Below, in pieces: positions 1 to 64,000 of a stretch of DNA of 64,000 nt. Both the position numbers and the translations under genes were made by a program. Each line of letters starts with the position of its first letter. Position 1 is the first letter of the stretch. Below the pieces are notes generated by a model, which did no database searches, was not told where the DNA came from, and saw only the letters and a program-made list of their open reading frames with translations. Source of the stretch: Candidatus Bipolaricaulota bacterium (GTDB taxonomy: Bacteria > Bipolaricaulota > Bipolaricaulia > Bipolaricaulales > Bipolaricaulaceae); the NCBI GenBank assembly GCA_014361015.1, contig JACIWJ010000001.1, forward strand, positions 7,765-71,764, in the 5' to 3' direction.

Positions 1-138
1 GTCACCCCGGGCGGAACCCGCCGCAGGACCTCCCGGCAACGCTGAGCGATCGCACCTGATGGTGACATCGGAAGCGAGGATACCCGGGGATAGTGGTTCC
101 TTGCCAGGCCCGGAGCTCGAATCGTACGATATCCCGCC

Positions 139-1149
139 ATGCGCGAGGCGATGCTATGGGAGCAGGCGGGCGAAGGGCGGGTGCGCTGCAACCTCTGCGC
201 TCACCGCTGCCTCATCCCCCCCGGGGGGCGGGGCGTGTGCGCGGTTCGGGAGAACCGGGACGGTACGCTGTACACGCTCACCTACGGACGCCTCGTGTCC
301 CAGAGCCTTGACCCGATCGAGAAGAAACCCCTCTACCACTTCCTCCCCGGCTCGCCGGCCCTCTCCATCGCCGCGATGGGGTGCAACTTTCGGTGCGACT
401 TCTGCCAGAACCACGTCATCTCTCAGTACCCGCGGGAGCACCGGGGCCGCCTCCTCGGGGAACCGGTGTCGCCGGCCGATGTCGTGGGGGCGGCGAAGGG
501 GACCGGTGCCCCGATCATCGCCTACACCTACACCGAGCCAGCCGTGTTCTTCGAGATGTGCCGCGACACAGGCGTCCTCGCCCTCCAGGAGGGGATCCGC
601 AACGTGATCGTCACGAATGGGTACCTCACCGAGGAGGCGGTGGGGGAAGCCCAGAGCTGGCTCCAGGGAGCGAACGTGGACCTCAAGGCGTTCTCGGGCG
701 ACTTCTACCGCCGGTACTGCGGGGGATCCCTCGATCCCGTGCTCGCCACGATCCGGCGGATGGTCTCGTTGGGGATCTGGATCGAGGTGACGACGCTCGT
801 CATCCCGGGGCGGAACGACTCCGACGAGGAGCTGGGGTGGATCGCGCAGTTCCTCGCCGGCGTCTCTCCGGACATCCCCTGGCACGTGTCGCGGTTCGTC
901 CCTTCGTACCGCGCCCAACACCTACCGCCAACCCCTCTCGCGACCCTCCTTCGGGCACGGGAGATCGGGCGGGAGGCGGGCCTGCGGTTCGTGTACCTGG
1001 GGAACTTCCCGGGGGAGGGGGAGGACACAGCGTGTCCCTCCTGTGGACGGGTTGTCATCCGCCGGTACGGGTTCCGGGTCGTGGACAACGTGCTCGTCGA
1101 CGGGCGTTGTCCGGGCTGCGGCCACGTTCTCCCCGGGGTGTGGTCGTAG
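139..1149 (+). CDS. amrS: AmmeMemoRadiSam system radical SAM enzyme
   Basis: N-terminal CNLCAHRC motif followed by the radical SAM CNFRCDFCQN (CxxxCxxC). The ORF spans the full 336 aa and has coding-like composition. Confidence 0.85.
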   Translation: MREAMLWEQAGEGRVRCNLCAHRCLIPPGGRGVCAVRENRDGTLYTLTYGRLVSQSLDPIEKKPLYHFLPGSPALSIAAMGCNFRCDFCQNHVISQYPREHRGRLLGEPVSPADVVGAAKGTGAPIIAYTYTEPAVFFEMCRDTGVLALQEGIRNVIVTNGYLTEEAVGEAQSWLQGANVDLKAFSGDFYRRYCGGSLDPVLATIRRMVSLGIWIEVTTLVIPGRNDSDEELGWIAQFLAGVSPDIPWHVSRFVPSYRAQHLPPTPLATLLRAREIGREAGLRFVYLGNFPGEGEDTACPSCGRVVIRRYGFRVVDNVLVDGRCPGCGHVLPGVWS

Positions 1150-1194
1150 CGGGTTCCGGGTGGGGAAGGCGGGCCCCCGCGACGCTGGCGCGGC

Positions 1195-1632
1195 TCACCG
1201 ATCGGCGCGCTCCGGGCGACGGAGGGTGATCCGGCGGCGGTCCTCGCCGGCGTGTTCCAAGGCGACCCAGATCGCCCCTGGGGGGATGAGATCCACGATC
1301 CGGTCCGCCCACTCCACCGCCGTGACCCCTTCCTCGGGGGGGAGAAGCTCGCCCAGCCCGACCTCGGACAGCTCACCGGGGGTGGTGATCCGGTAGGCAT
1401 CGAGGTGATGGAACCGGAGGCGCCCCTCGTAGCTCCGGGCGAGGAGGAAGCTCGGGGACAGGACAGGATCCCTCACGAACAGCCCCCGGGCGAGACCCCG
1501 GACGAACGTCGTCTTCCCCGCGCCGAGCTCCCCGACGAGGGCCACCACGTCCCCATCCGCGAGGCGGGCGGCGAGGCCGAACCCCACCTCTTCCGTCTCC
1601 TCCGGGCCGTGGGTGATGACGATTCGTTCCAT
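1195..1632 (-). CDS. tsaE: tRNA t6A37 biosynthesis ATPase TsaE (YjeE)
   Basis: P-loop GELGAGKTTFVRGLARGL in a 145-aa protein. It starts directly after the pheT stop codon. Confidence 0.85.
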   Translation of the reverse strand: MERIVITHGPEETEEVGFGLAARLADGDVVALVGELGAGKTTFVRGLARGLFVRDPVLSPSFLLARSYEGRLRFHHLDAYRITTPGELSEVGLGELLPPEEGVTAVEWADRIVDLIPPGAIWVALEHAGEDRRRITLRRPERADR

Positions 1633-4011
1633 CTAGGTCCGGATCCGCACCCCGCGGGGAACGAGGCGGGCGAGGATCCTCCCCACCGCCCCCTCGACCT
1701 CGTCCGAGGACAGGGTCCGCTCCGGGTCGCGGAACACGACCTCGTAGGTCAGGCTGAGGTGGCCGGCCGGGACGCCCTCGCCGCGGTAAAGGTCGTACAG
1801 GAACGCGCTCTCCACGAGCGGGTCAGCGAGGAGTTCCGCCCGGATGTCGCCCTCGGGAACGTCCTGCGGCACGAAGAGGGACAGGTCGCGTTTCGAGGCC
1901 GGGGACCGGGGGAGAGGACGGTGCGCGGGAGGGCGGGCCACCGCGCGGAGCGGGGAGAGGGCAAGCTCCAGCGCCAGCACCCGGCGCTCCCCCGGCAGGG
2001 TCGCCCTCAAGGAAGGGGAGAGCTCGCCGAGCCATCCGATCAGCGTCCGTGAACCGTGGTCCGTGGTCTGGGGGCCGTGGTCCGACGGTCCACGGGAGAG
2101 GTAGATCCCGGCGCGGCGGTGGGGGTGGAGGCGGGGGTCCTCGACCTCGCCCAGTTCGACCCCCTCCACCCGTAGGGCGGAGAGCAGGGCATCGAGAATT
2201 CCCTTCAGGTCAGCTGGGGAGTATTCCCCTTTCCCGGAGAGGGGGAGAGGGGGGCGGCCAGCGAGGACGATCCCGAGACGGTCCTCCTCCATCACGTGGC
2301 CATCCCGCTTTCGGAACACCCGTCCGACCTCGAACATGGCGACGCCCGGGGCCTGGGCGGCGAGGTTTTCCTGCACCCCACCAAGGAGCCCAGGCAGGAG
2401 ATCCGCCCTCAGCCCATCCCCCCCCTGGGCGAGGGGATTCCGCAACTTCACCTCGGCTCCTGTCGCCGGGACGAGGCCAGGGCTGTACGCCTCCAGGAGT
2501 CCCAGCGCGGCGAGGATATCCCGCACCCGATCGGCGAACGCTTCCCCGGGATCTTTCTTCCCGATCCGCGGCTCGACCCGAGGGGGGAGGGTGGGAACCC
2601 GGTCGTACCCGTACAGACGAGCCACCTCCTCGATGAGGTCGATCTCCCGCGCGAGGTCCTGTCGGAACGGCGGGATCGCGATTTCCCAACTCCCTTCCCG
2701 GTTATGGACGGTGAGCCCGAGGCGGGTGAGGCCATCTTCGACCTCGGCCGGCGGGACCTCGACCCCGAGGACCTCCGCCAGGCGTCGCTTGCGGAGGGGG
2801 ATCACCCAGGCCTTCGCGGGGGAGGGGTAGTTGTCCACCTCCCCGCGGGCGATGCGCACGGGGGCGTGGTAGGCGAGGAGGGTGCAGCAGCGGCGGGACG
2901 CGAGTTTCGCTGTCTCGGGGGACAATCCCCGCTCGAAGCGCAGGCTCGCCTCGGTGCGCAACCCAACTGCCCGCGAGGACCGCCGCACTCGAACGGGGGA
3001 GAACGCGGCCGCCTCGAGGAGGATGTCGCGGGTGTCGGGACTGACCTCGGTCTCCGCCCCTCCCATCACCCCTGCCACCGCCACCGGCCGCTGCCCGTCG
3101 GCGATCACGAGCACCTCGGAGGAGAGGTCCCGGTCCACCCCGTCCAGGGTCCGGATCCGCTCCCCGGGCCTCGCTCTCCGCACGACGATCCGTCCCTCGG
3201 CGAGCCTCCGTCGGTCGAACGCGTGAAGGGGGTGTCCCACCTCGAGGAGGACGTAGTTCGTGACGTCCACCACGAGCGAGAGGGGGCGCATCCCGGCCTT
3301 GAGGAGCCGGGCCTCGATCAGGAGCGGCGACGGGCGGTCGACGATCCCCTGGATGACGCGGGCCACGTAGCGGGGGCAGTCCGCCGGGTCCTCGATCTCG
3401 ACTGAGGTGAGGGTGGCCGCAGGGGGCTCCGCCTCCGGGTATGAGATCTCCGGCTCGCGGAGCGGGGTCCGGTACAGGGCGGAGATTTCGCGGGCGATCC
3501 CCAGGATCCCCAGGAGGTCGGGGCGGTTGGACGTGATCTTCAGGGAGAGGAGGGTGTCGGGGAGCCCGATCAGGGGTGCCAGGTCCGCCCCCACCGGAAG
3601 GTCGGCGGGGAGGTCCCACACCCCGGTCGATTTTGCCTCCAGGCCCAGTTCCTTCCGGGAGAGGAGCATCCCCTCGCTCTTCACGCCGCGGATCTTGGCC
3701 ACGGACACCTCCCCGCCTGGAAGGCGCGCTCCGGGGACGGCGAGAGGGAAGAGGCCTCCTGCCCGGACGTTTTCGGCACCGCAGACCACCGTCCGGTGGT
3801 CGTGCCCTGTCTCGACCTGGCACACGGAGAGGGTCCCCGCCTGAGGGTGGGGGTCGACCGACGCCACCCGGGCCACGACCACCCCTTCTGCGACGAGGTC
3901 CTCGATCCGCTCCACCTCGAGCCCGGCCAACGTCAGTCGCTCGGCGAGGGCCTCGGCCGGGATCTCCGGGAGGTTCACGTACTCGGAAAGCCAGTTCAGG
4001 GATGCCCGCAC
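1633..4011 (-). CDS. pheT: phenylalanine--tRNA ligase beta subunit
   Basis: 792 aa. The N-terminus (M)RASLNWLSEYV is typical of PheT, and tRNA-binding, B3/4 and B5 domain-like regions are recognisable. GTG start at 4011, TAG stop. Confidence 0.95.
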   Translation of the reverse strand: MRASLNWLSEYVNLPEIPAEALAERLTLAGLEVERIEDLVAEGVVVARVASVDPHPQAGTLSVCQVETGHDHRTVVCGAENVRAGGLFPLAVPGARLPGGEVSVAKIRGVKSEGMLLSRKELGLEAKSTGVWDLPADLPVGADLAPLIGLPDTLLSLKITSNRPDLLGILGIAREISALYRTPLREPEISYPEAEPPAATLTSVEIEDPADCPRYVARVIQGIVDRPSPLLIEARLLKAGMRPLSLVVDVTNYVLLEVGHPLHAFDRRRLAEGRIVVRRARPGERIRTLDGVDRDLSSEVLVIADGQRPVAVAGVMGGAETEVSPDTRDILLEAAAFSPVRVRRSSRAVGLRTEASLRFERGLSPETAKLASRRCCTLLAYHAPVRIARGEVDNYPSPAKAWVIPLRKRRLAEVLGVEVPPAEVEDGLTRLGLTVHNREGSWEIAIPPFRQDLAREIDLIEEVARLYGYDRVPTLPPRVEPRIGKKDPGEAFADRVRDILAALGLLEAYSPGLVPATGAEVKLRNPLAQGGDGLRADLLPGLLGGVQENLAAQAPGVAMFEVGRVFRKRDGHVMEEDRLGIVLAGRPPLPLSGKGEYSPADLKGILDALLSALRVEGVELGEVEDPRLHPHRRAGIYLSRGPSDHGPQTTDHGSRTLIGWLGELSPSLRATLPGERRVLALELALSPLRAVARPPAHRPLPRSPASKRDLSLFVPQDVPEGDIRAELLADPLVESAFLYDLYRGEGVPAGHLSLTYEVVFRDPERTLSSDEVEGAVGRILARLVPRGVRIRT

Positions 4012-4026
4012 TGCTCCTCCTCTTCC

Positions 4027-6663
4027 CTAGAGGCCGAGGATGCCGAAGTACAGAATCCCGTCCCCGCTGGGGAGGAGGGGCCAGCCGATCCCCACCACCA
4101 CCGTGAACCCGAGGAGCCCCCCCAGCGCTTCGACCTGGATCGTCGCCTCGACACCGGCCTCGATGTAGGTCGGGATTATCTCCTCTCGTTCCCCTTCCAT
4201 CCACAGGCGGGCCAGCGCGGCGTAGAGCCGGGGGCGGACCTCGGTCACGAGCGCCGCCCCGCCGAGGGAGTAGTCGGGTCGGAGCGGCGGGAGCCAGATC
4301 CCCCCGGAGGCGAAGAGCTTCCGCTCCCCCCGGGGGAGGTCGGGGAGCGACTTCGTCCGGAACTCGGTCAGGGTGGACAAGAACCGGGGAGCCAAACCTG
4401 GGCTGGCCACGCCCGCCCCTCCGGTCAGGGTTAGGTAGGTGTGGGGGGCGACCCCGAAGAGCTCGGTGTGGCGGACCTCGGCCCGCCACCCTGTTGGGGA
4501 CACCCAAAGGAGGGACAGCCCCCCGCTGTGGGCCCGGGTGAGGGATGCGCGCCATCCGAGCTCGGCCCCGACCGTCCACTCCGGGCGGCGGGCCACGGTG
4601 AGGGTGAGATCACCCACCGCTTCCCAATACGTCCCCGGGGATCCGAGGTGGGGTGTCGCCCACAGGTAGCGGGTGAGGGACATGGCCCCCACCAGCGTCT
4701 CCCCCACCGCGGCCCATCCCGACAGCCCCCACTCCCGTCCGTAGCGGACCCAGCCGCTCACCGCCATCTCCTGGGGGTACACCCCCCACCCGAACCAGTC
4801 GAGATAGCGGATCGTCATCCCTTCCGAGGCGAGGTCGGGCTCGACGAGGTACGCGTCGAGGGGCAACTCGTTCCGGTCGAGGGCCACGACGAACTTCCGG
4901 GGCCAGGTGTTGTTGAGCCGGTCCGTGTCGAGCGCGCGGTGCTCGGGATCGACCACGACCTCGCGGACCGCGAACGGTGTACGGAACTCGATCGTGGTGT
5001 CTGTGCTCTCCGCCCGCCAGATCTGGGACGCGCGCTCCCCCGTCCCACCCCGGACCTCCACGGTCACGGGCATTGACCCTGTTCCCTTCCGCGTGAGGTG
5101 GACCGCCGTCAGGTGCTCCTCCCCATCTCTGGCTCGTGTCCATCCCTCCACCGCGTAATCGGCCCACGCTTCGCCGTACACCCACTGCGAGAAGAACGGC
5201 TCCCAACTTTCACCCGTTGTCCGTTCGAGGAGTTTCTGGAGGTCAGCGGCGGTGAACGTCCCTCCCCGGGCCGCGGCGTGGGCTTCGCGCAGCACGCCGT
5301 CGAACGCGTCTTCTCCCGTCAGGGACGCCGCTGCGCGGAGGACGAGGTATCCCTTGTCGTACAGGCGCACCGCCGACGCTTGCTCGTACCGTACCTCGGC
5401 CGAAGGCTTGACCACCGCCTCATCGAACCCCTCGAACGCGGTGGAGATGTAGGGAAGCTCGGTCAAGTGCTGGCGGAGGTTGACGAACCCCACAAGGTGG
5501 ATCGCCATCTCCTCGCCAAGCCCTTTGTTCTCGAATCGGAACACGTTTCCCCCCTCGGCTCCGAACGTGTCCTCGTACCAGCGAATGGAGAGGTACTGGG
5601 CCATCCCCTCCGAGAGCCAGTTCTCCGCGTCGAGGTCCACCCCAATCCCGATCCCCCACCACAGGTGGGCAAGCTCGTGGGCGAGGATGTACCGCCCGTA
5701 GTGGGACAGGATTCCCCCTGCAGTGAGGTCGAGGCGGCGGAAGAGCCACCGGGGAAGGTACACGACCCCATCGGCGGTCATGGCGACCCCAACCTCGTTG
5801 GGGTGCTCGACGAGGAGGAGCCGCCCCTCGGGGTAGGGGCCGTACCGCTCGGCGTAGGAGGCGAGGATCTCCGGGACGTAGGTCGCCAGGACCCGGGCCT
5901 TGTCCTCGTCTCCTGGCAGGGCGACCGCCTCCACGGTGATCCCCGCGCACGAAAGCACCGCTCGGCGGAGGGTCCCCTTCGGGGCGAGGAAGAGCGACAC
6001 CGACCGCACGGGCTCGGCGAAGCGAACTGTGAACAGGGTTCCCTCACCATCTTCCGCTCGACTCACCTCTCCTGGCAGCGCTGCGTCCCATCCCGCGGGG
6101 ACAGTGAGCGCCACCCGATAGTCGTGGGCTGGCAGGAGGAGCGGCCACCGCCCACCCTCGGGCGGCGAGAACGGAAGAGGATGCCACCCGAACCGCCACG
6201 TGTAGACGTCCCCCAGCCTCCCCGGCTCGCCGGTCCAGGTGTGAGGGAACTTCGTCCGGAACTCGATCGCGAGTTCTCCGCTCCCCGGGGGAAGGGGCAC
6301 CCGGAGGAGCACGTCGTCCAGGGAATAGGTCTGGAGCGTGGGCGGGGCGGGGAGGAGTTCGAACGCAACCTCTTCTTCTCCCGATGGGGTCGACCACGCC
6401 ACCCGCTCGATCACCGTCCACGCCGGGTCGAACCCGGCAACGTAGGTTCCGTCCTGCGCCAGCGGGGAGAGGTACGGGTTCGGCTCCCGTCCGAGGTTGG
6501 CGAGGAGGGCGAACCACGCTTCCGTCGGGGAAGCATCCCACCTCACGCGCATCGTCCCCGCGATGAGGTGCTCCTCGGGGAGGAACGTGGCCTCGATCTG
6601 AATCGGGGCAGCGAGGGCCCCGGCCGCGACCGCAAACGCACCGCATACGGAGAGGATACGCAC
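4027..6663 (-). CDS. exported M1-family zinc metallopeptidase with long C-terminal extension
   Basis: N-terminal signal-like segment MRILSVCGAFAVAAGALAAP. Gluzincin motif HELAHLWWG-X-WLSEGMAQY (HEXXH-X18-E). About 290 C-terminal residues are rich in alternating aromatic and Gly residues. Confidence 0.8.
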   Translation of the reverse strand: MRILSVCGAFAVAAGALAAPIQIEATFLPEEHLIAGTMRVRWDASPTEAWFALLANLGREPNPYLSPLAQDGTYVAGFDPAWTVIERVAWSTPSGEEEVAFELLPAPPTLQTYSLDDVLLRVPLPPGSGELAIEFRTKFPHTWTGEPGRLGDVYTWRFGWHPLPFSPPEGGRWPLLLPAHDYRVALTVPAGWDAALPGEVSRAEDGEGTLFTVRFAEPVRSVSLFLAPKGTLRRAVLSCAGITVEAVALPGDEDKARVLATYVPEILASYAERYGPYPEGRLLLVEHPNEVGVAMTADGVVYLPRWLFRRLDLTAGGILSHYGRYILAHELAHLWWGIGIGVDLDAENWLSEGMAQYLSIRWYEDTFGAEGGNVFRFENKGLGEEMAIHLVGFVNLRQHLTELPYISTAFEGFDEAVVKPSAEVRYEQASAVRLYDKGYLVLRAAASLTGEDAFDGVLREAHAAARGGTFTAADLQKLLERTTGESWEPFFSQWVYGEAWADYAVEGWTRARDGEEHLTAVHLTRKGTGSMPVTVEVRGGTGERASQIWRAESTDTTIEFRTPFAVREVVVDPEHRALDTDRLNNTWPRKFVVALDRNELPLDAYLVEPDLASEGMTIRYLDWFGWGVYPQEMAVSGWVRYGREWGLSGWAAVGETLVGAMSLTRYLWATPHLGSPGTYWEAVGDLTLTVARRPEWTVGAELGWRASLTRAHSGGLSLLWVSPTGWRAEVRHTELFGVAPHTYLTLTGGAGVASPGLAPRFLSTLTEFRTKSLPDLPRGERKLFASGGIWLPPLRPDYSLGGAALVTEVRPRLYAALARLWMEGEREEIIPTYIEAGVEATIQVEALGGLLGFTVVVGIGWPLLPSGDGILYFGILGL

Positions 6664-6674
6664 TGATTCTCCTT

Positions 6675-7979
6675 TTAGTTCGACGTCCCTTCGGGCGGCG
6701 GCTCGGGGTGGAGGGTGAGGCGGACCGCCGTGATCTCGCGGGCGCTCGCCTGCTCGATCGCGATCTCGGCTCGGCCGATGCGGAACTTGGTCCCGGTCTC
6801 GGGGATGTCGCCCAGCCGTTCCAACACGAGCCCAGCGATCGTCACCGCTTCGTCCTCGGGAAGGTCCGCCCCGAGGCTTCGGTTCACCGTCCGCACCTCG
6901 GCATCGCCGCCCACGATTGCCTCGGTGGGGGATAGACGGCGGATGAGGGGCCGTGGCCGTCGCCGGTCGTACTCATCCTCGATCTCCCCCACGATCTCCT
7001 CGAGGATATCCTCCAGGGTCACGATCCCCGCCACCCCGCCGTACTCGTCCACGACCACCGCCATGTGGGATCGCTCGCGCTGGAACTCCTGGAGGAGAGA
7101 ACTGATGGGCTTCGTGGTCGGAGTGAACGACACGGGGCGGAGGAGCGCGGCCAACGGCACGTCCGCCCGTGGCTCCCCGAAGTGGGAGAGGAGGTCCTTG
7201 GCATGGAGGAGTCCGACCACATTGTCCTGGCTTCCTTGGTACACCGGATAGCGGGAGTGGCCATCGGAAACGACGAATCTCGCTACCTCCGCCAGCGGTG
7301 TGTCCACTTCGATCGTCTTCATGTCGGTGCGGGGGACCATGATCTCCTCGGCCGTGATCGCGTCCAAGGCGAGGATCCGCCGCACCATGTCCCCGTGTTC
7401 GCGGGAGAGGGCCCCCCGTTCCTCCCCCATCTCGATGATGGACACGAGCTCGTCCTTGGACAGGGGCGTCCGCTCCCGGGTGAAGAACTCGACCCCAAAG
7501 GGCTTGACGATCTGTGCCCCTGTCCACCGGAACAGTCGCACGATGAGGTGGGTCGCACGGGTGAGTCGCCACATGGGAACGATCACTGCCATCGCCAGCG
7601 CCTCGGGCCGGTTGCGGGCGAGGTTCTTGGGCGTGATCTCCCCGATGAGGAGGAGGAACGTGGTCAACACGAGGGTGGTGACGATGCTGGTCACGTACGA
7701 GGGCAGTGTTGCGGGAAGGAGACGCAGGAAGAGGAGCGTGGCCAAGCTCGATGCCCCCACGTTCACGAGGTTGTTGTAGATCACGATGCAGGTGAGGAGG
7801 TCGTTGGGATCATGCACAAGGTGCTCGAGAGCCCTCTTCTTCTGCTTCGCGACGGCCCGGCGAAGGAGATGGGAGGCCCGCAGCTCAGAAATTGATGAAA
7901 GTGCCGTCTCGGAAGCGGAGAAAAGAGCCGACAACAAGAGAAGAAGAAAGAGGATGATACTTTGCGACTCTGTGCTCAC
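6675..7979 (-). CDS. hemolysin-family / CNNM-type membrane protein (DUF21-CBS pair-CorC_HlyC)
   Basis: Four N-terminal TM segments, then CBS-like repeats, then a C-terminal CorC/HlyC-type domain. GTG start. Confidence 0.85.
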   Translation of the reverse strand: MSTESQSIILFLLLLLSALFSASETALSSISELRASHLLRRAVAKQKKRALEHLVHDPNDLLTCIVIYNNLVNVGASSLATLLFLRLLPATLPSYVTSIVTTLVLTTFLLLIGEITPKNLARNRPEALAMAVIVPMWRLTRATHLIVRLFRWTGAQIVKPFGVEFFTRERTPLSKDELVSIIEMGEERGALSREHGDMVRRILALDAITAEEIMVPRTDMKTIEVDTPLAEVARFVVSDGHSRYPVYQGSQDNVVGLLHAKDLLSHFGEPRADVPLAALLRPVSFTPTTKPISSLLQEFQRERSHMAVVVDEYGGVAGIVTLEDILEEIVGEIEDEYDRRRPRPLIRRLSPTEAIVGGDAEVRTVNRSLGADLPEDEAVTIAGLVLERLGDIPETGTKFRIGRAEIAIEQASAREITAVRLTLHPEPPPEGTSN

Positions 7980-8083
7980 CTCTTCATCACCTCAATCGGC
8001 ATTATAGTCTAGCGTGCCCCGACCTCGTCCCGGTCTGCTCGTGGCGTTGTGATCGGGATCTGTGGGCCGTAGACTTTCTCCTT

Positions 8084-9394
8084 GTGTTCGAGTCCCTGAC
8101 CGAACGGTTCTCGCAGGCGTTCCGGAAGCTCCGCGCGCCGGGGCGGCTCACCGCGGCGGACGTTGCAGCCGGGCTGCGCGAGATCCGCCAGGCTCTCCTC
8201 GCCGCGGATGTGCACTACGGGGTGGTGCGGGAGATCCTGGCGCGGGTCGAGGAACGTGCGGTGGGGGAGAGGGTGGTGGAATCGCTCGTCCCCGCCGAGC
8301 AGCTTCTGGGGATCGTGCGGAGCGAGATAGCACGGGCGATGGGGGGCGAGGCAGCCAAGCTTCGCCTCTCCGGTCGGCCAGCGATCGTCCTCCTCGTGGG
8401 GCCGGCCGGGTCGGGGAAGACGACGACCGCGGGCAAGGTCGCCCGCCATCTCCTGCGCAAGGGACGGAAGCCCGTTCTGGTATGTGCTGACCCGCAGCGC
8501 CCCGCCGCAGAGGACCAACTTTCGACCCTCGCTTCCCGCCTTGAGATCCCGTTCGTGTCGGCGGTGGAGGCGCCGCAGGCTGACGTGGAGCGCGCCGCGG
8601 AGGCAGCGCGGAGGGAACTCCGCGACGTCCTCGTTGTGGACACACCGGGGCCCCCTCCCGGCGTGGCCCCGCCCTCGTTCGTGGGGGAGATCGCGGCCGC
8701 GACGGAGGTGGGCGATGTCCTCCTCGTCCTCGACGCGCTCGTGGGCCAGGAAGCGGTGCGGATGGGAGAGGCGTTCGTGCCGCTCGGGGTCACGGGGCTT
8801 GTCCTCACCAAGCTTGACGGGGACGCCCGTGGGGGAGCGGCCCTCTCCCTCCCCACCCGGCTGGCGCGTCCGGTCGTGTTCGTGGGGGTCGGGGAGAGGC
8901 TGGATGACCTCGAGCCGTTTGACCCCGGACGGATGGCGGACCGGATCCTGGGGTTCGGCGACCTCGCCGGGTTGGCGGAGAAGCTGGCCGAGGTGGGGGG
9001 GGAGGAGGTAGCCGCGACCGCGGCCCGGGTGCGCGAGGGGACCTTCACCCTGGAGGACTTCCTCACCCAGTTCGAGGCGATGACCCGCGCCGGGCCGCTC
9101 GACCAGTTGCTGGCGAAGATCCCCGGATTGGGGAAGGTCGCCCAAGACGAGGAGATCGAGGCCGAGCTCCGGCGCACGCGAGCGATCATCCAATCGATGA
9201 CGGTTGAGGAGCGGCGTGCCCCCCATATAATCGGGGCTAGCCGGAAGCGGCGGATCGCCCGTGGCTCGGGAACAACCGTTCAGGAAGTGAACCAGCTTTT
9301 GTCCCAATACGAGCAGGCGCGGCGACTCGTGCGCGGGTTCGGGAAAAGGCGGATGCCCCCGGGGTGGGGCGGAGGCCCTCAGGTGACGAGGTGA
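8084..9394 (+). CDS. ffh: signal recognition particle protein
   Basis: MFESLTERFSQAFRKL N-terminus, G-domain GPAGSGKTTTAGKVA and DTPG, and a Met-rich M domain. Confidence 0.95.
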   Translation: MFESLTERFSQAFRKLRAPGRLTAADVAAGLREIRQALLAADVHYGVVREILARVEERAVGERVVESLVPAEQLLGIVRSEIARAMGGEAAKLRLSGRPAIVLLVGPAGSGKTTTAGKVARHLLRKGRKPVLVCADPQRPAAEDQLSTLASRLEIPFVSAVEAPQADVERAAEAARRELRDVLVVDTPGPPPGVAPPSFVGEIAAATEVGDVLLVLDALVGQEAVRMGEAFVPLGVTGLVLTKLDGDARGGAALSLPTRLARPVVFVGVGERLDDLEPFDPGRMADRILGFGDLAGLAEKLAEVGGEEVAATAARVREGTFTLEDFLTQFEAMTRAGPLDQLLAKIPGLGKVAQDEEIEAELRRTRAIIQSMTVEERRAPHIIGASRKRRIARGSGTTVQEVNQLLSQYEQARRLVRGFGKRRMPPGWGGGPQVTR

Positions 9395-9398
9395 TGGG

Positions 9399-9698
9399 AT
9401 GGTCAAGATCAGGCTCATGCGGGTGGGCAAGCGGAAGCAGCCCAGCTACCGGATCGTGGTGATGGAGGGGACGGACAAGCAAGGGGGCCGGGCGGTGGCG
9501 ACGATCGGTCACTACAACCCACTCGCCGAGCCCGCGGAGGTCACGGTGGACACCGCGGCCGCCCTGTCCTGGCTCAACCGAGGGGCCCAGCCGTCGCCGG
9601 CCGCGCGGCGCATCCTGGCCAAGAGCGGCGTCCTCAAGGCGTGGGGCGAGGCGCGCTCCGGGCGGGAGGGTGCGCCAGGCGAAGGGGATGCTGGCTGA
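9399..9698 (+). CDS. rpsP: 30S ribosomal protein S16
   Basis: MVKIRLMRVGKRKQPSYRIVV is the canonical S16 N-terminus. Confidence 0.95.
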   Translation: MVKIRLMRVGKRKQPSYRIVVMEGTDKQGGRAVATIGHYNPLAEPAEVTVDTAAALSWLNRGAQPSPAARRILAKSGVLKAWGEARSGREGAPGEGDAG

Positions 9699-9909
9699 TC
9701 TCGCGCGGTACCTCCTCCGCGCGGTGACCTCGCGGCCGGGCGAGGTCGAGGTGGAGCACATCCAATCTGGACCGGTGGACCTTCTGTTCCTCCGCGTCCC
9801 TGGCCACGAGAGGGACGCCCTCACCTCCCGCGATCGGGAGGCGCTGTGTCAGGTCATCGAGACGATCGGGGGGCAGGCGGGGCGGACCGTGATCGTCGAC
9901 TGGAAATGA
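9688..9909 (+). CDS. KH-domain protein, YlqC/KhpA-like, with degenerate GXXG loop
   Basis: Conserved position between rpsP and trmD. Size and hydrophobic pattern match YlqC. The ATG at 9688 follows GAAGGGG. The ORF track starts at 9670. Confidence 0.6.
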   Translation: MLADLARYLLRAVTSRPGEVEVEHIQSGPVDLLFLRVPGHERDALTSRDREALCQVIETIGGQAGRTVIVDWK

Positions 9910-10610
9910 GGTTTGACCTCGTCACCCTCCATCCGGAGATGCTCGTCCCCGTCGCGGCCGGGGGGATCCTCCGCGGGGCCCAGGACAAGGGGCTGATCGA
10001 GATCCACCTCCACGACCTGCGGCTGTTCTCCCCCGACGAGCACGGGATCGTGGACGACCGGCCGTTCGGGGGTGGGGCGGGGATGGTGATGCGCCCCGAG
10101 CCGTTCGCGCGAGCGCTGGAGGCCATCGCGGCCGCGGCGGGCCGCCGCCCGTACGCGGTTCTCCTCTCCCCACAGGGCGTCCGGTTCACCCAACAGGTTG
10201 CCCAAGACCTTGCCCGGCAGCCCGCCCTCGCCCTCCTCTGCGGCCGCTACGAGGGGGTGGACGAGCGGGTGGTCGCGCTGTGCGACCTCGAGCTGTCGAT
10301 CGGCGACTACGTCCTCGCGGGGGGGGAGCTCGCCGCGGCGGTGGTCCTGGAGACGACGGCGCGGATGGTGCCGGGCGTGGTGGGCCGGCACGAGTCCGCG
10401 GCCACGGACTCCTTCTACTCCGGACCGAAGCTGGGGTACCCCCAGTACACCCGCCCCCGGGTGTTCCGCGGGATGGAGGTTCCGGAGGTTCTCCTCTCCG
10501 GAGACCACGAGAAGATCCGCCGCTGGCGTGAGCGCGAGGCGTGGCGGAAGACCCTCCGCAATCGGCCCGACCTCGTGGGGCTGAGCCTGCCCCCGACCCC
10601 TACCGGTTAG
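9906..10610 (+). CDS. trmD: tRNA (guanine37-N1)-methyltransferase
   Basis: MRFDLVTLHPEM start (ATGA overlap with the KH gene stop). TrmD motifs GRYEGVDERV and SIGDYVLAGGE. Confidence 0.95.
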   Translation: MRFDLVTLHPEMLVPVAAGGILRGAQDKGLIEIHLHDLRLFSPDEHGIVDDRPFGGGAGMVMRPEPFARALEAIAAAAGRRPYAVLLSPQGVRFTQQVAQDLARQPALALLCGRYEGVDERVVALCDLELSIGDYVLAGGELAAAVVLETTARMVPGVVGRHESAATDSFYSGPKLGYPQYTRPRVFRGMEVPEVLLSGDHEKIRRWREREAWRKTLRNRPDLVGLSLPPTPTG

Positions 10611-10664
10611 GACCCTGTTGGACAGCCTGCGGGGCCCTCGGCCACCGTGTCTTTCCCACGAACG

Positions 10665-11081
10665 CTAGGTTCGTGTCGCGCGGTCGAGCCATGCTTGGAG
10701 GATGAGCACGGCGGACAGCGCGTCGGACCGCTCCTTGCGGGCCCTTCGGGACAGCCCGCCCTCGACCATCGCCCGGTCGGCTTCGGATGAGGTGAGCCGC
10801 TCATCCACGTAGTGGACGGGGAGCCCCGCGTCCCGGGCGACGGCCTCCGCGAGGGCGCGCGTCTTCGCCGCTTGCTCTCCCTCGGTGCCGTCCATGTGGA
10901 GGGGGAGGCCCACCACCAGCGCCACCGCACCCGCTTCCCGTGCCATCTGAGCCAGATGGTGAACGTCCTCTCCCGGGGACCGGCGGGTGTAGACCCCGTG
11001 GGGGCTGGCGATCGTGCCCGTCTCGTCGGAGAGGGCGATCCCCACCCGCCGATCCCCGATGTCCAGCCCCAACACCCTCAT
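10665..11081 (-). CDS. ruvX: Holliday junction resolvase-like nuclease RuvX/YqgF
   Basis: MRVLGLDIGDRRVGIALSD N-terminus, 138 aa. The longer 285-aa ORF is an upstream extension without homology-like features. Confidence 0.9.
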   Translation of the reverse strand: MRVLGLDIGDRRVGIALSDETGTIASPHGVYTRRSPGEDVHHLAQMAREAGAVALVVGLPLHMDGTEGEQAAKTRALAEAVARDAGLPVHYVDERLTSSEADRAMVEGGLSRRARKERSDALSAVLILQAWLDRATRT

Positions 11082-11110
11082 CTTCCCCGATCCAACCTCC
11101 GCGTCACTCG

Positions 11111-11698
11111 TCACCCTTTGGCCAGCAGGGTGAGCGCGCGGCGGATGAGTTCCTCCACCGAGGCGTCGGGTGCCTCCCGCATCAGCTTCTCCACCGCCCG
11201 CCGGGCCTCGGCGTCGGTGAACCCGAGGACCTTCGAGGTGAGGGCCCTCACCACCACCTCCGCCTTCTCCTGGCGAGGGGACGGAGGGGAGGGGGCCCAC
11301 TGGGCGAGCTTTCCCGACAGCTCGACCATCACCCGCTGTGCGGTGCGTCGGCCGATCCCCTTCACCCCGTCGAGGACGGAGAGGTCCCCCCGCTGCACGG
11401 CGGCGGACAGTTCCGCCGGGGGCAACGCTGCCACCAACCGGAACGCGAGCTTGGGGCCGACCTGGGGGACGGAGAGGAGGGCCACGAACATCTCCCGCTC
11501 CTCGCGGGTCGCGAACCCCCACAGCTCGATCCCGTCCTCGCGGAGGACGAGGTGGGTGAACAGCTTGGCGGTGTCGCTCCCCGCGAAGTCCGCCACGGTC
11601 CGGGCGGGGACACCGATCCGCACGCCGAGCCCGCCCAACGCGACGACGAGGGACTCCTCCCCCGCCTCGATCACCGGCCCCTCGACGAACTCAAGCAT
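11111..11698 (-). CDS. ruvA: Holliday junction branch migration complex subunit RuvA
   Basis: OB-fold N-terminus, HhH motifs (LLSVPQVGPKLA, LDGVKGIGRRTAQRV), 195 aa. Confidence 0.9.
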   Translation of the reverse strand: MLEFVEGPVIEAGEESLVVALGGLGVRIGVPARTVADFAGSDTAKLFTHLVLREDGIELWGFATREEREMFVALLSVPQVGPKLAFRLVAALPPAELSAAVQRGDLSVLDGVKGIGRRTAQRVMVELSGKLAQWAPSPPSPRQEKAEVVVRALTSKVLGFTDAEARRAVEKLMREAPDASVEELIRRALTLLAKG

Positions 11699-12275
11699 CG
11701 CCGACCTCCCTCACCTCTCCCCACGGGGCGAGCGCGGTCTGGAACAGCCTGGCGTTCGCTGCGGGGAGGACGAGCTCCACCTCCGCCCGGTCGTTGACCC
11801 GTTGGGCAACGACGCGTGCTTCGTTGCGGCGCGCCGCGGCGAGGAGGGCCCCAAGGTGGGCGAGGTCCGTGGCCGCGACGATCCGCGCCTCGGGGACGAG
11901 GGGGCGGCCTCCCGCGGCGGTGAGGGCCTCCCGGGCCGCATCGCGGTATGCCCGGGCGAGGCCCCCCACCCCGAGCTTGACCCCGCCGAAGTAGCGGACC
12001 ACGGCGACGAGGACGTCCCCCAGGTCCTCGCCCTCGAGCAGGCTCAGGATCGGCTTGCCCGCCGAGCCGGACGGCTCCCCGTCGTCGCTCGCCCGGCCCT
12101 CGCCGGAACGGAGGCGGTACGCGTAGGGGATGTGGCGCGCGGCGTGGTGCTCTCTGCGGAGGCGATCGAGCGCGCCTTCCGCCTCCGCGGGCGTGGTCAC
12201 CGGAACGGCGTAGGCGAGGAACCGCGACCGCTCGCGGACGAGCTTCACCACGGCCGGTCGGAGGATCGCCTTCAT
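11691..12275 (-). CDS. yigZ: YigZ / IMPACT family protein
   Basis: UPF0029 core ASDDGEPSGSAGKPIL and VVVRYFGGVKLGVGGLARAY. The start at MKAILRP overlaps the upstream stop (ATGA). Confidence 0.8.
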   Translation of the reverse strand: MKAILRPAVVKLVRERSRFLAYAVPVTTPAEAEGALDRLRREHHAARHIPYAYRLRSGEGRASDDGEPSGSAGKPILSLLEGEDLGDVLVAVVRYFGGVKLGVGGLARAYRDAAREALTAAGGRPLVPEARIVAATDLAHLGALLAAARRNEARVVAQRVNDRAEVELVLPAANARLFQTALAPWGEVREVGDA

Positions 12276-13048
12276 CCCACCTCGGGCGGGGGCTCGGTCT
12301 GGGCGAGGGCGGAGAGCTCGCCAAAGGCTCGACGCACGGGCGCCTCGTCGCCCACCAGGAAGAGGGTCACCGCGCCAGCACCCGGCCCCACGCCCCCGGT
12401 GGCAAGGTGCTCGGCCCGCACGCCGTACAGGAGCGCGATCGCCTCGGCCTCGGTCACCACCGTGCCCGTGAGCGGGAAGAGCCCGATCGGGAACCCGGTC
12501 GCGTCGTCCACCCTGCCGATCCCCACCTCCTGGGCGAGGTCGGCCACGAACCCGTGGATCGACTTTGCAGCCGAGATCGGGATCACGACCTCCACCCCCC
12601 GGGCGAGGGCGGGGACCGCGAACTTTCCCACCGTGCCCCCGAGCGGGGAGGCCATGAACACCCCGCACACCCCCGCGGGGTCGAGGACGTTCGCCCCCTT
12701 GATCACGACGTCGCCGGCCTTCAGTTCGGTCACGACCTCGTCGAGGGACCGCTCCACGGGCCTCCCCTTCTCGAGAACGAGGGGGTTCGCCTGCCGCTCC
12801 GGGGGGACCCAGGTCAGGGTCTCCCCGATGTACCCCGCGCAGAACCGCTCCCGGTCGATCGCCTTCCCGAGGAGCTCCTCGGCCACGTAGGCGTTCGTCG
12901 TCCCAAGGGCCACGACGACGAGGCCCTCCCCGAGGGCGCGCTGCACGGAGGGGAGGCGCGCCACGCCGCGGGCGATGAGCCGGCGCGCCGCGCCCGGCGG
13001 GAGGACCACGATCGCCCGTCGTTCGGTTGCGTTCCGGTCCTTGGGCAT
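12272..13048 (-). CDS. conserved hypothetical protein (family not recognised)
   Basis: 258-aa ORF with coding-like composition, translationally coupled to yigZ. No motif I can name. Confidence 0.55.
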   Translation of the reverse strand: MPKDRNATERRAIVVLPPGAARRLIARGVARLPSVQRALGEGLVVVALGTTNAYVAEELLGKAIDRERFCAGYIGETLTWVPPERQANPLVLEKGRPVERSLDEVVTELKAGDVVIKGANVLDPAGVCGVFMASPLGGTVGKFAVPALARGVEVVIPISAAKSIHGFVADLAQEVGIGRVDDATGFPIGLFPLTGTVVTEAEAIALLYGVRAEHLATGGVGPGAGAVTLFLVGDEAPVRRAFGELSALAQTEPPPEVG

Positions 13049-13094
13049 GCTATAACACTAGCCAACGAGGCCGACCACGGCAAAGGAGTGATGG

Positions 13095-14711
13095 ATGGTC
13101 TTCACACGCGAAGAGTACGAACGGGAGAAGCGGGAGTTCCGGTGGGAGATCCCCGTCGGGTACACGATCGCAGGGGCGGTGGACGGCCACGCCCGCGCGC
13201 ATCCGGACAAGGCGTGCGTCCTGTGGGAGTCGGAGAAGGGCGAGAAGCGGACGATGACCTGGGGGGAACTCTCCGACCTCTCCAGCCGGTTCGCCGCGGT
13301 GCTGATGGCCCTCGGGGTGAGGAAGGGCGACCCGGTGATGCACATCTTCCCGCGGATCCCCGAGGCGTTCGTGGCCCAGATCGGCACGTTCAAGGCAGGT
13401 GGGGTGGCCGTGCCGGGGACGGACATGCTGCGGGCGAGGGACATCATCTACCGCGCCGAGACGGCCGGGGCGCGCACGGTGATCGCCCACGTCTCGACGA
13501 TCGGCGAGGTCGAAGAAGCGCGCGGGAAGTGCCCGCTCGAACAGTTCATCCTCATCGGGGGCGAGAAGCCGGGGTGGACCTCGTTCGAGAAGGCGCTGAA
13601 GAGCGCCCGACCCGCGGCGCCGCTCCCGCTCACTGCGCAAGACCCGCTCACGATCAACTTCACTTCGGGAACCACCGGGAACCCCAAGCCCGTGATGCAC
13701 CGTCATCGGTGGATGTACGGGCACGCCCGGATCACCGCCCGCTACTTCTGGGGCGCGGAGCCCGACGATGTGATCTGGGCCACGACCGCCCCCGGGTGGG
13801 CGAAGTGGTACTGGGCGCCGATGGGGGTGGGACTCACCACCGGCTGCACCCAGCTCATGTACCACGGCCGGTTCGATGCCGAGCGGTACCTCGATCTCCT
13901 CGCCCGCTACCCCGTCACGAAGCTCTGCGCCACCCCGACCGAGTACCGGCTCCTGATCCAGGTCCCCGACCTCGCGAAGCGAAAGGTCGCCCTGCGCGAC
14001 GCCGTCTCCGCCGGGGAACCCCTCAACGCCGAGGCGATCGAGGTCTTCCGCAAGGCGTTCGGGATCACGATCCGCGACGGCTACGGCCAGACGGAGTCCG
14101 TGTGCCTGGCCTGCAACCCGCCGGGGCTTCCGGTGAAGCCGGGTTCAATGGGCCTCCCCACCCCGGGCCCCAACGCGACCCCCATCGATGAGCACGGGGT
14201 CCCCGTGAAGCCAGGCGAGATCGGGGAGATCGCCATCGAGGTGGGGAACCCGGGGATCTTCGACGGCTACTGGAAGGACCCCCAGCTCACCGCACAGGTC
14301 CTGTCCGGCAAGTGGTACCGAACCGGGGACCTCGTGCGGGTGGACGAGGACGGGTACTTCTTCTTCGAGGGCCGGGCCGACGACGTGATCAAGGCCTCCG
14401 GGTACCGAATCGGGCCGTTCGAGGTCGAGGACGCCCTCGTTTCGCATCCGGCGGTGGTCGAGGCGGCGGTGATCGGGGCGAACCACCCCGTACGGGGCCA
14501 GATCGTGAAGGCGTTCGTCGTCCTCGCCAAGGGGCACCAGCCGTCCGAGGCGCTCGTGGCCGAGCTCCAGGACCACGTGAAGAAGGTGACCGCGCCCTAC
14601 AAGTACCCGCGGGAGATCGAGTTCGTCTCCGAGCTCCCCAAGACCTCGAGCGGCAAGATCAAGCGGGCCGAGCTCCGCCGGTGGGAGATGGAGAAGAAGG
14701 GAGGCGCCTGA
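13095..14711 (+). CDS. AMP-forming acyl-CoA synthetase (ANL superfamily)
   Basis: AMP-binding motifs FTSGTTGNPKPV, YGQTE, YRTGD and PKTSSGKIKR. AAAGGAG RBS upstream. Confidence 0.9.
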   Translation: MVFTREEYEREKREFRWEIPVGYTIAGAVDGHARAHPDKACVLWESEKGEKRTMTWGELSDLSSRFAAVLMALGVRKGDPVMHIFPRIPEAFVAQIGTFKAGGVAVPGTDMLRARDIIYRAETAGARTVIAHVSTIGEVEEARGKCPLEQFILIGGEKPGWTSFEKALKSARPAAPLPLTAQDPLTINFTSGTTGNPKPVMHRHRWMYGHARITARYFWGAEPDDVIWATTAPGWAKWYWAPMGVGLTTGCTQLMYHGRFDAERYLDLLARYPVTKLCATPTEYRLLIQVPDLAKRKVALRDAVSAGEPLNAEAIEVFRKAFGITIRDGYGQTESVCLACNPPGLPVKPGSMGLPTPGPNATPIDEHGVPVKPGEIGEIAIEVGNPGIFDGYWKDPQLTAQVLSGKWYRTGDLVRVDEDGYFFFEGRADDVIKASGYRIGPFEVEDALVSHPAVVEAAVIGANHPVRGQIVKAFVVLAKGHQPSEALVAELQDHVKKVTAPYKYPREIEFVSELPKTSSGKIKRAELRRWEMEKKGGA

Positions 14712-15379
14712 TGCGAACGTTGGCGCTGGGGATAGCGATCGGCCTCGGCGTGTGGGCAGGGTTCCTCGACGTGACCGGGACGAAGGACCGCCTCGTGGAG
14801 GTGGCGACGGACCTCGGCGCGCCCCCGGCGGCCCTGGCCGAGCTCGAAGCGGCGTTGGCGAACGTCCCGGACGCGGTCCCGTTCCCCCTCCTGGGAGGAC
14901 TGGTTGCCCTTCCCCTCCCGATCGGGACGCTCGCGGTCGAGGGGGCGCTCCTCACCGACGGCGCCCTCGTGGCGATGGGGTTGTGGCCAAGCGGGGGGGT
15001 CGACCTCGTCGATCCCCCGCTGGCAGTGGACCTCGCCCTGACGGCGTACCGCGTCGGCCTGTCGTGGAAGGTCGGGTTGGACCTCGGGTTCGTCGCCGCG
15101 GGGGTAGGGGTTGGGGGCGCCGTGTTCGGAGGCAGCATTCTCCCAGCGGTGACGACCACCCATCCCGACCTCGGTCCGATCCTCGCCGCGATCCCGTGGG
15201 ATGGGATCACCTGGTCCGCCGGCGGAGCGTCGCTCACCGCGACGGTGGAGCTCGGGCTTCCCTTCCTGCGCCTGTTCGTGCAGGGAGGGGTGTTCCTTCC
15301 GGTGGCCCAGGCACCGGGGGGATGGGCGATCCGCGTGGGCGGCTATTCCGCGGCCGCCGGGGTGGTAATCCGGTTCTGA
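14711..15379 (+). CDS. hypothetical Gly/Ala/Val-rich exported protein, OMP-like C-terminus
   Basis: ATG shares one base with the upstream TGA (TGATG). N-terminal hydrophobic segment MRTLALGIAIGLGVWAG. Ends in ...AAGVVIRF, a beta-signal-like terminal Phe. Confidence 0.5.
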   Translation: MRTLALGIAIGLGVWAGFLDVTGTKDRLVEVATDLGAPPAALAELEAALANVPDAVPFPLLGGLVALPLPIGTLAVEGALLTDGALVAMGLWPSGGVDLVDPPLAVDLALTAYRVGLSWKVGLDLGFVAAGVGVGGAVFGGSILPAVTTTHPDLGPILAAIPWDGITWSAGGASLTATVELGLPFLRLFVQGGVFLPVAQAPGGWAIRVGGYSAAAGVVIRF

Positions 15380-15774
15380 TGGACGAGTCCAGGCTCGTCG
15401 CGGCAGCGGTGGACGCGCGGAGGAACGCGTACGCGCCGTACTCTGGGTTCCCCGTCGGGGCGGCCCTCCTCTCCAAGGGCGGGCGCCTGTTCACGGGGTG
15501 CAACGTGGAGAACGCAAGCTACGGCCTGACCGTGTGCGCGGAGCGGGTGGCCCTGTTCAAGGCGGTGTCCGAGGGCGTGCGGGAGTTCGAGGCAATCGCC
15601 GTTGCCTGCGGCGATGCCCCCTGTTCCCCCTGCGGGGCCTGCCGTCAGGCGCTGAACGAGTTCGCGCCGAACCTGAAGGTGATCCTCGCCGATGGGGAGG
15701 GGAGGAGGTGGGAGGTTGTGCCCCTGTCCGACCTCCTCCCCAGGGGGTTCGGGCCCGCGGACGTGCCGCGCTGA
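15379..15774 (+). CDS. cdd: cytidine deaminase
   Basis: Zinc motifs CAERVA and PCGACRQ, 131 aa. TGATG overlap with the upstream ORF. Confidence 0.9.
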   Translation: MDESRLVAAAVDARRNAYAPYSGFPVGAALLSKGGRLFTGCNVENASYGLTVCAERVALFKAVSEGVREFEAIAVACGDAPCSPCGACRQALNEFAPNLKVILADGEGRRWEVVPLSDLLPRGFGPADVPR

Positions 15775-15805
15775 TCGCACCCACCCCGCGGGTCCGCCTG
15801 TCGTT

Positions 15806-18025
15806 CTACCTTGTGAACCGCGCAAGCTCGTCAGGGGTGAGCTCGGTCGCTCCCTCGTCGCCGATCCGCACCCAGGCCAAGCCGAGCTTGAAGATGACCC
15901 TCTCGCCGAGGGCCAGGATCGGCCCGATCTCCGGGAACTCGCTGATCAACGCGAAGTAGGCGTCGCTCAGGTAGACGATGTCGACCGTTGGGGTGTCCGT
16001 CGCGTAGGTGCTCTCCCGCCACACGCCCTCCACGAACAGGAACACCCGGCCCGCAGCCTCGCGGACGTAGTCGGCCTGCTGCACGGTCTCTGCCTCGGTG
16101 AGGGCCTGCGTGGCCTGGGCTGTCCCAACCGCGGTTGGTCCGGTCGGGATCATCATCGCGGACGGGTTCGCGTAGTAGGCCGCCGCCCGCTCCTCCTCGC
16201 GCACGAGGAACGAGGTGTACGGCGTGGCGATCCCGTACTTCGTGGCCAGCGCGATGATCTCGTTCTTGACCTCCTCGGTCTCTCCCTCGAACCGGATGAC
16301 GTTGAGAAGGTGCCCGATCTTCCGCGCGGCCCATAGCCGGGGGAGGAACTCGGCGCCCGACTCCTCCGCGGGGAACTCGACCTCGAACGCGAACTCCACC
16401 TCGTCCGCCCCCCGCCGACCGGTGAGGGTTACCACGGCCGGACCCGAACCCGCGTACCGTCCGAAGAGGACGATCTGCGAGCCGTAGAACAGGTCCGGAA
16501 GCCTGACCGGGAACGTCTCGCTCACGGTCACCCCGCTCACGGCGAGGCTCATGTGGGACAGGGCAGGCTCGGCGATCTTCGTGTACAAGCTCGACAGGGC
16601 AGCCTCGAGGTTCTCGTCCGGCTTGACGTAGGTCGTCGCCCCTTGGTTGTTCTCGGCCAGGAGGTCGAGGAGGTGGGCGTTCACGTCGTACCCCACCCCG
16701 AACGTGAACAGACGGGCCTGGGCCTTGTTGGCCGCGGTCACCTCGCGGACGATCCGGTCGGTGTCCGTGACACCGGAGGTTGCCTCTCCGTCGGTGAGGA
16801 ACAGGACGTACTGCGGCCGGTCGGCAGGGGTCAGCCATCCCATCGCCCGGAGGAGGGACTCGTGGATGTTCGTCCCGCCCGACGCCACCAGGGCTGCGAT
16901 TTCCCGGAGCGCGTTCGCCACGTTCTCCCCCGTCGCCGGGACGAGGCCGGGCGTGAGATCGGAGACCGAGCTGTCGAACGCGATCACGCCGAACCGGTCC
17001 TCGGGCCCGAGGTGGCGCACGATGAACGCCGCTGCCTCCCTGGCCTGGACCATCTTCTCCCCGCCGTCCCACCCCATGGACCCGGATCGGTCGATGACGA
17101 GGACGAGGTCCTTGGGAAGCGGCGCCTCGTCCCGCACCGCAGGCGGGGAAAGAAGGAGGAGGAACCACCCGTCCTCGCCCGGGGGCCGGTGGGTGAGGAG
17201 GCTCGCCCCCACCCCCTCTCCGGTGAGGGCGTAGTAGAGGAGGAAGTCACGGTCCGGAAGTACGTTCTTCTCGGCGTAGAGGGCCTGGGCAGTGGTCGGG
17301 GCCTCCCGGGTCACGGTCACGGTGTGGGTGGGGGAGTACACGCTCCCCACGGGCCGGCTGTCCTCGACCACCACCGTGACGGACACCTCCTCGAGGGGTC
17401 GCGCCGAGAACCGCTCCGGCGCCAGCGGGTACCGGTATCCGAACACGCCCCCTTCCGGGGAGAGGAGCTCCACGTATTCGAGGGCGATCCGCCGCGTCTC
17501 CCCAGGGTCAATCGGGGACACCCGCGCCCGGAACGCCCCCTCCCCGATGTACTCGAGCAGCGCCGGGTCTCGGTTCTGCCGGAGGTAGGAGAGGTAGATG
17601 TCCCGCGCCTCGTCGGCGGGGAGGAGTTCGCCCGTCACCGGCTCCCCATCGACCCACAGGGCGAACCCGTGGATCACGGCCCCCGGCGGGAGGGGGAACA
17701 CGTACGTCCCCTCGATCGGGAACCGGGTTTCGTTGCGGAACGCCTGGTCCACCTTCGTCGTCGCCACCCCGTCCCGGATCGTCACCGTCACGTGGTGGTA
17801 GACGATCGTGAGCCAGCGGAGGGGAGCACTGGGAGTCTCCGGCCGCGGGATGGGGATGATGATCCCGTCCGCCAGCCCGGGGAGAACCAGGAGAACCAAC
17901 GACAGGAACAAGACGCACAACGGCACACCTTTCCGCACGGTGACCACCCCCTGACACGGACATTTACACACTGGTAACCAGGTTGGTTTCACGGCCCCCT
18001 CTCTCCCGGATAGGATCAGGGTCAT
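15806..18025 (-). CDS. exported VIT-domain plus von Willebrand factor A domain protein
   Basis: Signal-like LCVLFLSLVLLVLPGLADG, a VIT-like segment (VTVTIRDGVATTKVDQAFRNE...) and a vWA MIDAS motif VIDRSGSM. The start is uncertain: the 18025 ATG or an internal GTG near 17950. The 826-aa ORF extension overlaps the MBL gene. Confidence 0.8.
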   Translation of the reverse strand: MTLILSGREGAVKPTWLPVCKCPCQGVVTVRKGVPLCVLFLSLVLLVLPGLADGIIIPIPRPETPSAPLRWLTIVYHHVTVTIRDGVATTKVDQAFRNETRFPIEGTYVFPLPPGAVIHGFALWVDGEPVTGELLPADEARDIYLSYLRQNRDPALLEYIGEGAFRARVSPIDPGETRRIALEYVELLSPEGGVFGYRYPLAPERFSARPLEEVSVTVVVEDSRPVGSVYSPTHTVTVTREAPTTAQALYAEKNVLPDRDFLLYYALTGEGVGASLLTHRPPGEDGWFLLLLSPPAVRDEAPLPKDLVLVIDRSGSMGWDGGEKMVQAREAAAFIVRHLGPEDRFGVIAFDSSVSDLTPGLVPATGENVANALREIAALVASGGTNIHESLLRAMGWLTPADRPQYVLFLTDGEATSGVTDTDRIVREVTAANKAQARLFTFGVGYDVNAHLLDLLAENNQGATTYVKPDENLEAALSSLYTKIAEPALSHMSLAVSGVTVSETFPVRLPDLFYGSQIVLFGRYAGSGPAVVTLTGRRGADEVEFAFEVEFPAEESGAEFLPRLWAARKIGHLLNVIRFEGETEEVKNEIIALATKYGIATPYTSFLVREEERAAAYYANPSAMMIPTGPTAVGTAQATQALTEAETVQQADYVREAAGRVFLFVEGVWRESTYATDTPTVDIVYLSDAYFALISEFPEIGPILALGERVIFKLGLAWVRIGDEGATELTPDELARFTR

Positions 18026-18833
18026 GGGGTACGTGAAGTTCCTCGGCACGGCCGGGGCACGGTTCGTGGTGGCCCGGCAGCTCCGGTTCTCGGCCGGGAC
18101 GTGGATCGAGCTCGGGGGGACCCGTCTCCTCCTCGACCCCGGCCCGGGGACCCTCCTCCGGCTGCGCAAGAGCCGGCCGCCCCTCGATCCGACGAAGCTC
18201 GACGCGATCCTCCTCTCCCACAAGCACCTCGACCACTCGACGGACGTGAACATCGTGGTCGAGGCGATGGCCGACGGGGGGTACAAGCGGCGGGGGACGC
18301 TCCTCGCTCCCTCCGATGCCCTGGAGGGGGACGACCCGGTGGTCCTTCGCTACGTCCGCCCGTTCCTGGAACGGATTGAGACCTGGCGACCCGGGGACGA
18401 GCACGGGGTCGATCGCGTGCGAATCCGCCCCGTGCCCCACCTCCATGGAGCGGTGGAGACGTACGGCCTTGTCCTGGACTCTGCCGAGGGGCGGCTTGGT
18501 TTCGTCACCGACTGCCGATTCACCGCCGACCTCGCCGGCAACTACGCGGGTTGTCAGCTCCTCGTCCTCAACGTGGTGATGAAGGATTGGAAACCGGATA
18601 TCGATCATCTGTCCCTTCCTCAGGCGGGGGAGGTCATCGCTGCGGTGCGGCCGAACCTGGCGGTCCTTACCCACTTCGGGACGACGATGCTCCGCGGCAA
18701 TCCCCGCAAACTCGCCCAGGGGCTTTCCGAGAAGGTGGGGGTCGAGGTCATCGCTGCCGCCGATGGGCTCACCGTGTCTGGCGAGGCGTGGTCCGACCGG
18801 GCTCGCCCGCGGGCGGGCGAGGCTCCACAATAG
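18024..18833 (+). CDS. MBL-fold metallo-hydrolase
   Basis: HKHLDHSTD (HxHxDH) motif, 269 aa. Confidence 0.85.
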   Translation: MGYVKFLGTAGARFVVARQLRFSAGTWIELGGTRLLLDPGPGTLLRLRKSRPPLDPTKLDAILLSHKHLDHSTDVNIVVEAMADGGYKRRGTLLAPSDALEGDDPVVLRYVRPFLERIETWRPGDEHGVDRVRIRPVPHLHGAVETYGLVLDSAEGRLGFVTDCRFTADLAGNYAGCQLLVLNVVMKDWKPDIDHLSLPQAGEVIAAVRPNLAVLTHFGTTMLRGNPRKLAQGLSEKVGVEVIAAADGLTVSGEAWSDRARPRAGEAPQ

Positions 18834-18849
18834 GGCCAAGGAGGGGCAC

Positions 18850-19485
18850 ATGAGGCGGAATGGTCTTCGATGTGGCGTGGTGGTGTTGCTGGCGTCCCTG
18901 GCCGGGTGTACCCCCCCGCCGGGAGGGGAGGCCCCGGGGCCCGTGGTGACCTACAGCCCCGTGCAAGGAGAGGCACCGCTCGAGGTGAGGTTTGATGCCA
19001 CGCTCTCGAGCGTCCCCGGGGGCACGGTCGTCGAGTACCGGTGGGACTTCGGCGATGGGGCGATGGCCTCAGGCCCGGTTGCCTGGCACTGGTTTCGGGA
19101 GGAGAAGACCCACCTCGTTACCTTGACCGTGACGTCGGACAAGGGGCGGATGGGGAGAGCCCAGGTTCCGGTGATCGTCGGCACGTCCTACCCCCTGGAC
19201 GTGCTCGAGTGGCGGGTCGAGGAAGTGTACTTCGGGACGAAGGTCACCGGCCGGGTGCGCAACATCGGCGATCGGACGATCAACGAGGGCCGCGTGGCAG
19301 TCCGGTTCTACGACAAGGATTGGAACCTCATTCGCGAGCGGTCCAAGGTTCTGGGCGACCTCGCCCCGGGGCAAGAACAGATCTTCGAGATCACGACTGA
19401 TCTCCGACCGGTGGAGATCGGCGGTGCACCCAACCACTCGATCTACACCGAGGTCATCCACAGCGATCATCCCCTGTCACCTTAG
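18850..19485 (+). CDS. lipoprotein with PKD domain and FxLYD-like C-terminal domain
   Basis: Lipobox LASLAGC. PKD signature VEYRWDFGDG. C-terminal RVAVRFYDKDWNLI. Confidence 0.75.
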   Translation: MRRNGLRCGVVVLLASLAGCTPPPGGEAPGPVVTYSPVQGEAPLEVRFDATLSSVPGGTVVEYRWDFGDGAMASGPVAWHWFREEKTHLVTLTVTSDKGRMGRAQVPVIVGTSYPLDVLEWRVEEVYFGTKVTGRVRNIGDRTINEGRVAVRFYDKDWNLIRERSKVLGDLAPGQEQIFEITTDLRPVEIGGAPNHSIYTEVIHSDHPLSP

Positions 19486-20019
19486 GTCGACAGGGTTGGG
19501 GAGGGCGATCCCCGACTGGGAGAGGAGGTCGAGGAGGTGGTCGAGGTCGCGGATCGCGACCGCCCACACCCCGACCACCTCGCCGCGCTCGTCGACGAAC
19601 ACGGTGAACGGGTAGCGGAGGTGGTCCGCAAGCTGGTAGCGCCGCGTGACCGCTGCTCCGGGGTCGTGGACGACCGGGAACGTGATCCCGCGTTCGAGGA
19701 CGATCGCGGGTACCTGGAGCCAGCGCTCAGGACACACCCCGACCACCGCGATCTGGTTCCCGTAGCGGCGGTGGAACTCCTCCAGCACGACGAGGTCGTG
19801 CTTGCACACCCCGCACCAGGTCGTCCAGAACGCGATCACGATCGGTCTCCCCTGGGCCTCGGCCATCGTGAACTCCCCCAGCCCGGAGAGGGTGAACTCC
19901 GGCGCCCGTTGGCCGACGATCGGGAACACCCCCTCCCCGGGGCGGCTGCCGTGCGGGGCGAGGGCGAGCCCGGCGAAGATGAGGAGGGCGACGAGGAGTC
20001 CGAGGAGACGAACGTCCAT
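19477..20019 (-). CDS. TlpA/ResA-like thiol-disulfide oxidoreductase
   Basis: Signal anchor MDVRLLGLLVALLIFAGLALA and thioredoxin motif FWTTWCGVCKHD. Confidence 0.85.
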   Translation of the reverse strand: MDVRLLGLLVALLIFAGLALAPHGSRPGEGVFPIVGQRAPEFTLSGLGEFTMAEAQGRPIVIAFWTTWCGVCKHDLVVLEEFHRRYGNQIAVVGVCPERWLQVPAIVLERGITFPVVHDPGAAVTRRYQLADHLRYPFTVFVDERGEVVGVWAVAIRDLDHLLDLLSQSGIALPNPVDLR

Positions 20020-20023
20020 CGCC

Positions 20024-22264
20024 TCAGGCCCCTCCGCGAGATGCTTGGGCAAGTTGGCCGAACGCAAGCCCGCCGTCCCCGGGCGGGACGAGCCGGTGAG
20101 ATAGAAACCGCAGGCCCGCCTTCGCCACGGTTTCCTTGACCTCGGTGGCGATGGCGTCGTTGACCGCCACCCCGCCGGTGAGCCCGACGGCCGCAATCCC
20201 CCGCTCCCGGGCGGTCTCAATCGCGATCCGTGCTAGACCGCGCGCGAGAGCCGCCTGGGCGGTCGCGGCGAGGTCGGCCACAGCCGCTCCGGCGGAACGC
20301 AGCTCGGCAAGGGTGCGGAATGCGGCCACGGTGTCCGCGGTCCTTCTCCCTCCGATCTCCCGCAACGGCAGAGGAACCGGATGGGCGGTCCCTCCCCGTG
20401 CGGCGGCCTCGAGCCGCATCGCCGGCTCCCCCTCGTAGGTCCGCGCCCCGGCGATCCCGAGCCACGCTGCCACCGCGTCGAGGAACCGCCCCGCGCTCGT
20501 GGTGTGGGGGCAGTTGAGCTTCCGCTCGATCTGGATCCGCACCGCTTCGAGCTCGTCTTGGCGGAGCCCGGCCTCCCGGGGATCGAGCCCGGCGGCAAGG
20601 AGGTAGCTCGCCGCCATCCGCCCCGGCCGTAGGGTGGCGAGGTCTCCGCCCGGCATCGGCACCGGCGCGAGCGAGCCCACCCGCTCCCAGGAACCCCGCC
20701 TCCACACGATGACCTCCCCGCCCCACGCCTCGCCGTCCGCCCCGTACCCGTACCCGTCGGCGGCGATCCCGACGACGTCCGTGACCCCGTGCTCGGCGGC
20801 GAGCCCAGCGACGTGGGCCACGTGGTGCTGTACGGGGATCGCCTCCCCCAGCTCCGCGGCCAAGCGGGTCGTGGCGAACCGCGGGTGAAGGTCGCACGCG
20901 ATCCGCTTGGGGCGTGGGATGCCGGTGAGGTGAAGGAGATGGGCGAGCGCCTGGCGGAGGAACTCGAGGGTGTCGAGGTGCTCCGTGTTTCCGATGTGTT
21001 GGGAGAGGTAGGCCTTGCCCTGGCTGTAGACGGCGAGGGTCACGTTGAGGTCCCCGCCCAGGGCGAGCAGGGGTTCCTCCCCGAGGTCGACGGCGATCGG
21101 CTCCGGAACCCAGCCCCGCGATCGGCGGAGGAAGGTTGGGGTGCCGGCTGAGATCCGGACCACCGAGTCGTCGCAGCGGGCGACGATCCGCCGGTTGTGG
21201 AGGAGGAACCCGTCGGCCACGTTGGCGAGCTCGCCCAAGATCTGCGCATCGTCGATGAGCATCGGCCGCCCGGGGTAGTTGGCGCTCGTCATCACGAGCG
21301 GGAACGGCAACCTTTCCACCAGGAGGTGGTGGAGCCCGGTGTAGGGGAGCATCACCGCGACCGTGTCCAGTCCCGGGGCGACCGAGGGGGCGACGGACCC
21401 CGGCGTGAGGGGGAGGACGACGATCGGCCGCCGCGGCGAGCGGAGGAGGGCCCATTCCTCAAGGCTGGGACGGGCGATCCGCTCGATCTGGTCCTCGCGA
21501 GCCATGAGGGCGAACGGCTGCCCGGGGCGGCCGAGCCTCCGGCGGAGCTCGGCCACGACCTCCTCCCGCGTCGCGTCGCACGCAAGGTGCGTTCCACCGA
21601 GGCCCTTGATCGCCACCACCTTCCCCTCGCGGAGCGCGTCCTGGGCGGCGGAGATCGGATCCCCCGTCACCTCCTGCTCGCCCTTGACGTAGCGCAGCCG
21701 GGGGCCACAGGCCGGACAGGCGATCGTCTGGGCATGGTAGCGGCGGTCCAGCGGGTCGGAGTACTCGCGCTGGCAGTCCGGGCACATCGTGAACTCCCGG
21801 AACGCGGTCCGCGGCCGGTCGTAGGGGAGGCCCTCGATCACCGTGAACCGCGGGCCGCAGTCGGTGCAGCTCGTGGCCCAGTAGCCGTGGAACCGGCTGT
21901 GGGGATCGGCGAGGTCCTTCAGGCAGGAGGCGCAGGTGGCGACGTCGGGGGGGATCGTGCCCCTCCCCCCTCTCCCGTCCAGCGATGAGGCGATCCGAAA
22001 CTCCGTGTCGCCGTTGGGGGATAGGTCCGTCAGCTCCACGCTTTCGATCTCGGCGAGGGGGGGTGCCCCGGGGCGGAGCGTGGTGATGAACTGGGCAACG
22101 GAGGCGGGGTCGCCTTCGACCTCGATCTCCACCCCAGCGTCGCCCAAGTTGCGGACGTGCCCAGCGAGGCCGAGTCCGACCGCGGTGCGATACACGAACG
22201 GGCGGAACCCGACCCCTTGGACGGTCCCCACCACGTGGATCCTCTTCCGGACGCGGTCTGCCAT
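20024..22264 (-). CDS. hypF: [NiFe]-hydrogenase maturation carbamoyltransferase HypF
   Basis: Acylphosphatase-like N-terminus VVGTVQGVGFRPFVY, two CxxC-X18-CxxC zinc fingers, YrdC-like and Kae1-like domains, 746 aa. Confidence 0.95.
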   Translation of the reverse strand: MADRVRKRIHVVGTVQGVGFRPFVYRTAVGLGLAGHVRNLGDAGVEIEVEGDPASVAQFITTLRPGAPPLAEIESVELTDLSPNGDTEFRIASSLDGRGGRGTIPPDVATCASCLKDLADPHSRFHGYWATSCTDCGPRFTVIEGLPYDRPRTAFREFTMCPDCQREYSDPLDRRYHAQTIACPACGPRLRYVKGEQEVTGDPISAAQDALREGKVVAIKGLGGTHLACDATREEVVAELRRRLGRPGQPFALMAREDQIERIARPSLEEWALLRSPRRPIVVLPLTPGSVAPSVAPGLDTVAVMLPYTGLHHLLVERLPFPLVMTSANYPGRPMLIDDAQILGELANVADGFLLHNRRIVARCDDSVVRISAGTPTFLRRSRGWVPEPIAVDLGEEPLLALGGDLNVTLAVYSQGKAYLSQHIGNTEHLDTLEFLRQALAHLLHLTGIPRPKRIACDLHPRFATTRLAAELGEAIPVQHHVAHVAGLAAEHGVTDVVGIAADGYGYGADGEAWGGEVIVWRRGSWERVGSLAPVPMPGGDLATLRPGRMAASYLLAAGLDPREAGLRQDELEAVRIQIERKLNCPHTTSAGRFLDAVAAWLGIAGARTYEGEPAMRLEAAARGGTAHPVPLPLREIGGRRTADTVAAFRTLAELRSAGAAVADLAATAQAALARGLARIAIETARERGIAAVGLTGGVAVNDAIATEVKETVAKAGLRFLSHRLVPPGDGGLAFGQLAQASRGGA

Positions 22265-22377
22265 CGAGAAGCGAGTATACCTGGCTCTGGCGCGTCCCCC
22301 GGGCGTCCCCTCTGTCCCGCCGCGGACGGACGAGGGTGGTTGGAGCGGGGGAGGTTGAGGGGTGGAATGGGGGGAGC

Positions 22378-23457
22378 ATGGTGCGGGCGAGCGTGGACAC
22401 GGGGGTGGTGCGGGCTAACCTGGAGCGGCTCCGGGAGTGGCTCCCCCGCCGGTTGTCGATCCTCCTTGTGGTGAAGGAGGATGCCTACGGGCACGGGCTC
22501 CTCCCCGTGGCGCGCGCCGCCCGAGGGATCGCGGACTGGTTCGGTGTTGCTTACCTCAGCGAAGCGCTGGCGCTCCGCCGGGCGGGGTTCGAGCAGCCGA
22601 TCTTCATCATGATTCCCCCGGTTGGGCCGTCCCTCGTCGAGGCGATCCGCGGTGGGTATCACCTGCCCCTCGGAGATTGGGGGATGATCCGGGAGATCGA
22701 GGGTGCGGCGCGGCGCGCGGGGCGGAGAGCCCTCGTCCACGTCGAGGTGGACACGGGGATGGGGCGGTTTGGCCTCCTCCCGGAGGAGGCGGAAGGGGCC
22801 CTCCGGAGGATCGATCGGAACCGGATCGAGATCGCCGGCGTCTATTCCCACCTCTCCTCGGCCAACGGCGGCAGTGCCGAGGACCTCCACTTCACCCGTG
22901 CTCAGGTGTGGTGGTTCCGCAAGCTGCTTGAAGAGTGGGAGCGGCGGGGGATCGAGATCCCATGGCGGCACCTCGCCAACTCGGCGGCCGTCCTCACGTT
23001 CGACGAGGCGACCGCTGCCCCCCTGAACATGGTCCGGATCGGCACCGCCGCCTACGGCTACCCGGAGGGGCCCCTCCCCCCACCGGTGGAGCTCGTCCCC
23101 GCGGCTCAGGTGTGGACCGAGGTGGCGGCGGTGCGGGACCTCCCCCGAAGCTGGCCGGTCGGGTACGGCCGGGGGTACATGACGCCGGATGCGCGGAAGG
23201 TGGCGATCCTCGCCGCTGGGTACGGGGACGGGCTGCGGCCCGAGCTCAAGCGGGTCGTGATCCGCGATCAGGTGGCCGAGCTCCTTGGGAAGCTCGGGAT
23301 GGACAGCGTCGCTGCTGATGTGAGCGGGATCGGGGGCATCGCCCGCGGGGATCGGGCCGTGCTGTTTGGCCCCGGGGTGAACGGCCACCAGGGCTGGATC
23401 TGCCCCGTGCTTGTACCGGTCCTCCTCTCTTCCCACCGCCGCTGGGTGCGGTCCTGA
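22378..23457 (+). CDS. alr: alanine racemase
   Basis: PLP-lysine motif VVKEDAYGHG and a C-terminal beta domain with YGDG. Start chosen at MVRASVD. Confidence 0.9.
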   Translation: MVRASVDTGVVRANLERLREWLPRRLSILLVVKEDAYGHGLLPVARAARGIADWFGVAYLSEALALRRAGFEQPIFIMIPPVGPSLVEAIRGGYHLPLGDWGMIREIEGAARRAGRRALVHVEVDTGMGRFGLLPEEAEGALRRIDRNRIEIAGVYSHLSSANGGSAEDLHFTRAQVWWFRKLLEEWERRGIEIPWRHLANSAAVLTFDEATAAPLNMVRIGTAAYGYPEGPLPPPVELVPAAQVWTEVAAVRDLPRSWPVGYGRGYMTPDARKVAILAAGYGDGLRPELKRVVIRDQVAELLGKLGMDSVAADVSGIGGIARGDRAVLFGPGVNGHQGWICPVLVPVLLSSHRRWVRS

Positions 23458-23553
23458 TCCGCCGGGGCTGGCTGCGGCCTCGGGCGATGGGGGGTAGAAT
23501 AGCGCTTGTGAACTCAGGTGCGTTGGGCCCCCGCCGCCCGCTCGGGAGCTAGG

Positions 23554-25344
<1,791 letters not shown>

Positions 25345-25576
25345 AAGCCCTCACCGCCGAGCACGCGGAGATCGCCGAGGACGGCCAGCTCACCACGAAG
25401 GCCCAAGGACACGAAGTGGGGACCGGCGGGTCCGGAAGCTCCCTGTTTCAGGACCCTTCAGATCCCTTGGTAACTCCGTGCCCTTGGGGTGCGGCTGTCC
25501 GAAGGCCCCGGTCAGGAAAGCGCCCCGTCTCCTTACGGGCCCCGGACCCCGGACCGCGGTCCACGGCCCGGAGGGC

Positions 25577-27325
25577 CTACTTCGCGAGCTGTTCGAACCG
25601 CGCCACCCGCTCCCCGAGCACGGCCAGCCCCCCCTCCCAGAACGACCGCGATTCGAGGTCGAACCCGAACCGCCCCGCGAGCTCCTGGGCCGGGTAGATC
25701 CCCACCGACGCCAGGAGGTCGTCGTAGCGGGCCACGAACGCCTCTCCTTCCTGGACGTACTTCTGGTAGAGGGCGAGCCCGAACAGGAGCCCGAACGTGT
25801 ACGGGAAGTTGTAGAAGTCGGTCCCGTAGTAGTGGGGCTTCACCGCCCACATGTAGGGGTGGTAGGTGGCCAGCGCGTCGCCGTAGGTTGCCCTCTGGGC
25901 GTCGAGCATGAGCCCGCAGAACTCGTCGGCCGACAGCTCCCGCCCGGGCCGCTTCTCGAACACCGCCTTCTCGAACAGGAACCGGGAGTGGATGTCGACC
26001 ACCACCTGCGCCGCCCCCTGGAGGTCGGCCTCGAGGACCGGAAGCTGTTCCTTCGCCGGGAGCGTCTTGAGCGCGGCCTGGACGACGATCGTCTCGTTCA
26101 TGATGCTCGCCGTCTCGGCGAGCGTCATCGGGTACATGCGGAGCAACGGCGGCCTCTCCCGCAGGCAGTGGTTGTGGTAGGCGTGGCCGAGCTCGTGGGC
26201 GATCGTGGAGACCGAGTCGAAGCTCTCCTCGAAGTTGGCGAGGATCCGGCTCTTCCCCCCGCCGATCGGCATGCAGTACGCCCCGCCGCGCTTGCCCTTC
26301 CTCGGCTCGGCGTCGATCCACCGGTCGCGGAACGCGGTCTCCGCCACCGCCGCGTCCGAGGGGGAGAACGTGTGGAGCTGCTCCACGATGAACGCCGCCC
26401 CCTCGTCCCACGTCCACGTCTTCTCGCTTGTGCCCACCGGCGCGGCGAGGTCCCACCAGTCGAGCTTGGGCTTCCCCAGGAGCCGCGCCTTGGCCCGGAA
26501 GTAGCGGTGCCACACCGGGAAGCTCGCCACGACCGCCTCCTGCATCGCCGCGAGCACCTGGGGGGAGATCCGGTTCCGGACGAGGACGGGCTCGAGGTCG
26601 TCCCGCCACTTCCGCTTGCGGTTGAGGGTCGACGCCTCGCCCTTGACCCCGTTCAGGGCGGCGGCGAGCGGCACCTCGTGCGCCTTCCACGCCGCGAGTT
26701 CCGCGTCGTAGGCCTCTTTGCGGACCTTGGGGTCCGGGCTGTGGGCGAGGTTGCGGACCGCGGTGATCGGGAGCTCTTTGCCGCCCACGGTGGCCGTGAT
26801 GAGGCTCGACACGTTGCCATGGAGCTTCGTCCACGCGCTCCCGCCCGAGAGGCGGAGCTCAGCGGCGAGGATCTCCTCCGGCTCGCTCATCATGTGCTCG
26901 GCCTGGACGCGGGCCTCGTCGAGCATCAGCTTGTACGGGCCGGCGCTGATCCTCTCCGGGTCGAGCCGTGCCAGCCACGCCGTGAGCCGCGGCCGGAGCC
27001 GCTCGTAGAGGAGGAACATCCGCTGGAGTTCGGATAGCCTGGCCTGGGCGGCCTGGTTCGTGCTGTCCGTGTCCACCTGACCCGACACGAACGCGCGCAC
27101 GGGGAGGAACGCCTCGAGAAGGCCGTTGATCGCGGTCGTGATCTCCTCGAACGCGGCACGGTCCGAGTCCCGCATCGGCCGTGGGCCGACCTCGTGCTCG
27201 TTGAAGAGCGGTTCTAGAGCCTGGAGGCGTGCCTGGAGGTCCGTCCACGCGGCCGTGAACGCGGGGTCGTCGAGGCTCGCGAACAGGGGCGACAGATCCC
27301 AATGGGGCAGCTTCTTCTCGGTCAT
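25577..27325 (-). CDS. pepF: oligoendopeptidase F-like M3B metallopeptidase
   Basis: HELGHAYH zinc motif, 582 aa from MTEKKLPHWDL. The ORF-track 763-aa version is an upstream extension. Confidence 0.9.
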   Translation of the reverse strand: MTEKKLPHWDLSPLFASLDDPAFTAAWTDLQARLQALEPLFNEHEVGPRPMRDSDRAAFEEITTAINGLLEAFLPVRAFVSGQVDTDSTNQAAQARLSELQRMFLLYERLRPRLTAWLARLDPERISAGPYKLMLDEARVQAEHMMSEPEEILAAELRLSGGSAWTKLHGNVSSLITATVGGKELPITAVRNLAHSPDPKVRKEAYDAELAAWKAHEVPLAAALNGVKGEASTLNRKRKWRDDLEPVLVRNRISPQVLAAMQEAVVASFPVWHRYFRAKARLLGKPKLDWWDLAAPVGTSEKTWTWDEGAAFIVEQLHTFSPSDAAVAETAFRDRWIDAEPRKGKRGGAYCMPIGGGKSRILANFEESFDSVSTIAHELGHAYHNHCLRERPPLLRMYPMTLAETASIMNETIVVQAALKTLPAKEQLPVLEADLQGAAQVVVDIHSRFLFEKAVFEKRPGRELSADEFCGLMLDAQRATYGDALATYHPYMWAVKPHYYGTDFYNFPYTFGLLFGLALYQKYVQEGEAFVARYDDLLASVGIYPAQELAGRFGFDLESRSFWEGGLAVLGERVARFEQLAK

Positions 27326-27424
27326 GGGGTGGAGTATACCCCTCGCGGCGGGATCCGGTCTGGGATGAGGTGACCCGTCCCGGGGGCGCTGAGCTGAGAA
27401 GAGAGGCGGTACACTGGCTGGGCG

Positions 27425-27988
27425 ATGACAATCGTTGATCTGCGCGGTGGCGACGAGCGGGTGATCCACCAGGCAGCGGAGCTGCTCGTGCGCTGCTTTG
27501 CCCACATCCCGAGCGGGTGGCACACGCTGGAGGAGGGGCTCGCGGAGGTGCGGGAGTCGCTGGCGCCGGGCCGGGTGAGCCGCGTCGCCCTGGACGAGAA
27601 CGGGGACGTGCTCGGCTGGATCGGGGCGATTCCGATGTACCAAGGCCACGTGTGGGAGCTTCATCCGCTCGTCGTCCGACCCGACCGGCAGCGGCAGGGG
27701 ATCGGCCGGGCTCTCGTTGCGGACCTGGAGCGTCTCGCCCGCGAGCGGGGCGTGGACACGATCTTCATCGGCACGGACGACGAGGACGGGCGGACGAACC
27801 TCTCCGGCGTGGACCTCTACCCCGACGTCCTCTCGTGGGCGGCGCGGATCGAGCACGTGGGCGGGCACCCGTTCGCGTTCTACCGGAAGTGCGGGTTCGT
27901 GGTGGTCGGCCTGATCCCGGACGCGAACGGGTTCGGCAAGCCCGACATCCTGATGGCGAAGCGGATCACGGCTCCGAGGCCGGGGTAG
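27425..27988 (+). CDS. GNAT family N-acetyltransferase
   Basis: Acetyl-CoA motif A RQRQGIGRALVADLERLARERG, 187 aa. Confidence 0.8.
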   Translation: MTIVDLRGGDERVIHQAAELLVRCFAHIPSGWHTLEEGLAEVRESLAPGRVSRVALDENGDVLGWIGAIPMYQGHVWELHPLVVRPDRQRQGIGRALVADLERLARERGVDTIFIGTDDEDGRTNLSGVDLYPDVLSWAARIEHVGGHPFAFYRKCGFVVVGLIPDANGFGKPDILMAKRITAPRPG

Positions 27989-28163
27989 CTCCTACGAAAG
28001 TCTTGCCTCTCCTGCGAGAGAGGGCACGGGCAGATTCCCCCTGGGGTCCAATTCTGCCGTGGGGGGAGAGGGTCGCGGTGTGGAGGCAACCCGGCGTGGA
28101 GGTCGCCTGTTCATGTGCGATGAATTTGAGATGCGTGTCACAACGGAGGACGGCGTGCTTGGC

Positions 28164-29501
28164 CTACCGGTGGGATCTGGCTCCTACTGCGACCACGCAC
28201 AGATCAGCGACATTGGTCCCTGTCGGCCCTGTCACCACGAGGTCTCGGGACGCCCTGAGTGCGGTGTAGGCATCGTTGTTGAGCAGTGCCGCCCTGGGAT
28301 CTATCCCTGCCGCGATCATCCGTCCCACAGACCCCCCGTCCACCATCCCCCCCGCCGCGTCGGTGGGGCCGTCCCGTCCGTCGGTTCCCACGAAGCACAG
28401 GACCACACCGTCGAGTTCAGCGATTCCCAGTGCAGCGGCCAGAGCGGCCTCCTGGTTCCTCCCCCCTTTGCCGCTCCCTCGCACGGTCACCGTGGTCTCC
28501 CCAGCAAGGACGAGGAGTCCGGGGCGGGGGACAGGGCGCCCGCAGCGCACCACTTCCCGCGCTAGAGAGGCGATGACCTGCCCCACCTCCCGGGCCTCGC
28601 CGCACAACTCGGTGGTGAGGATCGCCCCCTTGAACCCCAACCGCTCTCCCGCTTCGAGGGCGGCCTCAGCTGCAGTGGCTCCGCTTCCCACGGTCATGTT
28701 GTGCACCGTCCGAAACACGGGATCGCCCGGCTTCGGCGTCTCGGGGATCTCTCCCTCCACTCCGCGGGTGATGTGGCTGCGAACTGCCTCCGGGACCTTC
28801 TCCCACAGCCGATGGTCCTGAAGAACGCGGTGCGCATCGAGGAACGTGGTTGGATCTGGAACCGTGGGGCCGGAGGCAATGACGTGGAGGGGGTCCCCAG
28901 GGACATCGGACAGGATGAGGGATACCACCTGGGCTGGGGCAGCGCGGCGCGCGAGCTGCCCCCCCTTCAGCTGGTCGAGGTGCTTCCGGACGGAGTTCAC
29001 CGCCTGGATCGGGGCCCCGGAGCGCAACAGGAGTTCGTGGGTCTCCTGAAGATGTTCCAGGGTGAGCCCGGTGGCGGGGAGGGTGAGAAGGGCGGATCCC
29101 CCACCTGAGATGACGACCAGAACAAGATCATCTTGCGCGGCCCCATCGACGAGCCCCGCGATGCGGCGAGCTGCCTCTACTCCACGGCTGTCCGGCACCG
29201 GGTGGGACGCCTCCACCACCTCGATCCGCTCGCACTACACCCTGTACCCGTCTGCCGTCACCACGAGCCCGGCCTTCACCCTCTCCCCCAGGATGGCCTC
29301 GACCGCCCGGGCCATCGTCCCTGACGCCTTCCCGAAACCGACCACGATCACTCCCCGCGCGGGGAATCGCTGGTCCCCAACCTGCACCTGATCCCCTGCC
29401 CTGGCGAGGACGCGCTTCACGCACTCGCCGGGGTTCACGGAAGCGATGGCTGCCTGCACGATCTCGGTCACGGCTCGCCGCAATCCCTGGGTGTTCATCA
29501 T
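28164..29501 (-). pseudogene. MOFRL-family glycerate kinase interrupted by a single in-frame TAG (29235-29237)
   Basis: ORFs 29235..29753 and 28164..29219 are in the same frame. The reading ...VVTADGYRV-TAG-CERIEVVEASHPVPD... is continuous with the conserved HPxPD region, followed by ISGGGSALL and the C-terminal MOFRL domain. Total 446 codons. Confidence 0.85.
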
Positions 29502-29653
29502 GCGATGATCCACCCTGCGGCCCGGCTGCGCGAGGGGCGCCGGGCGCCCGGCCACCGCCCAATCTGGGGCACTCCTTCTCCCCGGATTCCGGGGATGGCG
29601 TGCGGTGGGCAGGCGGTATACTCCCGTATGGGAGGAGGAGGGCAGCGGGGGAC

Positions 29654-30958
29654 ATGGCACGCGCGGGTCCGGTGACGGTGGCTCTCGTGGGCGCGGGGCA
29701 AAGGGGAGGTGACGTCTACGGGCGCTACATCCTCGACCACCCCCGTTCGGCAAGGGTTGTGGCCGTGGCGGAGCCGGACGCCACGCGCCGCGCTGCCATC
29801 GGCCGCGCTCACGGAGTGCCCTCCGCCAGGCTGTTTTCCTCCTGGGACGACCTCCTGTCCTGCGGCAGGCTGGCGGAAGCGCTCATTGTGGCCACACCGG
29901 ACAACCTCCACGCGGAACCCGCCCTGGCCGCACTGGAGCGCGGCTACCACGTTCTCCTCGAGAAGCCCATCGCCACGTCCAGGGAGGACCTCCTTCGCCT
30001 CTGGGAAGCCGCCTACCGCTCCCCCGGATCGGTGACGGTGGCCCACGTGCTCCGGTACACGCCGTTCTTCCGCACGGTCAAGGATCTGCTGGATCGGGGG
30101 GCGGTTGGGCAGCTCGTGTCCGTGATTCAGGTTGAGAACATCGGGTACTGGCACTTCGCCCATTCCTACGTCCGTGGGAACTGGCGACGGGCAGACCGCG
30201 CCTGCCCGCTGGTCCTGGCCAAGGCCTGTCACGATTTGGACCTCCTCGGTTGGTTCATCGGGGGGAACTGCCGGTTCGTGCGGTCAGTGGGAAGCCTGAC
30301 CTTCTTCCGACCGGAGAACGCCCCCCCCGGAGCCACGGAACGGTGCACCGACCCCTGCCCGCACGAGCCCGTGTGCCCCTACTCCGCGGTGGAGATCTAC
30401 CTGCGCCGGTTTGGCAAGGATAGGGGATGGCCTGGATCGGTGATCTCCCCCGATCCGGCCGCGCGGGCAGCGGCGCTGGCCCAGAGTCCCTACAGCCGCT
30501 GTGTCTTCCGGTGTGACAACGATGTCCCCGACCAGCAGGTCGTGGTGATGGAGTTCGAAAGAGGCGTGGTGGCTACGCTGGTCGTCTCCGCCTTTACCGC
30601 CGAGAACACCCGCACCGTCAAGCTGATGGGCACCCACGGGGAGATCCGGGGGCACCTCGGCCGGGGGGAGGTCTCCGTCCTCCCCTTCTCCCGCCTTCCC
30701 CCACGGCGATTCCGTACCCTAGCGTGTGGTGGGCACGCGGGGGGCGATGATGGACTGATGGAGGCCTTCTTGAAGAGGGTTCATGAGGCACGAGTCGGAC
30801 CTGTTCCGTCCCCCCTCACCTCCCTGGACGCGTCCTTGGTCAGTCACCTCTGGGCCCTCGCGGCCGAGGAGGCTCGGATCAGCGGGAAGATGGTGGACTT
30901 GGAGGACTGGATGGCTCTCATCCCACGTCAGGGCTCCCCCGCCGCGCGCCGGCAGTAG
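29654..30958 (+). CDS. Gfo/Idh/MocA family oxidoreductase
   Basis: N-terminal Rossmann fold VALVGAGQRGGDVYGRY and the EKP motif (LLEKPIATS). Confidence 0.85.
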   Translation: MARAGPVTVALVGAGQRGGDVYGRYILDHPRSARVVAVAEPDATRRAAIGRAHGVPSARLFSSWDDLLSCGRLAEALIVATPDNLHAEPALAALERGYHVLLEKPIATSREDLLRLWEAAYRSPGSVTVAHVLRYTPFFRTVKDLLDRGAVGQLVSVIQVENIGYWHFAHSYVRGNWRRADRACPLVLAKACHDLDLLGWFIGGNCRFVRSVGSLTFFRPENAPPGATERCTDPCPHEPVCPYSAVEIYLRRFGKDRGWPGSVISPDPAARAAALAQSPYSRCVFRCDNDVPDQQVVVMEFERGVVATLVVSAFTAENTRTVKLMGTHGEIRGHLGRGEVSVLPFSRLPPRRFRTLACGGHAGGDDGLMEAFLKRVHEARVGPVPSPLTSLDASLVSHLWALAAEEARISGKMVDLEDWMALIPRQGSPAARRQ

Positions 30959-32076
30959 TGCTCCACCATCTGGTGCAGGTGGTGCATCGCCAGGTCGTAG
31001 CCGCGGAGCGCTACCGAGAAGGTGTACGCCAGGACCCGGGCCGCCCAGAGTCGGAACAGGAGATCCTGCCAGTCGGGATCCTTGCTCTGGTATTCCCGAA
31101 GGAGAACGCGGTACGTGTCGTACCAGGCCGCGTCGTCCACGCACCCCACCCGGGGGATCCGCCGGGATGGGTTCAGCCCATCCCGGACCGCAGGCGGGAA
31201 GTGGTCGAGGAGCTCCGCCTGACGCTCCGTCCAACCCTCGACGAGCAGGGCCAGCGTCGCGTCAACGTCGTAGCCAATCTTGGCCTTGATGGCCTCCGAC
31301 ACCGGGCCCTGGTACTCCACGTGGTGCAGTGTGGTTCCGGCGACCGATGCCCCGGCCAGCGACGAGAGGGCCTCGAAGCACTCGATCAGCATCGTGCGTA
31401 GGTCGGCCAGGGACCCGTAGAGCTTGTGGACCTTCCCCACGCCCATGTACGTCTCGTAGAGGCTGAAGCCCTGAGCGACTGTGGCGAACGTGTACAGCGT
31501 GTCGATTCCCCAGTCGCTCTGGGCCTGGACCTGCGGATCCGCGAGAAGCGCTTCCGCCACCTGTCTCGTCATCAGCAGCTCACCCCCCAGCGGCTGCTCG
31601 ATCCGCGGGAGTTCGGACCGTGGAAACAGGAGGGCGAACCCTGTTCGGGTGATGAACCAGGTGATCATCGCGTCCGTACTCGCCCGCGGGAAGTAGTGGC
31701 GTACAACCTGGTATCCCTGGTCCGCGGCCTTCTCCGCCTTCTCGATCCACTCCTCGGAGAAGGAGAGGATGTCGGCGTCGTAGAAGTGGATACGGTCGTG
31801 CTCTGTATGGGTCAAGAGGTACCGCAGGGCGCTGTTCATCCCGTCTCCCTTTCCGGGCCTCTTGGTGCCGATCCTCTCTTGAACGATGACTTCCACTTCC
31901 TTGCCGCTCGAACGGGCAAGGGTGGGGGCAGCGCGGGCCACGGCCGCGAAACACTCGTCCTCCTCTGCCCCTATGCACACGACCCGCCGCACTCGCGGGT
32001 GGGCCAGAGCTGTGGAAACGTTCTTCAGCAGGACGTCGGGATCCTCGCGCTTGAACGGGAATACGACAACGCTCAT
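30928..32076 (-). CDS. mgs: mannosylglycerate synthase (GT78, single-step GDP-mannose:D-glycerate mannosyltransferase)
   Basis: Colinear over the full length with my memory of Rhodothermus marinus MGS: MSxVVFPFK, RPGKGDGMN(S/T)ALRY, IHFYDADI (DxD), RHYFPRASTDAMITW, EQPLGGELLM, SDWGIDTLYTF, GK(V/A)H(K/R)LYG, DLRTML(I/V)ECF, DPDW(Q/E)(D/E)LLF(R/K)LW. Confidence 0.85.
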   Translation of the reverse strand: MSVVVFPFKREDPDVLLKNVSTALAHPRVRRVVCIGAEEDECFAAVARAAPTLARSSGKEVEVIVQERIGTKRPGKGDGMNSALRYLLTHTEHDRIHFYDADILSFSEEWIEKAEKAADQGYQVVRHYFPRASTDAMITWFITRTGFALLFPRSELPRIEQPLGGELLMTRQVAEALLADPQVQAQSDWGIDTLYTFATVAQGFSLYETYMGVGKVHKLYGSLADLRTMLIECFEALSSLAGASVAGTTLHHVEYQGPVSEAIKAKIGYDVDATLALLVEGWTERQAELLDHFPPAVRDGLNPSRRIPRVGCVDDAAWYDTYRVLLREYQSKDPDWQDLLFRLWAARVLAYTFSVALRGYDLAMHHLHQMVEHYCRRAAGEP

Positions 32077-33197
32077 TGTGTCCCTCCCTCGGACGGCGGC
32101 GGAGCTGGCACAGGAAGCGCCTTCCCCGTCTCCTTGTCGAATAGGCGGAGCTTCTGCCCCACGAGGGTCAACCCCACCGTCTGCCCTGCTGCCAACAGCG
32201 GCTCGGGGGCGGTGGCGACCTTCAGGACGTCCTGGCCGACCTGGACCGTCAGCAGTTGCTGGGAACCCAAGGGCTCCGACACCAGCACCGTGGCGGCAAG
32301 AGACCCCGGCACCGGCCCGTGATGGACGGTGATGTTCTCAGCCCTGATGCCCACGATCACGGTCTGGCCTGTCCTCGCTTTCAGTTGATCCCTCCACAGC
32401 GCCGGCACGAGCAGGGTGAACTCTCCCACCACGAGCTCGACGCTCTCGTCGCGAGCAGCGACGGTGGCCTCGAGGAAGTTCATCGGCGGGGTGCCGATGA
32501 ACCCGGCGACAAACGTCGATGCCGGCCTGTCGTAGACCAGGCTGGGATGATCCAGTTGAACGATGGTCCCGTCCATCATCACCGCGATGCGGTCTCCCAG
32601 GGACAGGGCCTCCACCTGGTCGTGGGTTACGTACACGGTGGTCGTCCCGACTTCGCGATGCAGTCGTTTCAATTCGGCTCTCATCTGGAGCCGGAGAAGG
32701 GCATCGAGGTTGGAGAGCGGTTCATCCATGAGCAAGACCTGGGGTTTCATCACGATGGCGCGTGCCACGGCCACCCGTTGCCGCTGCCCACCGGAGAGCT
32801 GGGCAGGGTATCGCTGGAGAAGTTCGTCGATCCGAAGGAGCTCCGCTGCCTCCTCGACCTCTTTCTGGATCTGTCGTCTGGGGACGTGGCGCATGCGGAG
32901 CCCGAAGCCGATGTTCTGTGCCACGGTCATGTGTGGAAACACGGCATAGCTCTGGAAGACCATGGCGATCCCCCGCCGAGCAGGAGGCAGTCCCGTCACG
33001 TCACGGCGGCCGATGAAGATCCGCCCCCTGTTGGCCCGCTCGAGGCCGGCGATGCACCGCAGTGTGGTCGTCTTCCCGCAGCCGGATGGTCCAAGGAGGA
33101 CGAGGAACTCCCCATCCTCGATCGTCAGATCGACATCGCGGACTGCCACTACCCGGCCAAACGTCTTCCGTACTTGTTCGAGCCTGATCTCGGCCAC
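32073..33197 (-). CDS. sugar ABC transporter ATP-binding protein (MalK/UgpC type)
   Basis: Walker A GPSGCGKTT, signature LSGGQRQRVA, Walker B LLMDEPLSNLD, C-terminal TOBE-like domain. Its stop overlaps the mgs start (ATGA). Confidence 0.95.
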   Translation of the reverse strand: MAEIRLEQVRKTFGRVVAVRDVDLTIEDGEFLVLLGPSGCGKTTTLRCIAGLERANRGRIFIGRRDVTGLPPARRGIAMVFQSYAVFPHMTVAQNIGFGLRMRHVPRRQIQKEVEEAAELLRIDELLQRYPAQLSGGQRQRVAVARAIVMKPQVLLMDEPLSNLDALLRLQMRAELKRLHREVGTTTVYVTHDQVEALSLGDRIAVMMDGTIVQLDHPSLVYDRPASTFVAGFIGTPPMNFLEATVAARDESVELVVGEFTLLVPALWRDQLKARTGQTVIVGIRAENITVHHGPVPGSLAATVLVSEPLGSQQLLTVQVGQDVLKVATAPEPLLAAGQTVGLTLVGQKLRLFDKETGKALPVPAPPPSEGGTQ

Positions 33198-33200
33198 CGC

Positions 33201-34022
33201 TCACCTCTCTGAGATCGCACCGCCCCACATTTGGAACAGATACCTCCGGGCCAGGGCCATGAAGATCAAGGCAGGGATGATCATGAAAAACCCCCCCGCG
33301 AACCGAAAGTCGAGGGGAGCAACCTCGAGCGATGTCAGCACCTGGGCAGGCAAGGTCCGATTCCGGACGGTGAGAATAGCGGAAGCGAACACCTCGTTCC
33401 AGGAGATCACGAAGGTGAACATGGCAGCTGCGGCCAGCCCCGGAAGGGCCAACGGGAGAGCCACCCTCACGAACGCCCCCAAGCGGCTGCACCCGAGGGT
33501 CATCGCTGCCTCTTCCAGTTCTTTGGGAACCCCCGAGAAGATGCCTGATGTAATGAGGACAGCAAATGGGAGAGCCATGGCGGTGTGGATGAACGCCACA
33601 CCGATCAACGTATCGTAGAGCTGCCACCGGATGAACGTGACGATGAGGGGGATGGCCAGCAACGACGTGGGGAACATTCTGGTCATGAGGATGCCGATGC
33701 GGAACGCTTCCCGACCGCGGAAGACGTACCGCGCCACGGCGTATCCAGCAGGTGCACCGACGGCAAGGGTCATCCCCAAGGTCAGTAGCGCCACCAGCGC
33801 GCTGTTCCTCAACGAGGTGAGGGTGCCGTACGATCGGAGGAAAAACGACATCGTTGCCGTGGAAAAGCCGCTGGGAAGCACCGGCCGTGGCCATTGATAC
33901 AGCTCGAGACGGGGTGTGAACGCTGCGAGGGCGATGAGGGCCAGCGGAACGAGGACCCACAGTGCGATTACCACCACCACCATGTACAGGAGAAACCGGC
34001 GCTGGAGCTGACGGAACGTCAC
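33201..34022 (-). CDS. carbohydrate ABC transporter permease
   Basis: EAA loop ELEEAAMTLGCSRLGAFVRVALP and six TM-like segments. GTG start overlapping the upstream TGA (GTGA). Confidence 0.9.
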   Translation of the reverse strand: MTFRQLQRRFLLYMVVVVIALWVLVPLALIALAAFTPRLELYQWPRPVLPSGFSTATMSFFLRSYGTLTSLRNSALVALLTLGMTLAVGAPAGYAVARYVFRGREAFRIGILMTRMFPTSLLAIPLIVTFIRWQLYDTLIGVAFIHTAMALPFAVLITSGIFSGVPKELEEAAMTLGCSRLGAFVRVALPLALPGLAAAAMFTFVISWNEVFASAILTVRNRTLPAQVLTSLEVAPLDFRFAGGFFMIIPALIFMALARRYLFQMWGGAISER

Positions 34023-34894
34023 GGACGCACCTCCCGCGGGCGGAGGAACCGCAGGTATCCCCAGGCGAGCAGGGCCGAGATGACCATGAGGAGCAGGGCA
34101 TAAGCGGAAGCCACATTCGTATTGCGATAGAGGTAGTACCAGTAGTAGGCTTCGCCCGCCAATACAGGGACCATGCGCCCTCCCATTGCGACGACAACCG
34201 CGAACATCTGCAGGGCGAGGATCGTTCGGATGATGAGGGCCGACTGTAGCGACGGCTTGAGGAGAGGTAATGTGACATGCCACAACCTCTGCCAGGAACG
34301 AGCCCCGAATACCTCAGCAGCCTCGAGGTAATCGCGGGAGATCATCTGCAGGCCGGCAACGAGGATTACGAGCACGATCGCGGTGGCGCGCCAGTGCTCA
34401 GCGAGCACGATTGACCCTAAGACCCATCCCGTATTTTGTGCAGAAAGGAAGAAGATCGGCCTCTCGATGATCCCCAGACCGTACAAGAAGGAGTTGATGT
34501 ATCCATGCTGGGTGAAGAGGGAGAACCAGATCAGTCCAGCGGCGAGGTCTGAGATGCCGAGTGGGATGGCACAGATGTAGAGAAAAGTTCGCGATCCGCG
34601 AAACCTCGTATTGACGAGGAGGGCGATGAAGAGGGCTGTCACCAGCTGCAGGGGGACGATGATCGCTAGGAGGAGCAACGTGAAGCGGAGGGCGCTGACG
34701 AACTGAATGTCCTGGACCATGCGCACGAGGAAGCGCGTCGTCCACTGTCCATCCTGGGTGCGGAATGCCAAGAGAAGGGCTTGGACCACTGGGACCAGGA
34801 AGAACACGGCCACGTAGGCGATCGTGGGAAGGATCAACCAGTAGGGGAGGGCCTTCTCCGAGGCCAGCGACCGCAGGGCAGGGGTCCGGGGCAT
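34019..34894 (-). CDS. carbohydrate ABC transporter permease
   Basis: EAA loop YLEAAEVFGARSWQRLWHVTLP. Start at MPRTPALRS. Confidence 0.9.
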   Translation of the reverse strand: MPRTPALRSLASEKALPYWLILPTIAYVAVFFLVPVVQALLLAFRTQDGQWTTRFLVRMVQDIQFVSALRFTLLLLAIIVPLQLVTALFIALLVNTRFRGSRTFLYICAIPLGISDLAAGLIWFSLFTQHGYINSFLYGLGIIERPIFFLSAQNTGWVLGSIVLAEHWRATAIVLVILVAGLQMISRDYLEAAEVFGARSWQRLWHVTLPLLKPSLQSALIIRTILALQMFAVVVAMGGRMVPVLAGEAYYWYYLYRNTNVASAYALLLMVISALLAWGYLRFLRPREVRP

Positions 34895-34937
34895 GGATGA
34901 AGCCGGGCCGGGGGCATTCCCCCGGCCCGGCACTCCT

Positions 34938-36209
34938 CTATGGTAGGTACACGTCGGGCACGGGAGTTGGCGCACCCGTCTCCCGGAACAGCGCATCCAA
35001 GAGCGCCCCTTGCTGGGCAAGGACCTCCTTGATGGGCCTGCCGCGGATCACGATCTCGGTGAACGAGTCCAGATAGACCTTGTTGAACTCCCCGCCTCGG
35101 GCACCGAGCCCGCCAGGGATGATGGAGACGAGGAGATCTGGCGAAGCTGACTGGACCGCGACGCCATCAGCAAGGACCTTCAGCCCTCCTGTGGGGACTG
35201 CACCGGCGGCTTCGGTGACCACCGGGAAGAACCCTACGCCCTCCAGGATCGCTACCTGGCTGGACGGGCGCGTGAGGTACTCGATCAGCTGGTAAGCGCT
35301 CGCTGGATCGGGCGCAGTCTGGGGGATGGCGAGACCCGCGAGGACCGTGATCACGCCGCGGCCCTTGGGCCCGGCGGGGGCCGGCAGCACGACGAAGTCG
35401 TCGGGGCGCTCCATCACCGCTGTCTTCACCCGCGCCGTGTGATCCCACGCGATCCACACCTCTTCGGACAGGAGCGCGGTGTCCATCGAGTCAAGAAGAG
35501 GGGCCGACGGCGTCACGTACTGCCAGAGGTCCTTCAGGTACTCCCACATCAAGACCGCCGCCGGCGAGTCGAACTTCTTGACCTGGGCCCCAGTAAACGA
35601 GGGGTAGAGGTAGCCATGGAGAAAACGGTGGAGCAAGGCGCGAGGCCCAGCCGGGATTCCGAGCTTCTGCTCCCCGGTCGCCTCGTAGATCTTCTTGGCC
35701 CAAAGGTAGAGCTGGTCATAGGTCAGGGTCGTGGGGTCGGCCCACGAAGGAAGGTACTGGAGGGCCTTCTTGTTGGCCACGAGGACGTAGGTGGCCTGCA
35801 TCCACGGGATGTAAACTTGAGCATCGCCGATCCGTCCCAACTCCACGAACGACTGCGCTAGGGTTCGGTCGCCCAGGGCTTCGAGCTGGGCCAGCTCGGC
35901 CCCTAGATCCTTCAGGGCGCCGTAGTAGACGAGGAAGTTGCCGTGGAGATCGCCCACGAGATCGAGTGACCCGCGGCCAGCTTCGAACTCAGCGAGGATC
36001 CGGTTCGTCAGTTCCGGCTCCTCTGCCCCGAGGAAGACAACGGGCACACCGGTTTCCGTCGTGAACGGGGGGAGAAGCACTGTGCGGACCCATTCGGCCT
36101 CGGTTATGGGCCGCATCTGCGTCGACATGAACGTCAGATCTGGCGCGGCAGCCACCGTCGCCGCGCTTGCCACCAACCCTGCGAGAAGAAGAACACTTAG
36201 GTATCTCAT
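34938..36209 (-). CDS. ABC transporter extracellular solute-binding protein (family 1)
   Basis: Sec-type signal MRYLSVLLLAGLVASAATVAAA. GGAGGG lies 8 nt upstream of the ATG at 36209. Confidence 0.9.
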   Translation of the reverse strand: MRYLSVLLLAGLVASAATVAAAPDLTFMSTQMRPITEAEWVRTVLLPPFTTETGVPVVFLGAEEPELTNRILAEFEAGRGSLDLVGDLHGNFLVYYGALKDLGAELAQLEALGDRTLAQSFVELGRIGDAQVYIPWMQATYVLVANKKALQYLPSWADPTTLTYDQLYLWAKKIYEATGEQKLGIPAGPRALLHRFLHGYLYPSFTGAQVKKFDSPAAVLMWEYLKDLWQYVTPSAPLLDSMDTALLSEEVWIAWDHTARVKTAVMERPDDFVVLPAPAGPKGRGVITVLAGLAIPQTAPDPASAYQLIEYLTRPSSQVAILEGVGFFPVVTEAAGAVPTGGLKVLADGVAVQSASPDLLVSIIPGGLGARGGEFNKVYLDSFTEIVIRGRPIKEVLAQQGALLDALFRETGAPTPVPDVYLP

Positions 36210-36508
36210 TTCCACTTCCCTCCTTCTTCAACTGCTGGTGGTGATCCCGAGCTTCTCTCTCGGAAGAATCCCCTCCTGTTCCTCACCTCCTTCCCCTCCC
36301 CCACTCTCAGCACGTCCTGGTTCCCGATCCTTGTGCCCACCGGGCTCGCATGCTCCACAGCTGCCACCAATTGTCTGAGACGTGGATAGGGTGTGTGTTT
36401 GGACTACGGACACCAGGGGAGAGGTCGCTCATGTTCTGACAGGTCTCCATGTGCGCATCGGCGCCTCCCTGGCAAGACCGCGCTCTCCACCTCCTCGCAA
36501 CTTCACCG

Positions 36509-36528
36509 AGAGTTGTTATAACAACTCT
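36509..36528. promoter_or_regulatory. perfect 20-bp palindrome AGAGTTGTTATAACAACTCT, candidate GntR-type operator
   Basis: Exact inverted repeat verified base by base. It contains a GT-N-AC type core (GTTATAAC) and overlaps the -10 of the candidate minus-strand promoter of the ABC/mgs operon. Confidence 0.5.
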
Positions 36529-36553
36529 AGCATGGCACGGAGCGCTTTGTCAA
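36524..36553 (-). promoter_or_regulatory. candidate sigma70-type promoter of the SBP-permease-ATPase-mgs operon
   Basis: Minus strand reads TTGACA (36553-36548), an 18-nt spacer, then TAGAGT (36529-24). It lies about 300 nt upstream of the SBP start. Confidence 0.4.
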
Positions 36554-36583
36554 GTTCTTCGTGGCGCAAGTGAGTCTGGGATG

Positions 36584-38038
36584 CTACGCCAGGTAATCGA
36601 TGATCGCCTGGGCTTGCGCGATGGCTTCGGCGGGTGACTTTCTCTTCTCCAGTGTCTGGGCGAGCATATCCTGTAGCTGAGCCGATACCTGAGCATAGCG
36701 AGGTACGATAGGCCGCACATGAGCGATCTCCAGCAACCTACTGGTCTCATAGATGAACCAGTCTCGTTCCTGATCAAGGGAGCGCACCACCGAAACTCTG
36801 GTCGGCTTGCGCCCTATCAGACGGCACATCTCCATCATCAGCGAGGGACTGGCAAGGATCTTTAGGACTTCCAGAGCCGCCTCTGGGTGGCGCGACTGCC
36901 GGAAGACAACGTACACCATCCCCCCCACTGTTGCCGCAGGCCTCCCGCCCGGCCCAGCGGGAATGGGGACGAACCCCACCCTCTCTCGGAATGCCTTGTC
37001 ATCCCACCCTGCGACCTGCTGGATGAGCGCCTTCTCGTAGCTCCCCCCGAACGCCAACGCCAGTGCCCCACGGGCGAACAGGAGCGGAACTTCGTTGAAC
37101 TCGTAGCGGGAGGCAGCGGGCGATGCCAGCCGGTACGTGTGGACCAGATCATAGAGAAACCTCAGGGCCTGCCGGGCCCCCTCGCCGAGAACGATCCTGC
37201 CTTCAGTGCAGATCCCGTCTCCTGCTGACCAGATGAGAGAGCTCAGAATGTAGGTGGTTGTCTCACCTGCGTTCGGGCCTCCAGGGAACGCGAGCGGGAA
37301 CGGACCCAATCCGTACCGCTGCCGGACAGGTGCACTCCCGAAGTGCTGGGCCACTGTCACGAGCTCGTCCCACGTCTGGGGAGGGGGGAGTCCCTCGACC
37401 TCAAACCAGTCCCTGCGATACCAAACGAGCGAGACATTGGCCTCGGGCTGCATCCCGTAGAGGTGGCCCCGGTAGCAGTTGTTTTCCACAAACAGTGGAA
37501 ACAGGTCAGCCTTGAACGCCGCCGCCCACTCCTTGTCGATCTCGTCCAGGGGTGCGAGGTAGTCAAGATCGGCGAACTCGGTGAGCCATACCCAGTCGAT
37601 GAGAGCTAGATCAGGGGCGACGCCTCGACCCACCGCAGAGACGATCTTAGCGTGGAGCTCGGGGCGTCCCAGGACTTTGATCTGGGGCTGGAGCGCCCCG
37701 CCCAGTCCCTGCCGTCTGTGCACCTGGAACGCCTTCCTAAGTGACGGAACCCAATGTTCTTCAGGGAGCACGGCCCGCAGGGGGACCGTTTTCGCGGGAA
37801 GACGGTGGTTGACGAACGTTCCACTCCCCTGGTGGCGAAGAACGAGTCCCTCGTTGGCCAGTGCGCCGAGGGCTTGGCGCACCGTGACCCGGCTCACGCC
37901 GAACTGCCGGCAAAGCGCCTCTTCAGTGGGAATGCGTTCTCCCGGACGGTAGGCTCCGCGCTCGATCTCCTCCTCCAGGATTTGCTTCAGCTGCCGGTAG
38001 AGCGGGACCGCAATCTTCTTATCTAGGTTCCTTCTCAC
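36584..38038 (-). CDS. GntR-family wHTH regulator fused to a periplasmic-type (family 1) solute-binding domain
   Basis: N-terminus PLYRQLKQILEEEIERGAYRPGERIPTEEALCRQFGVSRVTVRQALGALANEGL is a GntR HTH. The remaining roughly 400 aa look like SBP_bac_1 (APDLALIDWVWLTEFADLDYLAPLDE...). There is no signal peptide. GTG start. Confidence 0.85.
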   Translation of the reverse strand: MRRNLDKKIAVPLYRQLKQILEEEIERGAYRPGERIPTEEALCRQFGVSRVTVRQALGALANEGLVLRHQGSGTFVNHRLPAKTVPLRAVLPEEHWVPSLRKAFQVHRRQGLGGALQPQIKVLGRPELHAKIVSAVGRGVAPDLALIDWVWLTEFADLDYLAPLDEIDKEWAAAFKADLFPLFVENNCYRGHLYGMQPEANVSLVWYRRDWFEVEGLPPPQTWDELVTVAQHFGSAPVRQRYGLGPFPLAFPGGPNAGETTTYILSSLIWSAGDGICTEGRIVLGEGARQALRFLYDLVHTYRLASPAASRYEFNEVPLLFARGALALAFGGSYEKALIQQVAGWDDKAFRERVGFVPIPAGPGGRPAATVGGMVYVVFRQSRHPEAALEVLKILASPSLMMEMCRLIGRKPTRVSVVRSLDQERDWFIYETSRLLEIAHVRPIVPRYAQVSAQLQDMLAQTLEKRKSPAEAIAQAQAIIDYLA

Positions 38039-38179
38039 TTTTTTGATTATAGACCCACTGCCAAAGGATGCTCAACCGAGCGCTTTCCCGGCAAGGTGAG
38101 CAGTCTGCGAGCGGGCACGGCCCCGCATTCGCCAGGGAGATACCTCCACCCTGGTGGGTCCCGTATAATGCTTGGTCAG

Positions 38180-39553
38180 ATGGGGCGCATTGGGATCTGC
38201 CATTTCCGCACCGGGGACATCGATGGGGTCTCGCTCGAGATCGATAAGAGCCGGCAGGTGTTGCACCAGTTGGGGCATCAGACGTTTCTGTGCACGGGGC
38301 GCTGCGGGATGGGGGAAGAGGCCTTCGTCATCCCCGAGATGTCCCTAGATCATCCGGAAGTCCTGCAGATCCGTCGGAACGCGTTTGAGCGCCTGGCGGA
38401 CTACCGCAGCGAACGCGATCTCCACGATCACATCGAGGGCGTGGCGGCGAGAATCGAGGCGAGGGTGGCGGAGTTCTTGACCGGACTAGGCATCGACCTC
38501 CTCGTGGTCCATAACCTATGGGGACTACCGCTCAACCTGCCTGCCACGGTGGGTGTGTGGCGGGCGGTCGAAGTCCACCAGCTGCCCGTGCTGGCCCACC
38601 ACCATGATTTCCACTGGGAGCGAGAGGAGTACCGAAGTCCCACTGCTGCGGGGGTACGGGACCTGGTGGACAAGTGCTTCCCTCCCCGTAGTCCCCGCGT
38701 GACGCACATCGTGATCAATCGCATCGCGCACGAGGAGTTGCGCCGACGGGGCATTCCGTCGACCGTGGTTCCCAATGTGTTCGATTTCCATTCGTCGCCG
38801 ACCCCAAGGGAGTCCCGCTGGGCTTTGCTTGAGCACCTGGGTCTTTCCTTGGCTGACGTGGTATTCCTTCAGGCGACCCGGATCGTCCGTCGCAAGGGCA
38901 TTGAGATCGCGCTCGAGCTCGTGGCGCGGCTTGGGTCGCCCGAACACAGAGGCGCCCTCCATCGCCGCGTCCGTGAGCGGGGTGGCGGCTTCTCCGGGCG
39001 GCCGGTGGTCCTCCTTCCCAACCTCGTTGAGGACCGAGGGTACTGCGAGGCGCTCCGGGAGCGTGCCGCCCGTCTGGGCGTCGACGCCCGGTTCGTGTCG
39101 GACCGGGTGGCCTCCACGCGCCGCCCAGGGTGTCTCTCGCTTTGGGATACGTACCTGTGCGCGGACTTCGTCACTTACCCGTCGCTCCAGGAAGGCTGGG
39201 GCAACCAGTTCCTGGAAGCGGTATGGGCGAGATTGCCGATGGCGGTCTATGAGTACCCCGTGTTCCGGTCCGATATCGCTCCAGCAGGATTCCAGTACGT
39301 ATCGCTCGGGCACAGTTACGAGCGAGATGAGGATGGTCTTGCTCGGGTGCCGGAGCCCACCCTTCGCCGTGCGGCGCAGGAGGTGGCCGATCTCCTCTCC
39401 AGGCCGGATCGGTACCGCCAGCTCGTTGAGCACAATTATGCCCTTGGCAAAGCGCGCTTCTCCCTCCAGATCCTCATGGAGGAACTGAACCGGCTGGTGA
39501 GCGTAGCCCTCCAAGACCGGCCAGGGACAGGGCGTGAACCGTGCGGACGGTGA
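38180..39553 (+). CDS. GT4-family (GT-B, retaining) glycosyltransferase
   Basis: C-terminal E-X7-E motif (QEGWGNQFLEA) and two Rossmann-like halves. Start chosen at MGRIGICHF. An alternative ATG is at 38168 and the ORF track starts at 38096. Confidence 0.8.
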   Translation: MGRIGICHFRTGDIDGVSLEIDKSRQVLHQLGHQTFLCTGRCGMGEEAFVIPEMSLDHPEVLQIRRNAFERLADYRSERDLHDHIEGVAARIEARVAEFLTGLGIDLLVVHNLWGLPLNLPATVGVWRAVEVHQLPVLAHHHDFHWEREEYRSPTAAGVRDLVDKCFPPRSPRVTHIVINRIAHEELRRRGIPSTVVPNVFDFHSSPTPRESRWALLEHLGLSLADVVFLQATRIVRRKGIEIALELVARLGSPEHRGALHRRVRERGGGFSGRPVVLLPNLVEDRGYCEALRERAARLGVDARFVSDRVASTRRPGCLSLWDTYLCADFVTYPSLQEGWGNQFLEAVWARLPMAVYEYPVFRSDIAPAGFQYVSLGHSYERDEDGLARVPEPTLRRAAQEVADLLSRPDRYRQLVEHNYALGKARFSLQILMEELNRLVSVALQDRPGTGREPCGR

Positions 39554-40458
39554 TCCTCGCCGGGGGGTATGGAAAGCGCCTCTGGCCGATCACCCACGAT
39601 CGTCCCAAGCCACTCCTTCCTGTGGCTGGGAGGCCGATCCTGGACTACATCATGGACCAGCTACCAGGACCAGAGCGGCCGATCCTCGCCGTAAACCGGC
39701 GGTTTGAGACCCAGTTCGCGGCGTGGGCCAAGGGGCGGGCGGTGGACGTGGTCGTGGAGCCATCGACCTCCGAGGAGGAAAAGCTGGGATCGGTGGGGGC
39801 CCTTGCCTATCTGGTGGAGAGGCTGCATCTCGATGATGACCTATTGGTGATTGGCGGGGACAACCTACTGGGCCTGAGCCTGGCCGACTTCCGGCGCGCG
39901 TTCCGGGGACAGACCCTCGTTGCCCTCTACGATCTGAAGCGCCCCGACCTCGCTCGCCGGCGCTATGGGGTGGCCGTGGTCGAGGGGAATCGGGTGGTCT
40001 CCTTCCAGGAAAAGCCTGACCGTCCTTGCTCGACCCTGGTGAGCGCAGCCTGTTTCCTGTTCCCGCGGTCCATTCTTCCCCTATTCGGGGCGTTCGTGGA
40101 CCAGGCCGTTGGCCATCAAGACAGCCCGGGGTACTTCCTGGAGTGGCTCCTGCTACGGCATCCCGTCGAGGCGTTCCCATTTGAGGGGGAGTGGTTTGAC
40201 ATCGGGAGCCGTGAGAGCTATATCGAGGCCAACCTGCGATGCACGGGCGGCGAAAGCTGGGTCCATCCCGGGGCACAGGTGGTGGGGTCCACCATTACGC
40301 GGTCTGTGATCGTGGGGCCATGTCGCATCGAGGGAGCGGTGCTGGATGGAGTTGTGGTGGACGAGGGAGCCACGGTGCGGGATGTTCGTTTGAAGGACGT
40401 CCTCGTTGGAAGGGGAGCTTCGCTCCGCGGCGAGGGGAGAGACTCGGGAACGGGTTGA
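39541..40458 (+). CDS. sugar-1-phosphate nucleotidyltransferase (NDP-sugar pyrophosphorylase) with C-terminal left-handed beta-helix
   Basis: LAGGYGKRLWPITHDRPKPLLPVAGRPILDY signature. GTG start overlapping the GT4 gene end. Confidence 0.85.
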   Translation: MRTVILAGGYGKRLWPITHDRPKPLLPVAGRPILDYIMDQLPGPERPILAVNRRFETQFAAWAKGRAVDVVVEPSTSEEEKLGSVGALAYLVERLHLDDDLLVIGGDNLLGLSLADFRRAFRGQTLVALYDLKRPDLARRRYGVAVVEGNRVVSFQEKPDRPCSTLVSAACFLFPRSILPLFGAFVDQAVGHQDSPGYFLEWLLLRHPVEAFPFEGEWFDIGSRESYIEANLRCTGGESWVHPGAQVVGSTITRSVIVGPCRIEGAVLDGVVVDEGATVRDVRLKDVLVGRGASLRGEGRDSGTG

Positions 40459-40681
40459 CGATTCGTCGCTGGATGAGGGGCGAACAGGATGTGTGGGGAT
40501 GGCCCGCGGGACGGTCGACCGTGGGGAGAAAGGTCTGCACCGCCGAACGTGCCGCGATCGGAGGGGGGACCTGGGAAGCTCTGGGTTTGGGGTCAACCCA
40601 AACTTGAACCGGCCGTTCTCGGCATCTTCCGCATGCTCGGCGGTGCGGCCTCGATCTCGTAGGCTGGGATGATCCAGTTGA

Positions 40682-41950
40682 TCAGTGGATGAAGGCGTGA
40701 GGGTCAGCCCTGAACTGGGTGAGGGGGACGGACTTCTCCTCCCCGGAGGCGAGGTCCTTGAGCTTGATCTCGCCGCGGACGAGTTCGTCCGGGCCCAAGA
40801 TCGCGGCGTAGCGCGCGCCCCGGCCGGCGACCTGCATCGCCTTCCGCAGGGATCGCCCCATGTAGTCGGTGTCCACGGAGAGGCCGCTCCGGCGCAAGGC
40901 CGCGAGGAGCTTCGCCCCCTCGCGTCTGGCCTCGTCCCCGATCGGGACGATGTACAGGTCGAGCGCGGGAGCCGGCGCTCTGTCCGCACCCTGCTGCGCG
41001 GAGAGGACGATGGCCAGCCGTTCCATTCCGCCCGCGAACCCCACCGCCGGGGTGGGGGGGCCGCCGAGGAGCTCCACCAGCCCGTCGTACCGCCCCCCGC
41101 CGAGGAGGGCGTCCTGGGCCCCGAGGTCGCGCGAGCACAGCTCGAACACGGTGCGGGTGTAGTAGTCGAGCCCCCGGACGAGGGACGGGTCGAACTCGTG
41201 GGCGAGCCCGAGGTCCACAAGGTGGGCCTGGACGTCGGCGAAGTGCCTGCGGCACTCCGGGCAGAGGTGGTCCACGGAGCGGGGGGCCGACCGCGCGAGG
41301 GCGCGGCACCCCTCCTCCTTGCAGTCGAGGATCCGCAGGGGGTTCGTCTCCAGCCGGCGCCGGCACTCCGGGCACAGGTCTCCCGCCTGGGCCGCGAAGT
41401 AGCCCCGCAGGGCCTCGCGGTACAGGGGGCGGTCGTCCCGGCAGCCGATCGAGTTCAACCGTAGGAGAAGACCCTCCCGCCGCAGGGCGAGGCGCTCCAT
41501 GAGGTGCCAGGCGAGGTCCATGACCTCGGCGTCGAGGGCGGGATCGAGCGACCCGATCGCCTCGACCCCGTACTGGTGGAACTGGCGCTGGCGGCCCAGT
41601 TGCGGCTTCTCGTAGCGGAACATCGCCCCCAGGTAGTAGAGCTTGGCGAGGTCGCCCTTGGCGTGGAGCCCGTGCTCGACGTAGGCCCGGACCACGGACG
41701 CCGTCGCCTCGGGCCGCAGGGCGAGCGGGAGGCCCTTCCGGTCGGGGAACACGTACATCTGCTTGTCCACGACCTCGGTCTCCTCGCCGACCCCGCGGGA
41801 GAAGAGCTCGACCCGCTCGACGAGGGGGACGCGGATCTCGCGGTACCCGTAGAGGGCGAACGCGGCGCGGATCTCCGCTTCCAGCTTCTGCCAGAGCGGG
41901 GTCTCCTCGGGGAGGATGTCGCGCATCCCGCGGACGCTCTCGACCTTCAT
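40682..41950 (-). CDS. hisS: histidine--tRNA ligase
   Basis: MKVESVRGMRDILPEE N-terminus and class II motifs (FRYEKPQLGRQRQFHQ), 422 aa. ATGA overlap with the ribH stop. Confidence 0.95.
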   Translation of the reverse strand: MKVESVRGMRDILPEETPLWQKLEAEIRAAFALYGYREIRVPLVERVELFSRGVGEETEVVDKQMYVFPDRKGLPLALRPEATASVVRAYVEHGLHAKGDLAKLYYLGAMFRYEKPQLGRQRQFHQYGVEAIGSLDPALDAEVMDLAWHLMERLALRREGLLLRLNSIGCRDDRPLYREALRGYFAAQAGDLCPECRRRLETNPLRILDCKEEGCRALARSAPRSVDHLCPECRRHFADVQAHLVDLGLAHEFDPSLVRGLDYYTRTVFELCSRDLGAQDALLGGGRYDGLVELLGGPPTPAVGFAGGMERLAIVLSAQQGADRAPAPALDLYIVPIGDEARREGAKLLAALRRSGLSVDTDYMGRSLRKAMQVAGRGARYAAILGPDELVRGEIKLKDLASGEEKSVPLTQFRADPHAFIH

Positions 41951-42414
41951 CCCCCGATCGCCCGCTCCAGGTTGATCATCTCCACGAGGGACTCCGCGGC
42001 CTGGGCGCCCTTGTTCCCGACCTTGCCGCCCGCCCGCTCCAGGGCCTGGTCCATCGTGTCGGCGGTGAGGACGCCGAACGCCACCGGCACGGGCAGGTCG
42101 AGGTTCAGCTTGGCGAGTCCCTTCGCCGCCTCGGCGGCCACGTACTCGAAGTGGGGCGTGGCCCCCCGCACCACGGCGGCAAGGGCGACCACGCCGTGGA
42201 ACTTCCCCGACGCCCCGAGGGCCTGGACCGCCCGTGGGAGCTCGAACGCCCCCGGGACCCACGCCACGGCGATGTCCTTCTCCGCCACCCCCAGCCGGCG
42301 CAGCCGATCGAGCGCCCCACCGAGGAGCTCCTTCGTCACGAGGTCGTTGAACCGGGACACGGCGATTCCGACCTTGAGGCCCTTGCCATCCAGCTTCCCT
42401 TCGTACGATGCCAT
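41947..42414 (-). CDS. ribH: 6,7-dimethyl-8-ribityllumazine synthase
   Basis: GIAVSRFNDLVTKELLGGA, VPGAFELP and TPHFEYV motifs, 155 aa. Confidence 0.95.
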   Translation of the reverse strand: MASYEGKLDGKGLKVGIAVSRFNDLVTKELLGGALDRLRRLGVAEKDIAVAWVPGAFELPRAVQALGASGKFHGVVALAAVVRGATPHFEYVAAEAAKGLAKLNLDLPVPVAFGVLTADTMDQALERAGGKVGNKGAQAAESLVEMINLERAIGG

Positions 42415-42428
42415 CTTCCCCTCCTTGG

Positions 42429-43643
42429 CTAGACCTTGTCCAGCTTGTGTCCGAGCTTCTCCTTCTTCGCCTTGAGGTAGCGCACGTTGTAGGGGTTGGG
42501 CTCGACCTCGATCGGCACGGTGTCCACAATCGCCAGGTCGTATCCAGCGAGGCCGGCCACCTTGCGGGGGTTGTTGGTGAGGAGCTGGATCCGCTTCACC
42601 CCGAGGGCGACCAGGATCTGGGCCCCGATCCCGTACTCGCGGAGGTCCGCCGGGTACCCGAGCCGCAGGTTCGCCTCCACCGTGTCCAGGCCTTGGTCCT
42701 GAAGTTGGTACGCGCACAGCTTCCCCAGGAGCCCGATCCCTCTCCCCTCCTGACGCATGTAGAGGACGACCCCCCGGCCCGCGCGCTCGATCATCTGCAG
42801 CGCGGTGCGCAGCTGGTCGCCGCAGTCGCAGCGCAGGGAGCCCAAGGCATCGCCGGTCAAACACTCCGAGTGGACGCGCACCAGGACCGGCTCGTCGCCC
42901 GAGAGATCACCCTTCACAAGGGCGACGTGCTCCTGGCCGGTGAGGATGTCCCGGAACGTGACGATCTGGAACCGTCCGTATCGCGTGGGGAGTTCGGCCT
43001 CGCAGACCCGCTCCACGAGCTTCTCCTGCTTCTTGCGGTACGCGATCAGCTCGGCAATGGTGAGGATGGGGAAGCCGTGCCGCTCGGCGAAAACCGTGAG
43101 TTCAGGCAGGCGGGCCATCGTCCCATCCTCGTTCATGATCTCGCAGATCACCCCCACCGGCTGGAGGCCGGCGAGCCGACACAGGTCCACCGCCGCTTCG
43201 GTGTGCCCGGCCCGGCGGAGGACCCCCCCCTCGCGGGCGATGAGGGGGAACACGTGGCCGGGGCGGGCGAGGTCCTCTGGCCCGCTGGTGGGATCGGCGA
43301 GGACGAGGATCGTCCGCGCCCGGTCGGCGGCGGAGATCCCGGTGGACACCCCGCGGCGGGCGTCGACGGAGATCGTGAACGCTGTCTCGTGGCTGTCCTC
43401 GGGCGGCTCGACCATCGGCCGAAGCTCCAACCGCTTCGCCCATTCCCGCGGCAGGGGGACACACAGCAGGCCCCGCCCCTCGCGGAGCATGAAGTTGATC
43501 GCGTCTGGAGTTGCCTTCTCCGCCGCCAGCACGAGGTCGCCCTCGTTCTCCCGGTCCTCATCGTCCACGACGATGATCATCCGGCCCGCGCGGAGCGCCT
43601 CCACCGCTTCCTCGACCGTCGCTAGCTTCACCGCTCCCTCCAC
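42429..43643 (-). CDS. ribBA: bifunctional 3,4-dihydroxy-2-butanone-4-phosphate synthase / GTP cyclohydrolase II
   Basis: DDEDRENEGDLV (DHBP synthase) and HSECLTGDALGSLRCDCG (GCH II zinc site). Confidence 0.95.
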   Translation of the reverse strand: MEGAVKLATVEEAVEALRAGRMIIVVDDEDRENEGDLVLAAEKATPDAINFMLREGRGLLCVPLPREWAKRLELRPMVEPPEDSHETAFTISVDARRGVSTGISAADRARTILVLADPTSGPEDLARPGHVFPLIAREGGVLRRAGHTEAAVDLCRLAGLQPVGVICEIMNEDGTMARLPELTVFAERHGFPILTIAELIAYRKKQEKLVERVCEAELPTRYGRFQIVTFRDILTGQEHVALVKGDLSGDEPVLVRVHSECLTGDALGSLRCDCGDQLRTALQMIERAGRGVVLYMRQEGRGIGLLGKLCAYQLQDQGLDTVEANLRLGYPADLREYGIGAQILVALGVKRIQLLTNNPRKVAGLAGYDLAIVDTVPIEVEPNPYNVRYLKAKKEKLGHKLDKV

Positions 43644-44197
43644 CCAAGCACGTATTTTGCCAGGATGTCAAACTCCAGGTTCACCCGGTCCCCGACCCGG
43701 CGCGCGGAGAGGTTGGTGTGGTTCCACGTATAGGGGACGATCGCGCACCGGAACGTGCCGTCACCCACCGCGAACGGGGTCAGGCTGATCCCGTCCACCC
43801 CCACCGACCCCTTGTCGGCAACGAGGGGGGCGTAGCGGGGCGCGAACGTGATCCCAACGAGCACATCTTCCCCCTTCCGCTCGATCAAAGCGACCTTCCC
43901 CACCGTGTCCACATGGCCGAGGAGGAGGTGCCCCCCCAGTTCGTCCCCGGCCCGCAGCGCCGGCTCGAGGTTGACGGGGTCCCCCGGCCGGAGATCGCCG
44001 AGCGCAGTCCGGACGATCGTCTCCGCGGAGAGGTTCATCGCCATTCTTCCCCCCCTTGATTCGGTCACGGTCAGGCACACCCCGTTCACAGCGACGCTCG
44101 CCCCAGGGGCGAGGACGAGGTCGAGGCCATCCACGGCGAGGCGGCGGGGGGACCGCTCCACCACCTCGCCCAGGGCGCGCACGATTCCGGTGAACAT
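43628..44197 (-). CDS. ribE: riboflavin synthase alpha chain
   Basis: MFTGIV N-terminus and duplicated lumazine-binding repeats (VNGVCLTV / VDGISLT). Confidence 0.9.
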   Translation of the reverse strand: MFTGIVRALGEVVERSPRRLAVDGLDLVLAPGASVAVNGVCLTVTESRGGRMAMNLSAETIVRTALGDLRPGDPVNLEPALRAGDELGGHLLLGHVDTVGKVALIERKGEDVLVGITFAPRYAPLVADKGSVGVDGISLTPFAVGDGTFRCAIVPYTWNHTNLSARRVGDRVNLEFDILAKYVLGWRER

Positions 44198-44278
44198 CGT
44201 GGGCGAGTGTACGTCCGCCGCTGGTTTTCCCCAAGGCACGTTGAGGAGAGGAGATCTCCCCAGTAAAGTCGCGGGGTT

Positions 44279-45751
44279 ATGCACCTGCGCACTCTGGTTC
44301 TGGGCATGCTCGCGGCCCTCGCGTGCTCCCTCCTCACCGTCGCGGAGCCGGTGGAGATCCTCCGCACGGTCGAGGAGGGGACGGGAATCGTTCAGGTCAC
44401 GACGAGCCTCCTCCGCTACCGGTTCTCCGAAGAGGGTGGGACGTTACGCAGCGCGTTCGTTCATTTCGCTGGGTACGGGACGACGGTTCTCGACGCTGTC
44501 CCTGGCTGGAGCAGCGGTGCTCAGCCCACGCTCGGATACGGGGTGAGTCTGCCGTTCGAGGTCTGGGTAGGACAGGACACTTCTGATCCCCGACCCTATG
44601 TCGCTGCGGCCGAAGCGCGTGGGGCCGATCAGGCGGTGGTTGCTCTCCGCCATGCGGGGGATGACCTCGCCATCACCAAGGAGTTTCGGGTTCGGTGGGA
44701 CGCTCTGTACACGATGGATGTGGTGGTGGACGTTAGCGCCCCCGGCCAGAGGGTTCGCCTTGTCCTGGGGCACCGTCCGAGTGGAAGCGATGCGGAACTC
44801 GTGTTCCTCTACGATGGGAAGACATCCACTGCCCCCCTCGCTCCCGGGAGCTACGCCCAGTTCCAGGGCCTGGGATTGGTGGGCAGGGATCGGGTGTACT
44901 TCCTCCGTCTGGACGAAGGAAGCGCGGTCCCGTTCCTCGGTGTGAACGAAGCCGGGCACCCCGTGTTCGGCATCGAAGGAACGGGTCAAATTGCGCTCCG
45001 GGGGACGCTATACACGGGCCGTAACCGCTACGTGCTCCTCGAGAAGGCGGGCCTGGAGGCAGTGGCGCCGGTGGGCTTCTTCTCCCAGTTCCTGGTGTGG
45101 GTGATGAAGTTCTTTGAGTGGCTCTATCGCTTCACCGGGAACTACGGCTGGGCGATCATCCTGTTCACGATCATCACCCGTATCGTGACCTATCCCCTCA
45201 TGCGCAACCAGTACCGGTCCATGGCGAAGATGCAGCGCCTGGCACCGAAGCTGAAGCGGCTTCAGGAGAAGTACAAGGACGATCGCCAGACGTTGCAGCA
45301 ACAGATGATGGAGCTCTACCGCCAGGAGAAGGTGAACCCGCTCGGGGGGTGCCTGCCGCTGATCCTGCAGTTCCCGATCCTGATCCTCCTCTGGCAGGCG
45401 ATCATGCACTCCGCGGAGCAGATCCACATCTCGCCGGGCTTTCTCTGGCTGCGGGATCTCTCGCAGCCCGATCCGTACTACATCATGATCGTCCTCGCCA
45501 CAGGGGCGCAGCTCCTCCAGCAGTGGCTGACCCAGCGCCGGATGCCCGAACCTCCGACCGGGGGAAGCCAGCTGATAGGGTGGGTGTTCCCGATCGTGAT
45601 GGCCCTCCTCTTCCTGGGCTTCCCCGCCGGGCTGTGGTTGTATTGGTTGCTCTCCACCCTCCTCCAGATCGGACAGCAGTTCATCTTCGATCTGGAGATG
45701 GCGCGGGAGACGAAGCGGGCCCCGGCTGCGGATGGACCCCCGACTCCTTGA
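44279..45751 (+). CDS. yidC: membrane protein insertase YidC (long periplasmic-domain form)
   Basis: 60-kDa insertase core YGWAIILFTIITRIVTYPL...MQRLAPKLKRLQEKYKDD...NPLGGCLPLILQFPI. Confidence 0.9.
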   Translation: MHLRTLVLGMLAALACSLLTVAEPVEILRTVEEGTGIVQVTTSLLRYRFSEEGGTLRSAFVHFAGYGTTVLDAVPGWSSGAQPTLGYGVSLPFEVWVGQDTSDPRPYVAAAEARGADQAVVALRHAGDDLAITKEFRVRWDALYTMDVVVDVSAPGQRVRLVLGHRPSGSDAELVFLYDGKTSTAPLAPGSYAQFQGLGLVGRDRVYFLRLDEGSAVPFLGVNEAGHPVFGIEGTGQIALRGTLYTGRNRYVLLEKAGLEAVAPVGFFSQFLVWVMKFFEWLYRFTGNYGWAIILFTIITRIVTYPLMRNQYRSMAKMQRLAPKLKRLQEKYKDDRQTLQQQMMELYRQEKVNPLGGCLPLILQFPILILLWQAIMHSAEQIHISPGFLWLRDLSQPDPYYIMIVLATGAQLLQQWLTQRRMPEPPTGGSQLIGWVFPIVMALLFLGFPAGLWLYWLLSTLLQIGQQFIFDLEMARETKRAPAADGPPTP

Positions 45752-46187
45752 AGCGGTGCGCGGATTCTGCCTTGGGCTCCTTCGGGTCGCGGGGGAGAGG
45801 GGCGAGGCCGTGGTGAGGGCTGAAGGGGGAGGGGTGTACGTGGACCTCCGCGGCGGGTTCCGCCATCTCCCGGCGGGGGATGCGCAGTTCCGGTCTGCTC
45901 TCGCTCGAATGGCCCGCCTTCACCTGAAGAGCCACCACGGCCAGGATGTCCCCGTCCTCGTGGACATCAACGGGGAGGTCGTCGCCCACCGCGAGGAGCT
46001 GGCCCAGCGGGCGCGGGAGCTGGCGCGGCAGGCGTTGGCTGAGCACCGTCGGATCGAGCTCGCCCCGATGCCGGCCGATGATCGGCGCGTCGTGCACATG
46101 GCGCTCGCCGATGTGGCAGGGGTACGGACCTATTCCGTAGGACGGGAGCACAACCGCCGCGTCGTCATCGAACCGGATGTGGACTAG
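45732..46187 (+). CDS. jag: Jag/KhpB-like KH plus R3H domain RNA-binding protein
   Basis: Conserved position after yidC. C-terminal R3H-like segment ELAPMPADDRRVVHMALADVAGVRTYSVGREHNRRVVI. Confidence 0.75.
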   Translation: MDPRLLEAVRGFCLGLLRVAGERGEAVVRAEGGGVYVDLRGGFRHLPAGDAQFRSALARMARLHLKSHHGQDVPVLVDINGEVVAHREELAQRARELARQALAEHRRIELAPMPADDRRVVHMALADVAGVRTYSVGREHNRRVVIEPDVD

Positions 46188-46188
46188 G

Positions 46189-47142
46189 CTAACGTCGGCG
46201 GGCCCGGGCGCGGTCCGCGGCGAGGCTCCACGCGTAGACAACCGGGTTTGACACGAACAGAGAGGAGTACGTTCCCACCACGACCCCCATCAGCATCGCC
46301 ACGGCGAACCCGCGGAGGGGGACCCCTCCGAACACGAACAGGATGATGATCGGAATAAGGGTTGTGACCCCGGTGTTGATGCTTCGGGTGAGGGTCTGGT
46401 TGATCGCCCGGTTGATGTTCTCGGCAAGCGACGCCTTGCGCGCCGTCCGCACGTTCTCCCGCACCCGGTCGAAGATGATGATCGTCGCGTTGAGGGAGTA
46501 GCCGACCACGGTGAGGAGCCCCGCGATCACGGGGAGGTTGAACTCGAGCCGGGCGACGGAAAACACGCCGAGCGTGATCACGACGTCGTGGATGAGGGCG
46601 ACCACCGCCGCCACCCCGTACCGGAGGCGGAACCGCCACGCGATGTAGATGAGCATCGCCCCCAGCGCGACGAGGATCGCCTGCCACGCTCGGTCTCGGA
46701 TCTCCTGGGTGACCATCGGCTCGATCCGTGTGACGCTCACATCGGACCCCCCAGTGCTCGTCACCAGCGGCCGGGGGATCCCCGATTCCGGCCCTGGGCG
46801 GGTGAACGCGTCCTGGAGCTTGTCCATGAGCTCATTGGAGGTCGTTTGCACGGTGATCATCTTTCCCACCACGGGGGTGCCGTCTCGGTCGGCGGTCACG
46901 CTCTGAATGGAGAACGGGGCGGTCGTCCCCGCGTCAGAGAGGAGCTGGGAAACGTGAGCCCGCACCGCGTCGTTCGTTGGCTCCTCCCCTGGTGGGTAGA
47001 AGATGACGAGCTGAATGCCGCTTGTGAACTCGATCCCCGGCTGGAGGCCGAGGGTGAGCATGGCGAGAACGCTCCCCAGCACGAGGGCTGCCGATAGAGG
47101 GACGAAGTACCGCGTCTTGCCCAGGAAGTCGAAGCCGCTCAT
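46189..47142 (-). CDS. secF: protein translocase subunit SecF
   Basis: MSGFDFLGKTRYF N-terminus and SecD/SecF C-terminal TM bundle (GYSLNATIIIFDRVREN). Confidence 0.9.
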   Translation of the reverse strand: MSGFDFLGKTRYFVPLSAALVLGSVLAMLTLGLQPGIEFTSGIQLVIFYPPGEEPTNDAVRAHVSQLLSDAGTTAPFSIQSVTADRDGTPVVGKMITVQTTSNELMDKLQDAFTRPGPESGIPRPLVTSTGGSDVSVTRIEPMVTQEIRDRAWQAILVALGAMLIYIAWRFRLRYGVAAVVALIHDVVITLGVFSVARLEFNLPVIAGLLTVVGYSLNATIIIFDRVRENVRTARKASLAENINRAINQTLTRSINTGVTTLIPIIILFVFGGVPLRGFAVAMLMGVVVGTYSSLFVSNPVVYAWSLAADRARARRR

Positions 47143-47155
47143 CGGGGCTCCTCGG

Positions 47156-47416
47156 TCACGAACGGTGAGGGGCCTTGGCGAGCCGGGACTTGAGCCGGGC
47201 CGCGCGGTTGGGGTGGATCACCCCACGGGCAGCGGCCTTGTCCACCGCCTTCTGGAGCTGCGGCAACGACTGTTGGACCGCTTCCTGTTCGCCAGCGGCG
47301 ACAAGCTTTTCCACCTTGCGCCGCCAGAACCTGATCGCGCTTCGGCGCGCATCGTTGCGGCGCCGCCGGGTCAAACTCCGGCGCTCCTCCCGTTTGGCCG
47401 AGCGTTTGATTGGAAT
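47156..47416 (-). CDS. rpsT: 30S ribosomal protein S20, initiating at ATT
   Basis: Frame reads (ATT)-PIKRSAKREERRSLTRRRRNDARRSA...GVIHPNRAARLKSRLAK, 86 aa. There is an in-frame TGA two codons upstream of the ATT. GGAGG lies 9 nt upstream of the ATT. Confidence 0.8.
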   Translation of the reverse strand: MPIKRSAKREERRSLTRRRRNDARRSAIRFWRRKVEKLVAAGEQEAVQQSLPQLQKAVDKAAARGVIHPNRAARLKSRLAKAPHRS

Positions 47417-47565
47417 GGTTCATCTCCTCCTTGGTTGCGAATGCCAGGCGCGATGGTAGCCCCTCCCCCTCGCGGCCGCAAGGGCGGGACGAAGGTCCTC
47501 TTGCCGCGGCCGGGGACTGTCGCTAAGGTAACGTCGGTTACATTCCCTTACCCAAGGAGATCACC

Positions 47566-50500
47566 GTGATCGACCAGGTGCGCAAGCGAGACGGGAGCGT
47601 TGTTCCATTCGAGAAGGAGAAGATCGCGGCTGCCATCCAGCGCGCCCTGGCCGAGGTGGGGCGCGACGATGCCCCGCTGGCGGCCGCGCTCGCGTCTCAG
47701 GTGGAACAGGCCCTCGCGCTCCGGTTCGGCCCCCTGTTCGGTCCCCCCCATGTGGAGGAGATCCAGGACGCGGTGGAGGAGGCCCTCATGGCCGCCGGCC
47801 TTCCCGATGCGGCGCGGGCGTACATCGTCTACCGCCACCAGCACAAGCAGCTTCGCGAGATCAAGGAGCTCGTCGATCCTGGGCTCGTGGGGAGCTACCT
47901 CAACGGCCAGGACTGGCGGGTGCGCGAGAACTCGAACATGGCGTTCTCCCTCCAAGGGCTGAACGTGTTCCTCACGGAGAAGATCATCGGCCAGTACTGG
48001 CTCACGAAGGTGTACCCAGACCCGATCCGCCGGGCGCACACCGAGGGTGACTTCCACATCCACGACCTCGGCACCCTGGGCCCGTACACCTACTACGGCA
48101 AGGAAGTGGTGGTCGCACGCCATGCGGGGCAACTGAAGGTCTGTTCGTTCGAACAGCTGTACGCGGGGTCAGCGGTCGAGGAGGTCCTCCTCTGCGAGGC
48201 TGACGGCGCGTACGCCAAGTTCCCGAACGACCTCTACGTCCTCGACAAGGACGGCTGGACACGCGTCACACGGCTCGTGCGGAAGGCCAAGCACCGCCCA
48301 ATGCGGTTCATCAAGAACCGGGGCGGGCGGAGCGTGATCGTGACCGACAACCACCCGATGATCGTTCCCCACGGGGAGAAGGAGGCCGTGGCCCTCAACG
48401 AGGGCGACCGCACGTTCACGGTGAGCTTGACGCGCCTGCTTGCCCACGAGAACTTGTTCTCCCAGAGCGAGCTCGACCTGGCGGAGGCGATCCGCGAGCG
48501 GGGGGCCGGTGGCCGGCCGGTGTACCTGGACGGAGTGCCCCTCTCGGAAGCGAGCGATGGCGACCTCCTCCACACCGCGAGCTCCTCGTTCCCCCGCCAC
48601 GTGCGGTTGACGGAAGGGTTCGGCTACTTCGTGGGCCTGACGTTGGCCGAGGGGTTCCTGTCCTATGACCGCAGGGGCAGCCGGGTCATCTCCATCACCC
48701 AGCGGGAGCGGGAGCGGTTGGTACGCGCCAACCGAGGCCTCCTGGACAATCGGACATCGGGTTGCCTGCGGTTGCGGGACGACGGCCGCTGGGAGCTGCG
48801 GGTGGCCAATCCGTTCCTGCGTTTTCTGTTCGAGCGGGTGTTCGAGATCCGGCCCGGCTCCCGTCACAAAACCCTCCCCGTCGGAATCCTGGGCTACAGC
48901 CGCAGCTTCGTCCAGGGCCTCATCGCTGGGTTGATCGATGGGGACGGGACGGTGGAGAGCTGCGGTACCCGACTGTCGCTGCGGGTTGCGGCGCGGAGCC
49001 TCCTCGAGCAGCTGGCGGTGGTGATGGAGCTCTTGGGCTTCATCCCCCGCGATCGGGCCCTGGAGGGCCAGGGGAGCCGCCGCTGGGCCCTCGGGCGGGC
49101 GATCGTTCAGAACCACCCGCTGTACGGGCTTTCGTTCAGCAAGACCCCGCTGGAGCTCCCTGGGGAGAAGTACCAGGAGGCGGCGGTGGCCACCAAGGCG
49201 TGGCACGACGCGGACCGCGACGAGTGGCACCGGGTGATCAACAACGACCCCGTGGACATCCCGGACGAGATCATCTACGACGTGACCACCGAGTCGGGCA
49301 CGCTGGTGGTGAACGGGATGTGGAACCACAACTGCGTGGGGTGGGACCTGGCGGACCTCCTGCGGCAGGGGTTCCGCGGGGCGCGGGGGAAGGTCGAATC
49401 GAGGCCACCGAAGCACTTCCGGGTGGCGCTCATGCAGGCGGTGAACTTCCTCTACACCCTCCAGGGCGAGGCCGCCGGCGCGCAGGCGTTCTCGGGCGTG
49501 GATACCCTCCTCGCCCCGTTCATCGCCGCCGACGGGCTGTCCTACCGCGAGGTCAAGCAGGCCCTCCAGGAGTTCGTCTACAACCTGAACGTACCCACCC
49601 GGGTGGGGTTCCAGACGCCGTTCACGAACATCACCCTCGACCTCCGGCCGCCGGCGCACATGGCTGCGCTGCCGGCCTTGGTGGGAGGGCAGCCGTTCGG
49701 CACGTACGGCGAGTTCACGAGGGAGATGGGTCTGTTCAACCGCGCTCTCGCCGAGGTGCTGACGGAGGGCGACGCCCGGGGGAGGGTGTTCACCTTCCCC
49801 ATCCCGACCTACAACGTGACGGGCGACTTCCCGTGGGACGATCCGAACCTCGTCCCGCTGTGGGAGATGACGGCCAAGTACGGGATCCCCTACTTCGCGA
49901 ACTTCCTCTCCTCGGACATGAAGCCGGAGGACGCCCGCAGCATGTGCTGCCGGCTCAGGCTCGACGTGCGCGAGCTCCGGCGCCGCGGGGGAGGGCTGTT
50001 TGGATCGAACCCCCTCACGGGTTCGATCGGCGTGGTGACCCTGAACCTGCCGCGGCTCGCGTTCCTCTCCAAGGGCGAGGACGAGTTCTTCGAGCGCCTG
50101 CAGGCGCTCATGCAGACCGCGGGACGATCGCTCATCATCAAGCGCAAGCTCCTGGAACGCCTCACCGAGCAGGGGCTGTACCCGTACTCCCAGTTCTACC
50201 TGTCCTCGGTCCGGGAGCAGCGAGGCGAGTACTGGGGGAACCACTTCTCCACGATCGGCGTGATCGGGCTGAACGAGGCCGCGCTGAACCTCGTCGGGGT
50301 CAACCTCGCCCACGAGGAGGGGATCCGGTTCGCGCGCCGGACCCTCCAGTTCATGCGCGAGACCCTCGTTCGGTTTCAGGAGGCGACCGGCCACCTGTGG
50401 AACCTCGAGGCGACCCCCGCCGAGGGGACGGCCTATCGGTTGGCGATGCTCGACCGGGCGCGCCATCCGGGGATCCGGGTTGCCAACGAGCACGCGGTGA

Positions 50501-50856
50501 GGGAGAAGGGGGCCGCGCCCTACTACACGAACTCGTCCCAGCTTCCGGTGGACTTCACCGACGACCTGTTTCGTGCCCTCAAGCTCCAGGAGCCACTCCA
50601 GACCCTGTACACCGGGGGGACCGTGTTCCACGCTTGGCTCGGGGAACGGCTTCCAGCGCCCGAAGCCGTGAAGTCCCTCGTGGCGAAGATCTTCGCGAAC
50701 TTCCGCATCCCCTATCTCACCCTCACCCCGACGTTCTCCGTATGTCCCCGGCACGGGTACCTTCCCGGGGAGAACCGCTATTGCCCCCAGTGCGACGAGG
50801 AGATCATCGTGCGCCATCAGAAGGCCCAAGGAGGCGTTTGTGTCCACGTACCGTGA
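47566..50856 (+). CDS. nrdD: anaerobic ribonucleoside-triphosphate reductase (class III) large fragment, with ATP-cone and an intein, lacking the glycyl-radical domain
   Basis: ATP-cone VRKRDGSVVPFEKEKI. GDFHIHDLGTLGPY ... CVGWDLADLL is interrupted by the intein. C-terminal Zn-ribbon remnant CPRHGY...CPQC. The frame ends 21 codons after CPQC without an RVxGY motif. GTG start after AAGGAGA. Confidence 0.9.
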   Translation: MIDQVRKRDGSVVPFEKEKIAAAIQRALAEVGRDDAPLAAALASQVEQALALRFGPLFGPPHVEEIQDAVEEALMAAGLPDAARAYIVYRHQHKQLREIKELVDPGLVGSYLNGQDWRVRENSNMAFSLQGLNVFLTEKIIGQYWLTKVYPDPIRRAHTEGDFHIHDLGTLGPYTYYGKEVVVARHAGQLKVCSFEQLYAGSAVEEVLLCEADGAYAKFPNDLYVLDKDGWTRVTRLVRKAKHRPMRFIKNRGGRSVIVTDNHPMIVPHGEKEAVALNEGDRTFTVSLTRLLAHENLFSQSELDLAEAIRERGAGGRPVYLDGVPLSEASDGDLLHTASSSFPRHVRLTEGFGYFVGLTLAEGFLSYDRRGSRVISITQRERERLVRANRGLLDNRTSGCLRLRDDGRWELRVANPFLRFLFERVFEIRPGSRHKTLPVGILGYSRSFVQGLIAGLIDGDGTVESCGTRLSLRVAARSLLEQLAVVMELLGFIPRDRALEGQGSRRWALGRAIVQNHPLYGLSFSKTPLELPGEKYQEAAVATKAWHDADRDEWHRVINNDPVDIPDEIIYDVTTESGTLVVNGMWNHNCVGWDLADLLRQGFRGARGKVESRPPKHFRVALMQAVNFLYTLQGEAAGAQAFSGVDTLLAPFIAADGLSYREVKQALQEFVYNLNVPTRVGFQTPFTNITLDLRPPAHMAALPALVGGQPFGTYGEFTREMGLFNRALAEVLTEGDARGRVFTFPIPTYNVTGDFPWDDPNLVPLWEMTAKYGIPYFANFLSSDMKPEDARSMCCRLRLDVRELRRRGGGLFGSNPLTGSIGVVTLNLPRLAFLSKGEDEFFERLQALMQTAGRSLIIKRKLLERLTEQGLYPYSQFYLSSVREQRGEYWGNHFSTIGVIGLNEAALNLVGVNLAHEEGIRFARRTLQFMRETLVRFQEATGHLWNLEATPAEGTAYRLAMLDRARHPGIRVANEHAVREKGAAPYYTNSSQLPVDFTDDLFRALKLQEPLQTLYTGGTVFHAWLGERLPAPEAVKSLVAKIFANFRIPYLTLTPTFSVCPRHGYLPGENRYCPQCDEEIIVRHQKAQGGVCVHVP
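48088..49332 (+). mobile_element. intein (415 aa) with LAGLIDADG homing endonuclease inside nrdD
   Basis: Block A-like TYYGKEVVV, block B VIVTDNHP, LAGLIDADG motifs (FVGLTLAEGF, LIAGLIDGDGTV), block F IIYDVTTESGTLVVNG, block G MWNHN followed by +1 Cys. Removing it joins ...LGPY to CVGWDL... Confidence 0.85.
50828..50842 (+). promoter_or_regulatory. Shine-Dalgarno AAGGAGG plus GTG start of the glycyl-radical ORF, inside the 3-prime end of nrdD
   Basis: AAGGAGG (50828-50834), 5-nt spacer CGTTT, GTG at 50840. The nrdD-frame TGA is at 50854-50856. Confidence 0.55.
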
Positions 50857-51046
50857 GGATGAACAGGGGAACTTGGTCCTCGAGGATGGAACGGTCATCC
50901 CGGAGACGGAGCGGACGAGAGCTGAGGTCTACTCTCGCGTCGTGGGCTACCTGCGCCCGGTGGAGCAGTGGAACGCGGGGAAGCAGGCCGAGTTCGTGGA
51001 TCGGAAGGTGTTCCGCCCCCCTCTCGGGGACGAGCGACCCGGCTAG
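50840..51046 (+). CDS. class III RNR glycyl-radical domain encoded as a separate 68-aa +1-frame ORF
   Basis: Contains EVYSRVVGYLRPVEQWNAGKQAEFVDRK, the canonical NrdD C-terminal glycyl radical motif (Gly codon at 50945-50947). Overlaps the nrdD end by 17 nt. Confidence 0.8.
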   Translation: MSTYREDEQGNLVLEDGTVIPETERTRAEVYSRVVGYLRPVEQWNAGKQAEFVDRKVFRPPLGDERPG

Positions 51047-51049
51047 CGG

Positions 51050-51814
51050 ATGGAGGTCGCCCATCTTCAGCCCCTCTCCCTCCTCGACTACCCGAGGCAG
51101 GTGGCGGCGGTGGTGTGGACGGTGGGGTGCAACCTCCGCTGTCCGTTCTGCTACAACGCTGAGCTCGTCCTGCCCGAGCTTGCTGTGGGTCTTCCGCGGC
51201 TCCCGGCGGACGGGCTGCTTGCTCGGCTGCGGGAGCGGGTGGGGTTCCTCGACGCGGTCGTCGTTACCGGGGGAGAACCCACCCTCAACGTCGATCTCCC
51301 TGGGTTCCTGCGGGAGCTGAAAGCGCTGGGATTCCTCGTCAAGCTCGACACGAACGGGACCCGTCCCGACGTCCTCCGGTCTCTGCTCGATGACGGGCTC
51401 GTGGACTACGTGGCCCTCGATGTCAAGGCGCCGTTCGCGCGGTACCCCGAGTTCACCGGCCTCCCGCCTGCGCTCTCTGTCGCGTCGGGGGTGGTTCCCG
51501 ACGGCCGTTCGGCGTCGGAGGGCATGTCCGATCTCGTGGTGCGGATTCGGGAGTCGATGGCCGTGGTCCGTGACCGCGCCCCCGACTACGAGTTCCGGAC
51601 CACGGTTGCCCCTGGGATCGCTCGGGAGGACCTGGTGGCGATCGCCGGCGAGATCCGTGGCGCCCGGCGCTACGCGCTCCAGCCGTTCTTCGTCCCCGCG
51701 GGGAAGCGGCTGCTAGACGAGACGTGGCGGGGGCGGCCCGCCCTACCGGCCGGCGAGCTGCGGAGGATCGTCCCCGAGCTTCAGAAGTTTGTGCTCACCG
51801 AACTCCGGGGTTAG
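51050..51814 (+). CDS. nrdG: anaerobic ribonucleotide reductase activating protein (radical SAM)
   Basis: LLDYPRQVAAVVWTVGCNLRCPFCYN (CxxxCxxC) and VVVTGGEPTL. Confidence 0.9.
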   Translation: MEVAHLQPLSLLDYPRQVAAVVWTVGCNLRCPFCYNAELVLPELAVGLPRLPADGLLARLRERVGFLDAVVVTGGEPTLNVDLPGFLRELKALGFLVKLDTNGTRPDVLRSLLDDGLVDYVALDVKAPFARYPEFTGLPPALSVASGVVPDGRSASEGMSDLVVRIRESMAVVRDRAPDYEFRTTVAPGIAREDLVAIAGEIRGARRYALQPFFVPAGKRLLDETWRGRPALPAGELRRIVPELQKFVLTELRG

Positions 51815-52785
51815 TCGAGTCCCACCCGGGCGCGGACCTCGCGCATCGTCTCCCGGGCGATCGCCCGCGCCCTCCCGGCGCCGTGGGCGAGGACCTCGTC
51901 CACGTCTCCGCGGGCGGTGAGCTCCTCTCGGCGCTCGCGGATCGGGCGCAGGGCGTCCGCGAGGTGGGTGAACAACGCCTCCTTGAGGTCGCGGTAGAGG
52001 AGTCTTCCCGCGTTGTGGTCGCGGCGGAACGTGTCCACGACCTCGGTTGGGGCCACGAGTTCAAGGAGGGAAAACAGGTTCGCGACCCCCGGGGACATCT
52101 CCTGGCCCGGGGTGAGCCCGACGTCGGTCACCGCCGACCGGACCTTCTTGCGAACGCTCTCCTCCGGTTCCATGAGGCCGATGTAGTGGTCCGGGCCGGC
52201 GGACTTGCTCATCTTCCGCGCCGGATCGGCCAACGACATGATCCGTGCCCCCTCTCCGACGATCGGCTCCGGCTCGGGGAACGTGTCCCCGAACCGGAAG
52301 TTGAACCGCCGGGCGATCCGCCGCGCCTCCTCCAGGTGCTGGACCTGGTCCTCCCCCACCGGGACGTGGTCAGCGTGGAAGAGGAGGATGTCCGCGGCCT
52401 GGAGGACGGGGTAGTAGAACAGCCCGCCGTTGACGAACTCCTGGCGGGCGGACTTCTCCTTGAACTGGGTCATCCGCGTCAGGTCGCCGTAGGAGGCGAC
52501 ACAGCCCAGGATCCAGCACAGCTCCGTGTGCTCGGGGACCGCGGACTGCACGTAGAGGATCGAGCGTTCGGGATCCACGCCGCAGGCAAGGAGGTCGAGG
52601 GCGAGTTCCCGCCGCGCCGCGCGGAGCTCGGCCGGCACCGTGTCCTCGTTCGTGAGGGCGTGGTAGTCGACGATGGAGTAGATGCAGTCGTTCCGCTCCT
52701 GGAGCTCGACCCAGCGCCGGATCGCCCCGAAGTAGTTCCCGATGTGAAGCGCGCCGGTCGGTTGGATGCCTGAGAAGATGCGCAT
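51811..52785 (-). CDS. trpS: tryptophan--tRNA ligase
   Basis: MRIFSGIQPTGALHIGNY (HIGH) and KMSKS motifs, 324 aa. Confidence 0.95.
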   Translation of the reverse strand: MRIFSGIQPTGALHIGNYFGAIRRWVELQERNDCIYSIVDYHALTNEDTVPAELRAARRELALDLLACGVDPERSILYVQSAVPEHTELCWILGCVASYGDLTRMTQFKEKSARQEFVNGGLFYYPVLQAADILLFHADHVPVGEDQVQHLEEARRIARRFNFRFGDTFPEPEPIVGEGARIMSLADPARKMSKSAGPDHYIGLMEPEESVRKKVRSAVTDVGLTPGQEMSPGVANLFSLLELVAPTEVVDTFRRDHNAGRLLYRDLKEALFTHLADALRPIRERREELTARGDVDEVLAHGAGRARAIARETMREVRARVGLD

Positions 52786-53923
52786 GGATCCCTCCCTGAG
52801 GCGGGAAGTATAGATGGGCTCCGGTCAGGTCACAAGGCAAAGCTCTGCCAGCCAGGGCGCTCGGTGCGGTTCGCACGTCGCGCTGGATGTAGTGGGCCAA
52901 GAGATCGTTACCACCTCTGAGGGCCCAGTCGGCACTGATCCGGTCGAGCACCAGAGGCGGGAACAGCGCGAACTCGCGGGGTAGATCGTAGCCCAGCTCC
53001 TGTAGCACCTGGAACGGTGGTTTCCCGTCCATCCCCGCCCCGTAGTGCGGCCGCTCCAGGTGGTAGTAGTACACCCAGCCCGCAGCCTTGTGGAGGAACC
53101 CCGCTTCCGTCCGCACCTTGTCCAGGAACGGCAGGTAGAACTCCTCGTCGTCCGTGCGGTGGGAGCGCTCCACCCGACCGTTGTGTTCTTTCTTCCCCAG
53201 CGGGATCCGGGCCAGCCTCACCTCCAGGGGAGCGTAGTGCTTCTCCTGGAGCCGGTGGAGCTTCTGGGGGTTACTGCCCCCGAACTCTTCCCCCCAGTCC
53301 GTCTGCCACGCCAGTTCTCCCTCGATCCCGTGTCCCCTAACCCACAGCATCACCAGTCCCATGAAGCACAACCCGTTGGTCAACGTGATCTCGTGGCTCC
53401 ACGCCAGGAACCGCAGCCTCGTCCGTCCCTCGAGGAACGTCCACTGGTACCGGGGAAGCTTCCGTTTCGCCAGATGATCCCAGAGCTTCGTTCCCAGCGC
53501 CCCCTTGTCGAGCACGTCCTTCACGTCCACCTGGGCGAGGGTGAACGGCTTCTCTTCCTCCCACGCCCAGGAGGCAGGGTAGAACGTCTTCCTCTTCGTC
53601 TTGTGCCCCCTGAACCCGTTCCGACGGAGGATGTGGCGGATCGTGTGGGGGGCGAGGACGAGCCCCTTCTCCCGCCACAGGTACCAGGCAAGCCTCTTCC
53701 GGCCGTAGCCCGTGGCCTTCTTGGCTTCGAGAACCGCGGCCTCGATCTGGGCCACGGTCTGGGTGGGACAGTGGCGGGGACGACGCGAGCGATCCCCAAG
53801 TCCTGCCGCCCCTCCCGTGCGGTAGCGCTGTACCCACTTCCGGACGAGGTTTCGGGACGTGTGCCACCTCCGGGCGGTCTCGGCGATGCTCCCCGTCTGC
53901 AGGTACGTCTCGACCAGCCTCAT
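52370..53923 (-). CDS. IS481-family DDE transposase; the ORF has no stop inside the element and runs on into the trpS 5-prime region in another frame
   Basis: N-terminal HTH GSIAETARRWHTSRNLVRKWVQRY...RSRRP and rve-type catalytic regions (QVDVKD, WQTDWGEEF, NGRVERSH). Homology-like sequence ends near GGNDLLAHY, at about 52890 inside the right IR. Confidence 0.85.
   Translation of the reverse strand: MRLVETYLQTGSIAETARRWHTSRNLVRKWVQRYRTGGAAGLGDRSRRPRHCPTQTVAQIEAAVLEAKKATGYGRKRLAWYLWREKGLVLAPHTIRHILRRNGFRGHKTKRKTFYPASWAWEEEKPFTLAQVDVKDVLDKGALGTKLWDHLAKRKLPRYQWTFLEGRTRLRFLAWSHEITLTNGLCFMGLVMLWVRGHGIEGELAWQTDWGEEFGGSNPQKLHRLQEKHYAPLEVRLARIPLGKKEHNGRVERSHRTDDEEFYLPFLDKVRTEAGFLHKAAGWVYYYHLERPHYGAGMDGKPPFQVLQELGYDLPREFALFPPLVLDRISADWALRGGNDLLAHYIQRDVRTAPSALAGRALPCDLTGAHLYFPPQGGIHAHLLRHPTDRRASHRELLRGDPALGRAPGAERLHLLHRRLPRPHERGHGAGRAPRGAAGTRPRPPCLRRGSRTLDPLRAVRGPRAHGAVLDPGLCRLLRRPDADDPVQGEVRPPGVRQRRAVLLPRPPGRGHPPLPR
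52892..52913. repeat. IS481-like terminal inverted repeat (trpS-proximal)
   Basis: GTGGGCCAAGAGATCGTTACCA is complementary to 54065-54086 at 20 of 22 positions (checked base by base). Confidence 0.7.
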
Positions 53924-54064
53924 CCTTGCCGCCTCGGGGGTTCATGACATACGCTTCCTTGTAGGCAAGATCCACTGCCCCCCCGCTCCTCCTTTCCTTG
54001 TTGCCAAGCTCTCTTAGGAGGAGCACCGCCTTCTTTCAACCACCCCGTCACCAACCCCTCAGCC

Positions 54065-54086
54065 TGGTAACGATCTCCTGGCGCAC
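54065..54086. repeat. IS481-like terminal inverted repeat (crp-proximal)
   Basis: TGGTAACGATCTCCTGGCGCAC, partner of 52892-52913. Confidence 0.7.
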
Positions 54087-54169
54087 CTAGATTGGATCCC
54101 TTGCCCAATGTGGATTCGTGCGCTACTATGTTAGGAAGACGGCCCGGGCAGGGGAGGTGACGACGGAGG

Positions 54170-54865
54170 ATGACCGGACCGGACGCGACAACCGTAAGCT
54201 GTGCCTCCTGTCCCTCCCGCCCCCGGTGTGTCCTCTCGGCTGTGGAACCCGAGGCCCTCCGAAGGTTCGCGCCATGCGGCCAGCGGGTTCGGTTCGAGAG
54301 GGGCACGACGATCGTCCACGAGGGGACTCCCTCCACAGGCTGGGTCATCCTCTGTCACGGACGGGCCCGGCTCACCGTGAGCACGGAGGACGGCAAGAGG
54401 TTGCTGCTGCGGTTCTGCGGCCCGGGCGAGCTTCTCGCGGGGTCGCTGTCCGGGCCCCACGGTTTATCGGTGACCGCCGCCTCGCGCTGCGTTGTGGGGT
54501 TCGTCCCCCGCGAGCACGTCCTGGACTTTGGCCGCCGGTGCCCGGAGTTGCTCGCTGCAGCCCACCTGCGCTGGGAGGAGAGGGAGCGTGCTCTGACAAA
54601 GCGCTTGGTGGACCTCGCCTACGCGAGCACCCGACGGCGCCTGGTGCGGGTGCTCCTGGAGCTGGCGGAGGAGCACGGGGTACGGGAGGGCGCCAAGATG
54701 CGGATCGAGCTTCCGCTATTGCTTGGGGACCTGGCGGGGATGATCGGTGCGAGCCGGCAGACGACCTGCGAGGAAGTTCAGCTGCTGCGTGCCGAGGGGT
54801 TGATCGAGGTTGCCTGGCCGCGGGTCTTCCGTGCGGACGTCGAGCACCTGCGCCAGCTCAGCTGA
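54170..54865 (+). CDS. Crp/Fnr family transcriptional regulator with FNR-like N-terminal Cys cluster
   Basis: CASCPSRPRC (C-x2-C-x5-C) near the N-terminus, a cNMP-binding-like beta-roll, and a C-terminal HTH LAGMIGASRQTTCEEVQLL. Confidence 0.85.
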   Translation: MTGPDATTVSCASCPSRPRCVLSAVEPEALRRFAPCGQRVRFERGTTIVHEGTPSTGWVILCHGRARLTVSTEDGKRLLLRFCGPGELLAGSLSGPHGLSVTAASRCVVGFVPREHVLDFGRRCPELLAAAHLRWEERERALTKRLVDLAYASTRRRLVRVLLELAEEHGVREGAKMRIELPLLLGDLAGMIGASRQTTCEEVQLLRAEGLIEVAWPRVFRADVEHLRQLS

Positions 54866-55028
54866 CGAATGTTCTGCTCTGGGAAGAATCCTTATTCCAG
54901 ACCGTACTTCGCCCTCTGGCATCGCCAAGGCGAACGCCGTCGTTGGCCAAGATGAACGGAATCGTTCAGCTAGTTGATTGACGAGCGATGTCGGGAAGAA
55001 AAATATTTAAACTATAGGAGGTGAGAAC

Positions 55029-55142
55029 ATGAGGGCTATTAATGAGACGACATGGCTCCAGAAGGAAGATGGAATTGGAGTTATCCGTGGAACAAGCTGT
55101 GGCGTCATTTGTTCGCCTTACTGTAAGGCGGAGATAAAATGA
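55029..55142 (+). CDS. candidate 37-aa Cys-rich precursor peptide (MRAINETTWLQKEDGIGVIRGTSCGVICSPYCKAEIK)
   Basis: Not in the ORF track because it is under 60 aa. Strong SD AGGAGGTG (55016-55023) lies 5 nt before the ATG. C-x3-C-x3-C motif in the C-terminal half. AT-rich context. Only about 28 bp from the SPASM ORF once the IS256 is removed. Confidence 0.45.
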   Translation: MRAINETTWLQKEDGIGVIRGTSCGVICSPYCKAEIK

Positions 55143-55157
55143 TTTGAGGTTTTTGGT

Positions 55158-55172
55158 CACCGGGCAGTTGCA
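55158..55172. repeat. IS256 left terminal inverted repeat
   Basis: CACCGGGCAGTTGCA is the exact reverse complement of 56627-56641. Confidence 0.85.
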
Positions 55173-55312
55173 TAGGTAGAGTCCCAGGACGTGGTGTAGA
55201 TCCAGTGGCGTGAGGGAGCAGTGCTCTGGGGATGGGGCAAGGCGGCCTTGACGGAGAGGCCACCGGAGGGTTCCTTTGGTGCTATCTCGACGTGAAAGGA
55301 GGAACCCAACCG

Positions 55313-56548
55313 ATGGCCGATGTGAGGATCGCACTACGGGAGCTTCTGCGCAAGTACAGGGACGACACGCAAGTGGACGCCCTCAAGGAGGGCCTTGTCC
55401 TCCTCGTCCAGGAGCTGATGGAGGCGGAGGTGAAGGAGAAGACCGGGGCCGAGCGGTACAAGCGAACGCCCGCTCGGCGAACGTACCGCAACGGGTACCG
55501 CCCGAGGAGGTGGGACACCCGGGTGGGCTCGGTGAAACTGCGGATCCCGAAAGTTCGCCAGGGGAGCTACTTCCCGAGCCTTCTTGAGCCAAGGCGGAGG
55601 ACGGAGAAGGCGCTTCTTTCCGTAGTCCAGGAGGCGTACATCCATGGGGTGAGCACGCGGAAGGTGGACGACCTCGTGCGAGCCCTCGGGATCGAAGGGA
55701 TCTCCCGAAGCGAAGTGTCGAGGATCTGTGCGGCCCTGGACGAGCGGATGGAGGAGTTCCGGAACCGTCCCCTCGTAGGGGAGTACCCGTACGTGTGGCT
55801 GGACGCGACGGTGGTGAAGGCTCGTGAGGGCGGACGGGTGGTGAACATGGCGGCGGTGGTAGCGGTGGGAGTGACCGCCCAGGGAGAGCGGGAGATCCTG
55901 GGGTTCGACGTGGGTCCTGCGGAGAGCTACGGGTTCTGGCTCTCGTTCCTGAGGGGGATCGTCGCCCGAGGTCTCACCGGGGTGAAGCTCGTTGTTTCCG
56001 ATGCCCATGTGGGTCTCAAGGAGGCGTTGTCCGAGGTGCTGGGGGGAGCGAGCTGGCAGAGGTGCCGGGTGCACTTCATGCGGAACCTGCTGGGGTTGGT
56101 CCCGCGGGGAGCGCAGCAGCTGCTGGGGGCGTGGGTACGGACGATCTTCGCCCAGCCCGACCAAGAGGCAGCGCGGGAGCAACTGGAGCTGGTGGCCGAG
56201 AGTTTGGAGGAGAAGTACCCCAAGGCGGCGGACCTTCTCCGGGAAGCGGGGGAGGACGTGATCGCGCACATGGCTTTCCCGCAAGCGCACTGGCGGAGGA
56301 TACACTCGACGAACGTCCTCGAGCGGTTGCACCGCGAGATCAAGCGGAGGTGCAACGTCGTGGGGATCTTCCCGAACGCGGCGTCGGCTCTGCGGCTGAT
56401 CGGGGCGGTGCTGGAGGAGCAGGGAGACGAGTGGCTCGCTGTGCGGCGTTATTTCAGCTTGGGGTCGATGGCCGCCCTGTACGGCAACCCCCGGGAGGAG
56501 CCCGAGGTCCCTGCCCTGGGGGTCGCGAAGGAGGTGATCGCGGTCTAG
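55313..56548 (+). CDS. IS256-family (Mutator-like) transposase
   Basis: Typical IS256 sequence: ERYKRTPARRTYRNGYRPRRWDTRVGSVKLRIPKVRQGSYFPSLLEPRRR, VSDAH.GL, QRC.VHFMRN, STN.LERLH.EIKRR. Confidence 0.95.
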   Translation: MADVRIALRELLRKYRDDTQVDALKEGLVLLVQELMEAEVKEKTGAERYKRTPARRTYRNGYRPRRWDTRVGSVKLRIPKVRQGSYFPSLLEPRRRTEKALLSVVQEAYIHGVSTRKVDDLVRALGIEGISRSEVSRICAALDERMEEFRNRPLVGEYPYVWLDATVVKAREGGRVVNMAAVVAVGVTAQGEREILGFDVGPAESYGFWLSFLRGIVARGLTGVKLVVSDAHVGLKEALSEVLGGASWQRCRVHFMRNLLGLVPRGAQQLLGAWVRTIFAQPDQEAAREQLELVAESLEEKYPKAADLLREAGEDVIAHMAFPQAHWRRIHSTNVLERLHREIKRRCNVVGIFPNAASALRLIGAVLEEQGDEWLAVRRYFSLGSMAALYGNPREEPEVPALGVAKEVIAV

Positions 56549-56626
56549 CTCGTCACAACCGACGAGGAACCCAATCTACACCATTTGACGGGACGTGACC
56601 GTTGCATATGAGCTCCAGTCTAATAG

Positions 56627-56641
56627 TGCAACTGCCCGGTG
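56627..56641. repeat. IS256 right terminal inverted repeat
   Basis: TGCAACTGCCCGGTG. Confidence 0.85.
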
Positions 56642-56654
56642 TTGATTATTTGCT

Positions 56655-57203
56655 ATGGATCAGCTGTACATCAGTTCACACACGATAGAGTTCAAGGTTG
56701 ACGGGGTGCTCTACCTCTTCAACCCGCTAAGCGGGGCCCTGGATTGCATAGAGGATCCAGCCAAACAACGTGAATGGAAGTGTCTGAAAGGTCATAGGCG
56801 GGGCTCCCTCGAGTTGGTGAAGGAGCTGGAGAGCAGAGGCCATCTTTACAGGGATCAGCACGAGGAGATAGCACTCGCGAACAGACTGTGTCATGCGGAC
56901 AGTGTTGGGAGATCTGACTTCATCGTCGGGAGGTATATTCCCAGCCTCCAACTTGACGCCTCAGCCTCCGATCTGTGGCGCCACACTGATCCCCTGCTGC
57001 ACAATCCGGGTTGCGCGGTCTGTCCTGTGCGGCCATGCTGCGGTGGAGGTTGTTGGTTTCGGCGTATCTGTGCCGTAGGATCGCCTGCTCATGCCTATTG
57101 CACCGAGCAGGTACGTCCCGTGCTAGATGTAGGAGTCAAGTACCTTCACCGAGTGCCGGAGGTCTTCGAGCTGGACACCGAGCGCCCTCACCCGAGGGGG
57201 TAG
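56655..57203 (+). CDS. PqqD/RRE-like N-terminal domain fused to a SPASM (auxiliary 4Fe-4S) domain, without a radical SAM CxxxCxxC core
   Basis: The N-terminus IEFKVDGVLYLFNPLSGALDCIEDPAKQREW...SLELVKELESRGHLY resembles a RiPP recognition element. C-terminal CAVCPVRPCCGGGC (CX2CX5CX3C) plus a downstream Cys is the SPASM signature. No CxxxCxxC anywhere in the 182 aa. Confidence 0.65.
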   Translation: MDQLYISSHTIEFKVDGVLYLFNPLSGALDCIEDPAKQREWKCLKGHRRGSLELVKELESRGHLYRDQHEEIALANRLCHADSVGRSDFIVGRYIPSLQLDASASDLWRHTDPLLHNPGCAVCPVRPCCGGGCWFRRICAVGSPAHAYCTEQVRPVLDVGVKYLHRVPEVFELDTERPHPRG

Positions 57204-57205
57204 AG

Positions 57206-58861
57206 ATGAAGACCAGGTTGCACCGCGTGGTGCGGTTCTGGCGGGAACACGTTTTCCGGTACCGCGCCCTGTGGGTGCTCGCCCTGGGCTTGCACCTTCT
57301 GTTCTTCGCCCTGAGCGGGATCCTCCCCTTCTTCTTCAAGCGGGTGATCGACGCCTTAACCGCCCTTGATCCTGGTGCCTTCGCTCTGTGGATCGCGGTG
57401 TTCCTGGGGACAGAAATCACCCAGGTCGCCCTCATGTACGCCCGGGGGTACGCAGCCCGCCGGCTGGAGCTCAAGGTGGAACAGGACGTCCTGATCACGA
57501 TGTACCGCCGCTACCACACCATGCCCTACGCCCAGGCCGTGACCACCAAGGCCGGGGAGGCCGTACAGCGACTCACGAGTGACGTTCCCTGTGCCTCGCC
57601 CCTCATCGTGAAGAGTTTCGCCGAGCTCGTCGGACACATCGTGCTGGTGGTGATCGTCCTCTCCCTCATGTTCGCCATGGCCCCGATTCTGGCGGGAATC
57701 GCCCTGACGTTTGTTGCCATCTACACGGTGGGCTTCCGCCTCTACGGGAAGCGGGCTTCGGCCGCCGCAGCGCGGCGCCAGGAGGCCGAGGCGCGGTACG
57801 TGGCGGCGGCGGAGGAGGGGCTGGCGGCCTTGTACTCAGTACGGGTCCAGGCTGGACTGCGTGGAGTGATGGACCGGTTTTCCCGCGCTCTGACCGCTTA
57901 CCTACGGGAGGGGTTCGCCTTGTACAACCTGACCCTTCTCTTCCAAGGTGGGTTCACAACCGCGATTACTGTAGCCTCAGAGGTGGTGGTGCTCCTGGCC
58001 GGTGCGTGGCTCATCTTCCGCGGGGAGGCCACGGTGGGGACCTTGATCGCGTTCAGCCAGTACGTGAACTGGCTATACGTGTTCGTCGGTTTCATGTCCA
58101 ACTTCGCGGCGGAGGTGGAACCGGCCGTGGTCTCCCTGAAGAGGGTCCAAGACGTGCTCAGCCTTCCCGAGCAGTGGACCGTGGAGAAGCCGATCCTCCT
58201 CGAGGCGCTCCCCGACCACCCGTACGCGCTCGAGGTGCGGGACCTTTACTTTGCGGTCGGAGACACGGTTATCCTGCGGGGCGTGTCGCTGCAGCTCGAG
58301 CGGGGCCGGACTGTGGCCGTGATGGGCCGGAGCGGCCTGGGGAAGTCCACGCTCCTCAACCTCGTCCTCGGCCTGTACCCTGTACCCCCGGGGAAGGTCT
58401 TCCTGTTCGGGCGCGATGTGACCGAAATCCCCCTCCCGGAGCGGGTGGGGCTGCTAGGGGTGGTGGAGCAGGAACCGAAGTTTGTGAGCGCCGACGAGGG
58501 AGGAACCCTGGCCATGGCCCTCGGCGTTCCTGAAGAGAGGCTCCGTGCGGTGTCCCGGAAGCTGGGGCTGGAGGAGTTCGTGGAGGGGCTTCTGGCGCGG
58601 CGGCTGACCTCGGCCAAGCTGTCCGAGCTCTCGGGGGGAGAACGCAAGCTTTTGGGCATCGTTCGAGGGTTCGTCCGGGAGGCGCCGCTGGTGCTCCTCG
58701 ATGAGCCCACCGCGTTTCTGGATGAGAAAACGGCGGCGACGGTTCTCGATCATATACGCAGGAACTTCCCCGGGCTCACGGTGGTCATGTTCTCGCACGA
58801 CCCCCTGGTGCGCGACCGCTGCGACGCCGTAATCGACCTTGCGGCCGCCGAGGCTGGCTGA
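57206..58861 (+). CDS. ABC exporter, fused TMD-NBD half transporter (no C39 peptidase domain)
   Basis: Six-TM ABC_membrane region, Walker A GRSGLGKST, signature LSGGERKLL, Walker B LVLLDEPT. It starts 2 nt after the SPASM ORF stop. Confidence 0.9.
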   Translation: MKTRLHRVVRFWREHVFRYRALWVLALGLHLLFFALSGILPFFFKRVIDALTALDPGAFALWIAVFLGTEITQVALMYARGYAARRLELKVEQDVLITMYRRYHTMPYAQAVTTKAGEAVQRLTSDVPCASPLIVKSFAELVGHIVLVVIVLSLMFAMAPILAGIALTFVAIYTVGFRLYGKRASAAAARRQEAEARYVAAAEEGLAALYSVRVQAGLRGVMDRFSRALTAYLREGFALYNLTLLFQGGFTTAITVASEVVVLLAGAWLIFRGEATVGTLIAFSQYVNWLYVFVGFMSNFAAEVEPAVVSLKRVQDVLSLPEQWTVEKPILLEALPDHPYALEVRDLYFAVGDTVILRGVSLQLERGRTVAVMGRSGLGKSTLLNLVLGLYPVPPGKVFLFGRDVTEIPLPERVGLLGVVEQEPKFVSADEGGTLAMALGVPEERLRAVSRKLGLEEFVEGLLARRLTSAKLSELSGGERKLLGIVRGFVREAPLVLLDEPTAFLDEKTAATVLDHIRRNFPGLTVVMFSHDPLVRDRCDAVIDLAAAEAG

Positions 58862-58964
58862 AATTGAGGCGCGTGCGCAAAGGCTTGCTTGACAGTGCGA
58901 GCGCATTTGGGGCAGACTGAGCGCGCGGTGGGCTGGTAGGGGACTCCGGACCTTTGGAGACAGG

Positions 58965-59924
58965 ATGATCAGCTGTCGGGGAGTGGCGAAGACCTATATT
59001 GTGCGCGAGCGGGCCGGGCTCTTCCGCCGTGGGATGCGGCGGGAGATCGACGCCCTGCACGGGATCGACCTTACGATTGGGCAAGGCGAGTTCGTGGGGC
59101 TCCTCGGCCGCAACGGTGCCGGGAAGACCACGCTCCTCAAGATCGTGGCCACCCTCCTCCTTCCCAGCCGAGGGGAGGTCGAGGTAGACGGGATCGACGC
59201 CCTGCGCGAGCCGGCGAAAGTGCGCCACAAGCTCGGGGTGGTCCTCGCCGGCGAGCGCACGCTCTACTGGAAGCTCACAGCGATGGAGAACCTGCTCCTG
59301 TTCGGCGGGCTGCAGGACCTCCCGCGACGGGAGGCGCGCGCTCGGGCCGAGGAACTCTTGGAACTCGTCGGCCTCTCGGACTTTTCCCACGTCTCCGTGG
59401 AAAAATTCTCCAGCGGCATGCGCAAGCGCCTGGCCATCGCCCGGGCCCTCGTGCACCGTCCGCCGACACTGATCCTCGATGAGCCGACCACGGGGCTCGA
59501 TCCCCACGGCGTGGAGGAGGTGTGGGAGGTGCTGCGGGCGCTGCAGGACGAGGGCACCACAGTGCTCATGGCCACCCACAACATGCTGGAGGCCGAGCGG
59601 CTCCCGACGCGCCTTCTCATCATCGAGGAGGGGAAGCTTCTCGCCGACGGAACGCCACAGGAGATCACCGCGCGTTCTGGAACGCAGCGAACCGCAGTGC
59701 TGACACTCGGCTCCCGGCCCGAGGTGGACGACGGGCTCCACGTCCACGCACTCGGGGACGGCTCCTTTTCGCTGGCCGCTCCGGTGGACCGGCTGCCGGC
59801 GCTTCTCGCCCGGATCCAGGCCGAGGGCGTGCACCTGGTTAATCTGGAGATTGTGGAATCGGGGCTGTGGGAAGCGTTCCTAGAGCTCACCGGCCGACCG
59901 TTCGACACCGCGGAGGAAGGATGA
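58965..59924 (+). CDS. ABC-2 type transporter ATP-binding protein
   Basis: Walker A GRNGAGKTT, signature FSSGMRKRLAIA, Walker B LILDEPTTGLD. Confidence 0.9.
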   Translation: MISCRGVAKTYIVRERAGLFRRGMRREIDALHGIDLTIGQGEFVGLLGRNGAGKTTLLKIVATLLLPSRGEVEVDGIDALREPAKVRHKLGVVLAGERTLYWKLTAMENLLLFGGLQDLPRREARARAEELLELVGLSDFSHVSVEKFSSGMRKRLAIARALVHRPPTLILDEPTTGLDPHGVEEVWEVLRALQDEGTTVLMATHNMLEAERLPTRLLIIEEGKLLADGTPQEITARSGTQRTAVLTLGSRPEVDDGLHVHALGDGSFSLAAPVDRLPALLARIQAEGVHLVNLEIVESGLWEAFLELTGRPFDTAEEG

Positions 59925-60679
59925 GAGGTTTCCTGGCCCTTGTGCGAAAGGAGCTCCTTATCTTTCGCGCTTACCCGCTGGACCTTGTCAACTTGGCCCT
60001 GTCCCCAGGGCTGTTGGTGGCGCCCTACCTGGTGGTGGCGCGGCTTTTCGGGGCCGGACCCGACTTCCAGTCGCAGGTGGCTGTGGGCCTGCTCCTTTGG
60101 TACTGGCTGTCCACGCTGTTCTGGGAGGTAGGCCACGGAATCAGCGAGGAGATGGAAGAAGGGGTGTTGGAGCAGGTCCTGGTGACACCGACATCGCTTC
60201 TTGCCGTGCTCGGGGCGAAGGCAGTCGGCGCGATGGTCACCAACGCGTACATCAGTGCGGGGATCGTTGGCTGGCTGTTCGCCTTCGGAATCCCATTGCC
60301 CCTGCCGTGGCCGGCGTTCGTCGGAGTGATGCTCCTCACGGGCCTGGGTCTGGGCGGCTTCTGCATGGCGTACGCGGGGCTCGTGTTGCTGGTCAAACGG
60401 GCGGAGAACCTGGGGGCGGGAACGCAGACCGTGCTCGGGGCGCTGGCCGGGATGACCGTACCGCCGCAGGTCCTTCCACAAGCGGCGTGGATCATCTCCC
60501 GGGTGATCCCGCTCAGCTATGGGATCGAGGCAGCCCGCAGGCTTCTCGGGGGAGAGAGGGTCGGCGATCCGCTCCTGTGGCTCGTGCTTTCGGGAGCCGC
60601 CTACGGCGTGGCCGGTTGGGCGCTTCTGCAGCGCGCCCAGCGGCGGATGCGCACCGCCGGGACCACGGGGGAGTTCTGA
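59921..60679 (+). CDS. ABC-2 type transporter permease
   Basis: ATGA overlap with the ATPase gene. Six hydrophobic segments, MRGFLALVRKELLIFRAYP N-terminus. Confidence 0.8.
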   Translation: MRGFLALVRKELLIFRAYPLDLVNLALSPGLLVAPYLVVARLFGAGPDFQSQVAVGLLLWYWLSTLFWEVGHGISEEMEEGVLEQVLVTPTSLLAVLGAKAVGAMVTNAYISAGIVGWLFAFGIPLPLPWPAFVGVMLLTGLGLGGFCMAYAGLVLLVKRAENLGAGTQTVLGALAGMTVPPQVLPQAAWIISRVIPLSYGIEAARRLLGGERVGDPLLWLVLSGAAYGVAGWALLQRAQRRMRTAGTTGEF

Positions 60680-60680
60680 T

Positions 60681-61484
60681 ATGCGGCCGGCGCTCACGTT
60701 CCTTGCCTACAGCCTGCGCATCATGACCCGCTATCGCTCGGAGTTCTACGGGTCGTTCACCACCCCCCTTCTCCTCGCTCTTCCCGCCCTCCTCCTTGGC
60801 TACTGGGGGGAGCAGCTTGGGTATCTGGAGGCGTTTGCCGAAGCGACCGGCACCGCACGGTACGCTGTGTACCTCCTCGTGGGCGCGGTGTATTGGAACT
60901 ACGTGGAGGCTGTGTGGTCGATCGCATTCTCGTTGCGGGCGGCAATGCGATGGGGCGTGTTGGAGTCCCTTCTTGTCACCCGCCTTTCCCGCCTGGGGAT
61001 GATCCTCGCCTGGTCGGGCCGTAGCCTCCTCGGCGTGACCGTGCACTCGATCCTCGCCATTGCCCTCGTGCTGCCCCTCGGCGGATGGCCCGGCGCGGCT
61101 GCGGTAGGAGCCATTCTGCTCGTGCTCCTGTGCTCGGTGATCGGCTCCTACGGAATGGCGTTTTTGCTGTTTGGGCTGACGCTTCGCTTCAAAGACGCCG
61201 AGTCGCTACTGAGCTTGGTTGGAAATGTGGCCCCTCTTCTCGGTGGGGTGTTCTTTCCTGTCGCGTTCCTGCCGGTGTTCCTCCGCCCGCTGTCCTACCT
61301 CTTCCCCTTCACCTATGGGGTCGACGCCGTGCGCGCCCTGTGGCTGGGCACACCCGCCATGTTCCCCATGGGCCTCCAGCTCGGACTCCTGGCGATGCTG
61401 GCCGTGGCCTACGTGGCGTTGGGCTGGTGGGCACTCGTGCACTTCGAACGCCGCGCCCGCCACCACGGCCTCGAAGGGTTCTGA
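60681..61484 (+). CDS. ABC-2 type transporter permease (second subunit)
   Basis: Starts 1 nt after the preceding stop. Multi-TM protein beginning MRPALTFLAYSLRIMTRYRSEF. Confidence 0.8.
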   Translation: MRPALTFLAYSLRIMTRYRSEFYGSFTTPLLLALPALLLGYWGEQLGYLEAFAEATGTARYAVYLLVGAVYWNYVEAVWSIAFSLRAAMRWGVLESLLVTRLSRLGMILAWSGRSLLGVTVHSILAIALVLPLGGWPGAAAVGAILLVLLCSVIGSYGMAFLLFGLTLRFKDAESLLSLVGNVAPLLGGVFFPVAFLPVFLRPLSYLFPFTYGVDAVRALWLGTPAMFPMGLQLGLLAMLAVAYVALGWWALVHFERRARHHGLEGF

Positions 61485-61590
61485 GCGCCTTTGCAGACCT
61501 CCCAGCGACAACCTGCCGGGGCATTCGCCAATTGGTGGGTGCGTGTCAGGGATGGTCTGGAGGCCTGGCCCAAGAGAGGCCCGTAGGCTA

Positions 61591-62031
61591 CTAATCCTGC
61601 GTCTTTTTCTGCCTCCGCTCGACCCAACAGAGGAAGCGCCACAATCCCCAACTGATAAAAGCCCATGCCAGGCTTCCGCCGATAGCAAACCCTAGGGCGC
61701 TAAGTAGTCGAATTGCAAACGGCTCCCTTATACCGTGGAGAGGGAACATTGCAACAATAAAGCTAATAAATGGAATAGCCGAGCCAACGAAAAAGACAAG
61801 AAGTTGCTTTCGCTTCACTGAAAGGCGGACTCGCTCGTACAATATAGAAAGAACTGCTGCCCAAAATAAAACTGTAACTACAAAAATTAGGAAGCCCAAA
61901 GCTGCCCACCCAAGTGCGACAAACCAAGGTCCCTTCATGCGTTCGAAGAAAGAAGAGGAAGAAAGGATTCCGGCTGGGAAGGCTGCCAACCAACACAGTT
62001 GCCACTCTTCCTTTGTGAGCTCCTCAGGCAT
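61591..62031 (-). CDS. small hypothetical membrane protein (about 4 TM), AT-rich gene
   Basis: 146-aa ORF with four long hydrophobic stretches. Local composition is far below the window norm (23/60 G+C at 61741-61800). Confidence 0.6.
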   Translation of the reverse strand: MPEELTKEEWQLCWLAAFPAGILSSSSFFERMKGPWFVALGWAALGFLIFVVTVLFWAAVLSILYERVRLSVKRKQLLVFFVGSAIPFISFIVAMFPLHGIREPFAIRLLSALGFAIGGSLAWAFISWGLWRFLCWVERRQKKTQD

Positions 62032-62036
62032 AGGTC

Positions 62037-63410
62037 CTATCGGATGATGCGGACCCCGCGCTCCTCCAACTCGTCCAGCACCTCCCGCGCCTCCGGCTTG
62101 AGGAGGATTCGCGTCGCGTTCAAGAATCGCAACGCCGGGAGCTCCAGTAGCGGAGCAAAATCCGACACAGAGTTCGCGGAGAGGTCCAGGATCTCCAGGC
62201 GGAGGAGGCCGGCCAGGGGACTGATGTCGGACACGTTGTTTCCCCCGAGGAGGAGGTCCCGCAGGCCCGCGAGGCTGGCGAGGGGTTCGACGGATCGAAT
62301 CCTGTTCCCCTGAAGGTTCAAGGTCGCGAGGTTCGTTAACTCAGCCAGGGGGGAAAGGTCGGCGATCCGCGCCCCGACCGCGATGAGCTTCGTCAGGTTC
62401 TTCAGTCCGGACAACGGTGCGAGATCCCACACGGGGTTCCCCGAGATCCCGAGGACGCGGAGGTTCGTCAGCCCAGCGAGCGCGGCCAGCGAACCCACCT
62501 GGTTCCCGCTCAAGTCCAGGAACCGGAGTTCGCTGAGGGAGGCAAGGGGGGAGATGTCGGCCACGGCGTTGTGGTCCAGGTCCAGGTAGCGGAGACAGCC
62601 AAGCTCGGCCAGCGGGCTCACGTCGGAGATGTTGTTGCCTAGAAGAACGAGTTTCTCCAGGTTGCGGAGCCCAGCGAGTGGGCTGAGGTCGGAGATGGCA
62701 TTCTGCATCGAGGAGATCTCCCTAAGCTCCGTCAGGCCCGCCAGAGGGGAGAGGTCGGTGACCCCGTTCAGGTCAATCCAAAGCAGGCGCAAGTTCTCGA
62801 GGTGGGACAAAGGAGAGAGGTCAAACACGTTGTTCCCCATGAGCAAAAGCCATTTTAGGTTGATCAAGCCCGCCAAAGGAGTTAAGTCCAGGACATCGTT
62901 GAGCGAGAGATCCAAAACCTCGAGTGTTTGGAGCGAGGCCAAGGGAGCGATGTCCCGGATTCGGTTAAAGGAAAGGGCAAGCTCGACGAGGCTCCGCAGA
63001 CCCGCCAGGGGGGAGAGATCCTCGATCTCGTTGAAGGAAGCCTCAAGCCTTCTGAGTTGGGAAAGCCCAGACAGGGGGGAAAGATCCCGCACGCGGTTCC
63101 GCACAAAAGAAAGCTCCTCCAGAGCAACCAGTTTGGAAATAGGAGAAAGATCGGTTACCCGGTTATCGGTGAGATCAAGCTTTTTAAGGTTCACCGCGTA
63201 TTCGAGACCGGTGAGGTCAGCAATATCTCGTCCAAAAGCATCGAGCTCAGTCAGGCCCGCCAGGTCACTGACCGTGAGATCGCCCTCGGGCTTGCCAACT
63301 GCGGCCCGGATTGCCCCCTCCAGTCCGGGGTCGGGGATGACGACCGCCTGCGCTCCCGGCCCAAGGAGCCCCCACACGAGCACCAGCGCCACCACAACCT
63401 TTGTCCGCAT
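62037..63410 (-). CDS. secreted leucine-rich repeat protein (internalin-like 22-residue LRRs)
   Basis: Signal peptide MRTKVVVALVLVWGLLGPGAQA, then about 18 tandem units of the form LxPLAGLxxLxxLxLxxNxIxD. Confidence 0.85.
   Translation of the reverse strand: MRTKVVVALVLVWGLLGPGAQAVVIPDPGLEGAIRAAVGKPEGDLTVSDLAGLTELDAFGRDIADLTGLEYAVNLKKLDLTDNRVTDLSPISKLVALEELSFVRNRVRDLSPLSGLSQLRRLEASFNEIEDLSPLAGLRSLVELALSFNRIRDIAPLASLQTLEVLDLSLNDVLDLTPLAGLINLKWLLLMGNNVFDLSPLSHLENLRLLWIDLNGVTDLSPLAGLTELREISSMQNAISDLSPLAGLRNLEKLVLLGNNISDVSPLAELGCLRYLDLDHNAVADISPLASLSELRFLDLSGNQVGSLAALAGLTNLRVLGISGNPVWDLAPLSGLKNLTKLIAVGARIADLSPLAELTNLATLNLQGNRIRSVEPLASLAGLRDLLLGGNNVSDISPLAGLLRLEILDLSANSVSDFAPLLELPALRFLNATRILLKPEAREVLDELEERGVRIIR
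62094..63272 (-). repeat. about 18 tandem 66-nt coding repeats (LRR units)
   Basis: Periodic 22-aa units read directly from the translation. The units are divergent at the DNA level. Confidence 0.8.
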
Positions 63411-63451
63411 TGCGCACCTCCTCTGGTTCTCAGTATACCGAGACCGGCCCG

Positions 63452-63877
63452 CTATGGACCACGCCCGCTCCACTCCGCCTCCAGCGACACCCACGTTCGA
63501 TCCCCGCGCAAGGACAGTGCCGCACGCACCCCAAGCTCTCCTTTGCCTTGCGAATCGAGCGCATAACGAAGTCGCACACCAAGTGAGCTTAGCGGAACGC
63601 CCACTCCAAGCACAGGCACATTTAAGCTTCCTGAGATACTAATACTAATCCAAGCATTAGCTACAAACCCTGCCCCCAACGCCAGGATGAGCCATGCGTG
63701 CGGTTCTTCTTCTTGACTTCGTAGCCCAACCTCCCCCACAAGCACCATCGGGTCGCGCAAGAGGCTCACCGCCACTCCGATTCCACCTTTCCACGGGTAC
63801 CCAAGCGAAATTGAGACGCGGGGATCCCACGGGTTTTTCGGATCGAGCCGCCACTCCTGGAACACCGAGTACGCCAC
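63452..63877 (-). CDS. hypothetical protein (possibly N-terminally longer, toward the window edge)
   Basis: 141-aa ORF with a GTG start. The same frame stays open upstream of 63877. Gly/Leu/Val-rich strand-like pattern. No recognisable motif. Confidence 0.35.
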   Translation of the reverse strand: MAYSVFQEWRLDPKNPWDPRVSISLGYPWKGGIGVAVSLLRDPMVLVGEVGLRSQEEEPHAWLILALGAGFVANAWISISISGSLNVPVLGVGVPLSSLGVRLRYALDSQGKGELGVRAALSLRGDRTWVSLEAEWSGRGP

Positions 63878-64000
63878 TTTACGCTCGCTGCTCGACAGGC
63901 GCGCCTCGCCCCACGGGTACCGCCGGACCTCGTCCAGAGTGGTCGTGCTCTGCGAGACCGTGACCCCCGTCTTCCATCCGCTGCCGAAGTGGACCGTTCC

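Follow-up and report, generated by a model that had tools for sequence, protein, structure and literature searches.

Remnant of a chromosomal radical SAM RiPP cluster in Candidatus Bipolaricaulota, in which an apparent RRE-SPASM protein is very probably a deletion derivative of the maturase

The stretch of DNA analysed here, referred to as the window, comprises 64,000 nucleotides from a Candidatus Bipolaricaulota bacterium and contains an open reading frame (ORF) of 182 codons, whose product seems to join an RRE-like N-terminus to the cysteine motif of a SPASM domain with no radical SAM core between them. An insertion sequence separates this ORF from a gene for a Cys-rich peptide, and an ABC exporter follows it. 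This raises the question of whether the protein is an undescribed minimal RRE and Fe–S protein working with an unlinked partner or the product of a cluster in decay, two readings that an earlier note on this DNA had set side by side. Comparison with related loci (designated L001 to L036) indicates that the locus is, with little doubt, the decaying remnant of a RiPP cluster that is chromosomal and native to Bipolaricaulota and that the "RRE-SPASM protein" derives from its maturase by deletion. The cluster is positioned downstream of nrdDG and trpS, and its genes encode, in order, a Crp/Fnr regulator, the precursor peptide, a radical SAM/SPASM maturase that begins with an RRE, and an ABC exporter. 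The corresponding features of the window, with an adjacent transporter that may not belong to the cluster, are the following:

54170–54865, + strand: Crp/Fnr-family regulator (Pfam cNMP_binding, 1.5e-14; HTH_Crp_2, 2.9e-11)
55016–55023, + strand: Shine-Dalgarno sequence AGGAGGTG of the precursor gene (read directly; invariant in a four-lineage alignment)
55029–55142, + strand: precursor peptide gene, 37 aa (TWLQ leader motif; C-x3-C-x3-C core, CGVICSPYC)
56655–57203, + strand: probable radical SAM/SPASM maturase remnant, 182 aa, with an RRE-like domain (aa 1–80) joined in frame with the final ~100 residues (C-terminal SPASM half)
57206–58861, + strand: ABC exporter, fused permease and ATPase (Pfam ABC_membrane, 4.4e-28; ABC_tran, 1.4e-24)
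58965–61484, + strand: DrrAB-type ABC transporter (ATPase 58965–59924; permeases 59921–60679 and 60681–61484)

The CxxxCxxC [4Fe-4S] motif of radical SAM proteins (PF04055) is absent from the 182-aa ORF, as had been noticed from the sequence, and the Pfam Radical_SAM profile finds no match in it even at E ≤ 1. The GGEP motif and the stretch of ~170 residues that Radical_SAM covers in the orthologs (ortholog residues 94–261) are likewise missing, together with the SAM-binding site and barrel that they represent, and the AF2 model of the protein contains no barrel, in agreement with the argument that 182 residues leave no room for one. Since the catalytic core is lost, the product would be unable to cleave SAM or to modify a peptide. 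As for the SPASM domain, the CX2CX5CX3C motif is indeed present (C119-AV-C122-PVRPC-C128-GGG-C132, read directly and conserved in the family alignment), but the domain is not complete, as had been claimed: the TIGR04085 score of 23.1 bits is below the cutoff of 27 and the match covers only profile positions 18–83 of 93, Pfam SPASM (PF13186) does not match the ORF, and the upstream SPASM cysteines, FFCGAQRNEWCFD...YYC in the intact ortholog of locus L015, are gone. The PqqD-like character proposed for the N-terminus finds no match in Pfam PqqD, and thus the RRE assignment rests on the fold and is a modest one. The AF2 model predicts an RRE-like winged helix-turn-helix, with three β-strands (residues 11–15, 18–23, and 28–32) followed by three helices (35–47, 52–61, and 68–78) at pLDDT 91–98, and the top Foldseek matches in the PDB are TbiB1 (probability 0.96, although E is no better than 0.039) and the RRE of a lasso B1 protein. 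Residues 80–85, at the junction of the two parts, have a pLDDT below 50, and Cys79, immediately upstream, corresponds to an Arg79 codon in L015.

An exhaustive phmmer/HMMER search retrieved 76 matches to the 182-aa ORF, most of them proteins of 445–485 aa that are matched in two stretches (query ~1–79 to target ~1–79 and query 81–176 to target ~360–455). The best relative, P0059, has 463 aa and 68% identity (E 4e-75), and the shorter matches that were examined are fragments or other truncations. A word-indexed protein search had yielded, apart from the ORF itself, a single relative with a different truncation, but the orphan family that this might suggest was rejected once the exhaustive search had found the full-length relatives. 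The intact orthologs match Pfam Radical_SAM (E 7e-17). With most homologues being full-length radical SAM enzymes, the outcome is essentially the one that the earlier note had named in advance as evidence of a deletion. Locus L015 (Ca. Bipolaricaulota MAG-25, JACIWL010000026.1; ~91% nucleotide identity) encodes all three components, namely a peptide of 37 aa, a maturase of 464 aa, and the exporter, and the window gene equals this 464-codon gene minus codons 81–360 (280 codons, exactly 840 bp, in frame), with flanks that are 91.7% and 91.3% identical at the nucleotide level. Within the deleted segment are both CNLRCVYC (the CxxxCxxC motif) and the SAM-binding motif GGEP, along with the complete barrel and the first of the SPASM cysteines. 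The junction reads ...CTG TGT CAT/GCG GAC... at 56892–56894/56895 (junction sequence ...CTGTGTCAT/GCGGACAGT), and the identical deletion is shared by two separate assemblies, the window and L001. Microhomology was rejected as its cause, because no repeat is found at the breakpoints, which read CAT/CTC on the left and TGT/GCG on the right in L015. Because the relatives are mostly full length and the L015 ortholog differs by a clean 280-codon deletion, the idea of a minimal RRE and Fe–S protein with an unlinked partner is not supported; what the 182-aa ORF represents is a pseudogene-like product of a recent deletion rather than a designed minimal enzyme or a new kind of enzyme. Two other genes were considered as its ancestor and rejected, namely the radical SAM/SPASM gene (458 aa) that occupies the syntenic position in Ca. 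Bipolaricaulis anaerobius (L007), of which only the Cys motif aligns and which is ~25% identical to P0059, and, for the same reason, a 572-aa enzyme in L011.

The small ORF at 55029–55142, which was missing from the list of ORFs and had been proposed from its strong Shine-Dalgarno sequence and Cys-rich product, proved to be real; its 37-aa product reads MRAINETTWLQKEDGIGVIRGTSCGVICSPYCKAEIK. Homologues with a TWLQ leader and a CxxφCSPYC core immediately precede intact maturases in L015, L008, L016/21, L017, L019/28, and L029, and broken ones in L012–14, L034/35, and L036, an adjacency that extends to at least eight distinct lineages. Given this conservation upstream of intact maturases, the ORF encodes a genuine RiPP precursor, as the earlier note had suggested, and the short Cys-containing gene conserved beside a maturase that is expected of a radical SAM RiPP cluster is present. 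The peptide matches no family in NCBIfam or Pfam. The TWLQ leader motif is co-conserved with the RRE-like domain across homologues, indirect evidence that the domain may bind the leader.

Between the two genes, the window contains an insertion and the hairpin into which it has been inserted:

55158–55173, + strand: hairpin left arm, between the precursor and maturase genes (from the fold of the empty site in L001)
55167–55174: target-site duplication GTTGCATA, 8 bp, left copy (one copy in L001, two in the window)
55175–56600, + strand: IS256-family insertion sequence, 1426 bp, in the hairpin loop and absent from L001
55313–56548: transposase ORF (Pfam PF00872, Transposase_mut, E 3e-129; NCBIfam NF033543, transpos_IS256, 376 bits against a cutoff of 150)
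56601–56608: target-site duplication GTTGCATA, right copy
56626–56641, + strand: hairpin right arm (from the empty-site contig L001, its fold, and the alignment)

The IS256 assignment stands, as the element has a Mutator-type DDE transposase, imperfect terminal inverted repeats (GGTAGAGTCCCAGGACGTGGTGTAGAT / GGTCACGTCCCGTCAAATGGTGTAGAT), a target duplication of 8 bp within the 8–9 bp of the family, and a precise empty site. The boundaries that had been drawn for it, 55158–56641, do not, since the sequences caccgggcagttgca ... tgcaactgcccggtg taken as its termini are the two arms of a host hairpin split by the element. The empty site is provided by L001, a metagenome contig (Logan SRR28822788) that equals the window minus the IS and one copy of the duplication, with 0 mismatches over 6034 bp. 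There, the precursor and maturase genes are 78 bp apart, instead of the ~28 bp that had been estimated for their original spacing, and the same 840-bp deletion is present; thus, the deletion is older than the IS. The element occurs as a single copy within the 64-kb window and shares with other IS256 elements the transposase family, the size of ~1.4 kb, the imperfect inverted repeats, and the 8-bp duplication. Nothing in it is unusual for the family, and only its target, the loop of a hairpin between precursor and maturase genes, is of note.

In the empty site, this hairpin has a 16-bp stem with a dG of −32.9 kcal/mol and a z-score of −3.76. L015 and L008 retain its palindrome core (GCAGTTGCA...TGCAACTGC), and L016 differs by a single right-arm substitution (TGCAGCTGC). 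The hairpin went unflagged in the consensus terminator scan (a 19-nt loop, above the limit of the scan, and a weak U-tract), and for this reason it is considered a conserved stem-loop or attenuator candidate and not a proven terminator. The homologous peptide, the hairpin, and an intact cluster occur together in L008 and in L016/21/22, and the latter three have the same nrdG-trpS-crp synteny as the window.

The layout had been read as that of a radical SAM RiPP cluster with the catalytic core missing, and the intact orthologous clusters show the same gene order with the core in place, as catalytically competent maturases are encoded in L008, L015, L016, L017, and L018 and not in the window. 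The Crp/Fnr regulator is a conserved upstream neighbour, being found at the same position in L008, L015, and L016/21/22. The exporter starts 2 nt after the stop of the maturase remnant, at 57206, as had been described. No C39 peptidase domain is detected in it with Pfam or NCBIfam, the NHLP bacteriocin exporter profile matches it from position 157 on, and in every related locus the maturase, or what is left of it, is followed by an ortholog of the exporter (65–93% identity). L005, L006/7, and L016 have no DrrAB-type transporter after the exporter, and in L015 nothing but remnants of the permeases is left. Judging from the enzyme family, in an intact cluster the RRE would bind the TWLQ-type leader, the radical SAM core would generate a 5'-deoxyadenosyl radical, the three cysteines of the CxxφCSPYC core would be cross-linked as thioethers, and the ABC transporter would then export the modified peptide. 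In this genome, the 840-bp in-frame deletion came first, removing maturase codons 81–360, and the IS256-family element entered the hairpin loop later, an order shown by the polymorphism between the window and L001. The alternative of decay by internal deletion and IS insertion, which the earlier note had raised, is thus borne out by the 464-aa ortholog in L015 and the empty site in L001.

Among known systems, the best solved relative of the intact orthologs is CteB (PDB 5wgg/5why; E 6.6e-18 over residues 55–413 for 5wgg), a thioether-forming SCIFF maturase with the same domain order of RRE, radical SAM core, and SPASM and a Cys-rich peptide substrate. However, the similarity is distant (the intact orthologs reach 77–90 bits on the SCIFF model TIGR03974, whose cutoff is 425), the precursor bears no relation to SCIFF, and in the window copy the whole catalytic core is missing. 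Of the curated families, TIGR04463 (radical SAM/SPASM RiPP maturase) and NF038107 (CefB, Cys-every-fifth) give the intact orthologs their highest scores, with matches that extend from the N-terminal RRE region to SPASM, continuous in some proteins and split in two in others. Since the scores of 129–178 bits are below the curated cutoffs of 525 and 600, the orthologs are not members of either family; moreover, the cysteines are here found at every fourth residue and the precursors match no curated peptide family. Tested against the cutoffs, intact orthologs reach 140–144 bits on TIGR04463 and 129–139 on CefB, while the 182-aa ORF itself scores 18 bits on TIGR04463; the intact orthologs are also below the cutoff for PapB (NF047865; 104–105 bits against 340). 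In thuricin CD, the cysteines are at positions 5, 9, and 13, with a C-x3-C-x3-C spacing. The peptide of the window shares this spacing with thuricin CD (TrnA/B, TrnC/D) and other sactipeptides, as well as a radical SAM/SPASM maturase and an ABC exporter in its cluster, but no sequence similarity to Trn peptides was detected; moreover, only 5–7 residues follow the last cysteine, so that a thuricin-type nested hairpin with downstream acceptors would not be able to form. PqqD/PqqE and MftB/MftC illustrate that a radical SAM/SPASM enzyme can rely on an RRE encoded as a discrete protein, and they are the only mechanistic precedent for an unlinked partner. Nevertheless, their split is ancient, conserved, and contained in one operon, whereas here a recent deletion in one strain has left the RRE joined to a SPASM fragment, with no linked partner. 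Finally, the pseudo-SAM/SPASM proteins of TIGR04347, SPASM proteins related to radical SAM enzymes, are among the weaker matches of an intact homolog, but they form a conserved full-length family that the 182-aa ORF, a truncation of a canonical enzyme, does not match.

The window is not the only damaged locus in Bipolaricaulota. The maturase of L002 has a 5' truncation and a different internal deletion, in L011 the Crp N-terminus is fused to the SPASM tail of the maturase, and frameshifts and deletions affect the maturases of L012–14; L023–27 retain maturase fragments only, L036 has an in-frame stop, and the whole cluster is gone from L005. In L034/35, an RRE-only ORF abuts the exporter and the tail is lost, with only ~20 nt kept ahead of the exporter start. 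Loci L015–L033 were gathered with a tail-only alignment, which skews the sample toward loci that keep the tail. The interval between trpS and the exporter is both a graveyard and a hotspot for RiPP clusters in this phylum, with many lesions and with replacement by other radical SAM clusters. The lesions of the window, L034/35, and L036 begin within codons 80–84, at the RRE boundary, and these three cases in different lineages could hint at retention of the RRE. The precursor gene is intact in each of them.

It seems highly improbable that the 182-aa protein is a functional minimal module that recruits the precursor for a radical SAM enzyme from another locus and works with it in trans. Such a role would be compatible with the intact reading frame, which is free of stop codons, the pLDDT values of the RRE, its top structural matches to leader-binding proteins, the retained Shine-Dalgarno sequence and ORF of the precursor, the RRE-only ORFs beside the exporter in L034/35, and an RRE dN/dS of 0.08 relative to L015 (5.5 non-synonymous and 14.5 synonymous differences). 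However, neither the word-indexed search nor the short matches examined from the exhaustive one revealed this architecture and junction outside this strain, and the ~91% identical sister ortholog is full length, so that the arrangement is very young; moreover, the upstream SPASM cysteines are deleted and the domain scores below its cutoff, the junction is predicted to be disordered, the tail has a dN/dS of 0.75 with a Leu-to-Pro change inside CX2CX5CX3C, and no partner enzyme or other homologue of the maturase family is encoded within the 64-kb window. The differences from L015 and the lineage-specific substitutions are too few to date a loss of constraint, and those changes at otherwise invariant sites that are specific to the window (L127P, which lies in the Cys motif, H152Q, and R180P) are no more numerous than those specific to L015; therefore, they give no positive sign of degeneration after the deletion, only of recency. 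It is also very unlikely that the RRE was kept on purpose after the loss of the core, as an orphan RRE, with or without the half-SPASM tail, that could bind the leader and either deliver the peptide, still unmodified, to the exporter or act in trans for an unlinked radical SAM enzyme.

The remnant might instead persist for the sake of the exporter, if the 3' end of the maturase gene carried expression signals (translational coupling or an internal promoter) or the tail peptide served the transporter, a reading that is unlikely although it would fit several observations: the tail ORF ends 2 nt before the exporter start or overlaps it in the window, L002, L008, L011, L013, and L015; a tail with the Cys motif and the CTE cysteine survives in several differently lesioned loci; and the exporter is conserved even where the maturase is gone. 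Nevertheless, many of these loci (L015–L033) were found by the tail search itself, which is an ascertainment bias, the exporter-sampled loci without maturase (L003/4, L005, and L006/7) also lack the tail, as do L034/35, and pairwise dS among distant tails is saturated, so that the tails allow no test of constraint after truncation. An assembly artefact, by collapse or chimerism of a genome with an intact maturase, deserves almost no credence. The source is a metagenome-derived genome of an uncultured organism, and such assemblies can contain errors, but the independent Logan assembly has the identical junction, there is no repeat at the breakpoints to cause a collapse, and the deletion is exactly in frame.

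The reading of the locus as an eroding RiPP cluster removes a false lead, as a radical-SAM-less RRE-SPASM maturase would be a new enzyme architecture and is here explained by a fresh in-frame deletion. For genome mining, it is a caution that in-frame deletions can mimic minimal domain architectures and that host hairpins split by an IS can pass for IS termini. A literature search for radical SAM RiPPs in Bipolaricaulota returned nothing, and no top-ranked paper contained the term Bipolaricaulota. The intact combination of a peptide with a TWLQ leader and a CxxφCSPYC core, an RRE-radical SAM-SPASM maturase, and an ABC exporter represents a RiPP family without a curated model, with clusters both in Bipolaricaulota, an uncultured phylum, and in some genomes of Clostridia-like type.

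On direct reading, the ORFs and motifs that an earlier note had picked out at this locus are right, and the genes lie as follows.

54170-54865: Crp/Fnr regulator, upstream of the peptide gene
55029-55142: precursor peptide ORF of 37 codons, reading MRAINETTWLQKEDGIGVIRGTSCGVICSPYCKAEIK and preceded by AGGAGGTG
55313-56548: Mutator/IS256-type transposase gene (Pfam PF00872, E 3e-129; NCBIfam NF033543, 376 bits against a cutoff of 150)
56655-57203: 182-codon ORF
starting 2 nt past the stop of the 182-codon ORF: ABC exporter of 551 aa (ABC_membrane and ABC_tran), in which a domain search found no peptidase domain
58965-61484: DrrAB-type ABC transporter, downstream of the exporter

G+C is lower in the region of the peptide and the 182-codon ORF (0.49-0.59) than in the flanks (0.63-0.71). 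The 182-aa protein, or remnant, matches no Pfam family, and a word-indexed search returned nothing beyond the protein itself and one 123-aa relative. When 1.84 billion representatives were searched exhaustively with HMMER, 76 relatives came up, most of them 445-485 aa long and matched in two stretches, about residues 1-79 of the query and then residues 81-176 against target positions ~360-455. The best, P0059 (463 aa, 68% identity, E 4e-75), and other full-length relatives carry Pfam Radical_SAM (E 7e-17) and Fer4_12, and the closest solved structure to them is the thioether-forming SCIFF maturase CteB (5wgg, E 6.6e-18). A much closer intact ortholog than P0059 emerged from a scan of GTDB species representatives in the sister genome L015 (Ca. 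Bipolaricaulota MAG-25, JACIWL010000026.1), whose cluster comprises the peptide MRAINETTWLQKEDGVGGMRGTSCGIICSPYCKKGIK, a 464-aa maturase and the exporter.

Compared codon by codon with L015, the window gene shows 91.7% nucleotide identity over codons 1-80 and 91.3% over the tail, and lacks codons 81-360 of the L015 maturase, exactly 840 bp and in frame; the junction reads ...AGA CTG TGT CAT/GCG GAC AGT..., with no repeat seen there in this comparison. With the missing segment went the whole barrel, together with the radical SAM cluster site CNLRCVYC, GGEP and those SPASM cysteines that lie upstream (FFCGAQRNEWCFD...YYC). Taken as a whole, the 182-aa protein is a canonical RRE-rSAM-SPASM maturase that has undergone the deletion Δ(81-360). 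The complete SPASM motif that had been claimed for it does not hold, since TIGR04085 scores 23.1 bits (residues 79-142) against a cutoff of 27 and the upstream cysteines belong to the deleted segment. The guess of an RRE-like N-terminus holds up: the AF2 model has a confident N-terminal β3α3 domain (pLDDT 91-98), with junction residues 80-85 below 50, and Foldseek ranks leader-binding RREs highest (TbiB1 and a lasso B1 protein), though with weak E-values. An assembly artefact was also considered as the source of the deletion. Against it, a second assembly, L001 (a 6034-bp Logan contig from run SRR28822788 that encodes the exact 182-aa protein), has the very same deletion as the window.

The 37-aa ORF is a real precursor. 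Its homologues lie directly upstream of intact maturases in L015, L008, L016/21, L017, L019/28 and L029, and also 5' of broken ones in L012-14, L034/35 and L036. Across the family the leader contains (T/N)W(L/F)Q and the core reads CxxφCSPYC.

Peptides upstream of intact maturases
L008: MKAINQTTWLQMEDMEQLPPKVACAFICSPYCKAPEPT
L016/21: MSAINKKTWLQSEDVFAGRVGVCCGVICSPYCKQVQT
L017: MEQITKETWLQKETTSGRIGVTCGMICSPYCVKSTPS
L019/28 (Clostridiales genome): ...CGYACGAACSPYCKSS...

These peptides match no curated peptide family, and the intact maturases score far under the cutoffs of TIGR04463, CefB, PapB and SCIFF; the intact system is therefore an uncurated family of a known kind, the radical SAM/SPASM thioether-RiPPs. 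Thuricin CD has the same Cys spacing, but with no more than 5-7 residues after the last Cys a thuricin-type topology is unlikely.

Homologues of the exporter place the organism among the Bipolaricaulota (Acetothermia). L016/21/22 preserve the unbroken order nrdG - trpS(-) - crp - peptide - maturase - exporter, and the exporter is kept at every locus (65-93% identity). Elsewhere the cluster is damaged in different ways.

Lesions in related loci
L002: maturase gene N-terminally truncated, with an internal deletion different from that of the window
L011 (GCA_003485525.1): Crp N-terminus and SPASM tail brought together by a deletion; upstream, insertion of a different rSAM/SPASM-ABC pair
L012-14: maturase gene in two or three fragments, with frameshifts and deletions differing among closely related contigs
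L023-27: maturase fragments only
L034 598-846 and L035 690-938: peptide, then an 82-aa RRE-only ORF, then directly the ABC exporter
L036 791-1960: maturase intact except for one in-frame stop, at codon 84
L005: whole cluster gone, a 55-aa Crp remnant adjoining the exporter
L006/7 (B. anaerobius): in place of the cluster, an unrelated rSAM/SPASM gene together with an MFS gene and an IS fragment

The window adds a further stage to this repeated erosion. In L015 itself, the Crp regulator is frameshifted (1660-2553), though the maturase is intact, and the DrrB-type permeases, intact in the window, are reduced to remnants (6037-6710); decay is reciprocal between these close relatives.

The available evidence does not prove the remnant inert. 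Compared with L015, and from small counts, the RRE part has a dN/dS of 0.08, the tail 0.75, the peptide 0.22 and the exporter 0.17. Three changes at otherwise invariant positions are specific to the window (L127P, inside the Cys motif, H152Q and R180P), as are three to L015. Retention of an orphan RRE for leader binding could account for the open reading frame and for lesions of three different lineages starting at codons 80-84, the RRE/core boundary (codon 81 in the window, L034/35 and L036). Such retention is very improbable. Against it, the exact architecture has been seen in the window strain only, the sister genome L015 has an intact maturase and no related maturase lies within the 64-kb window. 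Preservation of the maturase 3' tail for exporter expression is a minor alternative, weakened by ascertainment bias and by loci that do without the tail (L003-7, L034/35). Of the two readings offered earlier, decay stands and the undescribed minimal arrangement falls.

L001 equals the window minus 55175-56608, with 0 mismatches over 6034 bp, and thus places the IS256 element at 55175-56600 (1426 bp), with imperfect terminal inverted repeats and an 8-bp target duplication, GTTGCATA, at 55167-55174 and 56601-56608. The insertion is polymorphic, present in the window and absent from L001, where 78 bp, rather than the proposed 28 or so, separate the peptide and 182-aa genes. The ends formerly assigned to the IS (55158 and 56641) belong instead to a host hairpin, caccgggcagttgcat-N-gtgcaactgcccggtg, as its two arms (55158-55173 and 56626-56641). 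At the empty site this hairpin folds with a stem of 16 bp (dG -32.9 kcal/mol, z -3.76), and a simple terminator scan did not flag it. The palindrome core GCAGTTGCA...TGCAACTGC between peptide and maturase genes is kept in L015 (~2848-2885), L008 (~1448-1490) and, with one right-arm substitution, L016; the arms keep their sequence, while the loop measures anything between about 3 and 19 nt. Since the arms flank the IS and the palindrome is conserved in relatives, the IS went into the loop of a stem-loop that is conserved between the two genes. The hairpin is likely an attenuator or processing element; the palindrome could act as an RNA attenuator or as a protein-binding site.

Other features of the window are as follows.

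47566-50856: nrdD, class III ribonucleotide reductase, with a 415-aa intein at 48088-49332 carrying a LAGLIDADG endonuclease
52370-53923 (-): second mobile element, between trpS and the Crp regulator
61591-62031 (-): 146-aa multi-pass membrane protein, weak HisKA_7TM-like match, G+C low at 0.46-0.47
62037-63494 (-): 485-aa secreted leucine-rich-repeat protein (LRR_4, E 3e-68), adjoining the 146-aa gene

The intein begins with Thr (GTLGPY/TYYGKE...MWNHN/CVGWDL), where Cys, Ser or Ala is expected, and the NrdD ortholog of L005 is intein-less, with exteins 93-97% identical to those of the window. The second mobile element is IS481/IS3-like: its ORF carries HTH_28/HTH_32 and weakly matches the rve_3 integrase core. 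As listed, at 517 aa, this ORF extends antisense into trpS. The membrane and LRR genes both lie just 3' of ABC-2 permeases, and their composition suggests a foreign origin.

Unrelated radical SAM/SPASM genes, with ~25% identity to the maturase family, occupy the trpS-to-exporter interval in L011 (1122-5197; a 572-aa protein with an ABC transporter and an HTH gene) and L007 (2425-5047; a 458-aa protein with the MFS gene). This interval looks like a hotspot of RiPP-cluster turnover. As a copy of this uncharacterised radical SAM/SPASM RiPP cluster, the window locus is ordinary and was inactivated recently; the polymorphic IS256 insertion came later than the inactivation of the maturase.
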